This document shows, piece after piece, positions 1 through 64,000 of a stretch of 64,000 bases of DNA (its first letter is position 1; the number at the start of each line of letters is the position of its first letter). Below the pieces are notes generated by a model, which saw only the letters and a program-made list of their open reading frames with translations, had not been told where the DNA came from and searched no databases. Where the stretch lies: positions 558,001 through 622,000 of the forward strand of contig CDROCS010000960.1 in assembly GCA_977020255.1 (NCBI GenBank). The letters run 5' to 3'. The translations under genes were made by a program, and so were the position numbers. The DNA comes from Obrimoposthia wandeli. Taxonomy: Eukaryota.

Positions 1-699
1 TATTGGTTGGTCCTCCGGATGTCAGTTCTTGCGAATAAGGCCGCTGGATCTTCTCTGACAACTCAAACAGCCAGTCTGAAATGTGAGCAATTTCTTTTAA
101 AAAAAGATTTAATTTTTGTTAATTACATTGATTATTCTGTGGTTTAATCAATAAATATTCTAAGGAGATGTTTTCTGTAGAGATAAATCTGTTGAATAAA
201 TCTCAGAGATGACTGTGCAAATGCAGATACTTCACCATATAGATTTGCTTATCGAATTCAAGTATGAACATGGTATTATGAATCTTTACGAGCCACCAAG
301 AGGATGTCAGATTAAAGCTGGCATGAAGAAATGTTCCATTAAGTACAGTTTGTTTAGCTCTCCAAGAACTGGTAGACCGCATGAGAGTGAGGGTGTGATA
401 GGTGAAGTGCTACGTAGCCCAAAATCAAGTATCAGATGAAGATAAACTTTACAAATAATAATTAATGCTTTGGTGTAAAAGTCATTTAACAAATAAAAGT
501 TTCATTTTTGTGAAATGCTTATTGTGAATTGCATGTATGAATCTTATTATCGTATTTTTCTTCAAAATATTTTCGAAACAGTGAAGTCTTTAGTTGCTAC
601 TTAAATTTATCAATATTTTCTCCACAGTTTCTTATATTCCTCGACAGATTCTTGTAAAGATTCGGGGCTCACATTTCAATTTTTCTATTGCTTTGTTAT

Positions 700-1050
700 T
701 TGAGATTTATTTTATCAATCTACTGTCATCATCGTTGCTCCTGAGATGCATGTACATACTTGCTGAATCAGGCTCGAGAAGATCATATTAATATTTTAAA
801 TTTCCCGAGAGAATACATTTTTTGATACTATATAGAAAATTGAATTCAATTTGGCATTGATCGATAGCTAATGGAGCTTTATTGAAATTCCGAAATCTTG
901 TGAGTAGTGATAAACAAATATTCGCAATATAAAGCTTTTTATGTTCTCTTTTGGTCCTTGGTCCGGTTTGTAGGACTGTTTTGAGTGCTTTAAGTTTTTG
1001 AAATTTGGTTGAAGATTTTGTTGGTTGACATATTTGAAATATTATTTTTA
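700..1050 (-). pseudogene. L2/CR1-clade LINE ORF2 C-terminal relic
   Basis: Minus strand reads KLH*LSI (LHWLP-type motif of L2/CR1 ORF2 C-termini) then ...SLEP...MYMHLRSNDDDSRL; a similar copy lies at about 49350-49515. Confidence 0.5.
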
Positions 1051-1318
1051 TTCAAAATATATATAAGCAGTGACAAATTTTAGATTTTTAAAGAATAGAG
1101 AAAAATTGGTTCAGAGTTCTTTTTTATACATAAATGAATTGTTGCCCTTACTGAAATTCGATTGTTAACCACCTTGATGTCACGAAAACTATAATGCAAA
1201 ATAGCGTCCATTTGTTCATCGCCTGATTTTATATTTAGAAAATTTTTTTTAAAAAGTCAGGAATAAAATATGAAAAATTACCCATTTAAATTTGAAATTG
1301 GTTATCAGTTGCATAATC

Positions 1319-2100
1319 AGTAGGTAGAAGGATGGAGTCTAGATCACTTGACCCCCCTAAAGGGTGTCACTCCATAAGGGTGTTTTACCTCACCTCTGGT
1401 GAGGCAACATATACCCTTATGGTGTGGCAAGACACCTTTTATGGTGTGACACCCTTATGGTGTGGCACCCTTTAGGGGGAGGGGGGGTCAAGTGATCTAG
1501 ACTCCATCCTTCTTTGATATACCACTATGGTCGTCCATAGTTTAAAGGGTCAAGTGGCTTAGTCTCCACCCTTCTTTTTGAGATATACCACTATGAAAGG
1601 GTCAATTGGCTTAGTCTCCACCCATCTTTTTGTGATCTAGTCTCCACCCATCTTTTTGTGATCTAGTCTCCACCCTTCTTTTTGGTTAACCACTAATTCA
1701 AAGGATCAAGTGGCTTAGTCTCCACCCTTCTTTTTTGTGATCTAGTCCATAATGAAAATTTATGATAAAGTTCACACTTAACAATTAAGAATGTATGACG
1801 TAATCATACACACACTATTTAATGTGAAATTTATACTAAGTTCACTCTTATTAGTTAAGAATGTATTACGTAATCACACACAAACTATTCTATGTGAAAA
1901 TTTATGATAAAGTTCACTCTTATCAGTTAAGGAATGTGGTTTTTAACACACACATACACTATTTTATGTGAAATTTAAACTAAAGTTCACTCTTATAAGT
2001 TAAGAATGTATTACGTAATCACACACATACTATTCTATGTGAAAATGTAGATCAAAGTTTTTTCCCAGGCTTACACATCTAAAGAATTATGGTAAAATTT
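1319..2100 (+). repeat. Left terminal inverted repeat (terminal hairpin, 26-56-bp GGAGACTA repeats, about 70-bp TTACGTAA repeats)
   Basis: Reverse complement of about 12690-13731; homology ends near CCCAGGCTTACACATCTAAAGAATTATG. Confidence 0.93.
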
Positions 2101-2152
2101 ATTTAAATAACATAAATTATATATTAAAATAAAATATCCTTAATAAATATAT

Positions 2153-2605
2153 TTATATACAATTTACATAATCAATACATAGAGAAAAACATTTCAAATA
2201 AGCACAATGTTTTCCGTGTTTTCTAAACGGACATCGAATATTTTTTGGCATTTTCTTTAAATTTTTGAAACTTTTATTATAATTCACAATTCTCAAATTT
2301 GGAAACATTCGTTTCACTAAATTAATTTTCTTTCCATCAATAGAATCCATAACATAGAATATTGTTTCAACATCATCAATATGAATATCAGAGCTTTCAC
2401 CTTCAAACCAGGATAACTGATGATGATGATTTATCAAATATAGATTTTTTCTTTTAACTGTAAATGATAAACTACTCCATGGTATTTGATTTTTAAACAC
2501 GTAATGAAATGGACAAGTCATATCATTCACATACATTATACATAATTCCTTTGGAATATATTCTCCATTATTATCAATAAAACATTCTAAATCAATAAAA
2601 GCCAT
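2153..2605 (-). CDS. Small DEDD/DnaQ-like nuclease-fold accessory protein (150 aa)
   Basis: N-terminal AFIDLECF...PKELCI resembles ExoI motif DxE; Cys/His-rich C-terminus CPFRKHGKHCAYLKC. Confidence 0.55.
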   Translation of the reverse strand: MAFIDLECFIDNNGEYIPKELCIMYVNDMTCPFHYVFKNQIPWSSLSFTVKRKNLYLINHHHQLSWFEGESSDIHIDDVETIFYVMDSIDGKKINLVKRMFPNLRIVNYNKSFKNLKKMPKNIRCPFRKHGKHCAYLKCFSLCIDYVNCI

Positions 2606-2659
2606 TTGAAAATAAAATAAAATGAAATACTAAAATGATATATTTGTTTATACTTAAAA

Positions 2660-3035
2660 TTATTTGTGTTGAAGTTTCAACCATAAAAGACTCAGAGGTC
2701 CGCAGTTTTTAGTTAATGGATTCTGACATTTAACTCGATTATAGTAGACTGGAATGTTTTCTTTTCAAGTGTAGACACCAACTTTGCAGGATAATAGAAT
2801 CCAAAAGGATCAAACACTCGAATCTCGAATCTGTCAACGAATATTGCTATCCAATGCTCGCCTGGTAGATTTGAAGTATGAGTATTGATAATGTAACCTC
2901 CGGGTTTTAATGATGGAATTTTATCCAATGAATATACTCCATTAAATTTGTTATTCAATAATATTTTTCCGGATTTATGAATTTCTAAAGTACTAATTTA
3001 AATAAAGAATATAATATACAATAAACTTACTTCAT
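2660..3035 (-). CDS. Adenain-like (C5 family) maturation protease; intron 2993-3030 and 1-nt frameshift at 2757-2760
   Basis: Spliced read MNTLEIHKSGKILLNNKFNGVY...PGEHWIAIF...FDPFG; after a shift in an A run reads YYNRVKCQNPLTKNCGPLSLLWLKLQHK*; His, Asp, Gln and Cys catalytic residues present. Confidence 0.88.
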
Positions 3036-4252
3036 ACAATCACAGTTTTATTTTTCGTAATCTGAATTTCGGAATCAAATATTCCGTAAATCAAAACACT
3101 TGTTGGAACGGTCAAAGGAGAATTAAATCTAATTTCAAGTCTTAAATTACCAGTTTTAGGCACTTGAGTAGTGTTTATATCAAAATCTGGTGCTAATAGA
3201 AAAGTGAAAATCGAACTTCCTGATTTAAAATCAGAAAATCTGATACCATTATTCACGTTTTTATCTAAAATATTCATATTTCGAATAATTGACTGCATAT
3301 ATGCTAATGAAAAATTGTTATTATCTAGATTATAAGTTTCTCGATAATCTGTATTTCTAGCTAATGATATTGTTGAAATATTAAATGTATTGAACGTAGA
3401 AGATTTAACTTTGTATTCCTTACCACCCTGAGGTGTATCTTTGAAAGCAATCAAAATGAACTTGGGTAAACGATAGTCTCCGAATATTTGATCTTTATTA
3501 AGTTCCAAAGAACCCTGAGGAATTGAATATGTTACTAACTGAGTTTTTCTAATTGGGTAAACTGCATTCTGACTTTGCAAACCTAACTGATGTCCAATCA
3601 TTACTGAAGAATCAACTTTTACTCTTCTAACATACAATCTAGCATCTAGAATTTGAATAATTGGTTTTGAAGTTTCTGAATAGAGCGAAAAATTATGCTG
3701 ATTTCTCATAAATCTCAAATGAACATTAATCCCTGGAATCAAATATTTTGATTGATCAAAGAAATCTAATCTAATTGAATTACACAATGAAAATATTTTA
3801 GATTCACTAATCCATTGTTTACGATTTTCTGCATCATCATCATACCCACTACATTCAAGGTTAGTATACTTGGTATCACTACTAAAATTCAAAAGAGTAT
3901 CGAATATAGCCTTATGAGTATACGTTCCATTTCCTCCTTCAACCTTTACATTATTAAGTGTTAGAATAACATCTCTAAACAAAGTTTGAAACATGTAATT
4001 CTCTGGAGTTACATCGCTATCTTTCATTAAATCAGTACCATCTTCATTTACAACTTTTAATTTAATATTTAACAAAGTATCATTCAAATCCAGATAATCT
4101 TCTTCAGATGCATGAATATTAAATTCTATGTCATTTAAATTTTTTCCAGTAATTGAATTGATTGGAAATATTTCTTCAAAACTTGAATTTTCAATCACTA
4201 CTTGAGGTAGTGGTCTATCGAAAATACACAATTCAGATTTTATACTAGTCAT
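3032..4252 (-). CDS. Polinton major capsid protein (double jelly-roll, PY/hexon-like), 406 aa
   Basis: KSELCIF...DIEFNI...DYLDLNDT...KYLIPGINVHLRFMRN...GNLRLEIRF motifs; position in capsid module. Confidence 0.9.
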   Translation of the reverse strand: MTSIKSELCIFDRPLPQVVIENSSFEEIFPINSITGKNLNDIEFNIHASEEDYLDLNDTLLNIKLKVVNEDGTDLMKDSDVTPENYMFQTLFRDVILTLNNVKVEGGNGTYTHKAIFDTLLNFSSDTKYTNLECSGYDDDAENRKQWISESKIFSLCNSIRLDFFDQSKYLIPGINVHLRFMRNQHNFSLYSETSKPIIQILDARLYVRRVKVDSSVMIGHQLGLQSQNAVYPIRKTQLVTYSIPQGSLELNKDQIFGDYRLPKFILIAFKDTPQGGKEYKVKSSTFNTFNISTISLARNTDYRETYNLDNNNFSLAYMQSIIRNMNILDKNVNNGIRFSDFKSGSSIFTFLLAPDFDINTTQVPKTGNLRLEIRFNSPLTVPTSVLIYGIFDSEIQITKNKTVIV

Positions 4253-4648
4253 TTTGGAAAATAGTACCTTTAAGACGTTTGTTTATACTATTTAAATTAT
4301 TTCTTTTACGTTTAAGACCCTTTCCATTTTGTTCAACACAATTTGCGACTTTATTTAAACTCTCAACAGCATTATTTTTTAATTTTGGAATCAAAGTTTT
4401 GACTTCTTTGATTGTATTTTCTTTGAGAGATGAAATTATGTTTTTGGATTTGTTAACGCAGTTCCTACCGTTTCACCAATTACATTGGCAGCACTTGTAG
4501 CTGCTGATAAACCAACTTTTTTTAACAATGGAATAGCTAATCTAGAAATAGTTTGATACCAACCAGATCCATATTGTTTACCAATGAAATAGGGAAGTTC
4601 ACCGCCCTGTTGACTTTTGCTAAAAAATTTTATAATTGATGTATTCAT
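4245..4648 (-). CDS. Small basic/amphipathic virion protein (cupiennin-like gene of adintoviruses), frameshifted at 4441-4445
   Basis: QQGGELPYFIGKQYGSGWYQTISRLAIPLLKK; adding one A to the A5 run continues NIISSLKE...GKGLKRKR...TIFQND*, overlapping the MCP ATG. Confidence 0.7.
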
Positions 4649-4695
4649 TTTATATATATATATATATATTTATATTTTAAATATATTTATATTGT

Positions 4696-5709
4696 TTATA
4701 CTTTACGTAAATGAAGAGTTAAACTAGTTTTTGCTCCATATGAAAATGGAATTAAATTACCAGAATCATCACGTATATTTACCTCGATTCTATTAATACT
4801 TGAATCTCTCATTTTCAAGTACATTGGATTATCAATTTTAACATTTACTACATCTCCATATCGATATTTTAATGATTTTAACCAAATAGACTTTAACAGT
4901 GGAACATAATCAGATCCTACTAAGACAGAATCTGTTAAACTAGTATAAATATACATTTGATTATATGAGCTAGAAAGTGTTGGTTTTTGAAAACCTTTAA
5001 TTCGTTTCTCAAAGAAAACATTATTAAAACCTAATAAAGATGCAAGTTTTTCATCAAATAAAACTGATTTTACATTTTTCTTTAATAAAATATCAAATAA
5101 TCCGTCTGAATCTATATTACAGCTTTTAAAAATTTCATTACATTTACTGGCTATAATATTACATAATGAAGAACTATCTTGTATCAAATAATTTTGATTA
5201 AATTTTATTTCGTATTCATATTCAGCTAAATAATAAATTGTAATTCTCATTTTAGCATGAATATTTTTATTTATGTCAACAATTTCATCACTTGTTATAA
5301 CATGACTAGAAATTTTTTGTATTTCATTAATACCTATAATTTTTGATTCTTCTAAAGTTTCGAATTTTAACAACATTCGATGAATACTGTTAATTGTACT
5401 TATTTCTAATTTTTGACCCTTTGTAATTTTGAAATTGAAAACAGTATTTAAATTATTAAAAATTAATCCATTTAAAATTGCAAAAGATACATCGAAAGTT
5501 TTCATTTCTATCTTTTCCGTTTTATAAAGTATTTTTGAATTAGTTTGTATTGTTAAAGGAGTAAAATTAAATACAAATTCAGTCAAGGCAACCTCCCATT
5601 CACCATCTAAATTTAGAGAGTTTTCCCAATCTACAGTAAATTGATTGGCTGTATTGTTAGGTTGAGTACTTGGACAACTATTACTAGGTAAAATAATATA
5701 TTTTGACAT
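4696..5709 (-). CDS. Polinton minor capsid protein (penton, PX), 337 aa
   Basis: IILPSNS...NNTANQF...LDGEWEVALTEF N-terminus and VPLLK...NPMY...IEVNIRDDSG...TSLTLHLRK C-terminus. Confidence 0.88.
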   Translation of the reverse strand: MSKYIILPSNSCPSTQPNNTANQFTVDWENSLNLDGEWEVALTEFVFNFTPLTIQTNSKILYKTEKIEMKTFDVSFAILNGLIFNNLNTVFNFKITKGQKLEISTINSIHRMLLKFETLEESKIIGINEIQKISSHVITSDEIVDINKNIHAKMRITIYYLAEYEYEIKFNQNYLIQDSSSLCNIIASKCNEIFKSCNIDSDGLFDILLKKNVKSVLFDEKLASLLGFNNVFFEKRIKGFQKPTLSSSYNQMYIYTSLTDSVLVGSDYVPLLKSIWLKSLKYRYGDVVNVKIDNPMYLKMRDSSINRIEVNIRDDSGNLIPFSYGAKTSLTLHLRKV

Positions 5710-6735
5710 TATTCAATTTGAGAAGCAAATATCCAAGAAGGTTCAGAGTATCCGTGCCACTTTACGTAATATTGTTTATTCTTACCACGACCTTTAGTTT
5801 CTAAAATTTCTTGTATTCGATATAGTTTAGGTTTATCAATTAATTGTAACTCTTGTTTATAAAATTTTCCTTTGATGATGACGTTATCAATATCTTTTAA
5901 AATATACATTATTGGATTTTGTTTATAATTAATATCATGAATTTGAAAAACCTCATCACTCCAATTTTGATTAAAATTTTTAATAAATGGACTTGTACTT
6001 ATTTTTGATATTCGAACATAATCATCAATTTTATATTTAGATTTAAGTTTCTTTTCTTTTTAGATTTTGTTTCAACAAAATATCAAATTCATTTTTATTA
6101 TTTACATCTACAGGTTTTAAACCATCTAAACCTCTATGTTTAGAATTATTATAAGCATAAATAATTTTTGGTAATACATTCACCCATTTCTTATTACCTT
6201 GTTTAGTAAAATATTTCTTTAACCGTTCTCTTAACGTTCTATTAAATCTTTCAACTACTGCAGCTTTATATTGAGAATATACTGAATAATGATTGATATT
6301 TTCAGTTTTAAATAATTTCTTAACATGTGAATTAAAAAATTCTTTACCTTCATCGGTTTGGATATTTACTGGTACATCATCAACAATTAAAGATTCTATT
6401 GCATGTAATAAATCAATACCTGATTTTGATTTAACACCAACTGCTTTTGCAAAACGACTAAATACATCAATACAAGTTAAAATATACTTGAATCCATTAT
6501 TTACTGAAGAATAAGGAATCATTTCCATTAAATCCATCTGCCATAACGAATTAATACCATTAGTTTTATATGATCTAGTAGGGAATTTACGTCTTAAAGG
6601 TTTATTCAGACTATATGATAATTCATTTCTTAACCATTTTTGTGTGTTTGTTTTTGATTGTTTGACTCTTTTTGTCAATTTTTCTAACCCTGTATAACCG
6701 TCTGGATCTTCTGGATTGTTCCAAATCTTTTCCAT
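5709..6735 (-). CDS. int: Retroviral-like DDE integrase with C-terminal chromodomain, frameshifted at 6057-6061
   Basis: WQMDLMEM, CIDVFSRFA, IQTDEGKEF, VVERFNRTLRE; removing one A gives KKLKSKYKIDDYVRISK...WSDEVF running into YYVKWHGYSEPSWI. Confidence 0.93.
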
Positions 6736-6897
6736 TGCAGCATGAAGAATTAAAATTTATAAATAAGTTAGACAACTTTGTATTGTTTATCCCCATTATT
6801 ATAAAAGTTAAATATATTTTTTAATCTGTTTATATGTTTGTATAAAACGAATGAATGTAATTATTTAATATTATTATAATTTTCGTTATTAAGACAA

Positions 6898-7311
6898 CTA
6901 TCCCCATCTTGAAGATATAACACTAGCTATTACTGATGCTATAGCGGGCAGTAGGGCCAATATGAATCCGCTATTTTGATTATAAATAATGTTTCTTTTA
7001 TTAATTTTACCACGTGAATTTGCTAAATTTATTAATGAATTTTTATATTTTAAAATATTATCATCAGGTTTAATTTTACCATAAATTATTTTATTTAAAA
7101 TTTTTATTAAATCATCAACTACATAAATTGGAAATGATTTCAACATTTTCATTTTATTCGTTTTTGGTACGTCAATTAAGGTTTTAAAATAAGGTAAACT
7201 TTTTGAAAATTCAATATTATTACGATCATATAATACAGTATTTATTAATTTTTTAACTTCATCTTTATCTGTCCTTTTACTATGTTTAAGAATACTCTTT
7301 TTAAAATTCAT
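6898..7311 (-). CDS. Basic protein with hydrophobic C-tail resembling adenovirus pX precursor tail (137 aa)
   Basis: Lys-rich body ending QNSGFILALLPAIASVIASVISS; directly downstream of ATPase. Confidence 0.5.
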   Translation of the reverse strand: MNFKKSILKHSKRTDKDEVKKLINTVLYDRNNIEFSKSLPYFKTLIDVPKTNKMKMLKSFPIYVVDDLIKILNKIIYGKIKPDDNILKYKNSLINLANSRGKINKRNIIYNQNSGFILALLPAIASVIASVISSRWG

Positions 7312-7312
7312 T

Positions 7313-7922
7313 TTATTTTAAAACATTATTATTATTTATTTGTTTATAGACTGTAATACCATTACGGTTAAATATATCAGTAACAATTCTTAAATCATCA
7401 GGACATGATTGAGTAAAATTTAAAAATAAATAACCATGTGGTAAAGATGTAGCATCATGAAACGCATCAATTAAATAACTCTTGTTATGAGGAAATGCTT
7501 GACGAGCAATAAAATCTATCACTGTTTGATCTCTAGGATTTTTGAATAAAATCAAATAATGTACATTAAGATTACGAGTGCGATGATTTCCTCCTTGATG
7601 AAATAAATTTTGGGTTATAAAAATTACAGTAACTTCTCTATGTCTTGCAATTTTTGTAAATAAATCATTAAAATCAGATTCTTTGTTAGCCTCTTGATAT
7701 AAGTCATCAATAACAATTACATCACCTTTTAATCTTAATGTTTTTTATTTTATTAAATTCTTGGTTTGTTAAACCAGCTTCTCCATCACCACCTTGATGC
7801 CAATATATTTTATTAAATTTATTTTTAAACATTTTTGAATTTAATAATTTACAAACAAATAAAGTTTTTCCACTACCACTTGGTCCTACTACTTGAAAAG
7901 TTGAATTGTTTGTTAATAACAT
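7313..7922 (-). CDS. FtsK/A32-like packaging ATPase, frame broken near 7725-7735
   Basis: Walker A GPSGSGKT; in the second frame Walker B VIVIDDL, RHREVTVIFITQNLF and LFKNPRD. Confidence 0.9.
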
Positions 7923-8003
7923 TATATATAAATATTAATATAAAATAAATATATCAGAATAAGTACATGTTTATAACAATAACAACATTTTATTAAATAT
8001 TTA

Positions 8004-8390
8004 TTAAACATCAAAATATTCAGTCGCTGTATGAATCCTCCAGATGAGAGTTGTTTCATTCTGTTTATTTATTTTATATCCGAGAATTTTTATTTCGAGC
8101 ATCCAACTTCTTCCATCTTCTTGAATATCCGAAATCTTTGTTCCACCACAATCATAAAATTTACACTTATCTCCGCGCATAAATATACCCTCATTCTCAA
8201 GTTCAACATCAATTTTCAAATATTTGACGATTTCATTGAATTGTTGAATGTCTTTGTCATCAAAATCAGAGACTCGGTAATTGTACAAAGTTTTCGATAA
8301 TGTCACTGGCATAGTCATTGGTTGAATCCATGCAGATGCCAAGAAGAACATATCATACTCGTAATACTTTTGAACGGATTTATAAGACAT
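8004..8390 (-). CDS. Hypothetical Polinton protein (128 aa)
   Basis: Intact ATG-started ORF co-oriented between TBP-like and ATPase genes; no family recognised. Confidence 0.65.
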   Translation of the reverse strand: MSYKSVQKYYEYDMFFLASAWIQPMTMPVTLSKTLYNYRVSDFDDKDIQQFNEIVKYLKIDVELENEGIFMRGDKCKFYDCGGTKISDIQEDGRSWMLEIKILGYKINKQNETTLIWRIHTATEYFDV

Positions 8391-8405
8391 TTAAAATTGA
8401 ATGAT

Positions 8406-8870
8406 TTAATTAGAAATTGTTTCGTATTTATATAATTTATTTTTAATGTATAACATGATATCGTTAACTTGATTTTGAAAATCTAAATTTCTAAGACCTA
8501 AAATTACGACCTTTCCAGATGTGAAAATATTTACACACAATGGATTGAAAATATTTAATCTTAAGCCTGGGAAAACCTCAGGGTCAAATGAACATGCATT
8601 ACGTAATACATTCGATAATTTAAATAGATTGATACTTTGTTCTAAATTTTCACATATCGTAATTGATTGAATACCAAGTATATTTATTCTTAAAGGGTAA
8701 GAAATATTTTTAATAGGTACCTTACATCCCATAATCCTGCATTTCTTATTTCTAAAAATAAGTATTGTATAATCTTTGGCTTTATAAACGTATTGTTCTG
8801 GTCGTGTTCGAAATTTTAATTTGGATACATCATCTAAGCAAATTCCTTTATAATTAATATTTGTTAACAT
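8406..8870 (-). CDS. Divergent TATA-binding protein (TBP)-like protein, about 154 aa from ATG at 8870
   Basis: Two TBP repeats: TILIFRNKKCRIMGCK and SFDPEVFPGLRL...VNIFTSGKVVILGLR, compared with canonical TALIFSSGKMVCTGAK and YEPELFPGL...LIFVSGKVVLTGAK. Confidence 0.85.
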   Translation of the reverse strand: MLTNINYKGICLDDVSKLKFRTRPEQYVYKAKDYTILIFRNKKCRIMGCKVPIKNISYPLRINILGIQSITICENLEQSINLFKLSNVLRNACSFDPEVFPGLRLNIFNPLCVNIFTSGKVVILGLRNLDFQNQVNDIMLYIKNKLYKYETISN

Positions 8871-8977
8871 TGTAAGTAAAATAATTAAATTATTGTATTT
8901 ATATATATATTTTTTTTTATTCAGTCTACAAATCAACCAATATCCAATCAGTCAAATCAAATCAATCATATCATCAG

Positions 8978-11900
8978 ATGAGTATATGTAAAACTTATTC
9001 AAATATTTGTTTTTCGGATACACATTTTAATCCTCAAGAATGTCATGATATAATGAAAAAATATTATGGTTATTCATACAAAAAGATAAATTATTTCATA
9101 TGTCCACAATGTTTAAGCACTGAAAATGTTGATTACAACTTATTTTATAGTCGACATGTTAGTCATTTAAAAGCATATGAAAATGTTAGTAAGAAAAAAT
9201 TATTTAAAGTACCGGCTTTAAGCAAAAGAACTGATATAATTAATGTACCATCAAACATAGTAATTTCAGCTCCTACAATTACGTCACGAAAACGTAAAAT
9301 AAATGATAATATACATATTAAAACATCATTAGAAAATAGTTATTCAATGATATCCATGAAAGTAGATCATCTCAATCTTGTAAGTCTTAAGGTTCCAGTT
9401 TCATTATTAAACGAACTAGAAAGAATAGTGCAATTAATGGGAAAAGCAAAGATACAATACATCATTAGAATGAGGTTTGAAAAGAATGATGGAGAAACTA
9501 AAGAATTGTATGCTTCGCATCGAGCAATGATTTTTTCACATGCTATAATTTCAGAAATGGAAGATACAATGGAAAATAAAGTTGAAGAATATTCAGAAAA
9601 AGGTAGTGGTTGGAAATTGATGAATATACTTGAATATGCATTTATTGTTACTAAATATAGTCAAATTTGTGCATTGTCAGGTCATTCATATATTAAATCA
9701 CCAAATTATCTTACAAAATCTAAAGCAGTCGTCAATATTCAAAACTCTGATAATCTTTGCTTTATTTATGCAATATTGTCAATACTTAAATATAATGAAA
9801 TAAAAATAAATAGAAATAGACCAAGCCAATATGAAAGATTTTTAAATGATTTTGTATATAATTCCGAAGACATGCCTATGAAAATATCAAATATATCAAA
9901 ATTTGAACGGCAAAATCCTGGTATAATAATAAATGTATTCATATTCAACGAGATAAGTGAAAAAGAATCAAAAACTGATGTTATCAAGAATCCTTATATT
10001 GATATTGCATACAAATCAAAAATAAAGGAAGGAACTATAGTTAATTTATTGTTACTAGAATCCAAGGAACGGTTTCATTATATAGGAATAAGTTGTCTTA
10101 ACCGGCTATTAAATATTCGAACTGGAACGACTAGAATTAGCAGAAAATGGTGTGAAAAGTGTTTACATGGTTTCAAAACCGATTTGTCATTAGAAAAGCA
10201 TAAAGTTTTATGTGACTATAATCAAGAAAGCACTACAATGTATACTATGCCTAAGAATAAGTACGTTAAATTCAATGATTGGTCAAAAACTATATCACCG
10301 AAATATGTCGTTTACGCTGATTTTGAATCTGTATTAGTACCAGATGAGAGTTATCATCAAAAGCATATGCCTGTCGCATCTGGCATGTTATTTATGAGTA
10401 CAGATGAAATTGAAACCCAGTATCAATATAATGTTGGTGATGACTGCATAGTTAAGTTTCTTCAGTCAATAGAGAACTTGGCTAAAGAAAAGGTTTTACC
10501 ATGGTATTTAGATGCTCTTAAAAACGTAATGATTCCCTTAATAAATGCAGAGATTCATACATTTAGCAATGCCAATGAATGTTATTTATGTCACGAATCA
10601 TCTGAAAAATATGTTAAAGATCATGATCACTTTACTGGTAAATATCTAGGTCCTGCATGCAATGAATGTAATTTATCAAGAAAACTTCGTCCAACTTTAC
10701 CTATTGTGTTTCATAATCTCAGAGGTTATGATTTACATCATATTTTAAAACATGCATTGAATAAATTTACTGACTGGGATATAAATATTATACCACAATC
10801 AACGGAAAAGTTTCAAGCCATGATTGTAAGATTAGGTCAAATAACTCTGAGATTTATAGATTCTTTGCAATTTTTGCAATCATCTTTGGAAAATTTAGCC
10901 GGTAAATTACCAACTATTCCATTAACAAGATCAGTTTTTCCATCTAAACTTATTGATGGCAAAGGAATATTCCCATATGATTTTGCTACATCATTAAATG
11001 TCCTCCAGAATAAGTTAAGTTTACCAGTAAAATGGAATGATAAAATCACAGACACTGAATATCAAAAAGCACAAGATGTTTGGAAAATAACCAATTGTAG
11101 AAATATGTTGGATTATATGTTAGTTTACTTAAAGACTGACGTATATTTATTAGCTGACGTATTTCAAACATTCAGAAGAAAAGCTCTCAGTGAAGATGGT
11201 TTAGAACCACTTAACTTTTTAGCATTCCTGGGTTGAGTTGGGCAAGTGCTCTAAAAATGTTAAAACATAAGGTTGAACTGATGCAGGATCCTGAAATGTA
11301 CAACATGATTTATTCGGGTATACGAGGAGGAATGACATTTGTCAATAAGCATCATGTAGTCGCTGATGAAGAAACAAGTCTTTTATATATAGATGTTAAT
11401 AATTTATATGGATGGGCTCTTGATCAACCTTTACCAAAAGGAGATTTTGAATGGATTCTTGATTATATAAAATTAAACGAAATATTGCATGAAATGAAAA
11501 ATGTGAACATGGAACATATTGAATATGGTTATTTTATGGAAGTAGACTTGGTAATACCAGAAAACCTTCATGACTTTTTAGATGATCTTCCTATAGCTCC
11601 AGAAAAGAAATGTCCACCTGGTAAAAAAGTTGAAAAACTTTTAATGACACATTCGCCAAAAAGTCATTATGTTATTCATTGGAGACTATTGCAGATGTAT
11701 GTTAGTTTAGGAGCAGTGGTAACAATTATTCATCGAGCAGTAAAATTCTCTCAGGCTAAGATATTCGCAGAATATATAGAATATAATTCAGAAATGAGAT
11801 CACAAGCAACGAATAAATGTGACAAAGATTTTTATAAACTTAAAAATGTTAGTTTGTATGGAAAGACTGTTGAAAATGTTAAGAAACGATTGAATCTTCG

Positions 11901-12618
11901 CATCTGCACTAGTTCTACAAAATTAATCACATATACTAGCAAACCTATGTTTCAACGATCAATTGAAATTCATGATAATTTAATAGCTGTTTTATTAAGA
12001 AAAGATTTTATTTGTCTCGATCGACCAAATTATATAGGCCAAGCTGTACTAGACCTTAGCAAATTACGAATGTATACTCTTCAGTATCATGATTTGCAAA
12101 TATATCGTAATTTATTCAATTGTTCAATTAATATAGTTGCCGGTGATACCGATTCATTCTTTTTGGAATGTAAAAACGTTAATTTAAGAAAACAGTTGTT
12201 ACCAAAAATGATTGCAGATGGATTATTAGATACGTCAAATTATAATGTGAATGATCCATTATATTCTAATAAATTTAATAGTAAAATAGGTTTATTTAAA
12301 GATGAATCGGAAGGAAGAATGTATAAAGAATGGATTTTCTTACTTTGTAAATGTTATTCACTTAAGTTTGAAGATGACTTTGAAAATAATAAAGCAAAAG
12401 GAGTAAATCTTAAGGGTTCAACGGTTGTACATCAAACATATTTAGACGTGTATGAAAACGGTATTGCATATAATATACCTCAAAAGAAGTTTGGAACAAT
12501 AAATCATCAACTATACACAATCATAATACAAAAGACTGCTCTCAGCTCATCAGATGACAAGCGCTATTGGATCGAGAAAAATAGAAGCCGCGCTTATGGA
12601 CATTATGAAATCACATAA
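8978..12618 (+). CDS. polB: Protein-primed family B DNA polymerase with embedded endonuclease VII-like insert, 1-nt frameshift at 11216-11220
   Basis: YADFES, FHNLRGYDLH, DVYLLADVF, YIDVNNLYG, KLKNVSLYGKT, AGDTDS; DHDHFTGKYLGPACNECN insert; T6 instead of T5 restores NFFSIPGLSW. Confidence 0.96.
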
Positions 12619-12689
12619 TAAATGTGTTTAATTTTGTATTATTCTCTGACTTCTTTCTTATTTATTTTTGATTTAATTTTTGATTTAAT

Positions 12690-13731
12690 ACAAATTTTAA
12701 CATAATTCTTTAGATGTGTAAGCCTGGGAAAAAACTTTGATCTAAATTTTCACATAGAATAGTATGTGTGTGATTACGTAATACATTCTTAACTTATAAG
12801 AGTGAACTTTAGTTTAAATTTCACATAAAATAGTGTATGTGTGTGTTAAAAACCACATTCCTTAACTGATAAGAGTGAACTTTATCATAAATTTTCACAT
12901 AGAATAGTTTGTGTGTGATTACGTAATACATTCTTAACTAATAAGAGTGAACTTAGTATAAATTTCACATTAAATAGTGTGTGTATGATTACGTCATACA
13001 TTCTTAATTGTTAAGTGTGAACTTTATCATAAATTTTCATTATGGACTAGATCACAAAAAAGAAGGGTGGAGACTAAGCCACTTGATCCTTTGAATTAGT
13101 GGTTAGCCAAAAAGAAGGGTGGAGACTAGATCACTAAAAGATGGGTGGAGACTAGATCACAAAAAGAACGGTGGAACCTAGATCACAAAAAGATGGGTGG
13201 AGACTAAGCCAATTGATCCTTTGAATTAGTGGTTAACCAAAAAGAAGGGTGGAGACTAGATCACAAAAAGATGGGTGGAGACTAGATCACAAAAAGATGG
13301 GTGGAGACTAAGCCAATTGACCCTTTCATAGTGGTATATCTCAAAAAGAAGGGTGGAGACTAAGCCACTTAACCCTTTCATAGTGGTATATCTCAAAAAG
13401 AAGGATGGAGACTAAGCCACTTGACCCTTTCATAGTGGTATATCTCAAAAAGAAGGGTGGAGACTAAGCCACTTGACCCTTTCATAGTGGTATATCTCAA
13501 AAAGAAGGGTGGAGACTAAGCCACTTGACCCTTTAAACTATGGACGACCATAGTAGTATATCAAGGAAGGATGGAGTCTAAGCCACTTGACCCCCCCTCC
13601 CCTCCCCCTAAAGGGTGTCACTCCATAAGGGTGTCACACCATAAAAGGTGTCTTGCCACACCATAAGGGTATATGTTGCCTCACCAGAGGTGTACATGTC
13701 AAGTGGCTTAGACTCCATCCTTCTACCTACT
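12690..13731 (-). repeat. Right terminal inverted repeat (longer than left through extra subterminal repeat units)
   Basis: Reverse complement of 1319-2100 with additional GAAGGGTGGAGACTAAGCCACTTGACCCTTTCATAGTGGTATATCTC units. Confidence 0.93.
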
Positions 13732-15899
13732 ATAATCAATTTTTATAAATACATATACTGAAACTTCATTATGAAAAAAGCGCGAACTTATCTATATACA
13801 GCTCCGCACTTCAGCACTCTGTGAGTGCACTATGAGATTTTCTGTTTTAATTTTTTTATGCCAATTCGGTAAGACTAATTGGTGTTACTAAAATAAGACA
13901 TTTAACTCAGTTGTTAACTAATTAATCCGTATAGTTTGATTACAGTAGAATGTGCAAAATGATCTCGATATTTAATAAAGTTTCTTTCCATTTAAAATGT
14001 TGATCAAAACAATTTGAATTAACAATATAATGTAATAGCTACTATAATATCATTTAAAAACCTGGAAAATTGATTGTTCAAAACAAAATAAACTAAAATT
14101 AAGAACACGAATATTACACAATCATATTTTTATAATATTTCGTTAATTTTATTTTTTATTAGATATTTTATGTACAATAATCGATAGATAATATTATCAT
14201 TTAGCCGTTTGTTGTCGTATACCACCACGCATTCTCTTTACAGTTAAATCAGAAGGTAACATATTATAACTAGTGTATTTTCAATAACATTTATATTTAA
14301 CACTAGAAGGGCAAAGTTCTAGTTTCGCTTTATCCTTAGCTTGAAAAATTGAATTTTCAGTGAATGCGTAGAAGAAAAGAACTAACATTAGTTTATTTAA
14401 AGATTAATCTTGATATAATTTTAAAAATATATTTTGATGTATTTTCAAATGCTTCTGGTTTAATTCTAAAATACGAAGTACTTAAAATAATCGCAGAAGT
14501 CGAATATTGAAATGGTGAATATAAATATACTAAACATCTCTTAGCTCACAAATTTATCTAGGAATAATTTAAATCCATCTACATTTCCGCTGTGGCAAAT
14601 AGCAAAAAAATGTAAATTTATTTTTAACAATATTTTTAAAAAAATGCAATCTGTATTTATTTTGCAATTAAATGTTAGGATTATCAGATATTTGAGAAAA
14701 AGAAAATCCCAGTTAGAATTACTGCCTTAATATCGAATTATTTGTCACAAGTATAATGTTTGCCCCTGTTTCTTCAGTGATTTTTTTTTTCAGTAGCTGA
14801 TAAAATCTTCGTTTTGAGGCCATTGAAAAATAGCAAAAATTGATTTTCTGTTTTGCTTGTGAAAAGCTCAAGTATAATTTCATGGAACCAAATGTTGCAC
14901 TTTCGGAAAATCTGAAAAATTGTACCTTTTTATAAATAGAAGTCAATTACCAGATGGGGAAGATTTTTTCAAAGTTTTTGTTGCATGAAATTTTCAACTG
15001 GAACGGTATTTTTTAATGTTGATTTCCAATCCAAAGTTAGCTTTCCTCTATATGCCCTAGTTTTCATGCAATTTAGAGCATTCAGTCTGATTGGGGTTAA
15101 TCTTTCTTTTATTCGTCTCAAATCAGGGCTTTATCAAAAAGACGAAAGTGAGTAAAAAGGCCTGAGATAAAACGTATTTGAAAGTAGATCAAAACAAAAA
15201 TTGGATCCTTTTATTAATCCATGTCTAGAACAAGGTAAACGACAGGGTTTGCTGTTAGGAATTCGCTTGGTTTAGTTTTTTCTGATATTCCAGCCTGATT
15301 AACACTAAGGATATAGGCAACAAATCCCGCCAAATATATCATATTACAATATTTCGTCAGCAATTGGTCCAACTCAACACTGTGAGGAACTCCTAGTCCC
15401 AGTTTTAAATGGTTTTGTCTCAGCTGCTTAGGACAACCCTATGACAATTATGAAATCGAGCTTCAAGATATGACTTCACCTCAAACGATACAAAACTGCC
15501 ATCAGTCACACTTTAGCTAACCGGAATTGAATACTTAGTGTGTAATTTCTTCAAGCATTCCAAGAAAAAGTTATACATAAGCACTGGGTCAAAGTTTTAT
15601 ATTTCTAAAGGAAAGAACAGATTTCCGTTTTCTGTTTTTTCAAAAGACAACCAATATTTTTAACTAGCATGATATCCCAGGTTTTCTCAAGCAATCAGGG
15701 GACTATAATCATAGAATTGTTAGAGTTAAATTTAAAAGAACAGTAAAGTAACAAATATTTAAATAACTATCCTCAAAATTATAAAGCAAATAAATAACAA
15801 TTGCTTCAGTTATGCATAAAGTTTATACCAAAATACTTATTAAAATGTTATATTGTGACTCACAATAAAGAATAATAGTTTTAAAATATTAATTAATTT

Positions 15900-16282
15900 T
15901 TATGTAAAATTCACCTTTAACAATAATTTGGATTCAAAACATTTTCCTCTATCTACGTTAATTTTCTTCGGAGAACCAAACTTCAATATCCATTTATTTA
16001 ATAATATATTTATAACAGTATTTTTATTTTTATTTCGAACTGACTCTAATACAATATATTTAGAAAATTGATCTATTATAGCCAAAATATTTTTTTCCCA
16101 TTGACTGTAGTCTTAAATGGACCACAAAAATAAATATATAAACTTTTGTATGGCTCATTGGCAGACAATGTTATAACCTTTTCTTTAGTACGTCCTGTAT
16201 AAGTCTTTCTTTTCTGACAGATCGTACATGATTTAACTATGCTTCTGGAAATGTAGGTAGTTATGCGATAAGATGAAGACAA
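15900..16282 (-). pseudogene. Ty3/Gypsy integrase relic
   Basis: CTICQKRK zinc-binding half, YFCGPF, IIDQFSKY, FGSPKKINVDRGKCF across two frames. Confidence 0.8.
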
Positions 16283-17499
16283 TTAGTTATGCAATCATAC
16301 AGGTACAAACATTCAATTAATTAGTTTATTATGAGATTATAATTATAATTATTTACCTAACAAAGTACATAAAACTTTGCAATACTAACGTAGTATCCGA
16401 TCGAATTTAAGTGGTTAAATTATCTTGATGACCAAACCACATTTACATTAAACTAATCTAAATCAAAAGCTCTGCCAGGAAGACCCGGGCATTACATGGG
16501 AATAGAAAGATAAAAAACCTTGACTTTTGGGGAAACTAATCAGAATAAATTTACTGTGACAACATGACTGACCTCCTGTAGCAAATATTACAGGTCCTTA
16601 TTTATTTATTTTATTCTGTGAATTTTGAAGTGTTCATCATCGTCGTTACCATTTTTTATGTTAAAATTTAAAAATATTAAAATATTTGTTCATGAACTTT
16701 TACAATTTTTGGCCCTGTGGTCATTTGTATCGTACTGTTATTATTCATCAGTTTTTATGACATTAATGAAAATAATTTATAAAATGTTGAATATCTTTAT
16801 TTAAGCCTAACACTATATTTAATATCTGACATTTCCTACTTAAAATGAATATTTTTGAAGGCACAAATTTTACGGAATGAAGCAAATGCTTATCAGGTCT
16901 TTGATATGAGTGGTGTCAGAAATGTATCGGTCATGTAAAAAAATCTTATATTTTACAACACTCCAAATTGCGTAGTCACTCACAGATCCGGAATTAGATG
17001 TGTAGGGGTTTTCTTTCCAACTTAGATTTCTCATATGGAGACCCCAGCGTGAGTTCCGTAGCGATAGGGCTTACATATGGATGTGGCCTATCTGTTCTAT
17101 TTTCTGAAGGTTGTTTTTTATTGTGTTAAAGAGTTGTGTATAGGATAACGTAAAGTTCCCTAAAACTATTGTTGTGACGTGTGGGGCTGAATTTATAAGC
17201 CAGTTAGGCCGAATTTGATTGTAGATTCAAAAATAGTCTGGCAAAGCCAAACCATAAATAGACAAAATTAAGTCGGACTCAATTAGTGCCAACGATAACC
17301 CTATGAATATGTCAGAACTTAGGTTAGCGTATCACTGGTTAATTCTTGGCCTTGTACACTGTACAGTTATCCTATTTGCTATCAAGTTACGTCGATTTAT
17401 CTGAATTCGTGGGTGGTTCCTTTTCAAGTACTATGCTAAGGTTTTGCATTTAAGTTAAACGATTTATTATTATGACAACGTGGACATTAATTTTTTACA

Positions 17500-18097
17500 G
17501 AGAATTTCTAGAGGTGCTTACTAATTATCTACTGGAAAATATATAAAACAATTATGAATTGTCTACTGGAGAATCCACAAAGGAAACCGTTACTAATTCT
17601 CGAATGGAGAATTTACAAGCAAACTAATCGCGACACTATTCGGGATTTTCCTACTCATAGAATACATAGTTATGGTGATTAATTCTCCTGATCAATTTCA
17701 CTTTGGCTTCCTTGCTCCAGAGGTTTTTCTTGTTAGACTGCCTAATTTTGAAAGGCATCGACGTCAGTTTTATGGCGTCTGTTTCCGTGTTTCAGGAACC
17801 AGTTCGTTGTTTTCATCATTTGTAGCAAACTAGAAGACCGAAGACCAGATCTTGGATTGCAGATAACACTTTTGAGTTCTTCAAATCGGTTTTCCTTGAA
17901 ATAAACACTTCGTCTGCCGAAGGTCAGTTTGTGAGTCATCTAAAAAAATGACATGCTTCTATGATAAACATAAATAAACACTGGAAAATGATAAATTAAA
18001 ACAAACATTTATAGTAATCTGAAATAAATAAAGGAAAGAAATTTAAAAATCCATTTCTATGTTTCAATTTTTTTTACGGTGAATTTTGGGACACCCG
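17500..18097 (-). pseudogene. Degenerate Tc1/mariner-family transposon 5-prime part
   Basis: TIR-like CCGGGTGTCCCAAAA at about 18084-18097; broken frames with MPFKIRQ and NYVFYE*ENPE resembling mariner-like transposases. Confidence 0.4.
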
Positions 18098-20532
18098 GAA
18101 TTTTGTTTTTTTAATTGATTTAACGTTCAATTATATATTACTTCACTATTGCTATCCTGGTTTTCAGAAAAATATAATACCATAATACCAGCATTCATTT
18201 TTTGATACGGTTTCGTATTTCCTTAGAACACATATAAGCTGTTGAATTAATAAATCATTGGTTGAAATTTACATTCCACAAATTAGACAGCTTCTTTTAC
18301 AAATCGGAAATGTTGATGAAATGATCTATAGCTTATTTTCTCCTTTGCTTGCATGGCATTTTGTGATCCGGTAGATAAATGTAAATTCCAAATGAAGATT
18401 AGTTAATTTATTTCAAAGAAAATAGAGAATTATATTATGAGAAAACTATACTTTGAAATTTTACTGGTACTAAAATAATCAATTATTTCATATAACTGGA
18501 CCATAATCCAGGACAAAAAATCGGAAAAGTGTGCCACCTGTTCAATTGTTCAAATATGTTGATTTAAAATAGGATTATTTAAAAACTTTGATAAAACTTG
18601 AAACTGCGATGTGGAATATTTAATTAATTTATTTTTATAAGATCAGATTTGTGATCAGAACTAGAAACTAAATCGGAAAACCCTAAAATATTTCAGAAAA
18701 CATTATTTACAAATAGTGAAGGTTACATATCATTTAAAGTTTACTGTTTTGAAATATTTCTTTGATAGCATTAATGAACATTTAGCTTCTTATTTAAATA
18801 ATAAATAAGCTTTTAATTTCATTGTAATTATGGATTTACAGAAATTATGTCAGTAGCCCTCAAACCTTCCTTCTCGATAAAGTGCATCTTCGTCAAATTT
18901 CGAAAGTTTAAAATTCTCGTGTAGTATAAAATATATTTTTAATCTGATACTAATCAGTTTAAGTGCAATTAATTTTTTAATCAGATCTAGATTTATTAGT
19001 TATATATACATATGCTCCTCTGCTTATATTAAGCGTCTCCTACTTCGTTGTATTATTTTCTGAAATCGCTCAATAATTCCCACATAATTTAACAGATAAA
19101 ATCGCAATATTTCGTAGATTGTTAAAATTTCAGATTCATTTTAATTGGCAAAAGACGAATTTGTGCCAATTTCTTATATGTTTTAGTGATTTTTTGTAAG
19201 CATTTATAAATTATTTTTATCTGACAAGGAAACGTACTTTAGGTGTCATAAAAATTAGGAGTACGCAATTTGTATAAAAATTATGAAATGAATTCTACAT
19301 ATAAAAGTAATTTCATTATCTGCTAGTTTTCAGTATATAAAAAGTTATCTAAATAAATATTTATGTGATAAATTTATAAATGTGTTTAAATATATTAAAT
19401 TATAAAAACACTAACGTGATTATATGAATAAATACCAAATAAAATTTAATTTAATGAATAAATAAATTGTTATTGGTTTAAAATAAAATCTTACCAAATT
19501 CCTATTGTATTTTAAAATTCGCAACATTATTTCAACTAGTGCGTTTAAATTTTTGAATTTAAATTATTTCAATTAAACCAAATCATAAAATTTATTTTAT
19601 AAAAATTTAATACATATAATTTTTTTATTATAAATAAACAGCAGCTCAAACTACATTTTTAATATTGCAATATATTATGTTTATCACATACTAAAATTTC
19701 ACTGAGTTCTTTTGATGACCGTGCGAAACGTTTCCTTGTGAGTAGCTTTATTTCTGTTATTATGTGTACCTCAAATTCGGTGGTGTATGAAATAAAGCTA
19801 ATAGAAGGAAATTAGGTGGATAATACTATCATAAAGTGTGCCACAGACATTAATAGAAGTGATTAGAAAAAATGATCAAATATTTATGAGAAATGAATTA
19901 AAAATATATGTTTTGTTGTTTGTTGGTTTTATTTGGAACAATCGAGTGTGCAACATTTTTGGTTAAAATAAATAATCGAAAATTAATTTATTTCATCTCT
20001 GTAATAACCTTGTGTGATAAATTTACATTAACAAAATAATGTTTCATCGTGTTTTTGAAGAATATTAACGCATATCACGATGTTAATGAGTATATTCGCT
20101 AGAAATCCCTCATGTAAAAGAAATCCCTTCGAGTTTAGTAACAGATCGTACCTATTAATTAGTTGTTATTACTAAATATACTGCTTCATGTACATTTCAA
20201 ATCGATATATTGTTTATAAAAAGGTGTTTTTAGTAATAAGCTAACGCATTTAGATGAGGAAAAGAGGTCCAATCAAAGTTAATCTTTGTAAGCTAATATG
20301 TAAAATGTTTAGAATATAAACTAGTGGCTTTCATACTATTCTTATATATGGAAATAATAAATAATAAATCCTTTTTAAGTAAATTTATTTTTAAAAATTG
20401 TAGAAAGAATTTATTTTATGTTGATTAATAGCATTTTTAAAATTGTTTTAATAATCATCAAAAATTAAAATAACATAATTTTCATCCGTTTTTACTCGTA
20501 AATAGGTCTAAAATTTGATTTTTTTAAAAGTA

Positions 20533-20767
20533 GGACGTTTCGGACTTTCCAGAATTTTTATAGAAATTGGTATTGTTTCTAATAGATAGTTTGGGTCAAT
20601 TTACAAGAAATAGTTAGTTTCAAGCAACTTTAAATTGGAATCTTTTTAAATAAACTATAAATTGATTCAACTCTAAAATATCTTTGAAATTATCTTATAA
20701 ATTGATCCAAAAAATCTAATAGAAGCAACAACAATTTCTACCAAAATCTGGAAAGTCTAAAACATCC
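20533..20767. repeat. Foldback/MITE-like imperfect inverted repeat (about 80-bp arms)
   Basis: GGACGTTTCGGACTTTCCAGA... (20533-20611) pairs with ...TCTGGAAAGTCTAAAACATCC (20689-20767). Confidence 0.6.
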
Positions 20768-21099
20768 TTTAAAAAATGGCCAGTCCAAAACGTCCGTAAA
20801 CTCTAAAATTTCTACAGTATCTTTAATAAAATATCACATCTTTAATATAAGTTTTTGTAAAATAATTCTCAATTTAAATGTATAGAAATGAACATCGAAA
20901 AATTTAACAATGCATTCCAACTTGATTGATAATTTAATATTTATTTTAATAATTTTAAATTTCAATATTGAAGGAATTTTCATTTTTATAATATAATTTT
21001 GCAGTTAGCCATTTTATTTTGGTTTCTTACAATTGGATCTTTTAAGTTATGTTGGTGATTAGAAAATATACCTCTTTCTTTTTTTGGCATGTGCGGTTT

Positions 21100-21533
21100 T
21101 AAAAAGAAATTCTCCTTCAGTTTTTCAATTCTTACTCTATCTTTAATAAAAGCATCAGTCAGTTAAAAAGCATCTTTGCTAACATGATTTTCCATTATAG
21201 CCTCAACGAGTTTTCTAATTCTAATGCTGATTGCTGAGAAACGTTCGCCTTCTACTTGCTTCACTTTTGCGAGTTCGAAAACATTTTCAACTATGGATTT
21301 CCTTTCTAGGAAATTTTCTTCGAACCAGTTTTTGAATTTACCCTTTCACTGGCATCCTTCAATAATAATCCAGCTTCATCTGACAACTGCAAATAAAATG
21401 CATCCCCGATATTAGTCTTATTTGCATCGACAAACTCTCCTATATATTTTATCCAATTTTCACCTTCCTTTGAATTTGTTCCATCAAGTCTTCTTATGTT
21501 GTACTGAAACATTATTCTTTGCTCTTTTGACAT
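21100..21533 (-). pseudogene. Probable LTR-retrotransposon gag relic
   Basis: ENWIKYIGEF... then KVKQVEGERFSAISIRIRKLV, resembling the Q-x-x-G-E major-homology-like segment; frame broken. Confidence 0.4.
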
Positions 21534-22059
21534 ATTCTAGAGAAGATTATTCTCTCCTTTATTTCTCGTCACTACATTTATTTTGGCAGGGTCGCCAATT
21601 ATGATTTCTTTCGTAGACATAATTCAAAAGTTAAATTTCACAACACTATTTATATTATACAGGTTTATAAACGAATTAATAAACAAATATTGCCGGTAGG
21701 ATATTTTTGATTTTTGATTACTTAATTGAAGAATAGATTATTTTGAATTTGTAATCTTCTGACATTTGTTATTTTGTGTTAAAATATGTGATAGAGAAAT
21801 CTTTTTTAAACGTCAAAATTTACATTTTCTCTAAATTATTTAAATTTAAAGTCATTGCAGTTTAAACTTATAAAGCTTCATACAAATATAGGGATTTTTT
21901 TGGTTATGATTTTGAATTATGATATACATAGTGTTTATGTTTGGTAAAGTAAATTATATCCGGAAAACCTAATTGATATTTCTTCTTGTCTCTTTTATTT
22001 GTTTAAAAAATTATATTTAATACTTCCTATTTTTGAAAATTTATTTCTACAAACAAGAA

Positions 22060-24570
22060 ATGGCTGACCTAAGAAAATATCTAAGCATCAAAGAAGATGC
22101 AACGCTCGTCGGAGATGAAGAAAACGGGTGTTCTCGATCTGCTCCCAAATGTCAGACGATCGATAATTACAGATTGGAGAAAGCTCTAGACATGTTTGAT
22201 AAAACGAAGAAAAAAGTTGTCATAGAAAAGATTCTTAAGGTTTCCAGAAACAATCAGAACTATTTTATGAAGATATATCGTGATCATGCAAACATAGTTC
22301 CTCAGAATGTTCGAGTTATCAAACTCATCAATGACCCAAGCATCACTCCGAGATTGATTGAGCATTTCCCTGAAGGTAACGACTACGTTGTGGTCCTGGA
22401 GTTCCTGGACAGTCCTTGGTTGGACTATTTTGATTATACAGAAGAATACAAACCAGAAGCCGTAGTGAAGCGACACATTCTGAGAATCTTGGAGATTTCC
22501 GAGCATCTCTTTACTCTCGGATTGTACAATATTTTTTTCGACCTCGAAAAAATCATGATCAACCCGAAAACTGAAGAAATCAGATTTACCATCTTTAGCT
22601 TTTACATTATTGACACAATTTCTCAGGATCCAGTTTCTAATACTCGATTGGGCTTTTCAGATACTTACTCCAGTCCCCAGCGGTGTCGAAGAGAAACCTT
22701 CAACGTCAAGGCCAATATGGTCTTCATGTTTGGAACTGTTTTGTTTTCCATATTTGAGCTTAAAGATTTGTTTCAATCACCTGAAGAGATAATGAACTCT
22801 TACCATGTTCAATTTAATCGTTGTTCTTTCAGAGTACAATCACTAATCAAAAAGTGTGTCACAGGGAATGAATCAGATAGAATCATATACGAAGATATAA
22901 AGAACGATTCGTGGTTCTTTGAAAATAATAAGGATGCCAATTACAAAGCAGTTTCATTCTGTAAATCGAGCGAGAAATATGAAGTTCTGCAAATAATAGT
23001 TGATAATATAAGAGCAAAGGTTATGAAGATGTCTTTGAACAACAAAGTCTATTTTCTAAAAGTATTTCTTAAACGTGAGCCAATTGTGCCAGCTGAGGTC
23101 CAAGTTATCGAACTCATCAATGACACAAGTATCACCCCGATATTGATCGAGCACTTCCCAGAAGGAGAAACCTACATTGTGGTTACTGAATTCTTGGACA
23201 GTCCATGGATGAGCTATAGAGACTTTACCAGAAACTATAGGCCTGAAAATATGGTGAAGCGACATATGCTGAAAATCTTGGAGATCACAGAGCACTTGTT
23301 CACTCTCGGTCTCTATAACGTCGACTACAAACCCTGGAATGTTATGATCAATTCTGAGACCGAAGAAATAAGATTTATCGACTTTGATGATTATATTTTT
23401 GACGATATGTCACAGGATCCGATTTCTGGTTCTCTTTGTGGCACGACATTACTTTCAAGTCCCCAGTGGTGTTTGGAGCAGACCTACAATGTAAAAGCCA
23501 ACATGGTCTTCACATTCGGAGCGGTTTTGTATCATATATCAGAGCTAAAATATGCATTTAATAATTCCGAACAGATTATTAACAAACAAGACATTCGATT
23601 TTATAATTCCTCACTCAAACTCCAAACGTTAATAAGAAAATGTATATTCAAAGAAGAATCCAAAAGAATCAAATACGAAGATATCAAGAATGATCCGTGG
23701 TTTGATGATGAGAATCAAGAATCTTTAGAAAATTCACTTGTCGAAAATAAACATTGCAATTTAAGCTCGAAATATCAAGAGCTAGAAACATTATATGTGA
23801 ATAAGAAAACAAAAGTTGTCATAGTTTCTTTGAAAAATGAGTTGTGTCTGAAGAAGGTATTTCATAATAGTGCATATACAATTCCAGAAGAAGTTCAAGT
23901 CATGGAGCTTATCAACGACACAAACATCACCCTTAGATTGATTGAGCACTTCCCTGAAGGTAGCGACTATGTCGTTATCACGGAGATCCTGGACAGTCCA
24001 TGGATGACGTATTTCGAATATTCATCAGAATTCGTATCCGAGGAAGACTTAAAGCGACATATTCTGAGAATGCTAGAGATTACCGAGCATTTGTTCACGC
24101 TCGGATTGTACAACATGGGCTTCAGCTCCGAGAATATCTTGATCAACTCCGAGACTGAAGAAATAAGATTTCTTGAATTTGACTGTTATTTGTTCGACGC
24201 AGTGTCCCACATTCCTGTATCAAAGGTTAGGTTGGGAACAGAAATATTTTTCAGTCCGCAAATGTGCAGAAAAGAAGTCTACAGTGTGAAAGCCAATATG
24301 GTATTCACGTTTGGAGCAGCTTTATTCTCTATTTTGGAGCAAGGGACCAATTCATCGTCAACACCTTTAGAAATTATTGAAAACTTCAAAGTACCATTCG
24401 TTATGTCTTCTCACAAAGCTGAAAATCTGATTAGAAGATGTCTCGCCAAGGAAGAGTCAGAGAGAATCAAATACGAAGATATAAAAAAGGATCCCTGGTT
24501 CTCTACTATCTGTGAATCAACTAGTTCATCTGAAATAGACAGAATCAGTGACATTTTAAAGAAATTGTAA
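22060..24570 (+). CDS. Intronless protein with three tandem Ser/Thr kinase-like domains (836 aa from ATG 22060)
   Basis: Three repeats of LIND..IT..LIEHFPEG...EFLDSPW...EIRF...SPQ...KANMVF.FG...RI.YEDIK.D.WF; the middle domain has DYKPWN and DFD. Confidence 0.9.
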   Translation: MADLRKYLSIKEDATLVGDEENGCSRSAPKCQTIDNYRLEKALDMFDKTKKKVVIEKILKVSRNNQNYFMKIYRDHANIVPQNVRVIKLINDPSITPRLIEHFPEGNDYVVVLEFLDSPWLDYFDYTEEYKPEAVVKRHILRILEISEHLFTLGLYNIFFDLEKIMINPKTEEIRFTIFSFYIIDTISQDPVSNTRLGFSDTYSSPQRCRRETFNVKANMVFMFGTVLFSIFELKDLFQSPEEIMNSYHVQFNRCSFRVQSLIKKCVTGNESDRIIYEDIKNDSWFFENNKDANYKAVSFCKSSEKYEVLQIIVDNIRAKVMKMSLNNKVYFLKVFLKREPIVPAEVQVIELINDTSITPILIEHFPEGETYIVVTEFLDSPWMSYRDFTRNYRPENMVKRHMLKILEITEHLFTLGLYNVDYKPWNVMINSETEEIRFIDFDDYIFDDMSQDPISGSLCGTTLLSSPQWCLEQTYNVKANMVFTFGAVLYHISELKYAFNNSEQIINKQDIRFYNSSLKLQTLIRKCIFKEESKRIKYEDIKNDPWFDDENQESLENSLVENKHCNLSSKYQELETLYVNKKTKVVIVSLKNELCLKKVFHNSAYTIPEEVQVMELINDTNITLRLIEHFPEGSDYVVITEILDSPWMTYFEYSSEFVSEEDLKRHILRMLEITEHLFTLGLYNMGFSSENILINSETEEIRFLEFDCYLFDAVSHIPVSKVRLGTEIFFSPQMCRKEVYSVKANMVFTFGAALFSILEQGTNSSSTPLEIIENFKVPFVMSSHKAENLIRRCLAKEESERIKYEDIKKDPWFSTICESTSSSEIDRISDILKKL

Positions 24571-25413
24571 TCAACTGAAGAATTTATTAAATGTTTTAAC
24601 AATTTTTTTTTGTGAAATATTCTTTTTTCTTTCATTACTTGCTTGTAATTTTTAGTATATTATTTTACCATTTATGACTGAAGGGTAAATTTATATCACA
24701 GATTTCTTTTAGTATTTTAAAATTTACGTTTTTGTTGAAAAGCAATTTGATTTTAAAAATGTTTGCTCCCTATTTTAAACTAATTATTTTAAAATATATT
24801 TATACATTTATAAACTTATCTATTTGTTAATTCGAATTAAAATTATTGAAATTATTAATTATTATTTAAGTATTAAGTATTTCTTGATAAAAATTATCGG
24901 TATGCGTATAGATCAACCAATTTATCTTCCAGTTGCTATCTTTTCTATAAACAATATTGAAGTAAATATTAGAGATGATTCCGGACAACTAATAGATTTC
25001 ATGTAGGGAGCCAAGACAAGTTTAACAATACATTTAAGAAAACAAAATGGCGAATCCAGCAATAATTGAAGCTTATAGTCAAAGCCAACAAGGTGGAGAA
25101 TTACCATATTTTGTTGATAAACAATATGGATCTGGCTGGTTTAGAACATTAGGTATTTGCCTTTCCTCTTTTAAAGAGACTCGGGCGATTTGTATCAAAA
25201 TTAGGAAAGGACTACCTTTCATCTGATAACAATAAACTAATACAAACTTTTAAGAAGCATGCCCTAAATGAACTTGATAATGTTTTACCTGACGTTGTTA
25301 ATTTGATTAGAAAAGGTAAATCAAATAAAAGCTAAGAAGGTAGTGGATTTAAACGTAAAAAGAAGCAAAATTTAATATAAACATAAGAAAGTTGAAGGAA
25401 CAATTTTTGTAAA

Positions 25414-26635
25414 ATGAGTTGCTCCAAAACCGAAATGTGTAATTTTGATAAACCACAACTAGTGGAAGATAATGCTTCCTTTGAAGAAAAATTTCTAGTT
25501 AACTCAGTTTCAGGAACCACTTTAACCGATTTAGAATTTAATATTAATGGTTCCAATAGCGAGTATTTAGATTTGAATGAAACTCTGCTTTATGTTCAAA
25601 TAAAAGTATTAAATCGAGATAGTACTAATTTAGAGGAAAATGCCGATGTAACATCTTTAAATTATCTATTTAATTCTTTATTTAGTGATGCCATTGTTAC
25701 TCTTAATAATGTCAAAATTGAAGGTGGAAATTCTTTCTATGCTCATAAAGCTTTGATTGGAATTCTATTGAATTATAGTACTGATAATCAAAATACTAAT
25801 TTAGCAACCAATGGTTATGATAAAATGGCTGCAACTCGCCAAGAATGGATTGCAAAATCTAAAGTTTACGAAATGTGTGGGTCTATGAGATTAAATTTCT
25901 TTGAACAACCGAAATATTTAATTCCCGGTGTTAATGTACATCTTCGTTTGAAAGGTAATAAATATAATTTTTCTTTGATAAGCACAGACGTTCTAAAACC
26001 TAGACTTGATATTTTGGATGCAAAATTATATGTTCGAAGAGTGAAAACCGAGCAATCAGTTTTAATGGCACATAATATAGGAATGGAAAAAACGATGCTT
26101 GTTATCCTATAAGATAAACTAAACTTATAACCTACTCTTTAGGTACGGATACACAAGCTTTTAATAAGGATCAAATTTTGGTGATATAAAATTACCGAAA
26201 TTTGTTTTAATATCTTTTCAAAAAACTGCAAAGTATCTAGGAAATTATACGACAGATGTAACTCAAATTGCTAATCTTAATGTAGGTTCAGTGACACTTT
26301 CAAGAAATACCGATTATCGTGAAACATATAAAACAGATTTTGAAGGTAATGCTTATGCTTTGGCTTATACGCAATCTATTATTCGGAATTTGGGCCAACT
26401 AGATAAAAATATAAACAATGGTATTTCTTTCACTGAGTTTAAAAGCAGCTGCCCCTTCTTCACATTTGTTTTGGTACCAGACTTTGATATAAACCAATGC
26501 CAACTACCAAATGATGGAAATTTACGACTAGAAATTAAGTTCAATGCAGCTTTAACACATCCTACTACGGTGCTTATTTACGGAGTGTTTGATTCCGAAA
26601 TACAAATCAATAAAAACATAACTGTCATATTATAG
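25414..26635 (+). pseudogene. Polinton major capsid protein pseudogene
   Basis: ORFs 25414-26112 and 26291-26635 align with the 3032-4252 MCP (YLDLNET, KYLIPGVNVHLR, GNLRLEIKF). Confidence 0.9.
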
Positions 26636-26636
26636 A

Positions 26637-26938
26637 ATGAAGTAAGACATTTTTTAAATTTATATTTAATTATTTTTATTTAGTTAGTACAAGTACAAGA
26701 ATCAGCAAAGAAGGTCCTGGGTGATAAATTCAATGGAGTTTATCCAATTGATATGATCCCATTTTTTCAATCTGGAGGTTAAATAATCAATACTCATACT
26801 TCGAATTTACCGGTAGAACATTGGATAGCTATTTATGTTAGAGAGTGGACAATACATGTATTTGATCCACTTGCAACGTGTTATACACACAAGTTTGTTT
26901 CAACTGTTTAGAAAAGTCTAAGAAGAGTATTTTACAAC
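26637..26938 (+). pseudogene. Polinton protease pseudogene retaining the ATG-AA / intron start
   Basis: ATGAA then GTAAGA...TTAG, then KFNGVY...G*IINTHTSNLPVEHWIAI...FDPL; truncated before the catalytic Cys. Confidence 0.75.
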
Positions 26939-27339
26939 AAGTAAATATTACAAATATTTTGATGATCATTGGAGTGATGAAGTATTTGAAATTTCAAAAA
27001 TCAATTTGCATGCTAACCCCGTAATGTATAATATCATAGATGAGAATAAATGTCCAACAGAGGGAAATTTTTTTGAGCAAGAATTATAAGTTATTGATAA
27101 ACCAAAAGTATATAGGATCCAAGGAATCATTAAATCTAATGGTCGAGGTAAGAATAAACAATATTACGTAAAGTGGCATGGATATAAAACACCAACATAA
27201 ATGAAAGCGAACCATATAGAGTTAAACATTCCTATATTGTATTACCACCTTATATTTGTTTAAACATTCAACTTAAAATACAAGGCAAATATATTATAAC
27301 AAACAAAATAAAGTAATTCAGTTAATGTATAAGCTTTTT

Positions 27340-28239
27340 AAATCATGATCTTTTTGTTTTTTCCAAGGCATCAACATTACGAGCTATCATGTTTGCAATG
27401 ACTTCCATATCAATCTGGCCTAAACAAAGTTTTATGCGTTGCTTAATTCACCGATGAGTTTGAGCCTTCCATCCATTCTTAAATACCTTAACATTAAGCA
27501 ATCCCCAGAAATTCTCTTTTAGTCTTAGTCGATTTCAAAGTCTGCAAAAGTGTCCATTGTCAGTCGTTCAATAGGACCCGAACAAATAATGATCATCATT
27601 GTGTTATTGTTGAATGAATGGAAGCAATCTCTCATTTATGCAGATTTTTGAATAAATCTCTTTATTGACTGCAATTCCTGTCCTTTGAAATAAAGGTTCA
27701 GAGATTCCTTGTTCACCAATGGCCACTCAAAGACGCACCTTTTTTATATTTTATAGTGTCAGAAAATCTGAGATTAACATGAGCATCACACGAGCATCAC
27801 CTCGAGCATTACCATAGTAATAGCTATTACCAGGTAGTTTATCATGTCTGAGTATAAAATACGACTCCTCATCCATGATAATGGAGGGGATTTTGTCTTT
27901 TCTTATCTGCGTAAAATGTTTAGAGATTCTTACGTGTTTGAACTTATCTCTGATTTTCAGTGGTATAATGACGCCTTTCCTTTTTGCATGCATGTTCTTT
28001 GCAGATATTTGCCTAATAAGTATGATCAATTTCATACTTTAATACTACTTCACGCATTGACGAACAGCTTGACTGTATCTTTTTGAATATTTTCTTGACT
28101 TTTATATCATTCATCTTCTCATCTACTTCGCCCGATCCTTGTGCCCTCTAAGATAAATTTCGCTTGATGATTCATGAGGATGATATAGGCAGTATTTAAT
28201 TATTACATATCTTTGTTGTTGTTCATTTAAGTTCTCCAT
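27340..28239 (-). pseudogene. Tc1/mariner (IS630-Tc1) transposase relic
   Basis: IIMDEESYF (first catalytic D region), GISEP, ENFWGLL...VFKNGWKA; several stops and frameshifts. Confidence 0.7.
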
Positions 28240-28512
28240 TTTTTGCGATAAATCGATAAGTTGATTAAAATGATTGGTTAAAACAAAAGTATTTTTAATA
28301 AAACACCATATATTGCAGTTGATTCCTTGACAACTACTAGCTGCATTGACTGTCGACAAACTCCTGTTCTAGCAGTCTCTTCATTGAAGTCAACAACAGT
28401 GTCATACCCAATTAAAGTTTCTGTATAAACATAAAAAAACAAACGAATTAAATAATCCAATCCCATTCGTAGCCTTTATTCTCCTGCCTCGTCTCACGAG
28501 AGTCTGTGGCCT

Positions 28513-29304
28513 TCAGAATACTTCAGGTATTGTATCGTCTGCAGTAGGAGTCGGAATAACGGAAGGAGTAAGAACATCACATTCGCCTGTGAAGATATAC
28601 CAGTCATCTTCGTCCAAACCAGCTATGATTGGGTCGTTCTTGGCTATAGTACTGTTGTGTACAGGGAGACTTGGGGTGTCCCACTCGTCGAGGAAAGGAT
28701 TGAGATCCTCGCCCTCGTCAAACTCGACCATGATACTGTCGCTGATTTGTCGGGCTACAGTATCGCATGGGAGAACCGGAATCACGCCGTCCTATTCGTC
28801 GATGAATGGAGTCAGATCCTTCTTCTGTGTCGGCGGTATGAAACTCGTATTATTCGCCGTTTGTTCTTCGGATAGGTCCTCGTCAGAGTCTTGAGTGAGG
28901 ATTGTCTCTGGCTATGACAACGGAATCAACTTCAACAGGGGTTTGATGCCCGCCTCGATATTGTCGAATGTATTGATTTTCGTCGATTTCCTTGCTGCTT
29001 TAGCCGAAGTTGATGGACGAGGTACTGCATTCAGTCAAGTAGTACAATCTTCAATCGACTCCTGACTAAGCAGGGCGATATATTAAGATTTATGTAACTC
29101 TCCTATTGGTTATCTCGGAGTCGAAGTGGCGAAAGGATTATTCATCAGCTTTTTCCTTACTCCTTGTCTCACCACCATCGAGTCTTGACTAATTAAGTCA
29201 ATATACTGCGACGGTGGTAGCGTTTGCTGCTGTACCGGAGAGAGATCTCCATACAGCTGCACTTCCATCTCTTCGTCTAGGTCAACGCTGTTGTAAAATA
29301 GCAT
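28513..29304 (-). pseudogene. Unknown acidic protein gene, frame intact but five in-frame stops
   Basis: Single frame of 264 codons from ATG 29304; internal repeats SQYIDLISQDS / S*YIALLSQES and DLTPFIDE*D / DLNPFLDEWD; TATATAAG 35 nt upstream. Confidence 0.6.
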
Positions 29305-31689
29305 TTTTAATTTATGAAAAATAATGAAAAGAAGTCTCCTTATATACAGACTAACCCTCTTTCATAGTCCAATGAGAGAGTTTATTTAAATAATTTATTT
29401 GAAAATACATAGTTTTTGACTGTCTATGTTCAATTAATTTATTCAAAAAATGGATTGTATTGAGTTAAAAAAACCCTTATACAATTCTTAAAGTCATATA
29501 TAGTGATTTAGTGGCAATGGTATGCAGACACATTGGGAAATTTCAAAATCTAAATGGTAAGCCAAGAATCGTAGGAACCTACTGGAAATCGCTGATGAAG
29601 GAATTCAAGTATCCTATGTGCTTAATCTTTGAATTTCAGTTCACCACCTTAACCACCAACAGTAAACTGCTCTTATGCAGATGAAAAATTTATGTATGCC
29701 TGAAGACATGTTTAGATTTTTTTATACATATGTAGTTTGAGTAATATAGGGAAGTATCAGTGAGTGTAAACGAATAAAGTTAAAGAAATAACTGTGGAGG
29801 CTGAAAGGCTTTTTTTGTGCGATAAAGTTGAGAAAAATGTATAGTATATGTAGTATACACGTGTAGTTAGAGTAGTGAGGGGGGTATATGTAGACGGATG
29901 TAGTTAATGAAAATGCTTAGCGGTAATTAGATTGGATACACATGCCCGCAATTTAACTCCACACATATGCACGGTTTCATTTTTTGAAGATCGTTTTACT
30001 TGGAACTGATTTAGTAACAGACTATTGCCATGGATCAGAAAGACAAGTAACAATGGACCAGTGAAATATCCCTGAGTAGTGTAGAAAAGCAAAATTTTAA
30101 AGCAAAAAAGCATTCCCAATAATTTGTAGTTTAAGATGAGCCCAATTTAAGTGAACAAGTTCCTCAAAAGATTAAAATTCAGTCAAAGTGAAGAACAGGA
30201 CAACGTTTGTCACCGGAGCTGAGTTGATAACAGGGATGAAACATTTATATGGAAGGAAATTACATGTGAGTCAACGATCGACTAAATGAAGTTCAGTGTG
30301 TGCTTCTTTTGATTACCGGGCATGATAAAAGTCAGCTTGACATGAAGGACGAGGAGGATATATAAATTGACATTTAGATTTGTCGTTAGATCTAAGTGTA
30401 TCTCTGCAAATAACAAGCACTAAATTATAAAATCTAATAATCATTTACCTTCAGAACCGAGGATTTCAATAACTTATTGCATTTAATAACGCTGTAAACC
30501 TAAAGATATATTCACTTCCAATTAGGGAATAAAAATAATTTTAACAATAATAAATTTAACTGTCGAAACCTTTATCATATAGATACATTATTGTTGAAAA
30601 TAGCTTGATTACTCCCTGAGATGAACAGTGCTGATCATTGATGCCGTGCGGGCGTAAGGTGTACTTTTCTTCTGACTTGTCAGTGTACATAATGAAGGAC
30701 GCAGAATGAGACAGAAGGCTTAACAGAGCACTTTCCTTCAGGACTTCGGAGGTTGAAGGCTTTTCAGCCTCATTGACTGCGCTACTGAGATACTTGGATA
30801 CTGTAAGGATGTGAGAGCAGGCTTCCTTTTTGCAGCCGAACGAGTGATCGGTGAGCAATGATGTGTTTGCCTGCGCATGTCATGTGGTCGTTGGAGAATC
30901 TTTTTGTAAGCTTTATCTAGGAGTCTTTGAGCCAATTCTTTGTTTTTCTAGATTGCTGAAATGGTTAAATACCACAACTCAGAGTACTTGAACTGGATGG
31001 TAGAAAGCCAGGCTCGAGAGAGGGCAGAAGCATCAGCTGGTATGTCAGTGTCTTAGACATAGGCCCTCGTTAACCTGTTTCTAGAAGTTACTTTAACTTT
31101 ATTTCACGAGGATTCAATAAGATCATCCCCTCGTTTGAATCAGCGTCATGCACAATTAAAGTGCACTCATTGATGAATGAAATCAGGTTGTCACTACATT
31201 CCATAAGGTTACTTGAGCAATCTTTACGGATTGCAGTGGTGTTTCGGATTTTTGGGAAATTCATCAGACCTGTAGAGTTTCCTATCCTGTATCAGCTCGA
31301 TTTCAATATGGCCTTTCATCAACCTCCATTATTTTGGGGAACATATAAATGACATTTGACTGGAAGATTCACAGTTGACCATGATAGGTGACTAAACTTG
31401 CAGTGATACGATTACCAGATTTGACAATTCAAATTAGTTGTCTCAGGTGACTCAACTAAGTCAGTGCAGGTCACCTTAGGTTAATTAACTTTATTTTAGA
31501 GTGTATTAAGCTCTAATTATTTGTGTAATTTTCTGATAATTTTAATTTGCCTCTTTATTTGTCAATTTCCTATTTCACTTGTTCTTTTCTGAACCTCAAA
31601 ATTATTATAATTAAAAAAAAAATTATATATTTAATAAATATTTTTCCTATTTATTCTATTTTAAATTCATAAAATTCATTTTTACTTCA

Positions 31690-33640
31690 TCAAACATTGG
31701 AGTGCGCATATTAAAATTCAACAATTCAACAACTTTATTTAAACTTTCTACAATCGATTTTACTTAGGCAACATCATGCAATCATAATCTCCATAACTTT
31801 GAAATGACCTAGGCCATTTCTTCTTTTTAAACAACTTTTTATATTTTAATATATTTTTATATTTTTAAATAGTAAGGGTCGGTCCTAAACATCCTCCCCC
31901 TTTGATCTAACTAGATCAACCTTAAACTAGCCTACCCCGATGCAGTTTCAGACCATGCCGGATCACTCTTTGATGTAGTTCCAGATCATGCCGGATCGTG
32001 CGTCACCGTCTTTTATTTTTCATCGTACTCCTCACGCCTCACATTCTAGCTTACAAAGAAGTCCGATCGACTTTTCTTCTGTCTTTGTCCCAATCTTCAC
32101 CGTTGTTACTCTCCCCTTCTTATCTGTTCCCGGACTGACCTCTACAACTCTCCCCAACTTTCACTGCCACCCTCTCACTTTGCTTATCAATAACCCAGAC
32201 CATAGCTTCATTCTTCAACGGCGTACGTTCCTGATTCTACCGTTGTCGAGGTACCCACATTGTCACAATCTCCTCCATCCATCGTTTCCATAGCTCTGTC
32301 GTCAACCTTTGTACGAACCTCCAACGCTGTTGTATACCACACTGTTTTCCTACAAAACCCGTTTCTACGTGTGCCTCGCCTATCAAAAAATGATTTGGTG
32401 TCAACGCCTCGCTCTCCTTCGGATCTATACTTTTTATCCCAATCGGCCATGAATTTATCAACGCTTCGGCTTCAATGAAGATTGTTGTTAACTCTTCGTC
32501 ACTAATGTCCGCGTTCTTCAGTAGTTTAAATATGGCCTTTTTTGCACATTTCACCATAATTTCAAAAACTCCTCCAAAGTGCGGTGTATAAGGTGGGTTA
32601 AACACCCATTCGATCTCAACTTTTTCTAATTCTTTCTTAATACTGTACGTATCTTGTATAAAACTCTTAACATCTGCTACCGCTCCAACAAAATTCTGCC
32701 CGTTATCCGATAAAAAACATTCTTGGTCGTCCTCGCCTTCCAATGAAACATTTTAACGCTCTGATCACTCCATCCGTTGTTAAATCATATGCGACTTCCA
32801 AATGCATTGGACCTCCGCCGCTGCATAAAACACTATTTGCACCTTCGTTGTACCTTTTTCTCGCCCGACAACCGGAAAATGTGGTAACAACCTGGATATG
32901 GCTCTCGATGACGGCCCTGTACTCCAATCTCAACCGCGTGTCCTTGTCTAGGCTTCTCTCCAAACTCTTCTGCCGCTGGTTCGCCATTTTACCACGGTAG
33001 GCTGACTTCATACCTTCCTTCAACTTCTTTTATGTCGAGTCGTGTTTCTTTTAATACCCTTTCGTCGTTATAACTTAACTTACTTTGGAGATTTGATACG
33101 GATTCTACTTCCCAGAACTTTCCTATATTAAATTCCTCCGTTTTGATTTGGGTTCCAAAATAGGTGTGGACCAAATTTGTGTGTTGTTCACCTCTATTAG
33201 CTCCTTGTGCCTGACCAATAGAAGTCCATCCCAACGGTGTCAATCTTGCTATCGGGGCACCTGGTCCTCTTCTCACTTCTTTAAGGGCACTCTGCAATTC
33301 GATGTTGTAAGCACCCAGAAATAACTCAAATTTTCTCTTTACGTTTACCGCTGGGAATTTATACCCTCCAAATGCCTCCACCTTTTTGCTTCTACTGACC
33401 AATTTATTACCTCTAAGTCTCAGTAATCTCTGGTACTGTTAATGCGTTGATTAGCTTCACATATTTTCGATCCGTGCTCCCTAATTCTATGTTAACTTCA
33501 GCACAGTTCATCGTTTCCACGTTTCCTCCAATGACCCCCACCTGAATACTTTGTTTTTGTCCTGACACTCTTAGCGTTGGTGACAAATCCTTACTAATAT
33601 ATGAGCGTGTGCTGGCATCGTCTAACAAAAGTCCAGATTT
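31690..33640 (-). mobile_element. Internally deleted BEL/Pao LTR retrotransposon fragment with PPT and 3-prime LTR
   Basis: Protease LLDDASTRSYI; TPLGW...RYEVSLPW; integrase SDNGQNFVGA, PHFGGVFEIMVK, LTPNHFLIG; PPT AAAGGGGGAGGA (31892-31903) followed by TGTT at 31891; RT/RNase H absent; far LTR end uncertain. Confidence 0.85.
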
Positions 33641-35199
33641 AAGGTTGAAAAAATTTAGCCAAAATGTACCTATTTTATGTCTCAAAACTGCTATATTTGC
33701 TCGACAGAAACATCTAAAACTCCAGTAACGTCTGCAATCCCTTTGAAAACTATGAAAGTTTCATTCAATTTTAATCCAAATGGATTTAAATGTCATTTGG
33801 AGTTGAAATGTATGTTTATTACGTATCAAACTATGATTCAAGACTCCACAAAATATGATATTAACTGACAGAAAAGTATGTAAATAAATCAAAATATGAA
33901 ATTGTATAAAAATAATCCCTAAGATTAAAATTTTGCAGTAAAGCAAATGAACTGCATTGTTTTGTTTGTCTCGTGCATTAAATATATACCGAATAAAATA
34001 GACTCATCTACTTTCCTGGAAATGTTAGCTAATATATTTCGTTGTAAGTTCATTTTTTAACAATTGTCATTTTATATTTTAAAAAATGCCGTAGATACTT
34101 AAGTACAGATGTTTTTAATTTACTTTGATTAAACAAATGCAGTTTATTGAAATTACAGATTAAAGATAAAATCAATATTCGCTCCTGTAAAAATTTCACA
34201 TTTTAATGCTTTTATGTATTTCACTTAAAATAAATAGCAACTTGAGCTATTTAACAACAATAGCGAGAGATTATTTATCTGAAAATAATTTTATTACTGT
34301 TTTAGTTTTGTTTTTTAAAGTTGGAATTATAATAAGTCTCCTCGAATAGCGAAATTTAAAAATCCTTATCTCGAAAAATCATCTTTAACAAGTATGAAAG
34401 GACTTCAAAACTTATATGTGACGTTTCCATTTAGAATGACAGTATATATTTGAAGGGAGTATCTCAATCTTGTTTTGTGTCTCCAAATCAGGCATTAAAT
34501 AGATCCATTAGTAATTGGAGATATGTAGAACCACCTTATTTTGCTAATAAGAAATTAAGAAATCTCAATTTTGTTTAAAAATCTAATAAAAATTCTTATA
34601 TGACACTTGAGTAGAGATATGTGAGGGTTTAACACCGATATTATTGATTTTTCAGGCTCTTCTATCCCACCTTCCACATAGTCTATATTGATAACATTTA
34701 TGACTCTGAAGCCTAACTTAAAAATGATTCGTACCTATTCATACAAAACTTATTACATAATAATGTAACCGTTTTTTAATATCAACCCACACATGATAAG
34801 ATATAAATTTTTCTTTCTTTGTAGCAAATATAAACGCATTGATATAATATTAGATAATAATGAAAAAGAATAGTGTAAAATGATTATATATAAACATTCA
34901 CAGAAATTAAGTTTTTTTATATTCTAAAAAAATGTACTGTCAACTTTGTAGAATCGAAACTATGCATGAGTATTCATTCAATGCTCTACTAAATAAAAAA
35001 CAACACAAGGAATGTAACATTTTTAAAAACCTTTTAATAATTCTAGAAAATATGCTTTGACAGTTAATCAATATAAATATGCGATCAAATAACAACATTT
35101 AGCATAATCTTTTTCATTCTAACAGACAAATAATACAATGCAGTCAACATCGAGGAACAACTACATCAATTAATCATTTAATGCAAGATATTCTTATAA

Positions 35200-36255
35200 T
35201 TATATGCATAAGTATTCAGATAACTTACTTTCTTGCTTTATCTCGACCAAAATCAATTGTAGATGTGCAAAACTATGATTCATTATGTTTTTAATGCTAT
35301 TCTCACAGTTTAAAAGGGTATTGTAATAATTAAGCATCGTTATCGTGTTTTATAATTTTCCCATATTTAATTTTTTCAAGTACGAGCCCAGTCAAATACC
35401 GCTGAAACTTACAGTTTTGCCTACATTTACAAAGCAAAATAAACTTTGATAAATTTATTTACTTTTAATATTGATTATGATTTTCAATGTAATGATGAGG
35501 ATACACATTAATTCATAATCCCTCGGTTGAAAGCATTCAATTTTGATAATACAAAAAGACAACACATTTCATTACATGCGAGTGATGAACTTAGATCGTT
35601 TATTGCATCTCGATTTTGATGAAATTCCAACAAGAAATGCTTACATGGTTTTAGGAAGCAGAATGCATATGATAAACATATTCAAATGTATTCATTAAGC
35701 TAACAAGGAGAATCAATTTACAAAATGATTTAAAAGCGTTTTTCAAAGTGATGACTTGTCAAAATATTTTGCTGCAAAGTTTTTAGTATATGCTGATTTT
35801 GAGTCATTGCTAGCACCGTATTATTTATATAAGCATATTCATTTTTGTTTAAAACACCAGCCATATGATAAACATATTCAAATGTATTCATTAAGCTAAC
35901 AAGGAGAATCAATTTACAAAATGATTTAAAAGCGTTTTTCAAAGTGATGACTTGTCAAAATATTTTGCTGCAAAGTTTTTAGTATATGCTGATTTTGAGT
36001 CATTGCTAGCACCGTATTATTTATATAAGCATATTCATTTTTGTTTAAAACACCAGCCATATGATAAACATATTCAAATGTATTCATTAAGCTAACAAGG
36101 AGAATCAATTTACAAAATGATTTAAAAGCGTTTTTCAAAGTGATGACTTGTCAAAATATTTTGCTGCAAAGTTTTTAGTATATGCTGATTTTGAGTCATT
36201 GCTAGCACCGTATTATTTATATAAGCATATTCATTTTTGTTTAAAACACCAGCCA
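35200..36255 (+). pseudogene. Degenerate Polinton polB fragment
   Basis: KSIVDVQNYDSLCF, FHYMRVMNLDRLL, KKCLHGF, FLVYADFESLLAP and KHQP match the N-half of the 8978 polymerase. Confidence 0.8.
35666..36253 (+). repeat. Exact 196-bp tandem triplication
   Basis: Units start at 35666, 35862 and 36058 (CATATGATAAACATATTC...AAAACACCAGC). Confidence 0.95.
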
Positions 36256-36425
36256 AGTAGGTGCTTTGATGGAGTCTAGACCACTGGGGGGGGTCCCCTG
36301 TGTGCGCACACCAAGTTAAAGGGTGTCACACCATAAGGGTGTCACACCATAGAAATGTCACACCATAGCGTGTCACACCATAAGGGTATATGTTGCCTCA
36401 CCCTAGGGGTGTCTTGCCACACCAT

Positions 36426-37019
36426 AAGGGTCTGGCTCAGAAAGGTTATGAAGGTTTGAAGGTATGGTCGTGACCGTCTATGGTCGGCCAACATACCCAA
36501 GGGGTTGTGGTCATCCATAGGTCAAAGGGTCTGGCTCAGAAAGGTTATGAAGGTTTGAAGGTATGGTCGTGACCGTCTATGGTCGGCCAACATACCCAAG
36601 GGGTTGTGGTCGTCCATAGATCAAAGGGTCGGGGTCAGTTTTGACTTGAAACTTTGAAGGTATAATTAAGGTCAACTATGGTTGGCCGTCACATCTAAAG
36701 GGTTGTGGTCGTCCATAGGTCAAAGGGTCGGACTCAGTTTTGACTTGAAACTTTGAAGGTATAATTAAGGTCAACTATGGTTGGCCGTCACATCTAAAGG
36801 GTTGTGGTCGTCCATAGGTCAAAGGGTCGGGGTCAGTTTTGACTTGAAACTTTGAAGGTATAATTAAGGTCAACTATGGTTGGCCGTCACATCTAAAGGG
36901 TCATGGACGTCCATAAATCAAAGGGTCAAGGTCAGTTTTGACTTGAAACTTTGAAGGTATAATTAAGGTCAACTATGGTTGGCCATCACATCTAAAGGGT
37001 TGTGGTCGTCCATAGGTGA
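36426..37019 (+). repeat. About 99-bp subterminal minisatellite, 6 units
   Basis: AAGGGTC-initiated units at about 36426, 36523, 36623, 36722, 36821 and 36920. Confidence 0.85.
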
Positions 37020-39399
37020 AAGGGTCGGGCTAAAAACAAAGTCAAGTTTAAAATATCAAGGTTTTAGTACATGGTTGGAATCATCTTTAGAAGGTGAATT
37101 CAGTCATAAAGTATGGTCGGTCATATATGAAGGGTTCGGGATATAGACCAAATCAAGTTTTAAATGTCAAAGTTTTAATACATGGTTGTATTCATCTTTA
37201 GAAGACGAATTCATCCATATATGTATGGTCGTCCATAGATGAAGGGTTAAAGAAAAGTTGGAATTTCATAGTTTCAAGTACATGGTTGTATTCGTCAACA
37301 TATTACGAGTTTAATCATGTAAAATTTTTATGGTCGTTCACAAGTTAAGGGTAAGATTTGGAACAAACATGATAATTTTATTACATGGTTGTATTTGCAT
37401 ATGAAAATTGACTTCAAAGATACCCTTAAGGTCATGCATACTTTAAGAGGTCCTTGTGAAAAAAAAAAATAAAAATACTTGTAATTTTCTAAAATAAAAA
37501 TATTTTTAAATTTAAATTTGTGCCAAATTATTTTGTTAGATTTTGGTAAAGATAAACAAATTTTTAATTTAACAAGTTTTTTAAGATATTAAAGTAACAT
37601 TATTTAAAATAAATATTAAGGAAAAAGTTAATAAACTCAAATTACTTTACTAATAGTATTATTATTATTATAATTTGATAAATATTTAAATTTAAGCAAA
37701 TTTTTATCCATTTTATTAATGTAATTAAACAATTCTTTGCGGAAAAATTACTTGTAATTTTGTTTTTCTTCAAAATAATAATAATTTAAATTTGCGCCAA
37801 TTTAATTTGTTAGATATTAATAAAGTTAAACAAATTTTAATTTAACAAGTTTTTAAATATTAAAGTACCAACACATCTATCAATCAATTATTCTATGTGA
37901 AAGTTCACTCTTATCAGTTAAGGAATGTATTACGTAATAATACACACACTATTATATGTGAAAATTTAGTACAAAGTTTTTCCCAGGCTTAGGCATCTAA
38001 AGAATTATGGTAAAATTTCTTTAAATAACTTAAATTTCATGTCATAAGGGTCTTGGAGAAAAATACTTGTAATTTTCTAAAATAAAAATATTTTTAAAAT
38101 TTAAATTTGTGCCAAATTTTTTATCGTTTCTTTGATTTAATTAAACAAATTTGATTTTAAACATAATGTTAATTATAAAATAATTAATAATTTGATAAAA
38201 ATTCATCTTACCACAAGTTATTCATTGAATCCATTGATGTATGTCCGTCAGCCTAATAGCATTATTCTATAATCTTACTGTAACTTTAGAAAAAATAACA
38301 AATTTATTACATTAAAATTTAAAAATTGCGCGGTTTTTTATTGTTTACAATTAATGTATTTAAACAATGAAGAAAATAGTTTCAAACGCAAAGCAATTCA
38401 TATTAACAAGTACTATTTGATATTTTTAAAATATAAATAATTTATTTAAAAAAAAAAAGAATACTTCAAGTTCAAGTTAAATTTTGATAAAAGTCTGTAA
38501 AATGATAAATTCTAACATTTTTTTTATATGTAAATGACCGACATTTGTATATTATCCCTTTTGATGTATTTAAACAAATGTATATACAAACCTAATTATT
38601 ATAACTATAAGTTAAATATCTTAAATATTTATTAATTTTAAAATTGCATTATTTTATGATTGTAATTTATTCCTAAAATAATTTGTAATTTTCAAATTAA
38701 TACTAGCAACCAATGAATAACATTAATATGTTTACATTATATTAATTAATATGTACATTTTCATGTGTGTGTTTTCTCTCACATAACTTTCACATGTTAT
38801 AATGATCAATTAACACTCACATAAATAATTAAAACATCCTTATAACATTCCTTAATTGATTTTTATTTAAACTGATAAAATTAACTTCATGTTATTCAAA
38901 GCTTACTGGTTAAAGAAATGTTTATTTATATAATTTGAGTATTAACTTTATTCGATTTTCACTATAAATATTCGAAAATATCTTTAACACATTCAAAATA
39001 ATCATAACTTCATGTTATTCAAAGCTTACTGGTTAAAGAAATGTTTATTTATATAATTTGAGTATTAACTTTATTCGATTTACACTATAAATATTCGAAA
39101 ATATCTTTAACACATTAAAAAAAAAAAAATAACTTCAATTTTTAAAATTTGTATCGAATATTGAAAATTCATTTGAAAACACATGTTAATCAAAGCTACT
39201 GAAAGCCTTGTCTATAAATTCGAATATCAAATCTTTAATAATATTGTTTTATATGTAAATAAATCAAATTATGTATATATTCGATTATCAACTTAGTATT
39301 TATATTTATTATTCGACTTTCTAAAATAATTAAAATGTCTTGTAAAAACACATAAAATTAATTATCGATTGTATGAATTAGTACAAGTATGAATGCAAA

Positions 39400-40330
39400 T
39401 ATGAAGGCAAATACTAGTAAGAGCCTTAGCAAGTGAATGTAATTGAAAAAATAAGAGTGTCGAGAGTTTGATTGAATGCAAGTGTAATTTAGACTATAAG
39501 TAAATTAAAATAGAGTTTTCGTTGAATAAATTATAGTTAGATTGAATGCAAGTATGAATGTAAGTGAATGCTAGTATGAATTTCAATACAAGTAAGTGTC
39601 TTAGCAAGTGAATGTAATTTAAAAATAAGAGTGTCAATAGTTTGATTGAATTCGAGTGTAAGTTAGACTATAAGTAAATTAAAATAGAGTTTTCGTTGAA
39701 TAAATTATAGTTAGATTGAATGTAAATGAATGCAAGTATGAATTCAAGTGAATGCAAATACAAGCAAGAGTCTTAGCAAGTGAATGTAATTGAAAAAAAT
39801 AAAAATAAGAGTATCGATAGTTTGATTGAATGCGAGTGTAATTTAGACTATAAGTAAATTAAAATAGAGTTTTCGTATGAATAAAGTTATGTTAAGTTAC
39901 AGTAAATTAATAACAAGTAAGCAACTATAAGAAGCAGTGATATTGAAGTATGTTAAAAATTAGAACGACTAAGTTATGGCAAGATTAATAGAAAACAACA
40001 CTAAATTTGACAGTATGAATGAAAATTAGTAAAATATTAATGTATTTGAATGTATTTGAATGATAGTTTGAATAAATTACTGTTAGATTGAATGTAAATG
40101 AATGCAAGTATGATTGAATGCAGGGTCAAGTACAAGTAAGAAAGAATACGCAATATGCAAGTACGAATGTCAATTATGAATGAAAATTAGTAAATATATT
40201 AATGAATTTGAATGCTAGTTTAAATATATGAGAGTTAGAATGAATGTAAGTGAATGCAAGTATGAATGTAAGTGAATGCAAATATGAATACAAATACAAG
40301 TAAGAATCTTTGCAAGTGAATCTTAAACTG
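39400..40330 (+). repeat. GAATGCAAGT-type degenerate satellite with about 174-bp higher-order units (mirrored at about 43990-44950)
   Basis: AGCAAGTGAATGTAATT recurs at about 39428, 39602 and 39775. Confidence 0.8.
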
Positions 40331-42027
40331 CAAGTGAGTACTAGCTAATTATTAAATTAATACTATCAATCAATGAAGATGATGTAACAACCTGATGAAG
40401 TTATAATAATTAAGATGCGAACTTTCATATTTTCACATAGTTTACCTCCATATTAAAGTTAACCTTTCATACATACTCATGCAATTAAATAATTAAAATG
40501 TCTTATCTCGTTTGATAAAATTCCTTAATTGAAATATTTTAAAATAATTAGTTTAATTTAAATTCTTTATTTTTAAATAACTTGATTATACAATTATATT
40601 CGTAAATATAATTGAAATTATCATTATTCGTTTCTCTTTTTAACTATTCGAAAATATATTTAAATACAAATTTAGTAAATTAACTCAACAAACAATTTTA
40701 TTTTTTAATTACTTGATATTTTTGCCATTGTCTTATTAATATAATATGAATATTCAATTTATTTCTTCAAAAATTCATTTTTATATGTTAAATAATATTC
40801 TTTATCACATTATTGTGGTTTTTATCAAGTGATTTTAACATTAAACTATAAAAATATTTTAATTATAAAGTTAGTAGCTGTACCGCGCCCACTGCATATA
40901 ATATAAATTTCAAATATAAAGTATTATTAAATGTATTCTTTCAAATAGTAAAAGTTCTTTCGATTTATTTAGTTTTGTTTACTAGACATTCGAAAATTGA
41001 CTTGTAAACTAAATATATTTTCGCATATATTCACTTTAATATGCTGTAAGTTATTACTTTAATATAATTTACAACCTAAACTTCAAGTAATTTACTTAAT
41101 AATCATAATATTAATGATTTGTACGATAAATTGACTTGTAAACATAAAATATTTACAACAACAAACTTCAAGTAGTTTACTTATTAATGATAATTTAAGG
41201 ATTTGTACAATAAATTGACTTGTAAACATAATTTATTTTGCATATTCATTTAATATATTGTAAGTTAATACTGTAATATTTCATTACATAAAAAGTAATT
41301 CATAGTTTACTGTCGTTTACAATAAATTGACTTGTAAACATAATTTATTTTGCATATATTTAGTTTAATACGTTGTAAATTATTACTGTAATATTCCATT
41401 ACATAAAAAGTAATTGATATTTTACTGTCGTTTACTATAAATTTACTTGTAAACATAATATATTTATGAATATATTCAGTTTAATATGTTGTAAGTTAAT
41501 CGAACTAGTGTACTTGTACAAAATTTGTTCAAAAATTACTTGTAAACATAATATTTTTTGCATATATTTAGTTTAATACGTTGTAAGTTATTATTGTAAT
41601 ATTCCATTACATAAAAAGTAATTGATAGTTTAATGTAGTAAAATATTCGAAAATTATTTGTAAACAGATTATATTTTATTTTATTTTATTTTTTTTTTTT
41701 TTTTTTTACTATAAATTCAAAAAAAAAAACAACTTTGTTTTGCAATTTGAATAAATTTCCTTATTATTTAATATTTTGAATATTCATACTTATATGAATA
41801 TTGTATATTGTATATTTTTTATACAAGTATCGACATGTTGTGATTTGATTTCAAGGTTTATAATCAACGTGAATATAAATATAATTTATATATATATATA
41901 TATATATAACATTAGCTGCACAGTTATATGTTAAGTTAACTTGGTTATTGTTATAACAGTTTTTATTTAAAATATATATATAATAATAATAATAGAACGA
42001 AATATAAAATATATTAAAATACAGATA

Positions 42028-42690
42028 TCACCATAACTCTGGTTTACCTAGATGTTTCGCCCAAAACTCTTCAAGATACTCATCATCTAGATTAGCCTTA
42101 TACCATAATATTGGCAAAATCTCCTTCTCTGGTAATCCATATTTAGGGATAAGATTAGTAAGATTTCTCTCACAATCTCTCTGAAATGATAAAGTTAAAT
42201 TAAAATAGCCATTAAATAAATATACTCATACCATATAGAATTCCAAGTAAATTATTACAAATTTTTTGTAATCATGAATTTTTCCGATATAATTCTGCAT
42301 GAATGCAAGATCACTGTTTTTTAACGGACCATAATCTTCATTTAAACGATGGAGAATGTTGTCAATTATAACTACTTTTTCTGCTGTTAGTGCTTTTTTC
42401 ACCATATTTTCGTAGGGTAATTTATTTAATTTAAGTTTATAAGATAAAGCAAACATTTTTTGTTGATGAACATCAGCATACTTCATGATTAATTTGAACT
42501 TATTTTGAACATATAATAGAGCTTGTTTGTTTAATATTCCTTCTTCTTTCTCCAACTGTAAACTCCAAATTCTAATTAAATACTTTATTTCTTCTTCTTT
42601 GTTAGAGTCATAAATTATTTGTCGTGCTTCAACATCCTGGCAGACATCGTCATACATTTCTAGAAATTGCTGATCAGTGATTTCATTCAT
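42028..42690 (-). CDS. Two-exon hypothetical protein (203 aa): exons 42232-42690 and 42028-42180
   Basis: 51-nt phase-0 intron GTATGA...TTTCAG (42181-42231); splicing joins ...LEFYM to RDCERNLTNLIPKYGLPEKEILPILWYKANLDDEYLEEFWAKHLGKPELW*. Confidence 0.75.
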
Positions 42691-43099
42691 TTCCTTGTAC
42701 TAATTTAATTGTTAATAAATTATCTTATATAACTAATAATGAATACCTAGTTCCGTTAATCAATGAATTATCTATTATTCAATATCCTGTTAATTATATT
42801 AAGTATAAAATACATTTACTTTAGGTATACATATATATATATATATTTTAATAATAAGACAAAAAGTAAGAAAACGTATTTAGTTTTAATATTACAATCC
42901 TAAATATCATAACAACCAAGTTAACTTACCAGATAACTGTGTAGTTAAGGTAATTTATCATTTAGTCTAAAACAATGAATACCAAATCGCCTACAATGCA
43001 TGTATAATTTTTAATTGTCAACTACAGTAAACTATAATTACTCTTTGTGTACAGTAATAATTTTCAATATATTAAAGTAAACATTTACAAAATATAATC

Positions 43100-46000
43100 T
43101 GTTTACAAGTCAATTTATCGTACAAATCCTTAAATTATGATTAATAAGTAAACTACTTGAAGTTTGTTGTTGTAAATATATTATGTTTACAAGTCAATTT
43201 ATCGTACAAATCATTAATATTATGATTATTAAGTAAACTATTTGAAGTTTTGGTTGTAAATTATATTAAAGTAATAACTTACAACATATTAAAGTGAATA
43301 TATGCAAAATTATATTTAGTTTACAAGTCAATTTTCGAATGTCTAGTAAACAAAACTAAATAAATCGAAAGAACTTTTACTATTTGAAAGAATACATTTA
43401 ATAATACTTTATATTTGAAATTTATATTATATGCAGTGGGCGCGGTACAGCTACTAACTTTATAATTAAAATATTTTTATAGTTTAATGTTAAAATCACT
43501 TAATAAAAACCACAATAATGTGATAAAGAATATTATTTAACATATAAAAATGAATTTTTGAAGAAATAAATTGAATATTCATATTATATTAATAAGACAA
43601 TGGCAAAAATATCAAGTAATTAAAAAATAAAATTGTTTGTTGAGTTAATTTACTAAATTTGTATTTAAATATATTTTCGAATAGTTAAAAAGAGAAACGA
43701 ATAATGATAATTTCAATTATATTTACGAATATAATTGTATAATCAAGTTATTTAAAAATAAAGAATTTAAATTAAACTAATTATTTTAAAATATTTCAAT
43801 TAAGAAATTTTATCAAACGAGATAAGACATTTTAATTATTTAATTGCATGAGTATGTATGAAAGGTTAACTTTAATATGGAGGTAAACTATGTGATAATA
43901 TGAAAGTTCGCATCTTAATTATTATAACTTCATCAGGTTGTTACATCATCTTCATTGATTGATAGTATTAATTTAATAATTAGCTAGTACTCACTTGCAG
44001 TTTAAGATTCACTTGCAAAGATTCTTACTTGTATTTGTATTCATATTTGCATTCACTTACATTCATACTTGCATTCACTTACATTCATTCTAACTCTCAT
44101 ATATTTAAACTAGCATTCAAATTCATTAATATATTTACTAATTTTCATTCATAATTGACATTTGTACTTGCATATTGCGTATTCTTTCTTACTTGTACTT
44201 GTAAATGCATTCAATCATACTTGCATTCATTTACATTCAATCTAACTGTAATTTATTCAAACTATCATTCAAATACATTCAAATACATTAATATTTTACT
44301 AATTTTCATTCATACTGTCAAATTTAGTGTTGTTTTCTATTAATCTTGCCATAACTTAGTCGTTCTAATTTTTAACATACTTCAATATCACTGCTTCTTA
44401 TAGTTGCTTACTTGTTATTAATTTACTGTAACTTAACATAACTTTATTCATACGAAAACTCTATTTTAATTTACTTATAGTCTAAATTACACTCGCATTC
44501 AATCAAACTATCGATACTCTTATTTTTATTTTTTTCAATTACATTCACTTGCTAAGACTCTTGCTTGTATTTGCATTCACTTGAATTCATACTTGCATTC
44601 ATTTACATTCAATCTAACTATAATTTATTCAACGAAAACTCTATTTTAATTTACTTATAGTCTAACTTACACTCGAATTCAATCAAACTATTGACACTCT
44701 TATTTTTAAATTACATTCACTTGCTAAGACACTTACTTGTATTGAAATTCATACTAGCATTCACTTACATTCATACTTGCATTCAATCTAACTATAATTT
44801 ATTCAACGAAAACTCTATTTTAATTTACTTATAGTCTAAATTACACTTGCATTCAATCAAACTCTCGACACTCTTATTTTTTCAATTACATTCACTTGCT
44901 AAGGCTCTTACTAGTATTTGCCTTCATATTTGCATTCATACTTGTACTAATTCATACAATCGATAATTAATTTTATGTGTTTTTACAAGACATTTTAATT
45001 ATTTTAGAAAGTCGAATAATAAATATAAATACTAAGTTGATAATCGAATATATACATAATTTGATTTATTTACATATAAAACAATATTATTAAAGATTTG
45101 ATATTCGAATTTATAGACAAGGCTTTCAGTAGCTTTGATTAACATGTGTTTTCAAATGAATTTTCAATATTCGATACAAATTTTAAAAATTGAAGTTATT
45201 TTTTTTTTTTTAATGTGTTAAAGATATTTTCGAATATTTATAGTGTAAATCGAATAAAGTTAATACTCAAATTATATAAATAAACATTTCTTTAACCAGT
45301 AAGCTTTGAATAACATGAAGTTATGATTATTTTGAATGTGTTAAAGATATTTTCGAATATTTATAGTGAAAATCGAATAAAGTTAATACTCAAATTATAT
45401 AAATAAACATTTCTTTAACCAGTAAGCTTTGAATAACATGAAGTTAATTTTATCAGTTTAAATAAAAATCAATTAAGGAATGTTATAAGGATGTTTTAAT
45501 TATTTATGTGAGTGTTAATTGATCATTATAACATGTGAAAGTTATGTGAGAGAAAACACACACATGAAAATGTACATATTAATTAATATAATGTAAACAT
45601 ATTAATGTTATTCATTGGTTGTTAGTATTAATTTGAAAATTACAAATTATTTTAGGAATAAATTACAATCATAAAATAATGCAATTTTAAAATTAATAAA
45701 TATTTAAGATATTTAACTTATAGTTATAATAATTAGGTTTGTATATACATTTGTTTAAATACATCAAAAGGGATAATATACAAATGGCGGTAATTTAAAA
45801 AGATGTTAGAATTTATCATTTTACAGACTTTTATCAAAATTTAACTTGAACTTGAAGTATTCTTTTTTTTTAAAATAAATTATTTATATTTTAAAAATAT
45901 CAAATAGTACTTGTTAATATGAATTGCTTTGCGTTTGAAACTATTTTCTTCATTGTTTAAATACATTAATTGTAAACAATAAAAAACCGCGCAATTTTTA

Positions 46001-48361
46001 AATTTTAATGTAATAAATTTGTTATTTTTTCTAAAGTTACAGTAAGATTATAGAATAATGCTATTAGGCTGACGGACATACATCAATGGATTCAATGAAT
46101 AACTTGTGGTAAGATGAATTTTTATCAAATTATTAATTATTTTATAATTAACATTATGTTTAAAATCAAATTTGTTTAATTAAATCAAAGAAACGATAAA
46201 AATTTTGGCACAAATTTAAATTTAAAAAATATTTTTATTTTAGAAAATTACAAGTATTTTTCTCCAAGACCCTTATGACATGAAATTTAAGTTATTTAAA
46301 GAAATTTTACCATAATTCTTTTAGATGCCTAAGCCTGGGAAAAACTTTGTACTAAATTTTCACATAGAATAGTGTGTGTATTATTACGTAATACATTCCT
46401 TAACTGATAAGAGTGAACTTTCACATAGAATAATTGATTGATAGATGTGTTGGTACTTTAATATTTAAAAACTTGTTAAATTAAAATTTGTTTAACTTTA
46501 TTAATATCTAACAAATTAAATTGGCGCAAATTTAAATTATTATTATTTTGAAGAAAAACAAAATTACAAGTAATTTTTCCGCAAAGAATTGTTTAATTAC
46601 ATTAATAAAATGGATAAAAATTTGCTTAAATTTAAATATTTATCAAATTATAATAATAATAATACTATTAGTAAAGTAATTTGAGTTTATTAACTTTTTC
46701 CTTAATATTTATTTTAAATAATGTTACTTTAATATCTTAAAAAACTTGTTAAATTAAAAATTTGTTTATCTTTACCAAAATCTAACAAAATAATTTGGCA
46801 CAAATTTAAATTTAAAAATATTTTTATTTTAGAAAATTACAAGTATTTTTATTTTTTTTTCACAAGGACCTCTTAAAGTATGCATGACCTTAAGGGTATC
46901 TTTGAAGTCAATTTTCATATGCAAATACAACCATGTAATAAAATTATCATGTTTGTTCCAAATCTTACCCTTAACTTGTGAACGACCATAAAAATTTTAC
47001 ATGATTAAACTCGTAATATGTTGACGAATACAACCATGTACTTGAAACTATGAAATTCCAACTTTTCTTTAACCCTTCATCTATGGACGACCATACATAT
47101 ATGGATGAATTCGTCTTCTAAAGATGAATACAACCATGTATTAAAACTTTGACATTTAAAACTTGATTTGGTCTATATCCCGAACCCTTCATATATGACC
47201 GACCATACTTTATGACTGAATTCACCTTCTAAAGATGATTCCAACCATGTACTAAAACCTTGATATTTTAAACTTGACTTTGTTTTTAGCCCGACCCTTT
47301 CACCTATGGACGACCACAACCCTTTAGATGTGATGGCCAACCATAGTTGACCTTAATTATACCTTCAAAGTTTCAAGTCAAAACTGACCTTGACCCTTTG
47401 AATTATGGACGTCCATGACCCTTTAGATGTGATGGCCAACCATAGTTGACCTTAATTATACCTTCAAAGTTTCAAGTCAAAACTGACCTTGACCCTTTGA
47501 CCTATGGACGACCACAACCCTTTAGATGTGACGGCCAACCATAGTTGACCTTAATTATACCTTCAAAGTTTCAAATCAAAACTGACCTTGACCCTTTGAA
47601 TTATGGACGTCCATGACCCTTTAGATATGATGGCCAACCATAGTTGACCTTAATTATACCTTCAAAGTTTCAAGTCAAAACTGACCTTGACCCTTTGAAT
47701 TATGGACGACCACAACCCTTTAGATGTGACGGCCAACCATAGTTGACCTTAATTATACCTTCAAAGTTTCAAGTCAAAACTGAGTCCGACCCTTTGACCT
47801 ATGGACGACCACAACCCTTTAGATGTGACGGCCAACCATAGTTGACCTTAATTATACCTTCAAACCTTCAAGTCAAAACTGACCCCGACCCTTTGATCTA
47901 TGGACGACCACAACCCCTTGGGTATGTTGGCCGACCATAGACGGTCACGACCATACCTTCAAACCTTCAAGTCAAAACTGACCCCGACCTTTGATCTATG
48001 GACGACCACAACCCATTGGGTATGTTGGCCGACCATAGACGGTCACGACCATACCTTCAAACCTTCACAACCTTTCGGAGCCAGACCCTTTGACCTAGGG
48101 ACGACCACAACCCCTTGGGTATGTTGACCGACCATAGACGGTCACGACCATACCTTCAAACCTTCATAACCTTTCTGAGCCAGACCCTTATGGTGTGGCA
48201 AGACACCCCTATGGTGAGGCAACATATACCCTTATGGTGTGACACGCTATGGTGTGACATTTCTATGGTGTGACACCCTTATGGTGTGACACCCTTTAAC
48301 TTGGTGTGCGCACACAGGGGGGACCCCCCCCAGTGGTCTAGACTCCATCAAAGTACCTACT
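43100..48361 (-). repeat. Right arm (about 5.26 kb) of the palindromic element, with 9 minisatellite units
   Basis: GACCCTTT-type unit boundaries at about 47293, 47392, 47491, 47590, 47689, 47788, 47887, 47986, 48084 and 48183. Confidence 0.93.
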
Positions 48362-49149
48362 CAGCCAATAATTATTATTATTATTATGTAGATATAACAT
48401 GCATCCCAGATTTGTTAGAGTATCATATAAAATAGCAACGGGTATTGCTAAAAGATTATTCTGCAGTATATAAGTTTTAATGTGATATTACATTTAAAAA
48501 AAAAACTCTAACTCAAATTTTTCTAGAGAAAATGATGTATTAATGGAGATGAAACAGACTTGTGAAATTGAGTTCGTACTATTGATAGCGAAGATATTGA
48601 ATTACAGCATCATTACGAGCTGGCTTACAGAATTTAGAGGAAATCTTCAGTGTCTGTCTTGGCGCTATCATTTAGAGATTTTCGAGGGAAACTCTAAAAC
48701 AAATAGCTCCAGAATCTTCTCAGTTCACACGAACAGAGGCAAATATTGGTTCTTCAGCTTAATTTCCCAATGTCTGTCTGGTCGCGCTTCGTGGCTAGAG
48801 GACAATTCGACAGAAGCGGTGCTAGAACCACTCTGCACTAGTTCTCGGTATTGCTGCATTGTTTGCTGGCAGGCAGCGCATCCTCACCCAAGTCTATGTC
48901 GTCATCATTATCGTCTTCTTCCTCCTCTTCCCATCGCGATGACGCCCATATCAACGCTGAGTATTTTTCAAGATTGTCAACTCGTGAAGAAAGTCTGTCT
49001 TGTGTGTGTGGGACTTTGTGTGCGACTGAAATCAGAAATCCGTCTTTCGTTTAAACAGCTGATCTCATTATGCTATTCATACACAATATCATTTTATCCC
49101 TGAATACTGGTTCATTTTATCATTATCACGAATGTGTGATGGGTTACTT

Positions 49150-49520
49150 GAGCCAGTAATTTATTTATTCGTTTATTTGATTGTCATAAAAGTTGCTATA
49201 GTATCACTGGCTCCAACTTAAATACATTAAATAATTTTCTTTCAAGACATTCCACCTTATACATTGAATATAAATGATAAAGTCTTCAAAATTTATAAAA
49301 TTTCTGATATCTATAGAATCTTATCATAATTCTGTTACTTGAAAATTTCCAAACCAGTCTGCTGTCATCATCGTTACTCCTAAGATGCATATACATGCTC
49401 ACTGCACCAGGCTCGAGAGAATCAATCAAATATTTGGGCTTTTGTGAGAGAATTTTTTTGATAATGTATAGGACCTAAAATTCAATTTTGGCATTGATCA
49501 GCAGCCAATGGAGGTAAATG
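49150..49520 (-). pseudogene. L2/CR1-clade LINE ORF2 C-terminal relic
   Basis: LHWLLINAKIEF*VLYIIKKILSQKPKYLIDSL; similar to 700-1050. Confidence 0.55.
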
Positions 49521-50181
49521 AAATGTTCGCTTGTACTATCATTTTTCTTTCATTTGAATGTAATTCTGGCGGCTGTGTTTAATACTGTTTTCAAGAAATT
49601 TAATTATTAAGCTTAAATATTAAACAGTACAGAATTTTCAAAACCGAGTTTTGAGTACGCAACCAATGTCTTCATTTTACTTTTCAATTTAATAATATTT
49701 TCATAGACAAATTCTAAATGTTTTTCTTAAACTGATTGATTATCATGAGCCAAATTAATATTTTATGTGTGTTTTCAAAATCCTTGTAGTTTAACTATTT
49801 ATAAAATTTCTTTGTTTTTATCTAATTTGATTTATTTCTGTTATGGTTGTAGCAAAATTTTGGTAGGGACCTATGGCTATGGTTATTTTATTTTAGATAA
49901 TAGATACATTGTTTATTCATCTAAATTTAGAAATTTAATTTAAAACAACAATTGCTTTATGTAGCGATGTTAACCAGCAGATTGTACTGTTGCCGTAAAC
50001 TCAAAAACTATATATGGGGTTGTACCATTCAGAGTAACAAAATAATCTGAACGGATTAATTTAAATATTTGACAGTTGAATATAGAATGCCCAAGAAACA
50101 CCTTGAATAATAAATTTATTAAAGGGGTTTAGTTTGAAAGTCACTCACTGAAAACAAGTTGAATTTGGTGACTTAGATAAA

Positions 50182-50412
50182 ATGGAGAAATACGATAAAT
50201 TAGTTAAAAATACGATTGAGGAAATTATAAATGAAACAATAAATGGAGTTCAATACTTTTCAGATTTTGATGAAGATAGTCGTGGTCATCTTAAAGAAAT
50301 AGTTCGCTCACATGTCACATGTCAAAATATTTGTTCATACATGATGTATATAACTTTTTCTGTATCAATTTTTAATTCATTTTTGTTGTATATATTAATA
50401 AAAGGCTTATAA
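50182..50412 (+). CDS. Small ORF with hydrophobic C-terminus upstream of the ATPase relic
   Basis: 76-aa ATG ORF ending YMMYITFSVSIFNSFLLYILIKGL, 40 bp before the ATPase relic. Confidence 0.35.
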   Translation: MEKYDKLVKNTIEEIINETINGVQYFSDFDEDSRGHLKEIVRSHVTCQNICSYMMYITFSVSIFNSFLLYILIKGL

Positions 50413-50450
50413 ACAATATTTTTATTCTTAAATTTTATTCTTAATCAATT

Positions 50451-50760
50451 ATGAAATACAAAAATGATGCGGTATATCAGATAGGGGACCCAGTGATAGT
50501 GGTAAAACACATTTTGTAACTAAATTATTACAAAACTATAAAATTCTTAATAATCGATTTAATAAGATTTATTGGCATTATGGTGATGTTTGCGAATCTG
50601 GGTTAACGAGAAGTGAATCAGATAAACTTAAAAACATAAAATGTATGAATGTTTTCGATCAAAACTGGTTTAAACGGTTTAAGCGTGATGATGTTATAGT
50701 AATTGATGACTTGTATGAAGAAGCAAATAAAGAGTCAAACTTTAATAATTTATTCACTAA
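50451..50760 (+). pseudogene. Polinton packaging ATPase relic
   Basis: GPSDSGKTHFVTKLL (frameshifted), NKIYWHYG, DDVIVIDDLYEEANKESNFNNLFTK. Confidence 0.85.
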
Positions 50761-50781
50761 ACAAACAACTTCTTGACAATA

Positions 50782-50905
50782 CAGTAATTATTCACCTATA
50801 AGGGGTCCCATAAGTGCCTATAAATAATGCATCTATAAGTGATTCGGTGTCGGTCTCTCTCAAAAACATGTTTTAATGAATACCCTTACAGGTGAATAAT
50901 TACTG
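50782..50905. mobile_element. 124-bp Tc1/mariner-type MITE
   Basis: TIR CAGTAATTATTCACCT(A/G)TAAGGG at both ends; TA duplicated at 50780-50781 and 50906-50907. Confidence 0.8.
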
Positions 50906-53247
50906 TAATGCACTTATTGTTAGTTTACTTTTCAACACTGTATGAGCTAAGGGGGAATCATACTGGTTTAAACTTCCATCACAGTCAGATTTGTTAATGT
51001 GTAGCATACAAGTTGCATTTGTAATCTTACTACCTCCCACAGTTGTCCTTACGTCCTTTGCTTTATGTGCTAATCTACTAGTTGGTAGTCGGCTTTCTTC
51101 AATAACTCAAGTCTTAACTAACTTTCTGTCATCTGTCATTTGTTCTTCATAAAGTATACTAAATTAGAAGCTACAGTCACATGACCCTGTCTAGACTTTC
51201 TCTAATATTTTGGTCAGACGTGTTTTAAAATTTGACCAATCCTGTCGGTACTGTTTGATGTCTGGTCTGTAAAATAGACAGACGATTTAAATGTAATAAT
51301 GTTGTTGATAGCATTTGAAATAATAAGTAAAGTGGGTTAATGGATTTCAGACTGCAATGAAGAATGTAAACTGGCTCGGCTTATATGCCTCAAATACAAA
51401 ATGGATATGGATACTATACAAATGGATAGGTATCATACAGAGATGTAACTGGGGTTACCATGCATACGTAATGTATGACAACGCCCACCTTTCAGAAATG
51501 CCTTTTATTATTTTTTTATTCTATGCAAAAAATACTTGTGTATCTTTTAACAACAAAATTAAATTGCACTTTTTTTAAAATTTCAAGTACTAAGCAGTTG
51601 GCAAAATGTGTTGTAAACTTCATTGGGAATATCAAAAGTGGCAAGCCTACAGATAAACAACGATGGTGTATTAAAATTAAGTTGAAAGTTGGACGTATGA
51701 AATGACAAGCTCACTGAGCGAAACAGTTTAGTTTGGCCAAGAGAAATGTATTTGTTTCAAATTTGTATAAGTTGTAGACAATTTTATTATGTACTATCCA
51801 TAAACATCAGTAATAAATATACGACATATAAAATAAGATTATTATGAATAAAAATTGTATTGGATTAAAATTGATTTCATTTCAAATCAGATTTTAATGA
51901 TGAACTCGTTTTTCGGTGACAACATCGATCAAAGCCAGAAACACATCTGGATGTATCCAACTCTTTTTCTTTAACTTGTTCAAGTGAACAGAATGTCGAA
52001 ACTAAGTTAAATTAAATCATAAATGGAAATATTTCTATCTCTGATTAAAATTCAATTATTTTGTTAATAAACTTTGGGTTTTGGATGGTATATTTACATT
52101 TTGAAACTGTACAATAATGTGAATTACAGACAGAAAAACGATGTCATAAAGTAAAACTTATTATAAAGTGTTAAATAAAGAACTTTTATCGAAAAAAAAA
52201 CTGTTTAATTTTAAATGAATAATTAACATATATAGATATACTTAAAATACACTTACAAAATATGTAGGATACCAAATATCTGCCATGATTTTTAATTTGT
52301 TTTTCAAACTTTTGTTAAAACAAATGTGAACAATTCAATTTCATAAATCAACTTCAGCGCTTGCAAGTGTTCGTTTGTTAAAAAGAACCATGGAATTTGT
52401 TACAAACATTTGTAGTTTTGTTACTTAGTTACATTATATATTTTTGCATTTCATTTAAACAACGACACACATATGAAGTTATTGTTAGTGGCGAGATAAA
52501 ATAGTGTTTGGTTCCAAAAAACGGACAAATAACCTTTTTTAAATTAAAAATATTAAAATTAAAATTATTTCATTCAACAACAAACTCTCGACATTATTAT
52601 TTTAATTTCAATGTCAATATTTTCTGACCTACTACAAATAAATTAACATTCAATACATTGATTTATTGTCTATTGAATAAGCTACTTTTCAGATACTATA
52701 TTACAGTATTACTATAAATGTATTTAACTTTATAGTAAAGTTCTTGAGAACAATGTAGCTGGAAAATCATTTATAAAATATAGGTTTTATGTGGTTGATA
52801 ATGCAACACCACATAGAAGTAATGTCTCAAACCGTTTTGTCACAAACCAATAAATATATAAGACAAAAGTTGTGGAGGTACAATATTTTATTTACCTTAG
52901 CGAGAATTATCAAATTCCCCGCTCAAGAATATATAAAAATAGGAAACATGAATAAAAGACTAACTCTAGTAAAAGGTTCCCCTGAGGAGTACCCTTTACT
53001 GCAAATATATTTTGAGGCAGTACGCACGATTTCAAGACTTTTTAAATATCGCCCCATTACAAATTTTCCCGATTATACAGGGTCAAATATCTCGCTATTC
53101 TATAAGAGGGGAGCCCTGCATGACCGTGCAGCACCTTTGGTAATGAAAATGTTAAGTATACTTTTGTTTATAGTGAAACGACAATAAAACTACACTCAAT
53201 AAATATTAAACTTTCTTATGTTCTCCTGTAATTTTCCATATAGGCTT

Positions 53248-53652
53248 CTATCTTCCGAGCTTATCAAATTTGAAACCTTGAATTTGTATGAATAAAATCC
53301 AATAATTGCTTTTGGGAAACTCTCTATCAGAGTAATTATATATTCCTGCGAATAAATTTTCATCGGCTTTAATGAAAGCACTGACGTTTTCAATTTTGAA
53401 GTCCAATTTCCTTCCTTTGAAAATAGCATTAATATGATTTATATCCGTATTGTGAATTCTTGAGATTACATAATTAAACTTGGATTTTGTTAGCATGACA
53501 GGGTATTGAAATCTATAGGTTACAGGCATCTTGAGAAAATTCAATGAATAATTAAAGTAAGATACCGCTTCATTAAACACGTTTTCATTGAAAATATCTT
53601 CTAATTCCGTATCATCGGAATCTATATGGATTGTGTTAACCTTGGTTAACAT
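53248..53652 (-). CDS. Hypothetical ORF or gene relic (134 aa), divergent from the polB relic
   Basis: Protein-like composition (IDSDDTELEDIFNENVF...); no family recognised; non-ATG start. Confidence 0.3.
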   Translation of the reverse strand: MLTKVNTIHIDSDDTELEDIFNENVFNEAVSYFNYSLNFLKMPVTYRFQYPVMLTKSKFNYVISRIHNTDINHINAIFKGRKLDFKIENVSAFIKADENLFAGIYNYSDREFPKSNYWILFIQIQGFKFDKLGR

Positions 53653-53742
53653 TAAGCATTATGTAATAAATTTTCGTTTACTACAATTCTATGGTTTTCT
53701 TGGTGTTGAAATCTTTAAAATTAATTAGGCTAATCGGTATAG

Positions 53743-54590
53743 ACAAGCACTTGTTTTAAAACAACATATAGATTTTAATTCAAACAAGCGGGCAACGAAT
53801 GTCAATAAATTTGAATATGAATTTTATAAGTTAAAAAATAATTTCGTTTACGGTAAAACGGTTGAGAATCTTAAGAGGCGACTTGATATTAGATTATGTA
53901 ATAACGATAAACGGCTTGAAAAATTAGTTTCAAGTCCTTGGTTTAAACGTCATACTCAAATAAATGAGGATTTAAATTTAGTTTTTATTCAGAAACAGGA
54001 AATATGTTTAGACCAGCCTTGCTATATTGGTCAAGCTGTATTTGATTTATATAAATTACGAATGTATAAATTACAATATGTTGAGTTTGAACGGTATAGG
54101 CAAACTTTTAATTGTAGTATTCGAATTGTAGCTATGGACACAGATTCTTTTTTCCTTGAGTGTGTGAATATTAATAAGGATAAATTACTCAAAGAAATGA
54201 TTAAGGATGGGTATTTAGATGCGAGTAGTTATCCTAAAATACATCCCTTGTATTCAGTAAACTTTAAAGCTGTGATTGGAAAATTTAAAGATGAAAGTGA
54301 GGGTACTGATTATAATGAATGGGATTTCTTAAACCAAAATGTTATTCACTTCAAAATAAATTAGGGGCTAAGGGTATTTCTTTAAAAACAAACAAACTGA
54401 AGACAACAAGACTACCTCAATTGTTATGAAAATGAAGAAATTATTAGTGTTAACCAGTCACGTATATCATTATTAATCATCAGCTTCACACAACATTTAC
54501 CTCTGAGGTTGCGTTAAAATATTTTAATGATAAAATGAGATGGGTTAGTAAGAATAAAAGCCTTGCTTATGGTCATTTCAATTTAACTTA
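53743..54590 (+). pseudogene. Polinton polB C-terminal relic
   Basis: FYKLKNNFVYGKTVENLKRR, AMDTDSFF, IGKFKDESEG, KSLAYGHF. Confidence 0.9.
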
Positions 54591-57099
54591 ACAATTTGTA
54601 ACATAAGATATATTTAGATTGTGGTGTTGTCTGATTTTTATATTTCATGTTGTATATTATTATTGTTATCATTTGTGTACATGCACACACATTCATTTGA
54701 ATATAATACAACTCTCTTGTCTTATGTAGATTTATTTATTATATAGGATTAATTTCACTTGTTACCCAATAATATTGAAATTAGGTTTTTATATATCTAA
54801 ACACTTTAGTTTTAAAATCATTTCATCATCATGACTTCTCATTTAAGCTCTTGGATATGTTATGTGGTCTATGCATTAACATTAAAGAATATATCTTCAA
54901 ATTATATACCAATCAATATTTTTCAATATATTGTGCTCTTAGAACTTTGAAGTTACATGATTTTGAAACTATTTCACTACCATCATAGTAAAGTTTTATT
55001 TTTCAATATTTTTTAAACATTTAAAAGCTATGGAGATATTGAATATTATCATCGCCATGAAACTCCATATTGTAATCATGTGAATAAATGATTTTAATTA
55101 TTTATTTATTTATTTTATTATTATTAAAATTTCAAAAGCCAAAGGTGCGGCCCGATCATGCAAGGCTCCCCTTTTAGGAGGCTCCGTAAGTGAGACTTGG
55201 GTCACTTAAAATCATATAAAATGGCGCTATATTTGACCTTGTGTACACCGTGAAAATTTGTAAAGTCTATATTTGAAAAAGTCTTGAAATCGTGCATACT
55301 TCCCCAAAATAGATTTACAGAAAGAGTGGGAGGTGACAGTATGCATTATTTCTGAGACTTTATGAGTCATTTTGAGTCATTTTGATCAAAAAATCACCTT
55401 ATATAGACATTATTTTAAGATATTTAGTGTTGTTCCTGCCCCAATGGAAAATAGCCTCTCCCGATGAGCTTTGATCCTTTAGAGACAAAAACAACACTAT
55501 ATACTACTATATATAGATTAGCTTTTCTTCTTCAAAGGCCTCGCCATGTTTACTTTGGTAATGTCTATGAAAACCCCAAAAACTATATAAACCAAAGTTC
55601 GCTTTGTATAGTTAGTTATTAATAATTCAAATATTTTTGTCATTGCGAAGTCTAATTTGTTGGCCTAATTTTTTTTTAATTAATTTATTTATCTTTATGT
55701 CATTTCATTAATAGCGTAATATTTTCTTGAACGTTGTTTTCTAATTTCTATTTTTTTCATCCAATTTACACAAATATTGCCTAAAATATATTGGAAATTA
55801 AGACAATTTTTTCTCCAAATTCTTCCTTGGATCCCTTTAATCTTTTAATGCAAAATTTGGAGAACTGAATAAGTGATTAAAGATGAATATGTAAAGTCAC
55901 AATACACACTACGCTGCAGTCCCTTAGCAATTGAGTATTGACAACTGAGTCATCTGAGTCCCCCAAGCGCATCGCATTCGGTCCAATAGTCCGGTTGCGA
56001 ATATTTCTTTTATCGTGGATGAGATAAAGAACAAGAAAATCTTCTAAAAAGCTCAGCCTATATAGTTTAGAGCGGTTTCCTCACCTGTTCCTGGTTGCAT
56101 CCTATTCGATTTCGATAGAATTTCGTTCATTATAGAAATGATAATCTTCAGACTGAAAACGAATAAAGGGCCATTTTATTTGTTTAATGCAATTTGTCTA
56201 AAATATGTCAGCATCTTCGTGTTGTGTAGGTTTAGTCCCGTATATTTTTATCGTCCCTTTTTTTTCAGAATTTCAATTGCTCTGAGTCTTGCCTGCACTG
56301 TATTTCTGACCATGTAGATTGTTATATGGCTGTATATTGTTGTAATACTCCAATATTCAAGGTCACTTACTGATATGACCCGTCTCCATTTGTGGACAGC
56401 TCCGCTTTGCCGATAACGTACCAGACGCAAGCGAGCCAATGGGCACAAAGAGCGAATGCTGACATCAGAAGAGCAAGAAGAACGCTACTGTATTCTGCGC
56501 CGGTCGATCTTCTGCAAAAGTCGGATAAGCCTCACCAGTCGAGCCAGTTTCATCATTTGGATCCGTGTACCCTGCATTAGAGTCACCAATTGAATATAAA
56601 CTGAATTCATAAACTATAAATAAGGTCTATTCAAAAATTTGTAAAGCCACCTTTTAGATGAAATCTTTCGCTAATATTTGATATAAAATTCTGTATATTT
56701 GATTTAAGCTTTCTGAAACTATCATTTATCGTATCGTCATTGGTTTTATCGAATTAATTTGAAATTATTTTAAAAATATTTAGCCAGTCACTTCATTTAA
56801 AATGGATCAAGTAAATTCAACTGTTATTAAACTGCTATATGTAAGATGAAATATACGTCAAAAGTGATGTTTATCCTATACGTAAACTTTTCAACTTAAA
56901 TTTGAAGATATTCATGGAATACTTTTACCGGTTGTTGTTATAGTAAATATGTCAATAATTGGCTGATAAACTCCCTGCAAGTGTAAAAAATGTATGAAAT
57001 CTTTTTATAATGGAAAATATGTACTTATGACAGTTCTAGCCATATCTGCAACATAATTGGAAATTAGAAATAATTTATGACATTGTCTCGTATCCCGAA

Positions 57100-57760
57100 T
57101 ATTTAGCATGCGGTATTCTCTAGGTTGATTCTCGGTTCAATCATATTCTCGATTTAATCTTTCATAATTGTAATAATTATTAAGAAATATAATATTAATT
57201 TTCATCCTATGCGGATGAAACACAAATTTATGTTTAATCTATAAAATTACATTTTCTGAAATGAAAAATCTTTTTTTAATTAAATAGCTGTATGGATGAA
57301 GATGAATGAAAGTAAAACCGATGCTATATTATTTGGATCTGAATTAATAAATAGCGTATTAAAAATAATAGTTTCCTCAAATTTCGGTTTTATTCCTTGA
57401 TGAAATGAATTATGATGGAGTCTAAAATAAGAAAGGGAAATTAATTTGAATAATACTGAAAATTATAAAGCATATAAGCTCAGTATATAAACTTTTGAAA
57501 AAGAAATATGTTAAAAATGAAAGCTCACAGTAGTAACAAATCAATAAAAATATTCGGAAAATTTGAGTTAAACTCAAAATCGTAACCTCTAAACAAAAAA
57601 TAAAATTAATTAACTTATATTCAAACTAAAGAAAGTAGTAGTACAAGTAAGCATTTAATGAATCTCCATTAACTACCGATCAAGGATAGATTTTAATTCA
57701 AGATTATAGTTATTTTTAATGTTTTGTGCACAAAGTCCAAATAGTTATATGATCTTCTTG
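57100..57760 (+). pseudogene. L2/CR1-clade LINE reverse transcriptase relic
   Basis: Degenerate GVPQGSILGP-like segment near 57112, YADETQIY at about 57208, NLH*LPIKDR near 57660. Confidence 0.65.
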
Positions 57761-60700
57761 ATCGTGGTCCAAGGAGACATATATATATGCATCTTATGAG
57801 CTACGAGGGATACCTGCATATTGGTTAAGAAATTCTATAATATTAAACAGTGATGGAATATTTTAAAATGTATACTCCAAACCTCCAACTGAAAATGCTT
57901 TTGAGTGAAAAAACTGATGTAATTGTTATTATTAATTTATTCGTTTAAATATTTTACAGCATTTTCCATAAATCATGTTTATTAAGAAAATATAGTAAGT
58001 TTTTGATAAATCTCATAAAATTCAACTTCAGAAATTAATATGCATAAAATTTTATTTATCTTAAAGAAAAATTGTTTTAATTTTAGAAAATCTATCTTCA
58101 GTAGATTTATATAATTAGACTTCACTAGTAAATGCCTTTAATTTTTAATTTTGAAACCCAACAGTTTTAAACAGTAACCAGGTTTTCATATTGAAAACAA
58201 ATCAATTACTACTTTTAAAAACATATTCGATTCTATAATCATTGTTTATTATGTACAGCTGCCATCGGTGTATTGACCAATTAATTATACAAGTAATGTA
58301 TTCTTCGAATGAATGAAAATTTATATTTACATTGTGTACTTGTGCTTACAAAATAGAAAAATAAACAACTTTTATTTCGAGGTTTCATTTCGTTACATGG
58401 TTTAAAGTTATTGATGAAATATAGAGTCAGATAAAATGACTGGAAACAATTGTCATATTTACTGCTCTTAACTTTGAACACTTAACCTGATGAAAGACCA
58501 AAGTGTTTGTTTAATCTAAAATAACATAATTTTTAATTGAAAATTTTCAAACCTAGGTTTTATTACAATATTTAGTTGTTTAAAACGGAAGATGTTGTTT
58601 ATTTGATTTTAAAGGTTAAGATTTATTCTAAAATAAATTTAACTATCGACATTTAGATCTTGTCTTTACTCAAGTAAATATTCTCTAATCGAAATTGCAT
58701 CGATATACTCCAGTTCCAATAAATATTGAACTAAATTTTTCAAATTTATTTCTTTAAATTGTTCAAAACTATATTTATACAAACTACTTAGTTTAAATTT
58801 GGATATAGTTTTTATATTTCAAAATTTATATTATTAATTGTTTGGAATATGTGGGTATAGTTTTGTTTTTATAACTTTGATAGTATTTAATTTTATTCCC
58901 GTCTATTTATCGTTATGTACCCTAAGTTTTAATACTCAATGTTTACTGTATAATTCCAATATAGGTAAAATTTCAATAACACAGTGTATTGAATATTAAA
59001 TTTATAATTCATGTATCAGACTGCGCAGTAAGGTTTGACACTGCTTCGAGTGGTAGAGCACCCAAAGGAAATGAAATCGAAATGAGAACGAAATCCAGAA
59101 CTAGCAACTTTATTTAAAGATTGCATTTTACAGCGTAATTGAACTAATCCACCCGTATTCAGCATCAAGATATCGGTGCATCAAATATATCCACTGGTAT
59201 CGAACTCCTTTGAAACTGACCTTGTTTTCCTAACGAATTGTGGCTATATTTGCGCCTCACATTTGAAGGCAGACTACTTTATATTGTTGTCATTTGATTT
59301 ATTATCTGATCCCGCAAATTGACCATGAAATGTTCAGTCAGCCGAAAAATAGACCCACTTTGACCCATAGTCGTCGGGGATACTTATTTGATCTAATAAC
59401 AATTTCTCTTACCTCTGGACACCGCGATTTGTACTACGACATAACCTGTAAAATCTGCACACCATGTTGATGTTTGATTTGAGGTCAATGAAGTCATAAA
59501 TAAAGATGTCTCCATGAATTTCCAGAAAATTGTATTGATGGAATATTGACTTAAATTATAATGTTTAAATAAAAAACTATTTGACAAAGTTACAACATAT
59601 GAAAATGGAAGAAATTTAATAATAAGTCAATTAACTTTCTATAATCAATCCTTCTGTAGTATATATTTAAATTTATATAGCTTGTAATTGTTTTCTCTTT
59701 ACATTAGCTTATTAAAAAAAAAACATTTAATTAAAATTAAAGTTGTGTTTAGAGAAATGTAATATTCTTATTTATGTACTCTGCAAACTTTGTTTAAAAA
59801 ATATTTTTCTATTGTTTACCATTTTTGGGAAAAGTATTTCATAAAATAATGTATAAAAGAAAAAAAATGTTAAAAAAGTGATTATTTATTCATTTTCTTT
59901 TTGATTAGATTTATATTGAGATATCTGGCACTGTTTTCAGATATTGATCTAAAAATTCGGTGTTACTGTGCTTAGTTTAGTGCAGATCGCAGTTCTGCTG
60001 CTGCCATATGATCCTGAAGTTTAGAGTTCGATACTTCGACTTTAACATTGTTAGCTCCGATACCTCTATCACAAACCATTTCTCATCTTCTAATACGGTT
60101 TCATTTTTTTACATGATTTGGCTTCGGCTTCAAAATGATTATATCAGCCTCCCAAATTTCTTCTTTATGGACATTTTCTGATCATTGTCGAAAAATTATA
60201 AATATCAAAGTTATCGGTCTTATGAAAATCTCTTTACAATGTTTAGAAATTCTTGCAGTATATCAGCAATATCTAGTGTTATTTTTGTTAGAATAAGAAA
60301 GTAGTAAAATATATTATATATAGTGAAGTTTGACCTAGAAAAACATAGTTAAATTGGAAATAAATTAAAATACGCTAAAAAATAAAATTAGAGTATATGA
60401 AATTAGAAATAAATTGAGATCTTGAGGTGATCATACAATGTATAAAAAAGATTAAACAATGTTCAAAAACGCCGGACAATAGAAGATAGAGTTATAGAAA
60501 GTGCAAGAATCAAGCAAACATGACCAGACAGGTATTTATCGATTTTATAGTCAGCTGATTGATATAGCCAACCTAGGTAGCAGCCATAACTTGGAAATCC
60601 TACATCTGGTAGCGTGGCAATCACTGTAACCGCTGCCGAAGCAGATTAACCAATTTTAGCAGTAGAAAACATATAAAATGACTAAGTGAATTATTTAAAC

Positions 60701-63700
60701 ATACAAAATCAGAAGCGAAATTAGCAAAAGACCGCCAACTATGTACTGACGCTAACCTAGAGAAGAGAGCAACCTAAAGCAACGGAAAAAGGCATCAGAC
60801 GTCTGTGTGGAAAGAAACATAAAAGGAGGAAAGCAGCTATTTCCTCAACGATTGTTGGGTGATCATGATAAACAACGACTACACGAGGGAGAACTCGACC
60901 AAGGAAGACGCACCAGATGGTGAACCAGTGAAGAAGAGGTGAGAAGTATAAAGCAATCACACAAATTGATTAAAGAAATTGGATCTACGTGATCAAGCAA
61001 TACATATTAGTTCAGTACTGAAAATATTGCTTCTTCATTTTATAAAATAATATCAAAGTGTCTAAGTAAACTGTACGAAGATTATTTAAAAGCAAGTAGC
61101 AAAGTAGGACTGTGTGAGTAAAATGGTCACCCTATTTGCCGGAATTTTTGTAGTTCTACAACCGTTGTATTCTATAATATCTTTGGAAGTTTTGTTAAAA
61201 ATAAACCTAGTAGTTAAGTTATTTACGAATTTCATAATCAAAGAAAGGCATTTGCTTGATAGCCAGCCATTAACGTATAGGCTAGCCTAGAGTTAAACCC
61301 GTATATTCAGAAGAGCATCGTTAGCGTCGCTGGCTCCGGCTCTGATCATATATTTAGGGTCTTCTGTTTGGCTTCAGACCCTATTGAAAGTGTAAAATCT
61401 AAGCAACTCAACCGACTAATCATCTGTAAGCCTACAATACATAACATTAGTTTTAGGTCCCTTCTAGTTATCCTTAAACAGAACTCCTTGAACATACCAC
61501 AAAACAACAAACGTAGAACCTTCCAGACGGAGACACAAAATCAGAAGAGTAAGAATAGTTAGGCCACATCCATCTGTAAGCCGTTTCCTTCTGTTATAGA
61601 ACTCACTTTGGGGCCTTGTACGAGGATCTAATAGCAGTTTCGATTAGAAATCCCAACATTTTCATAGTATTAATTTATATTTTTACAATATTAAGCATAT
61701 TTTTATTAGTTGACTTCAGTAACGGCGAATCTAACCCCATTCCAAACAAAAATTTGTAAACAGTTACCTTTTCCATACTTTATATTGCTGCTTCTCTAAA
61801 AAATGCCTACTTCACTCTTGAATCACGTGATCACCGATGTTTGTCTTGTAAAATTTTAAGACATTGAAACTCTTTTCATGGCTAACATTTTAAAAGTAAA
61901 TTTGTAATTTTAATGCAATATAAAAGCTTAAAAAAAAATTAACAAAGAAATTCTAAAAAAATTTATATTTTTTAAAACTCTGGTTTGTGACGCAAATTTC
62001 GAAAATACAAAATGCATAATGAATGGAAAAATCAAAACATGTTGTTATAATTGCGTACATTGATATTGTAGTTTTTTCAGTAGTGAGGTATTTTCTTTTT
62101 GATGACTGTTGCATGTCTTATCATTTTATTGATTAGACAATCTATTTAAAGCCATCGAGGATACAAAAAAAATTCTTGATTTTACTTAAAATTAATATTT
62201 ACACCGACTATATAAAGCCTCTTTACTTTAATGCTTTTACTAAGTTCTTTTATATGTGTTGAGCTTTAAGTCAAATATCAATTTATTATACACACAATGA
62301 AAATTCATTTAGTGTGCGAATTTTATATGTCTAGAAATTCTTTCTTTAAAGTTTAATTAATAATTCGTTTTAATTTAAAAAATCACATTTTTGTGGATAA
62401 TTTTTATCACGAAAGTTAAAAGTTTCGAGCATATATGAAATAATCGACATTTCATTACTATTTATGTAGTTCAGATTTTGATCTATGGTCTTCCTTAAAA
62501 AGTTATTTTAAAAAGGTGAATTTTACATAAAATTAATATTTTTAAACTATTATTCTTTTTTGTGGGTCACTACATACAATACATTTTAATAAGTAGCTTT
62601 TATATTTTGGAAAATCATTTTAAATTTTTGTTACTGTTATGTTTCTTTAAATTTAACTCTAACATATGCAAATAATATAGGCTCAGTTTTATTTTCATTC
62701 ATTTTCAATTGTCTTGATTTCCTCATCATTATTATCAAAATCAAATGACAAAACTTGTGTATTGTTGTACAAAGGTGGAAATAAATATTATATTTATAAA
62801 TACTGTTATGATTAACAAAGGATAAATCGACAATAGATTTGAACCAAGAATTGAACTTAAAAGATCACTAACTACACCAAGGACTTTTTTCAAAACCATC
62901 AAACAAATTTCCTCTTACAGAATGTAAATTTGCATTGCAAATGTTCAAGTTGTACTTTTTGACTCATCATAGTCAGGCTAATGACAGGACACGACATATC
63001 TGTATACTCAAAATTCAATACAAGATTAGAAATTGTTTGTCTGTCAAAAAAATGAAAAATTTTAAAGTTACATAACTTGTTGAAAATTTGATGAGTAAAT
63101 TTGACGGCCATAAATAAATATTTAAAATCTGATATCAAAATACAAAAGCAATTTGGAAAGTGTATAGCTTACTTTACAGATTTTCATCTATTAATAAAAT
63201 GTATGCTCAAATTGAGGGCAACGATTCTCAATTTCTGAATTAATTGAAACCACCAAAATGTTTTGATTAATTTTTCTGTTATGTTCGATGGGTTTATAGG
63301 TTGTTATACAAATTTAGTATTTATTAGAACAACTTCTCAGGAAGCATAATTCAAACTTTCCCTATTTAAGCACCTTTTTTTAATTGTATTTTACGTTTTG
63401 TTGTTCACTCAAATTTCAAATGCAGAATGATTCTGAGAAAAGCAAAAGTCGATAAATTGAAAATACAGTTTGACTGGATTTAATCTAGAAGCGAAATAAT
63501 GATCCACCGTAGTGGATTTTCTGTGTCAAATCGAGCGGGTTGAAAGACTGAATTCTTGCTTGATTTGATCTACAGTAAAGCTGGTTAGGTCAACGACATC
63601 CCAGAACAAGTTGGCGCAGACCTTTTCTGCGATTTGATGGTAGACTGGCTTGCTTCATGGGAAATAAATTATCCTCTCCGATCAGCCAATATCACGGATA

Positions 63701-64000
63701 TACCTCGGCGTGATCGTCTCCTAAAGTCGGCTAAAGTACGGTGAAAGGAAAAGAGAATGACGATAACTCAATTACTCACAAACCTCAGAGTCTTTAAATT
63801 GAATTAATCAATCATTCAGTCGTCTTGCAGAATCTCTATGAAATTATTGGTTCTTGGTAATGTTGCCTATTTCCATCTCTCACCTTGTTATGTACCTTAC
63901 ACTCAAATCATGTCTAAATGAATACGGTGACGCCGGTGATAACGCAAAATTCTATCACTTTCAGGAGATTCATTTATATCGAAGTTTACCGAGTCGCACA

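Follow-up and report, generated by a model that had tools for sequence, protein, structure and literature searches.

Why does a Polinton/Maverick element carry a gene for a TATA-binding-protein (TBP) homologue, and what would the encoded protein read? The question is raised by an open reading frame in the window (the whole stretch of 64,000 nt of Obrimoposthia wandeli DNA analysed here), for which the original prediction proposed either an element-specific promoter factor or a decoy. It bears on whether animal Polintons make particles, and on how their genes are timed in elements without an RNA polymerase of their own. The reading favoured here, and held to be probable, is that the protein (vTBP) would serve as the element's own late transcription factor reading the word TATAAACA, with early expression from host TBP.

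Terminal inverted repeats and a 6-bp target-site duplication delimit the element at 1319–13731. It encodes an rve integrase (Pfam, E 4e-10) and a DNA polymerase B whose motifs are visible in translation, the only Pfam match in the polB product being an EndoVII domain; from this EndoVII-like domain (Pfam) and the general classification of Polintons, we take the element to be of group 2. Features are listed in window coordinates.

1319..13731: Polinton/Maverick of group-2 type, bounded by terminal inverted repeats, with 6-bp target-site duplication; about 12.4 kb.
1319..2107: left terminal inverted repeat; contains 52-nt and about 72-nt subrepeats.
2153..2605, minus strand: conserved 150-aa ORF; often adjoins vTBP in relatives; no Pfam or PHROG match at E 0.001.
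2645..2652, minus strand: TATAAACA, 47 nt upstream of ORF 2153–2605.
2713..2997, minus strand: cysteine protease piece; relatives found.
3032..4252, minus strand: probable major capsid protein (MCP, 406 aa); relatives 31–63% identical, with the same gene order; no Pfam match.
3172..3179, minus strand: TATAAACA, within the 3' end of the MCP gene, about 180 nt upstream of the protease gene.
4245..4648, minus strand: small virion-module gene; broken in this copy; relatives found.
4280..4287, minus strand: TATAAACA, 35 nt upstream of the major capsid gene.
4693..4700, minus strand: TATAAACA, 52 nt upstream of the small gene preceding the MCP gene.
4696..5709, minus strand: probable minor capsid protein; conserved in all sister families; no Pfam match.
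5709..6735, minus strand: rve integrase, extended at its C terminus; frame broken in this copy.
5854..5861 and 5920..5927, minus strand: two TATAAACA sites within the 3' part of the integrase gene, at 152 and 218 nt, respectively, upstream of the minor capsid gene.
6827..6834, minus strand: TATAAACA, 99 nt upstream of the integrase start.
6898..7311, minus strand: small ORF of 137 aa, conserved, in the virion module; matches no family.
7313..7919, minus strand: packaging ATPase; Walker A motif visible; broken in this copy.
7341..7348, minus strand: TATAAACA, 37 nt upstream of ORF 6898–7311.
7968..7975, minus strand: TATAAACA, 56 nt upstream of the ATPase start.
8004..8390, minus strand: probable single-stranded DNA-binding protein (SSB; OB fold like T7 gp2.5, Enc34 and ASFV CP312R); ordinary TATA upstream.
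8406..8870, minus strand: mini-TBP (vTBP), 154 aa; repeat-1 helix H2 absent, C-terminal stirrup kept.
8898..8905, minus strand: ordinary TATA box, TATATAAA; candidate site for host TBP, 35 nt upstream of the vTBP ATG.
8978..12618, plus strand: DNA polymerase B, protein-primed, carrying an EndoVII-like domain; frame broken in this copy.
12685..13731: right terminal inverted repeat, from an inverted-repeat search.

The element thus has about 11 genes, mostly with roles other than a vTBP complex: polB on the plus strand and, on the minus strand, vTBP, SSB, ATPase, the small ORF, integrase, minor capsid, the small virion gene, major capsid, protease and the 150-aa ORF. The putative ORFs for capsid, minor capsid, protease and ATPase keep fitting size, order and motifs in relatives; Pfam matched none of them. 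The name major capsid is our assumption from size and synteny, and minor capsid from synteny; the small virion-module gene is presumably PZ-like, the protease piece presumably adenain-like (from synteny), and the 150-aa ORF may be Maelstrom/DEDD-like. Relatives of the packaging ATPase were found, one of which matches an ATPase family. The SSB product was modelled with pLDDT 90.1; its Foldseek E value was only 0.03, and the four best structural matches were SSBs from phages or viruses, or a phage protein of the DUF2815 kind (Z 6.9–7.7, rmsd 2.8–3.4, 105–122 residues). At least 150 near-identical copies are present in the same genome, all scored matches (150 of 41,560 candidates) being 98–100% identical, so the Polinton family is young and abundant. 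The genome, of 1.35 Gb, seems to be that of an animal, judging by its histone and TBP genes. Each of the terminal subrepeats of about 72 nt (1768–2059, 12733–13024) holds a palindrome of the type TTACGT-A/C-A, which we take to resemble a bZIP (CRE/PAR) site and to be a candidate host-responsive enhancer.

Further elements lie in the same window. At 36286–48329, a second element consists almost wholly of long nested inverted repeats around a 154-aa ORF (42226–42690) of no known family; it has the Polinton's roughly 72-nt subterminal repeat and is probably non-autonomous. Decayed pieces of other group-2 Polinton families (capsid, protease, integrase, ATPase, SSB, polB) were found at 24869–27221, 35238–36237, 50486–50761 and 53230–54588, with TATAAACA sites in or near them at 24946, 25376, 26410 and 50408. 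An intronless 836-aa ORF at 22060–24570 (plus strand) encodes a tandem array of three divergent kinase domains (E 7.8e-36 with Pfam Pkinase). Elsewhere in the genome, Polintons are often nested in one another, and a copy of the vTBP Polinton family lies beside or inside a group-1 element.

The identity of the 154-aa product of 8406–8870 (minus strand) was established in several ways. Pfam TBP (PF00352) matched at E 1.4e-12 (47.7 bits, curated cut-off 22.9), repeat 2 alone scoring; a PDB sequence search with E values up to 1 returned 35 distinct sequences, every one a TBP or a TBP fusion; the AlphaFold model (pLDDT 92.6, from a 17-sequence alignment) matched TBP at a Foldseek E of 1.1e-9, and was aligned with 7egb_P over both lobes (147 residues, Z 13.4, rmsd 2.5), unrelated folds reaching Z 6.8 at most. 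The two-lobed TBP saddle is confirmed as the predicted fold. A Polinton TBP homologue with two repeats, as originally proposed, is hence upheld by Pfam, by the model and by the structural match of both lobes, and the motifs had been read correctly, as judged by alignment to host TBP: the two phenylalanines of repeat 2 lie in EVFPGL and NIFTSGK, the second one of repeat 1 lies in LIF, and there is no aromatic residue at the first position of repeat 1.

Two other observations hold for this copy and do not generalize. The vTBP frame is intact here and five neighbours are broken (polB, ATPase, integrase, the small gene before MCP, protease). As a sign of selection this fails: among 30 copies chosen by ATPase DNA and judged by a direct frame test only, the frame was uninterrupted in 15 for vTBP, 15 for SSB, 17 for the small ORF and 24 for the ATPase used as anchor. 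Neighbours of similar size are equally often uninterrupted, and the intactness of vTBP in this copy is therefore put down to chance; at the polB break site, 15 of the 17 loci having both sides are uninterrupted. Similarly, vTBP stands head-to-head with polB here (107 nt between its ATG and the polB ATG at 8978, plus strand), but this is not a conserved trait, being found in 2 of roughly 5 sister families and in none of the informative metagenome contigs.

The gene is widespread. A direct search gave 16 relatives among 22 candidates (42–53% identity), a profile search 593 matches of 5,008 candidates (120 listed), and a full scan of 50% representatives 797 matches (150 listed), the latter two totals including cellular TBPs. 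Rule-based classing of 265 proteins gave 188 full-length family members, 28 two-repeat proteins of cellular type, and 49 fragments or odd sequences; one relative in the family, 219 aa long, apparently has a third TBP half-repeat. Family members were present at 15 metagenome loci, of which five are contigs with Polinton core genes (two being one element) and five more share the SSB or the 150-aa ORF, so that 10 of 15 share a neighbour with this Polinton; the other five are contigs of 1.0–1.6 kb with no visible neighbour. About five group-2 families in the same genome carry vTBP, at 43–57% identity and in differing gene orders, and all copies chosen there through their capsid gene have vTBP (7 of 7 in one set, 5 of 5 in another). 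No family member and no group-2 Polinton was found in the IMG/VR scans, and no vTBP match in phage records. vTBP is a fixed gene of this Polinton lineage, and common there.

A further account of the gene is that it was taken recently and neutrally from host TBP. A tree was built from 87 rows, 57 of them of the family (including 44 of 79 representatives), after omission of three cellular rows and of one long-branch row from IMG/VR. In it the family forms one side of a branch with SH-aLRT 99 and the host TBPs fall with cellular TBPs, so that vTBP is not nested beside host TBP; with the long-branch IMG/VR row included, that row falls inside the family. Against recent capture stand this branch, the 25% identity to host TBP, and deletions shared by 188 divergent members; against neutrality stands the comparison between families, in which pS was 0.57–0.79 and pN 0.16–0.36, far lower, in 28 of 28 pairs. 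The vTBP family is under purifying selection. In favour of such a capture, a tree joining the family with host TBPs was not rejected (AU test, p 0.174), and the copy variants within the young family are without purifying signal (in 18 copies, 15 nonsynonymous, 5 stop and 1 synonymous variant, of which indels near the 3' end may account for some). Recency and neutrality of capture are both refuted by the family, the branch and the pN to pS ratio, and the account as a whole is scarcely credible; an old capture from host TBP would be compatible with the AU result.

Introns bear on where the gene is transcribed. Two sister families have a GT–AG intron of 35–43 nt at the same repeat-1 codon, with different intron sequences (15 matches at 14 places; one further match, at an unrelated locus, was due to chance), and a third has an insertion at the same repeat-1 place with a less clear donor. 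The vTBP of the family at 8406–8870 has no intron; the size of the sister introns is similar to that of the apparent host TBP intron. To our knowledge, introns in Polinton genes are unusual. The GT–AG intron of the sister genes points to a spliced, nuclear Pol II transcript. The host TFIIB gene is likewise split over exons. Host TBP-family genes are several, including one head-to-head pair and one intronless TRF-like gene at two places; Brf-like (TFIIB-family) paralogues are also several, one of them with a group-1 Polinton inside an intron.

What the protein may bind was considered from a residue map against host TBP (hhalign probability 99.7, 25% identity), with yeast numbering counted on the host sequence from an assumed anchor. 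Residues kept are N69, F116, Q158, E186/E188, F190, P191, F207 and V213. Among the 188 family members, three phenylalanines are 99–100% conserved and the equivalent of Pro191 is 90% conserved; F99 is lost, leaving three of the four canonical intercalating phenylalanines. Helix H1 of repeat 1 is shortened and helix H2 lost, the model having no helix between residues 49 and 62; the repeat-1 linker measures 45–47 residues in 104 of 175 measured members, versus 59–62 in 20 of 23 measured cellular TBPs. Helix H2, which in canonical TBP bears a basic patch, is the surface for TFIIA, TAF1, Brf1 and Mot1. The C-terminal stirrup glutamates are Glu in 95% and 98% of the 188 members (Asp and Glu in this copy, as read from the sequence), the stirrup providing the main TFIIB contacts in the account of TBP given in PMC10005294.

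On the DNA face, residues that are themselves conserved among cellular TBPs are replaced almost invariantly in the family: V71N (88%), V122R (98%), T124M (100%), N159S (93%), V161T (82%), I194R (89%) and L205N (100%). Positions I194, V203 and L205 are those of the altered-specificity mutant TBPm3, and the N-terminal lobe of TBP reads the 3' half of the box, as described in passages of PMC1636458; the V203 equivalent in vTBP is ambiguous by one residue in the hhalign alignment. Most of the DNA-face change falls in the N-terminal lobe, and it is in the 3' half of the box that TATAAAC departs from TATAWAW. Together, the kept and changed residues predict a protein that would still meet DNA and TFIIB, reading another word. 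A protein that lacks F99 and has polar residues on its concave face might just as well bind DNA weakly or not at all, which is the case for TRF2.

The decoy role named in the original prediction, in the version considered here, would have vTBP tie up host TFIIB-type factors through its stirrup and so damp host transcription, and a kept stirrup combined with loss of the first phenylalanine and of helix H2 is what such a protein might display. A decoy needs no invariant DNA face, however, and the Asn, Arg and Met found there are 88–100% conserved; it would not account for two promoter classes (below), and an element that lacks an RNA polymerase must itself rely on initiation by host Pol II. This role is considered rather improbable.

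Promoter words were counted in 200-nt upstream windows, one copy per family, with two near-duplicate families and one edge window dropped and 200 shuffles for comparison; some sister families are related, so the windows are not fully independent. Among the 47 late-type windows, those before virion or integration genes, TATAAAC was present in 34, with one antisense occurrence (shuffles: mean 2.4, max 9), leaving 13 late windows without it; in the metagenome loci alone it was present in 11 of 13. Early-type windows had it in 4 of 26 (polB 2/3, SSB 1/7, vTBP 1/16; shuffles: mean 1.2, max 5). Conversely, the ordinary word TATAWAWR was present in 11 of 16 vTBP windows (shuffles: mean 3.0, max 8) and in 11 of 47 late windows (shuffles: 9.0). 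Two promoter classes are therefore distinguished, TATAAACA-type at late-type genes and ordinary TATA at most vTBP genes.

Distances and context qualify the count. Of 38 TATAAAC sites, 17 lie 29–56 nt from the ATG and 16 at more than 90 nt. Many fall inside upstream coding sequence, for which a codon test was weak (ATA.AAC 23 versus 17.2 expected) and the coding sites occupied two reading phases (16 and 17). One-mismatch neighbours of the word were enriched only at positions 1 (C) and 8 (G), hence the inner six bases look fixed. The element has 10 TATAAACR sites: 9 are on the coding strand and no further than 218 nt from a late-type start, and the tenth lies 195 nt before polB; over the whole 64-kb window the 20 occurrences are not above chance (mean 14.6). 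The TATAAACA signal thus lies in position and strand. Of the three TA-rich tracts originally singled out for binding assays, 4650–4690 and 7925–7945 adjoin the motifs at 4693–4700 and 7968–7975 and do not lie on them, and the third is the ordinary TATA box at 8898–8905.

The position of the motif, upstream of gene starts and on the coding strand, and the absence of all 10 TATAAACR sites from the terminal repeats also bear on whether vTBP bends DNA for replication, integration or packaging rather than acting in transcription. Adjacency of vTBP to SSB, polymerase or ATPase genes in several families would suit such a factor, as would the reported use of TBP-containing complexes by the Ty3 integrase; the kept TFIIB stirrup would not, and a DNA-bending role is accordingly regarded as distinctly improbable. 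A repressive role, in which vTBP would bind the ordinary TATA boxes of early genes and shut them off while late genes escape through the variant word, draws on the same two promoter classes, and without H2 activation could be blocked. Remodelling of the DNA face has replaced residues with which an ordinary TATA is read, and the stirrup is kept, which makes early repression very unlikely.

Controls were drawn from the same genome. In a group-1 Polinton without TBP (no TBP match in the stretches examined, one weak match falling in a nested group-2 piece), TATAAAC was present in 0 of 13 windows, from one distant family with starts placed by eye. Host histone genes had TATAAAC in 0 of 19 distinct upstream regions and TATAWAWR in 8 (30 loci, of which 3 without start and 8 duplicates). 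A third set, of hsp70 genes, was dropped as mostly bacterial-type or organellar (TATAAAC in 1 of 12, within a TA tract); multi-megabase contigs with DnaK-type hsp70 genes are probably bacterial sequence in the assembly.

Host machinery might itself read TATAAACA, whether TBP/TFIID, a TRF-like paralogue or a forkhead factor, leaving vTBP as a general booster or something else. ATAAACA, which matches the forkhead consensus, is present in 39 of 47 late windows, and the host has several TBP paralogues. No group-2 Polinton without vTBP was found, and with it no TBP-less control within the lineage, so that the motif could be a feature of group 2 that has nothing to do with vTBP. Moreover, host TBP tolerates C–G pairs in TATA variants, binding such boxes through Hoogsteen pairing, according to PMC4402545. 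Set against host reading are the strand bias of ATAAACA (39 to 1), the T that precedes it in most sites, the absence of GTAAACA, the best forkhead word, from all 47 late windows, and the absence of the word from the 19 histone upstream regions; host reading would also leave the invariant DNA-face residues of vTBP unexplained. It is thought unlikely.

The preferred reading, vTBP as late transcription factor, can be put as a series of steps. Host TBP would transcribe vTBP, SSB and probably polB from ordinary TATA boxes as early genes. vTBP would then bind TATAAACA, its remodelled N-terminal lobe fitting the C at position 7, which we take to be the position of the C–G pair in Hoogsteen boxes as well; it would prefer this word. 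The kept stirrup would bind host TFIIB and Pol II would be recruited, switching on the capsid, packaging, protease and integrase genes late, while loss of H2 would free vTBP from control of the TFIIA/TAF1/Brf1/Mot1 type. Of the original proposals, the element-specific promoter factor is thus the one favoured by the lineage-wide, strand-specific TATAAACA and the invariant DNA-face changes, its DNA binding being putative and judged from sequence. The more general statement, that a lineage of animal Polintons runs a two-step cascade with a single orthogonal TBP of 150 residues, in which TATAAACA is read by a polar saddle, host TFIIB and Pol II are recruited and host TBP regulators escaped, is given about an even chance.

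A dedicated TBP with a matching late word would give a direct handle on Polinton gene timing, comprising one small protein and one 8-base site. The family is a natural experiment on TBP, in which helix H2 and the first phenylalanine are dispensable; vTBP and TATAAACA may offer a natural altered-specificity pair of TBP and promoter, and TATAAACA would mark likely late genes in unannotated elements. If the cascade is true, vTBP would be the smallest known viral pre-initiation factor, of an origin independent of the herpesvirus mimics, and there would be evidence for a regulated late, particle-making phase in Polintons.

The anatomy of the element is that of the adintoviruses/group-2 Polintons of Starrett et al. 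2021 (PMC8502044), some of whose maps bear the labels SSDBP and MAEL. The legend of Fig. 5 there has the label 'TBP' for MELD viruses with adintovirus-like PolB, in a section on non-animal datasets; in the text examined the label is not discussed, and no family, structure or promoter word is described. It was the only trace of a Polinton TBP or of Polinton promoter words found in a search of openly accessible literature; term searches for TBP or TATA gave nothing in PMC10748475 (text and supplement) and PMC8097293 (text). The original prediction had allowed that the gene might already be reported as common: no such description was found, yet the gene is common in its lineage. The vTBP family is real and conserved, and nothing more than a label appears to have been published on it.

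Among TBPs, those of cells and archaea (PF00352; 7egb_P, 2z8u, 1mp9) have in common with vTBP a saddle of two lobes with three intercalating phenylalanines; N69, Q158 and P191 are also shared, as are both Gly-Lys turns and the C-terminal stirrup. vTBP differs from them in being about 25 residues shorter, without N-terminal extension, with H1 shrunk, H2 absent and F99 lost, and in having invariant polar residues in place of hydrophobic minor-groove ones. TRF2 keeps both H2 helices, whereas that of repeat 1 is absent in vTBP, and the host TRF-like gene groups with cellular TBPs in the tree, not with the vTBP family. TRF2/TBPL1 resembles vTBP in the loss of intercalating phenylalanine(s), and it does not read TATA (PMC10005294). 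The best BFVD fold matches of vTBP are TBP-like proteins of Nucleocytoviricota and mirusviruses (E 5e-8), with 8–20% identity, lower than to cellular TBP; few such sequences entered the trees, in one of which a long-branch IMG/VR row falls inside the family. These viruses mostly carry their own RNA polymerase.

The closest functional likeness is to the TBP mimics of beta- and gammaherpesviruses, which read TATT at late promoters. Passages of PMC6541308 describe KSHV ORF24, EBV BcRF1 and HCMV UL87 as viral TBP-like proteins used with a modified TATA word and host Pol II, as proposed here, and as large multidomain proteins with direct Pol II binding in a six-protein complex. A modified TATA word upstream of late-type genes is present in the Polintons as well (TATAAAC, 34/47); an extra Pol II-binding domain and a six-protein complex are not evident in vTBP or the Polinton gene set, and the fold match of vTBP to BcRF1 is weak (E 7.5e-4). 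In contrast to the mimics, vTBP is a bare 154-aa core with the TFIIB stirrup kept, no evident partners, and the word TATAAACA; it likely works like the herpesvirus late TBP mimics and is not one of them.

Follow-up and report, generated by a model that had tools for sequence, protein, structure and literature searches.

The window, a 64,000-nucleotide stretch of Obrimoposthia wandeli DNA, carries a 12,106-bp palindrome which is a non-autonomous Polinton derivative of terminus type B, and which is probably best regarded as an inverted-dimer satellite, mobilised in trans and likely held near the length of one helper genome by capsid packaging. The two parts of this explanation differ in strength. 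Mobilisation in trans by a helper appears nearly certain, judged from the sequence, because the enzyme genes are absent and the copies are numerous. Packaging in the helper capsid would be a little better than evenly probable; the length lies near that of the helper genome, likely because spread would require packaging in this capsid.

At stake is whether the Polintons of multicellular hosts form particles and whether they need particles to multiply, a debate which, according to the part of PMC5499653 devoted to it, awaits an experimentally characterised life cycle. Packaging, unlike purely nuclear copying, would predict a capsid-free element which keeps helper length and the short deletion products of which fail to spread. 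If this is true, the genome would retain, in the lengths of the copies, a trace of passage through a virion at each round of Polinton spread. The family also offers census material, a minimal set of cis signals and a small selected orphan gene, and the presence of ~1,000 dispersed palindromes of ~10 kb in a large eukaryotic genome is of relevance to genome stability and assembly.

Structure of the palindromic element

The boundaries and arms of the element were computed, and its parts, with the adjoining left flank, are as follows.

35,666-36,255, plus strand: left flank, with a 196-bp unit present three times at 100% identity, the third ending in the TSD
36,250-36,255, plus strand: left copy of the TSD, CAGCCA, 6 bp
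36,256-48,361: non-autonomous palindromic Polinton derivative, terminus type B, 12,106 bp
36,256-41,326, plus strand: left arm of the inverted repeat, 97.1% identical to the right arm over 4,905 columns
36,256-37,361, plus strand: outer ~1.1 kb, with homology to the repeat that ends type-B full-gene Polintons on the polymerase side
36,426-37,031: 99-bp array within this outer block, which also holds 111-bp repeats
37,362-41,326, plus strand: AT-rich non-coding stuffer with 123-bp, 174-bp and 84/115-bp arrays
37,900-38,036, plus strand: 138-bp block, with ~90% identity to the inner terminal repeat in helpers of either type
40,096-40,106, plus strand: short microhomology, position approximate
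41,327-43,010: central non-palindromic loop between the arms
43,011-48,361, minus strand: right arm of the inverted repeat, with three extra 99-bp units relative to the left
46,284-46,421: mirror copy of the 138-bp block on the opposite arm
46,958-48,361, minus strand: terminal block on the right arm, with a 99-bp array at 47,293-48,189
48,362-48,367, plus strand: right copy of the TSD, 6 bp

An earlier note on this DNA had credited the palindrome with its own 6-bp TSD, with ~10 kb of inverted arms and with a length close to that of the gene-bearing element in the same window, and all three observations were confirmed: CAGCCA flanks both ends while the sequence beyond it differs between the two sides, the arms align as listed above, and the lengths are 12,106 and 12,413 bp. 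The inverted repeats make up ~85% of the element, with arms of ~5 kb each; between 36,958 and 41,206, 25 of the 4,250 aligned columns are mismatched, and the two arms differ by substitutions, indels and the three 99-bp units. Helper ORFs for the capsid, penton, integrase, ATPase, TBP-like protein and polymerase had zero matches within 36,256-48,361, in agreement with the reported absence of polB, int and capsid sequence, and a search of Rfam across the element gave 0 matches.

The stuffer contains no ATG-started ORF of 60 aa or more. Compared with three helpers, stuffer and loop gave only short or low-complexity matches beyond the 138-bp block, and the idea that the stuffer is decayed helper coding sequence was unsupported by this DNA-level comparison. 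Padding with satellite DNA, as had been suggested, was not confirmed: tandem arrays, summed by eye, account for only about one third of the element, and the 99-bp array belongs to the helper's own terminal repeat. The outer ~1.1 kb presumably contains the origin and the integrase site, and the 138-bp block is a candidate cis signal. At the microhomology, arm sequence joins a helper capsid half in three polymerase-less hybrids elsewhere in the genome. The 196-bp units of the left flank sit inside the degraded remnant of a polymerase which belonged to an older Polinton.

Helper Polintons and the origin of the arms

The gene-bearing Polinton of the window has the following features.

1,319-13,731: gene-bearing Polinton, terminus type A, 12,413 bp, with the 6-bp TSD ATAATC
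4,282-3,032, minus strand: double-jelly-roll capsid
5,712-4,696, minus strand: presumed penton, labelled from position and size, with zero family matches
6,756-6,043, minus strand: rve integrase with a chromo-like tail
~7,900-7,313, minus strand: presumed packaging ATPase
8,951-8,406, minus strand: TBP-like protein
8,885-12,618, plus strand: protein-primed PolB in two frames, split near 11,215-11,236

The capsid and polymerase were identified by fold search and through the Atlas; a sequence search of solved structures gave nothing significant for either ORF. The capsid model (pLDDT 91) retrieved the double-jelly-roll capsids of iridovirus, PBCV-1, Sputnik and mavirus (E 1e-16 to 1e-12), which confirms a double jelly-roll fold for the modelled protein; half of the polymerase scored 0.98 to PF03175 clusters in the Atlas, and the integrase matched rve (E 4e-10). 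The helper is putatively labelled as adintovirus-type with a Group-2-like polymerase. A programmed frameshift in the polymerase was rejected, the split being found in just 1 of 10 other copies matching there. Capsid plus polymerase were present in 2/19 type-B and 7/27 type-A end pairs, and these nine pairs together with the window element give 10 full-gene-set Polintons of 11,745-12,994 bp (median 12,297), with terminal repeats of ~0.8-1.1 kb. None of the 10 has every frame intact as assembled. Helpers are young and abundant in the genome.

The earlier note had proposed a helper/satellite pair with shared TIR blocks. The pairing stands, but a second full-gene subfamily comes closer by its ends than the gene-bearing element of the window, and the latter has little in common with the palindrome beyond the terminal motif, a 96-bp block at 81% and a 138-bp block at 90%. 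It was downgraded as the direct helper since type-B elements match the palindrome ends better: the type-B full-gene element G000:C72 shares, at its right end, the whole ~1.1-kb outer left block at 82-91% identity, and its terminal 30-mer is near-identical.

In type-A copies, the relics carried by both arms show that these stem from a single helper end, the one on the polymerase side. An identical 63-bp polB relic plus the polB 3' end lies on both arms of A_C31b, A_C35b, C243 and C298 and again on both arms of H_C64, H_C90, H_C101a and H_C103, and in A_C18 ~1.1-1.3 kb of the polB end is found on both. The arms of the window copy resemble the longer, polymerase-side repeat of C72 and would likewise derive from one polymerase-side end. 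The snap-back architecture that had been proposed survived the refutation tests applied at sequence level. Derivation of both arms from one parent end is supported, but for the interior the comparison with three helpers gave no support for a parental origin beyond the 138-bp block and short or low-complexity stretches.

Three segments, compared in 13-16 copies each, had a lower median divergence within than between copies (0.25 vs 1.3%, 0.28 vs 1.1% and 0.9 vs 3.1%). One 260-bp deletion junction occurs on both arms in 6 copies with two terminus types. As a point against, variants confined to one arm (291) exceeded those on both (127). We propose that an inverted duplication of the helper's polymerase-side end created both arms, and that full-length Polintons of this genome likely supply the polymerase and integrase which copy and insert the helper ends with their non-coding stuffer. 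Replication would be protein-primed and proceed by strand displacement, with the displaced strand folding as a ~5-kb panhandle and thereby keeping the arms alike.

Copy number and target-site duplications

The type-B terminus has 1,809 exact matches genome-wide and its reversed control 0, so a single copy, which the earlier note had named as a refutation, can be set aside; type A has 7,759 matches and a third variant 2,872. Exact 6-bp duplications bound 18/19 type-B and 24/27 type-A pairs (42 of 46 end-paired copies in total), and this, with the many copies, upholds mobilisation in trans. The palindromic copies are dispersed, without helper genes, and young, being mostly 85-99% identical; the family comprises ~1,000 loop-bearing copies, and there are ~6,000 paired-end equivalents. 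An exact or near-exact duplication bounds only 6/20 consecutive plain-loop matches and 12/20 gene-loop matches, the gene-loop sample being the best-scoring ones. The element shows two marks of a non-autonomous Polinton, namely ends which also occur on autonomous Polintons in this genome, and 6-bp TSDs at independent loci. Non-autonomous Polintons with helper ends and no enzyme genes, mobilised in trans, were reportedly described by Kapitonov and Jurka in 2006 and in Repbase.

Length distribution

Thirty loop-bearing, TSD-bounded copies, taken from fetch windows of +/-9 kb in which longer elements would be hidden, had a median length of 10,881 bp, or 0.88 of the helper median (~12.3 kb). Twenty-five lay within 0.67-1.07 of that median (8.3-13.0 kb) and 22 within 0.75-1.07, a range borrowed from adenovirus which may not be that of Polintons; the remaining five measured 4.7, 6.7, 6.7, 14.8 and 17.4 kb, and so define a full range of 4.7-17.4 kb. 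The peak that had been predicted does therefore fall near helper size, but with a wider spread than "near 12 kb". Against a tight size rule, 5 of 27 symmetric copies fell below 0.65 of helper length (3.3-7.7 kb), although the two shortest resemble one duplicated locus. Deletion junctions were tested in 4 of 18 short copies, with fetched copies only as the positive control, and each of the four occurred once in 1.35 Gb, which indicates that those short forms did not spread. Four polymerase-less, capsid-bearing elements measured 10.8-12.2 kb. Arrays were larger in copies without a 2-kb-per-arm module (median 4.5 vs 2.7 kb, n=11 vs 18, p=0.01), in a test picked after inspection of the data and on related copies which are not independent; the compensation was partial (median totals 8.8 vs 11.2 kb; rank correlation rho -0.25, p=0.18).

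Under the packaging explanation, the capsid step would select ~0.7-1.07 genome lengths, short forms would arise by deletion after insertion and then fail to spread, and loss of the stuffer module would be partly offset by growth of the tandem arrays. In adenovirus, according to the sections of PMC4189039 on vector size, gutless genomes which are shorter than 75% or longer than 105% of the wild type undergo rearrangement toward its size, and particles made with a 15-kb vector contain direct and inverted dimers of it.

A possible but clearly less probable alternative is a Foldback- or Galileo-like non-autonomous Polinton without a capsid step, mobilised in the nucleus by the helper polymerase and integrase, in which terminal repeats, through repair or conversion with one another, lengthened into the arms, and the ~11-kb size is the legacy of a recent ancestor or is dictated by replication or integration, not by packaging. 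The TSD, terminus and copy data are equally compatible with it, the length spread is loose, and the family is so young that length may simply be inherited. The portions of PMC3573991 on repeat growth describe Galileo terminal repeats as longest in non-autonomous copies, growing by recruitment of internal sequence and tandem repeats, and mention inverted-repeat expansion in Polintons; they also, however, give a maximum of ~1.26 kb for these repeats and widely varying sizes for non-autonomous copies. Here, by contrast, unlike lineages (two to three terminus types, two loops, with and without the 2-kb module, capsid-bearing hybrids) all measure ~8-13 kb, and none of the four tested short forms has amplified. 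Where size is not selected, short templates should outcompete long ones, which also counts against this alternative.

Comparison with known systems

The terminus motif and 6-bp duplication common to the palindrome and the gene-bearing element are those of the Polintons/Mavericks, as the family is described in the pertinent parts of PMC6431247 and PMC8502044. The Polinton of the window encodes a protein-primed PolB, an rve integrase and a double-jelly-roll capsid, whereas the palindrome encodes none of these and has repeats of ~5 kb as against ~0.8-1.1 kb in helpers. Unit-length giant palindromes of this kind were not found described in the accessible portions of the literature outside subscription journals and Repbase.

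As in gutless adenovirus vectors, only the ends would be required in cis and the remainder is non-coding stuffer; the size window of adenovirus is 75-105% of the helper, and half-size genomes are packaged as inverted dimers (PMC4189039, same sections). Those vectors are engineered and non-integrating, whereas the palindrome occurs in nature, sits in the genome at ~1,000 loci and would probably be packaged. It may tentatively, and at somewhat short of even probability, be called a natural endogenous "gutless vector" of an animal-type Polinton virus, with helper ends only, inverted-dimer form, filling to capsid size, terminus swaps, hybrids and its own selected accessory gene. The swaps would be between helper subfamilies, and recombination with helpers would yield polymerase-less capsid donors.

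In Foldback-type elements such as Galileo, too, the inverted repeats are long and repetitive inside, reach their greatest length where the copy is non-autonomous, and occur in chimeric copies. Galileo belongs, however, to the P superfamily, moves by cut and paste, makes 7-bp duplications and has repeats of up to ~1.26 kb (PMC3573991, its descriptive sections), while the palindrome has Polinton ends, 6-bp duplications and 5-kb arms. Mimivirus transpovirons are likewise linear, with terminal inverted repeats and without capsid genes, and ride in helper particles, but at ~7 kb they are far below helper genome size and have their own helicase (PMC5499653, the passage on transpovirons); the palindrome is of helper length and without a replication gene, no SF1 helicase was found in it, and its sole coding-like ORF is an orphan without a family match. 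Nematode Mavericks with the cargo genes wasp and krma, as portrayed in the relevant part of bioRxiv 10.1101/2022.07.12.499685, resemble the palindrome in having an intron-bearing cargo gene between Maverick ends, but there the cargo lies beside core genes in largely complete Mavericks, whereas here it lies in the loop of a core-gene-free element and no homolog was detected.

The central loop and its orphan gene

The loop of the window copy contains the following.

42,232-42,690, minus strand: exon 1, 153 codons (the ORF spans 42,690-42,226)
42,181-42,231, minus strand: predicted GT-AG intron, 51 nt
42,028-42,180, minus strand: predicted exon 2, 50 codons plus stop
41,902-41,955: imperfect inverted repeat, 54 bp, 81%, with its partner at 42,905-42,958, around the gene

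Exon 1 evolves under purifying selection across copies, so that the description of the palindrome as gene-less fails for the window copy; it does hold for the commoner form in the genome, exact matches to the non-coding loop numbering at least 822 against 131 for the gene loop, which is thus present in ~1 in 7 loops. In FB/FB-NOF elements, too, a minority of copies has a gene-bearing loop. Loops as variable captured cargo were rejected, as all seven other loops compared were one common non-coding sequence. The 40 best-scoring copies agree at 93-100% identity over the unique part of the gene loop (41,720-43,000).

Among 41 copies, shared variants in exon 1 were 14 synonymous to 19 other and singletons 13 to 99 (p=2.1e-4), with shifted-frame controls at p=0.82 and 0.32; exon 2 gave no signal (p=0.43). 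Several 1-bp indels in exon 1 are each common to 2-6 copies. The intron ends are conserved as GT in 39 and AG in 38 of the 41, and the exon joint was not seen in four contig sets from one sample of unspecified kind, which speaks neither for nor against splicing or expression. Searches with the exon 1 protein found no homologs in Pfam or phage records, in a 5.8-billion-protein set (near and longer lengths) or among 1.84-billion protein representatives; PHROGs had zero for either exon, and the best ESM Atlas value for exon 1 (0.76) is under the level that shuffled sequences often attain. Its product is predicted, with low confidence, to be all-helical, the single-sequence fold having a pLDDT of 50.6. 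All 40 further loop-gene copies examined adjoin arm sequence, and the loop as a transposon bounded by the 54-bp repeats is therefore unsupported. With selection shown in this way, the gene would appear to benefit the mobile lineage and to be dispensable for movement; as a guess, it might modulate helper replication, packaging or host silencing.

It is improbable that the family acts chiefly as a defective-interfering or host-tolerated silencer, through hairpin RNA from read-through or a loop protein that dampens the helper. The arms do hold terminal-repeat and polB-end sequence of the helper in inverted form, a multi-kb hairpin RNA would match helper ends and polB relics, and the loop gene is under purifying selection; yet most loops are gene-free (822 vs 131), helpers are plentiful and young, and the length is left unexplained. 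Such an effect could be an addition to the packaged satellite favoured here. Still less probable is a semi-autonomous family with the loop gene as its own mobiliser: the gene is conserved, lies between the 54-bp repeats and adjoins arms in 40/40 further copies, but it has ~200 codons at most and no nuclease, integrase or polymerase match in protein database searches, the ends and 6-bp duplications are of Polinton-helper type, and gene-less loops are about six times commoner.

Assembly

Some palindromes may be assembly misjoins, because three fetched copies (C3748, C119 and L141) have reverse-complement flanks, and C118 is a loop-less near-perfect palindrome; that fold-back reads or mis-joined repeats made the palindrome of the window, as its three identical left-flank units might also hint, is nonetheless highly unlikely, given its direct 6-bp duplication, dissimilar flanks and arms that differ by substitutions, indels and whole 99-bp units, and given that the same architecture recurs at dozens of loci with different TSDs.

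Structure of the palindrome

Two elements of the window are compared here:

1,319–13,731, window Polinton (gene-bearing), 12,413 bp, duplication ATAATC
36,256–48,361, whole palindrome, 12,106 bp, ends read directly from the sequence

These lengths confirm those reported in the earlier note. Comparison of the window with itself found one large inverted repeat, 36,426–41,326 against 43,011–47,893, with 97.1% identity over 4,905 columns, and the palindrome is bounded by the direct repeat CAGCCA, outside which the left and right sequences differ; both the large inverted arms and the element's own 6-bp target site duplication (TSD) therefore stand. The arm interiors have 25 differences in 4,250 columns, and the right arm contains three extra 99-bp units relative to the left. 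No window Polinton gene had a match inside the palindrome, in agreement with the reported lack of polB, int and capsid sequence. The element is thus real and largely as first proposed, barring two corrections: its loop carries a selected orphan gene, and its closest helper (a full-gene Polinton) is a different one.

Family size and helper subfamilies

Exact matches to the termini were abundant in the AT-rich 1.35-Gb genome of the host, a eukaryote and probably an invertebrate, with 1,809 for type B (the window palindrome), 7,759 for type A (the window Polinton) and 2,872 for a third variant, whilst reversed control patterns gave 0 matches. Termini were paired by eye among the first 100 matches listed, and 19 of 19 type-B and 27 of 28 type-A pairs were fetched, a type-A pair of 108 bp being excluded; an exact 6-bp duplication surrounded 18 of the 19 and 24 of the 27, so the family is multi-copy. 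The type-B pairs comprised two full-gene elements, three that have capsid and integrase and lack polymerase, eight palindromes (9.8–13.0 kb) and six shorter elements; seven of the type-A pairs were full-gene elements. Polymerase-less hybrids of 10.9–12.2 kb, at three loci with unlike TSDs (G000:C49, C116 and C165:221,822-234,003), join a 3.85 kb palindrome arm to the capsid/integrase half of a helper at one common microhomology junction. A tandem array of the element end, with at least 15 type-B termini at a period of ~3,323 bp, was seen at G000:C52:645,204-691,771.

Judged by the sequence of its ends and its target duplication, the window element can be placed among the non-autonomous Polintons, which are reportedly part of the original Polinton description, and the palindromes are almost certainly mobilised in trans by Polinton enzymes. 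Outside Repbase and subscription journals, a literature search turned up no description of palindromic Polinton derivatives of unit length. The window element may work like a gutless, inverted-dimer satellite, a class defined by encapsidation and interference.

Ten full-gene elements (two type-B, seven type-A and the window's own) measured 11,745–12,994 bp (median 12,297), and in none of the ten were all frames intact as assembled. The window Polinton encodes an rve integrase (Pfam, E 4e-10) and a polymerase whose score to PF03175 clusters is 0.98, whilst the model of its 416-aa ORF, built from an 86-sequence alignment (pLDDT 91), matches double-jelly-roll capsids; the penton and ATPase labels come from position and motifs, without a family match. 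A TBP-like ORF (8,406–8,951, minus strand; Pfam TBP E 2e-12) is present in the other full copies too. The polymerase is broken into two frames at 11,215–11,236, where most other copies are unsplit.

The earlier note had paired the palindrome with this neighbour partly on the basis of shared terminal inverted repeat blocks. Such blocks exist, but they are short, whereas the full outer 1.1 kb of the palindrome is 82–91% identical to type-B full elements; the replication helper is therefore likely to be type B. Between the window Polinton and the full-gene type-B element G000:C72, the capsid half shares ~95% DNA identity but the polymerase half ~77%, and the termini differ, a pattern which suggests that in the helper subfamilies a polymerase and its terminus type move as a unit. 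Polymerase exchange is among the findings reported for nematode Polintons (PMC10748475).

A gene in the loop

The non-coding plain loop is one common sequence in all seven other loops compared, with 822 exact matches genome-wide. The loop of the window copy differs from it (131 exact matches; 150 of 663 candidates scored) and contains a 153-codon exon 1, with a GT-AG intron of 51 nt and an exon 2 of 50 codons predicted to follow. Selection was assessed in 41 copies, made up of the window copy and two sets of 20, one taken from the best-scoring list and the other chosen for low identity. In exon 1, variants private to a single copy were 13 synonymous to 99 other, against 14 to 19 for those shared by at least two copies (Fisher p=2.1e-4), although related copies are non-independent and several 1-bp indels are common to multiple copies; shifted frames gave p=0.82 and 0.32. 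The synonymous excess among shared variants argues for purifying selection on exon 1 during the spread of the lineage and for its neutral decay after insertion, and the description of the palindrome as gene-less must be withdrawn for this copy. Exon 2 gave no such signal in the same 41 copies (6/38 private against 4/12 shared, p=0.43).

No homologs of the exon 1 protein were found in Pfam, PHROGs, large protein sets, phage records or the ESM Atlas. Copies with the gene bear ends of type A, type B or the third variant, and the gene adjoins arm sequence in 40 of 40 further copies examined. One TSD-bounded element of 17,358 bp (G000:C1650:170,259-187,617) has two gene loops in one orientation.

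Length distribution

Thirty loop-bearing copies, each bounded by a duplication that was exact or agreed at 5 of 6 positions, ranged from 4,746 to 17,358 bp; a further copy of 26.4 kb, which has a large interior, was left out. The length peak near that of the helper stands (median 10,881 bp; 25 of 30 within 0.67–1.07 of the helper median and 22 of 30 within 0.75–1.07), but the spread is wide. Bounded elements were recovered within +/-9 kb at 12 of 20 gene-loop loci and at 6 of 20 consecutive plain-loop ones, a low yield from a limited fetch range, and long elements are thus under-counted.

By analogy, palindrome size may well be set by encapsidation. Helper-dependent adenovirus vectors with genomes <75% or >105% of wild-type length are described as rearranging toward it, and a 15-kb vector as packaged in direct and inverted dimers (PMC4189039); the 75–105% range is borrowed from adenovirus and may not be that of Polintons. 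The main rival is a history like that of Foldback or Galileo (PMC3573991, for Galileo), in which long repeats grew by repair and length was inherited, which we regard as possible if somewhat unlikely. Several observations bear on length. Symmetry goes with length, the median being 10.8 kb for symmetric copies and 5.6 kb for asymmetric ones (n=27 and 23, p=0.001). Clean deletion junctions from 4 of the 18 short copies each occur once genome-wide; in contrast, long-form junctions recur, in 6 and 3 of the fetched copies. Copies without a 2-kb-per-arm module have longer tandem arrays (4.5 against 2.7 kb, p=0.01), yet are still shorter overall (8.8 against 11.2 kb); the rank correlation did not reach significance (p=0.18). 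Four polymerase-less, capsid-bearing elements measure 10.8–12.2 kb. TSD-bounded spans of ~26.5 kb, about twice unit length, occur at G000:C18:103,125-129,543 and C17:664,019-690,571, the former with polymerase ends mirrored on each arm and an interior of ~19 kb.

Origin and probable homogenisation of the arms

In type-A copies, both arms start with the polymerase-side repeat of the helper, the 3' end of the polymerase and an identical 63-bp internal relic, and one copy retains >1 kb of polymerase end on each arm. This mirrored sequence is an inverted duplication of one helper end, and such a duplication very probably gave rise to the palindrome. The non-coding stuffer of the inner arms and the loop matched three helpers in nothing but one 138-bp block and short low-complexity stretches, so the palindrome is not simply a helper genome snapped back on itself.

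Median arm divergence was lower within than between copies in three segments (0.25 against 1.3%, 0.28 against 1.1% and 0.9 against 3.1%). Variants on both arms of one copy numbered 127, and those on one arm 291; six copies carry one and the same deletion junction on each of their arms. The arms were probably homogenised during replication, when a panhandle formed in protein-primed synthesis would equalise them, with independent decay afterwards; chromosomal gene conversion is an alternative source of their likeness.

Assembly artefact is an unlikely source of the window palindrome, although three fetched copies (G000:C3748, C119 and L141 on C6789) have reverse-complementary flanks without a direct duplication and are possible assembly fold-backs or inverted rearrangements.

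Other features of the window

Three 196-bp units, 100% identical, lie at 35,666–36,255 within a decayed polymerase relic, the last ending in the palindrome's TSD; they represent either an insertion-edge duplication or an assembly slip. Fragmented ORFs at ~32,200–33,800 (minus strand) resemble by eye the integrase region of an LTR retrotransposon; one of these ORFs had no Pfam match. Decayed relics of other Polinton families occupy 24,869–27,184 and 50,468–54,588 (amino-acid identity 52–58% for capsid and 34–51% for polymerase). In an uninterrupted ORF of 849 codons at 22,021–24,570 (plus strand), Pfam recognises three kinase domains (Pkinase, E 8.5e-36).

Follow-up and report, generated by a model that had tools for sequence, protein, structure and literature searches.

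The locus described here raises the question of why a transposable element that consists mostly of inverted repeats should carry one protein-coding gene at its center, and whether that gene does anything for the element. The locus lies in a 64,000-nucleotide stretch of the Obrimoposthia wandeli genome (contig CDROCS010000960.1, positions 558,001 to 622,000 of the forward strand), referred to below as the window; all coordinates are those of the window unless a locus is named. The original prediction placed a single spliced orphan gene at the axis of a palindromic element and attributed to it a retained function such as helper interference, repression or self-mobilization.

Results

The element and the helper Polinton

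The element is a non-autonomous derivative of a Polinton family (Table 1). Excerpts of the published descriptions (PMC8097293, PMC6431247, PMC3014272) give AGT-type ends, perfect 6-bp target duplications and terminal inverted repeats as the hallmarks of Polintons, also termed Mavericks, and describe the core genes as intronless. The element has such ends, duplications and terminal inverted repeats, and its ends are common with those of a helper that encodes integrase, PolB-like, ATPase, protease and capsid proteins. It differs from the described Polintons in having no core genes, in arms that make up 86% of its length and in its one gene, which is modeled below with an intron. The arms are tandem arrays with units of 99, 111, 123, 174 and 84/115 bp, and a unique core of 1.7 kb (41327–43010) holds the gene. 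The view that the inner inverted repeats represent a separate small transposon is unsupported; the upstream copy is a component of the element family. Three identical 196-bp copies (35666–36255) stop exactly at the left end of the element.

Table 1 Features of the palindromic element, its gene and the helper Polinton in the window.
Feature	Position	Strand	Description
Helper-type Polinton	1319..13731		12,413 bp; target duplication ATAATC; this copy with several frame breaks
Target-site duplication CAGCCA, left	36250..36255	+	6 bp
Non-autonomous Polinton/Maverick-type element	36256..48361		12,106 bp; ends AGTAGGT...ACCTACT
Left arm	36256..41326	+	~ 5 kb; 97% complementary to right arm
Block shared with helper	37900..38036		137 bp, 87–90%; mirror copy at 46284–46421
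Inner inverted repeat, downstream copy	41902..41955		54 bp; 81% to upstream copy
Exon 2	42028..42180	-	153 nt, 50 codons and TGA stop at 42028; acidic-aromatic tail
Intron (predicted)	42181..42231	-	Phase 0, 51 nt, GTATGA..TTTCAG, in-frame TGA; 49 nt in older copies
Exon 1	42232..42690	-	ATG at 42690; 459 nt, 153 codons; holds selection signal; predicted all-helical
Inner inverted repeat, upstream copy	42905..42958		Common to gene-less sister elements, which depart from the core at ~ 42902
Right arm	43011..48361	-	97% complementarity to left arm
Target-site duplication CAGCCA, right	48362..48367	+	6 bp

The genes that define an autonomous Polinton (pPolB and a retrovirus-like integrase, plus ATPase, protease and capsids) are found in the window helper, where the PolB-like gene was called from an Endonuclease_7 domain and by eye rather than by a polymerase profile, the match to the C5-like protease is weak, and the double jelly-roll capsid is assigned from look-alikes (Atlas 0.98, with the family on 15–30% of members). 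The integrase carries a chromodomain and matches PF00665, the A32-like ATPase matches PF04665 in an unbroken copy, and the set also includes a minor capsid protein and a TBP-like ORF. This last ORF (8406–8870, minus strand; PF00352, E = 1e-12) is present in other Polinton copies of the genome, and no report of a TBP-like protein in Polintons was found in the literature searched.

No replication, integration or capsid gene of the Polinton core occurs within 36256–48361. The window helper and the element have common ends and the same inner 137-bp block, which matches the inner part of the helper terminal repeats (1982–2118 and 12671–12810). An element lacking replication, integration and capsid genes must therefore use a helper integrase and polymerase, and the shared ends, together with the lack of enzymes of its own, indicate that it is probably mobilized by helper proteins.

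Elsewhere in the window, an intronless ORF of 836 amino acids (22060–24570, plus strand) contains three protein-kinase domains (PF00069) and directly adjoins a region (24869–26914) with relics of the Polinton genes for the minor capsid, the major capsid and the protease. It is possibly cargo of a second Polinton family.

Gene model

The gene is predicted to comprise two exons on the minus strand and to encode a protein of 203 amino acids with the C-terminus LWYKANLDDEYLEEFWAKHLGKPELW. The element contains three stop-to-stop frames of at least 70 amino acids; the other two lie within arm repeats, so the claim that this is the only credible gene in 12 kb holds. The gene also lies at the palindrome axis as predicted, its midpoint being at 42359 and that of the element, which the gene spans, at 42308.5.

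The unspliced ORF of 154 amino acids is terminated by the TGA within the GTATGA donor at 42231. Seven GT..AG pairs close to where exon 1 ends yield products of at least 185 amino acids, and the GTATGA..TTTCAG pair gives the longest. Removal of this intron would join two coding frames, as in a spliceosomal two-exon gene. A 42-nt intron with the same TTTCAG end was also read by eye in a host chaperonin gene. The GC content of exon 2 is 35%, compared with 13–20% in the intron and flanks. With a codon model trained on the Polinton ORFs of the 64-kb window, exon 2 scores +0.59 in the spliced frame, against −0.17 and −0.83 in the other frames and −0.39 for the intron, and of 6,730 windows in the rest of the stretch, 4 match or exceed this score. 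Open windows of exon 2 length amount to 33 of 7,432 (0.4%) in arm DNA and to 1% of base shuffles, and it is unlikely from these sequence statistics that exon 2 is open by chance. Read-through of the stop instead of splicing was rejected, since the 49-nt intron of the older copies shifts the frame between the exons and exon 2 is nevertheless open. The coordinates and frame of the 51-nt intron and of the 50 additional residues proposed earlier were confirmed, and we infer splicing to the 203-residue product from the sequence. Four sequencing runs of unrecorded kind covered non-coding arm DNA, and the 15 of 95 joints inspected included no intron joint, an outcome that weighs neither for nor against splicing.

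It is very unlikely that the product is the 154-residue unspliced ORF, with exon 2 as a leftover or an optional extension. The confinement of the selection signal to exon 1 (see below) would fit such a product, and the 2-nt intron indel sits behind the TGA, where it cannot tell the two forms apart. However, the donor and acceptor are canonical, exon 2 is coding-like in the spliced frame only, and exon 2 shows no shared frameshift or stop once a duplicated locus is collapsed.

The predicted protein

The protein is acidic (computed pI 5.5) and soluble, with no hydrophobic or membrane segment, and a single-sequence fold of exon 1 contains eight helices predicted at low confidence (pLDDT 59). The segment DEYLEEFW (residues 187–194, in exon 2) is reminiscent of a clamp-binding motif of a non-canonical, PIP-like kind or of an acidic activation motif.

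The profile and structure search proposed for the full product was run on the 154-residue exon-1 ORF, with Pfam applied to exon 2 as well, and gave no homologue, family or fold. Pfam returned no match for exon 1 or exon 2. For the exon-1 ORF, phmmer against 1.84 billion representatives gave 0 matches at E ≤ 0.001, word searches at near and longer lengths gave nothing, the best Atlas score was 0.76, the best PHROGs E value was 0.039, and viral and metagenome contigs and PDB sequences contained no match. The exon-1 fold reached best Foldseek E values of 1.4–2.1 and a best VIA Z score of 6.2 over 56 residues, which is ordinary for helical bundles. No ubiquitin-like, catalytic or DNA-binding domain was detected by Pfam in the two exons or by the fold search on the low-confidence exon-1 model. 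Homologues in autonomous Polintons, the other relatives suggested, were sought among the helper Polintons at hand, and none was present in the 9,202 frames of the fetched loci that include them. The product may thus be described as a soluble, acidic, helical and non-enzymatic protein, as far as the model and computed properties suggest.

Gene-bearing elements

The genome carries an extreme Polinton load, with 10,631 and 1,498 exact Polinton ends of two types in 1.35 Gb and 2,440 near-exact copies of the helper ATPase (~ 2,400 helper-type Polintons). The gene has at least 150 sequence matches, or 175 copies as counted by a 27-nt exon-2 motif; these ~ 175 gene-bearing copies compare with at least 6,000 Polinton-ended elements. 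Both ends and a perfect 6-bp duplication were located in 13 of 30 neighborhoods of ~ 20 kb each, representing 10 distinct insertions in addition to that of the window, and 9 closed gene-bearing elements examined besides the window's contain no Polinton core genes. The gene is identical in 8 copies, of which 6 were examined, 4 with different target duplications; the burst is therefore recent. The same gene core stands behind three end types, two of which match the window helper; the third marks 6 elements with helper genes in a sample of 20. In 4 of 21 gene-bearing elements, neither the outer nor the middle arm is shared with the window element.

Three older copies with the gene measure 4.5–5.1 kb and have short inverted repeats, so the gene is on the axis because the arms grew around the unique core. 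Ten young gene-bearing elements span 9.6–14.8 kb (median 12.1 kb) and seven helpers 10.9–13.3 kb (median 12.2 kb), the latter being unusually compact.

Several further arrangements were observed among the loci examined. In L067–L068 (5328–12732), a 1,785-bp inverted repeat (99.8%) runs past the element end into flanking DNA, a hint of arm growth by mirror copying. One insertion with the duplication TTCCTT is found on five contigs (L151–L160), and its center is flipped relative to the flanks in some, which suggests recombination between the arms. Gene-bearing satellites are often located within or beside other Polintons (L053, L161, L183, L187 and L189), suggesting a nesting preference or simply the high Polinton density. 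At L222 (604–1395), a 3.3-kb unit is repeated in tandem at least 15 times and includes an ORF for a NIF-type phosphatase (PF03031, E = 8e-23) together with a Polinton end.

Gene-less sister elements

Among the first 100 of 1,498 hits to one end type, 20 centers were examined, 19 belonging to paired elements and one to a tandem unit, and they were assigned to 6 helpers, 13 gene-less non-autonomous elements and 1 unrelated element; a further pair of 1 kb is outside this sample. The gene-less elements are 2–12 kb in length, most with long inverted arms. The gene is absent from 13 of 14 sampled non-autonomous elements of this end type, the exception (C212) being a known gene-bearing copy. Among the first 100 hits to the upstream motif of the gene, ~ 47 are of the gene-less kind. 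All 10 loci examined that have this motif and no gene (L223–L232) depart from the core at a single position near 42902, and they are one deletion-type lineage that multiplied; an alternative cargo gene behind the same motif was found in 0 of 10. The 10 loci have in common the 140 bp that precede the gene (about 97% in 9 of them) and then switch to arm repeats.

Since the gene-less sisters multiplied, mobilization does not require this gene on the same element. Self-mobilization as a required function in cis, one of the roles in the original prediction, is contradicted by the spread of most sampled palindromic sisters without the gene.

Selection on the gene

A total of 129 loci were aligned and 117 retained (> 96% coverage, > 90% identity). 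The description of the frame as intact is correct for the window copy but not for the family, in which just 62 of the 117 aligned copies are intact, a number in which intact copies are over-represented because the loci were picked by best score. The selection test was carried out on 107 copies, after collapse of the duplicated groups and removal of two copies whose 5′ ends are rearranged. Private changes in these copies comprise 35 silent, 165 replacement and 13 stop changes and 38 frameshifts, with omega of 1.14, whereas the changes shared by a clade of at least 4 copies comprise 10 silent and 10 replacement changes, with omega of 0.24 (Fisher p = 0.0018 versus private). Four sharing thresholds gave omega values of 0.24–0.35 and p values of 0.002–0.008. 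None of the frameshifts is shared, and the shared disabling changes number 0–1 versus 6–10 expected (p = 0.007–0.03), a deficit that would in part be exaggerated if the private indels reflect errors of assembly. In the 100 young copies alone, the silent to replacement counts are 7/7 for shared and 27/120 for private changes (p = 0.012, range 0.005–0.012), with significance lost at a sharing threshold of at least 10 carriers (p = 0.11).

The signal rests on 17–27 coding changes and comes from exon 1 only, exon 2 alone having 1 silent and 3–5 replacement changes, which are too few. CpG decay is not the source of the shared silent changes, and the lineage replacement changes are no more conservative than the private ones. 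An apparent amplified broken subfamily (L085–L089) and an apparent subfamily with the 49-nt intron (L030–L035) each proved to be one insertion duplicated with its flanks and were collapsed; the check for duplicated insertions covered the remaining clades in part. The stop at codon 59 that seemed to be shared results from a double change, which yields Lys in three carriers and a stop in a single one.

These patterns show purifying selection on the protein while the element multiplied, with inserted copies then decaying neutrally. The proposed comparison of omega across copies thus gave constraint on the shared changes and neutrality on the private ones, and the notion of a retained function gains from the former and from retention of the core across elements with three different end types and with outer arms that are unrelated. 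Selection is mild, with omega about 0.3 compared with about 0.001 for Maverick core genes in excerpts of PMC8097293. In those excerpts, Barreat and Katzourakis apply the logic of internal versus terminal branches to the core genes and read the lower internal-branch omega as spread through an active phase.

There is little probability that the gene is a captured host gene hitch-hiking without function in a young family whose source copies are intact by chance. That 45 to 47% of the copies are broken, that private omega is 1.0–1.1, that most sister elements lack the gene and that shared changes are few would all agree with such a passenger. Against this, replacements are depleted among the shared changes (p = 0.002–0.012), shared disabling changes are deficient, subject to the same reservation about indels, and no host paralogue was found among 150 scored of 663 candidates.

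Discussion

Proposed role of the gene

The interpretation we prefer, with a probability that falls somewhat short of even, is that the gene encodes a non-enzymatic accessory protein that aids the satellite during helper-driven replication and is exploited in trans by the gene-less sisters. On this reading, the element is a satellite to the Polinton family of the genome and the gene its one coding cargo. Its protein would be made from an activated or excised satellite in a cell with an active helper and would act as an accessory binder, with the acidic-aromatic tail as the partner-binding motif; it may tilt replication or packaging towards satellite DNA, or hold off host silencing. The benefit would fall mainly to the copies active in that cell and spill over in trans to gene-less sisters, and selection would act on the source lineages because the benefit goes mostly to copies active in the same cell. 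The arms would have grown later, as filler towards the helper length, a match that would follow if capsid size or replication by the helper determines how long the element is. The likeness to a satellite virus consists of this length match alone (medians of 12.1 and 12.2 kb). Since neither homologue, family nor fold was found, the molecular step is a guess.

A wider interpretation, which we regard as doubtful, is three-tier parasitism in one animal genome, comprising a helper Polinton, a helper-sized palindromic satellite whose own spliced protein of a new family hijacks the helper or protects the family against silencing, and cheaters without the gene that descend from the satellite. Such an arrangement would be the animal counterpart of phage satellites with interference proteins.

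Alternative roles

An unlikely alternative is a sequence-specific anti-silencing protein that binds the tandem repeats of the arms, the arrays being its targets and the gene-less sisters free riders. Excerpts of PMC5735166 describe VANC as anti-silencing proteins of Arabidopsis VANDAL transposons, whose target repeats form such arrays. The arms of the present elements are built from a number of tandem arrays that change rapidly from copy to copy, and the protein is small, dispensable in cis and selected. However, it is acidic and has no DNA-binding fold or family in the searches described above, and the outer arms differ in 4 of 21 gene-bearing elements. The likeness, that of an accessory transposon gene alongside fast-changing tandem arrays, is an analogy across kingdoms and transposon classes, with no link in sequence or fold.

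Helper interference or repression, as first proposed, is quite unlikely; here the protein would damp the autonomous Polinton and hosts with active satellites would survive better. The huge helper load (2,440 ATPase copies) leaves room for such a role, and the interference factors of phage satellites are typically small helical orphan proteins. Selection, however, acts on multiplying lineages and not on resident copies, which decay neutrally, and a host-protective role is disfavored because it would preserve particular inserted copies. The least probable reading is selfish cargo acting on host cells as a drive, toxin or cell-competition factor, for which the intron-bearing Maverick cargo of unknown origin in excerpts of 10.1101/2022.07.12.499685, one member of which became a toxin, offers a precedent, but the present product has no catalytic fold and no ubiquitin-like domain and the element no partner gene.

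Comparison with known elements

Our preferred reading of a satellite with an accessory gene has partial parallels. The nematode Mavericks in the same excerpts (10.1101/2022.07.12.499685) carry intron-bearing cargo, namely wasp proteases and krma kinases, with a ubiquitin-like and a catalytic domain. The present gene resembles these in being a gene of unknown origin, here with predicted splicing, between Maverick ends. The wasp and krma genes ride on largely complete Mavericks, whereas here the palindrome is non-autonomous and carries nothing but this one gene, whose product shows no recognizable domain. Transposon cargo in insect polintons is described in excerpts of 10.1101/2025.02.07.637071, and general background in excerpts of PMC6431247, 10.1101/2024.01.15.575659 and PMC5735166. 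Intron-bearing Maverick cargo is thus known already, and the present case adds a selected orphan gene on a palindromic satellite.

The non-autonomous Polintons of Kapitonov and Jurka, from 2006, are said to be gene-poor and non-coding and to be moved in trans via shared ends. The elements described here are likewise gene-poor and have ends common with the helper; unlike those, one lineage has retained a coding gene on which purifying selection acted. In the literature searched, no Polinton satellite that is palindromic, of helper size and equipped with an orphan gene under selection was found to be reported; outside of this literature lie Repbase, bioRxiv supplements and subscription papers.

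Non-autonomous DNA elements are usually thought to carry only cis signals, and captured genes are thought to decay. An orphan gene of a satellite under purifying selection implies a phase, as an episome or a particle, in which each element bears the cost or reaps the benefit of the gene it carries. Such a phase bears on the question, still open, of viral spread by Polintons in animals. With several insertions that have identical genes, the family is young, and it is abundant; the target of the protein would therefore be a tractable entry to the conflicts between Polinton and host and between Polinton and satellite.
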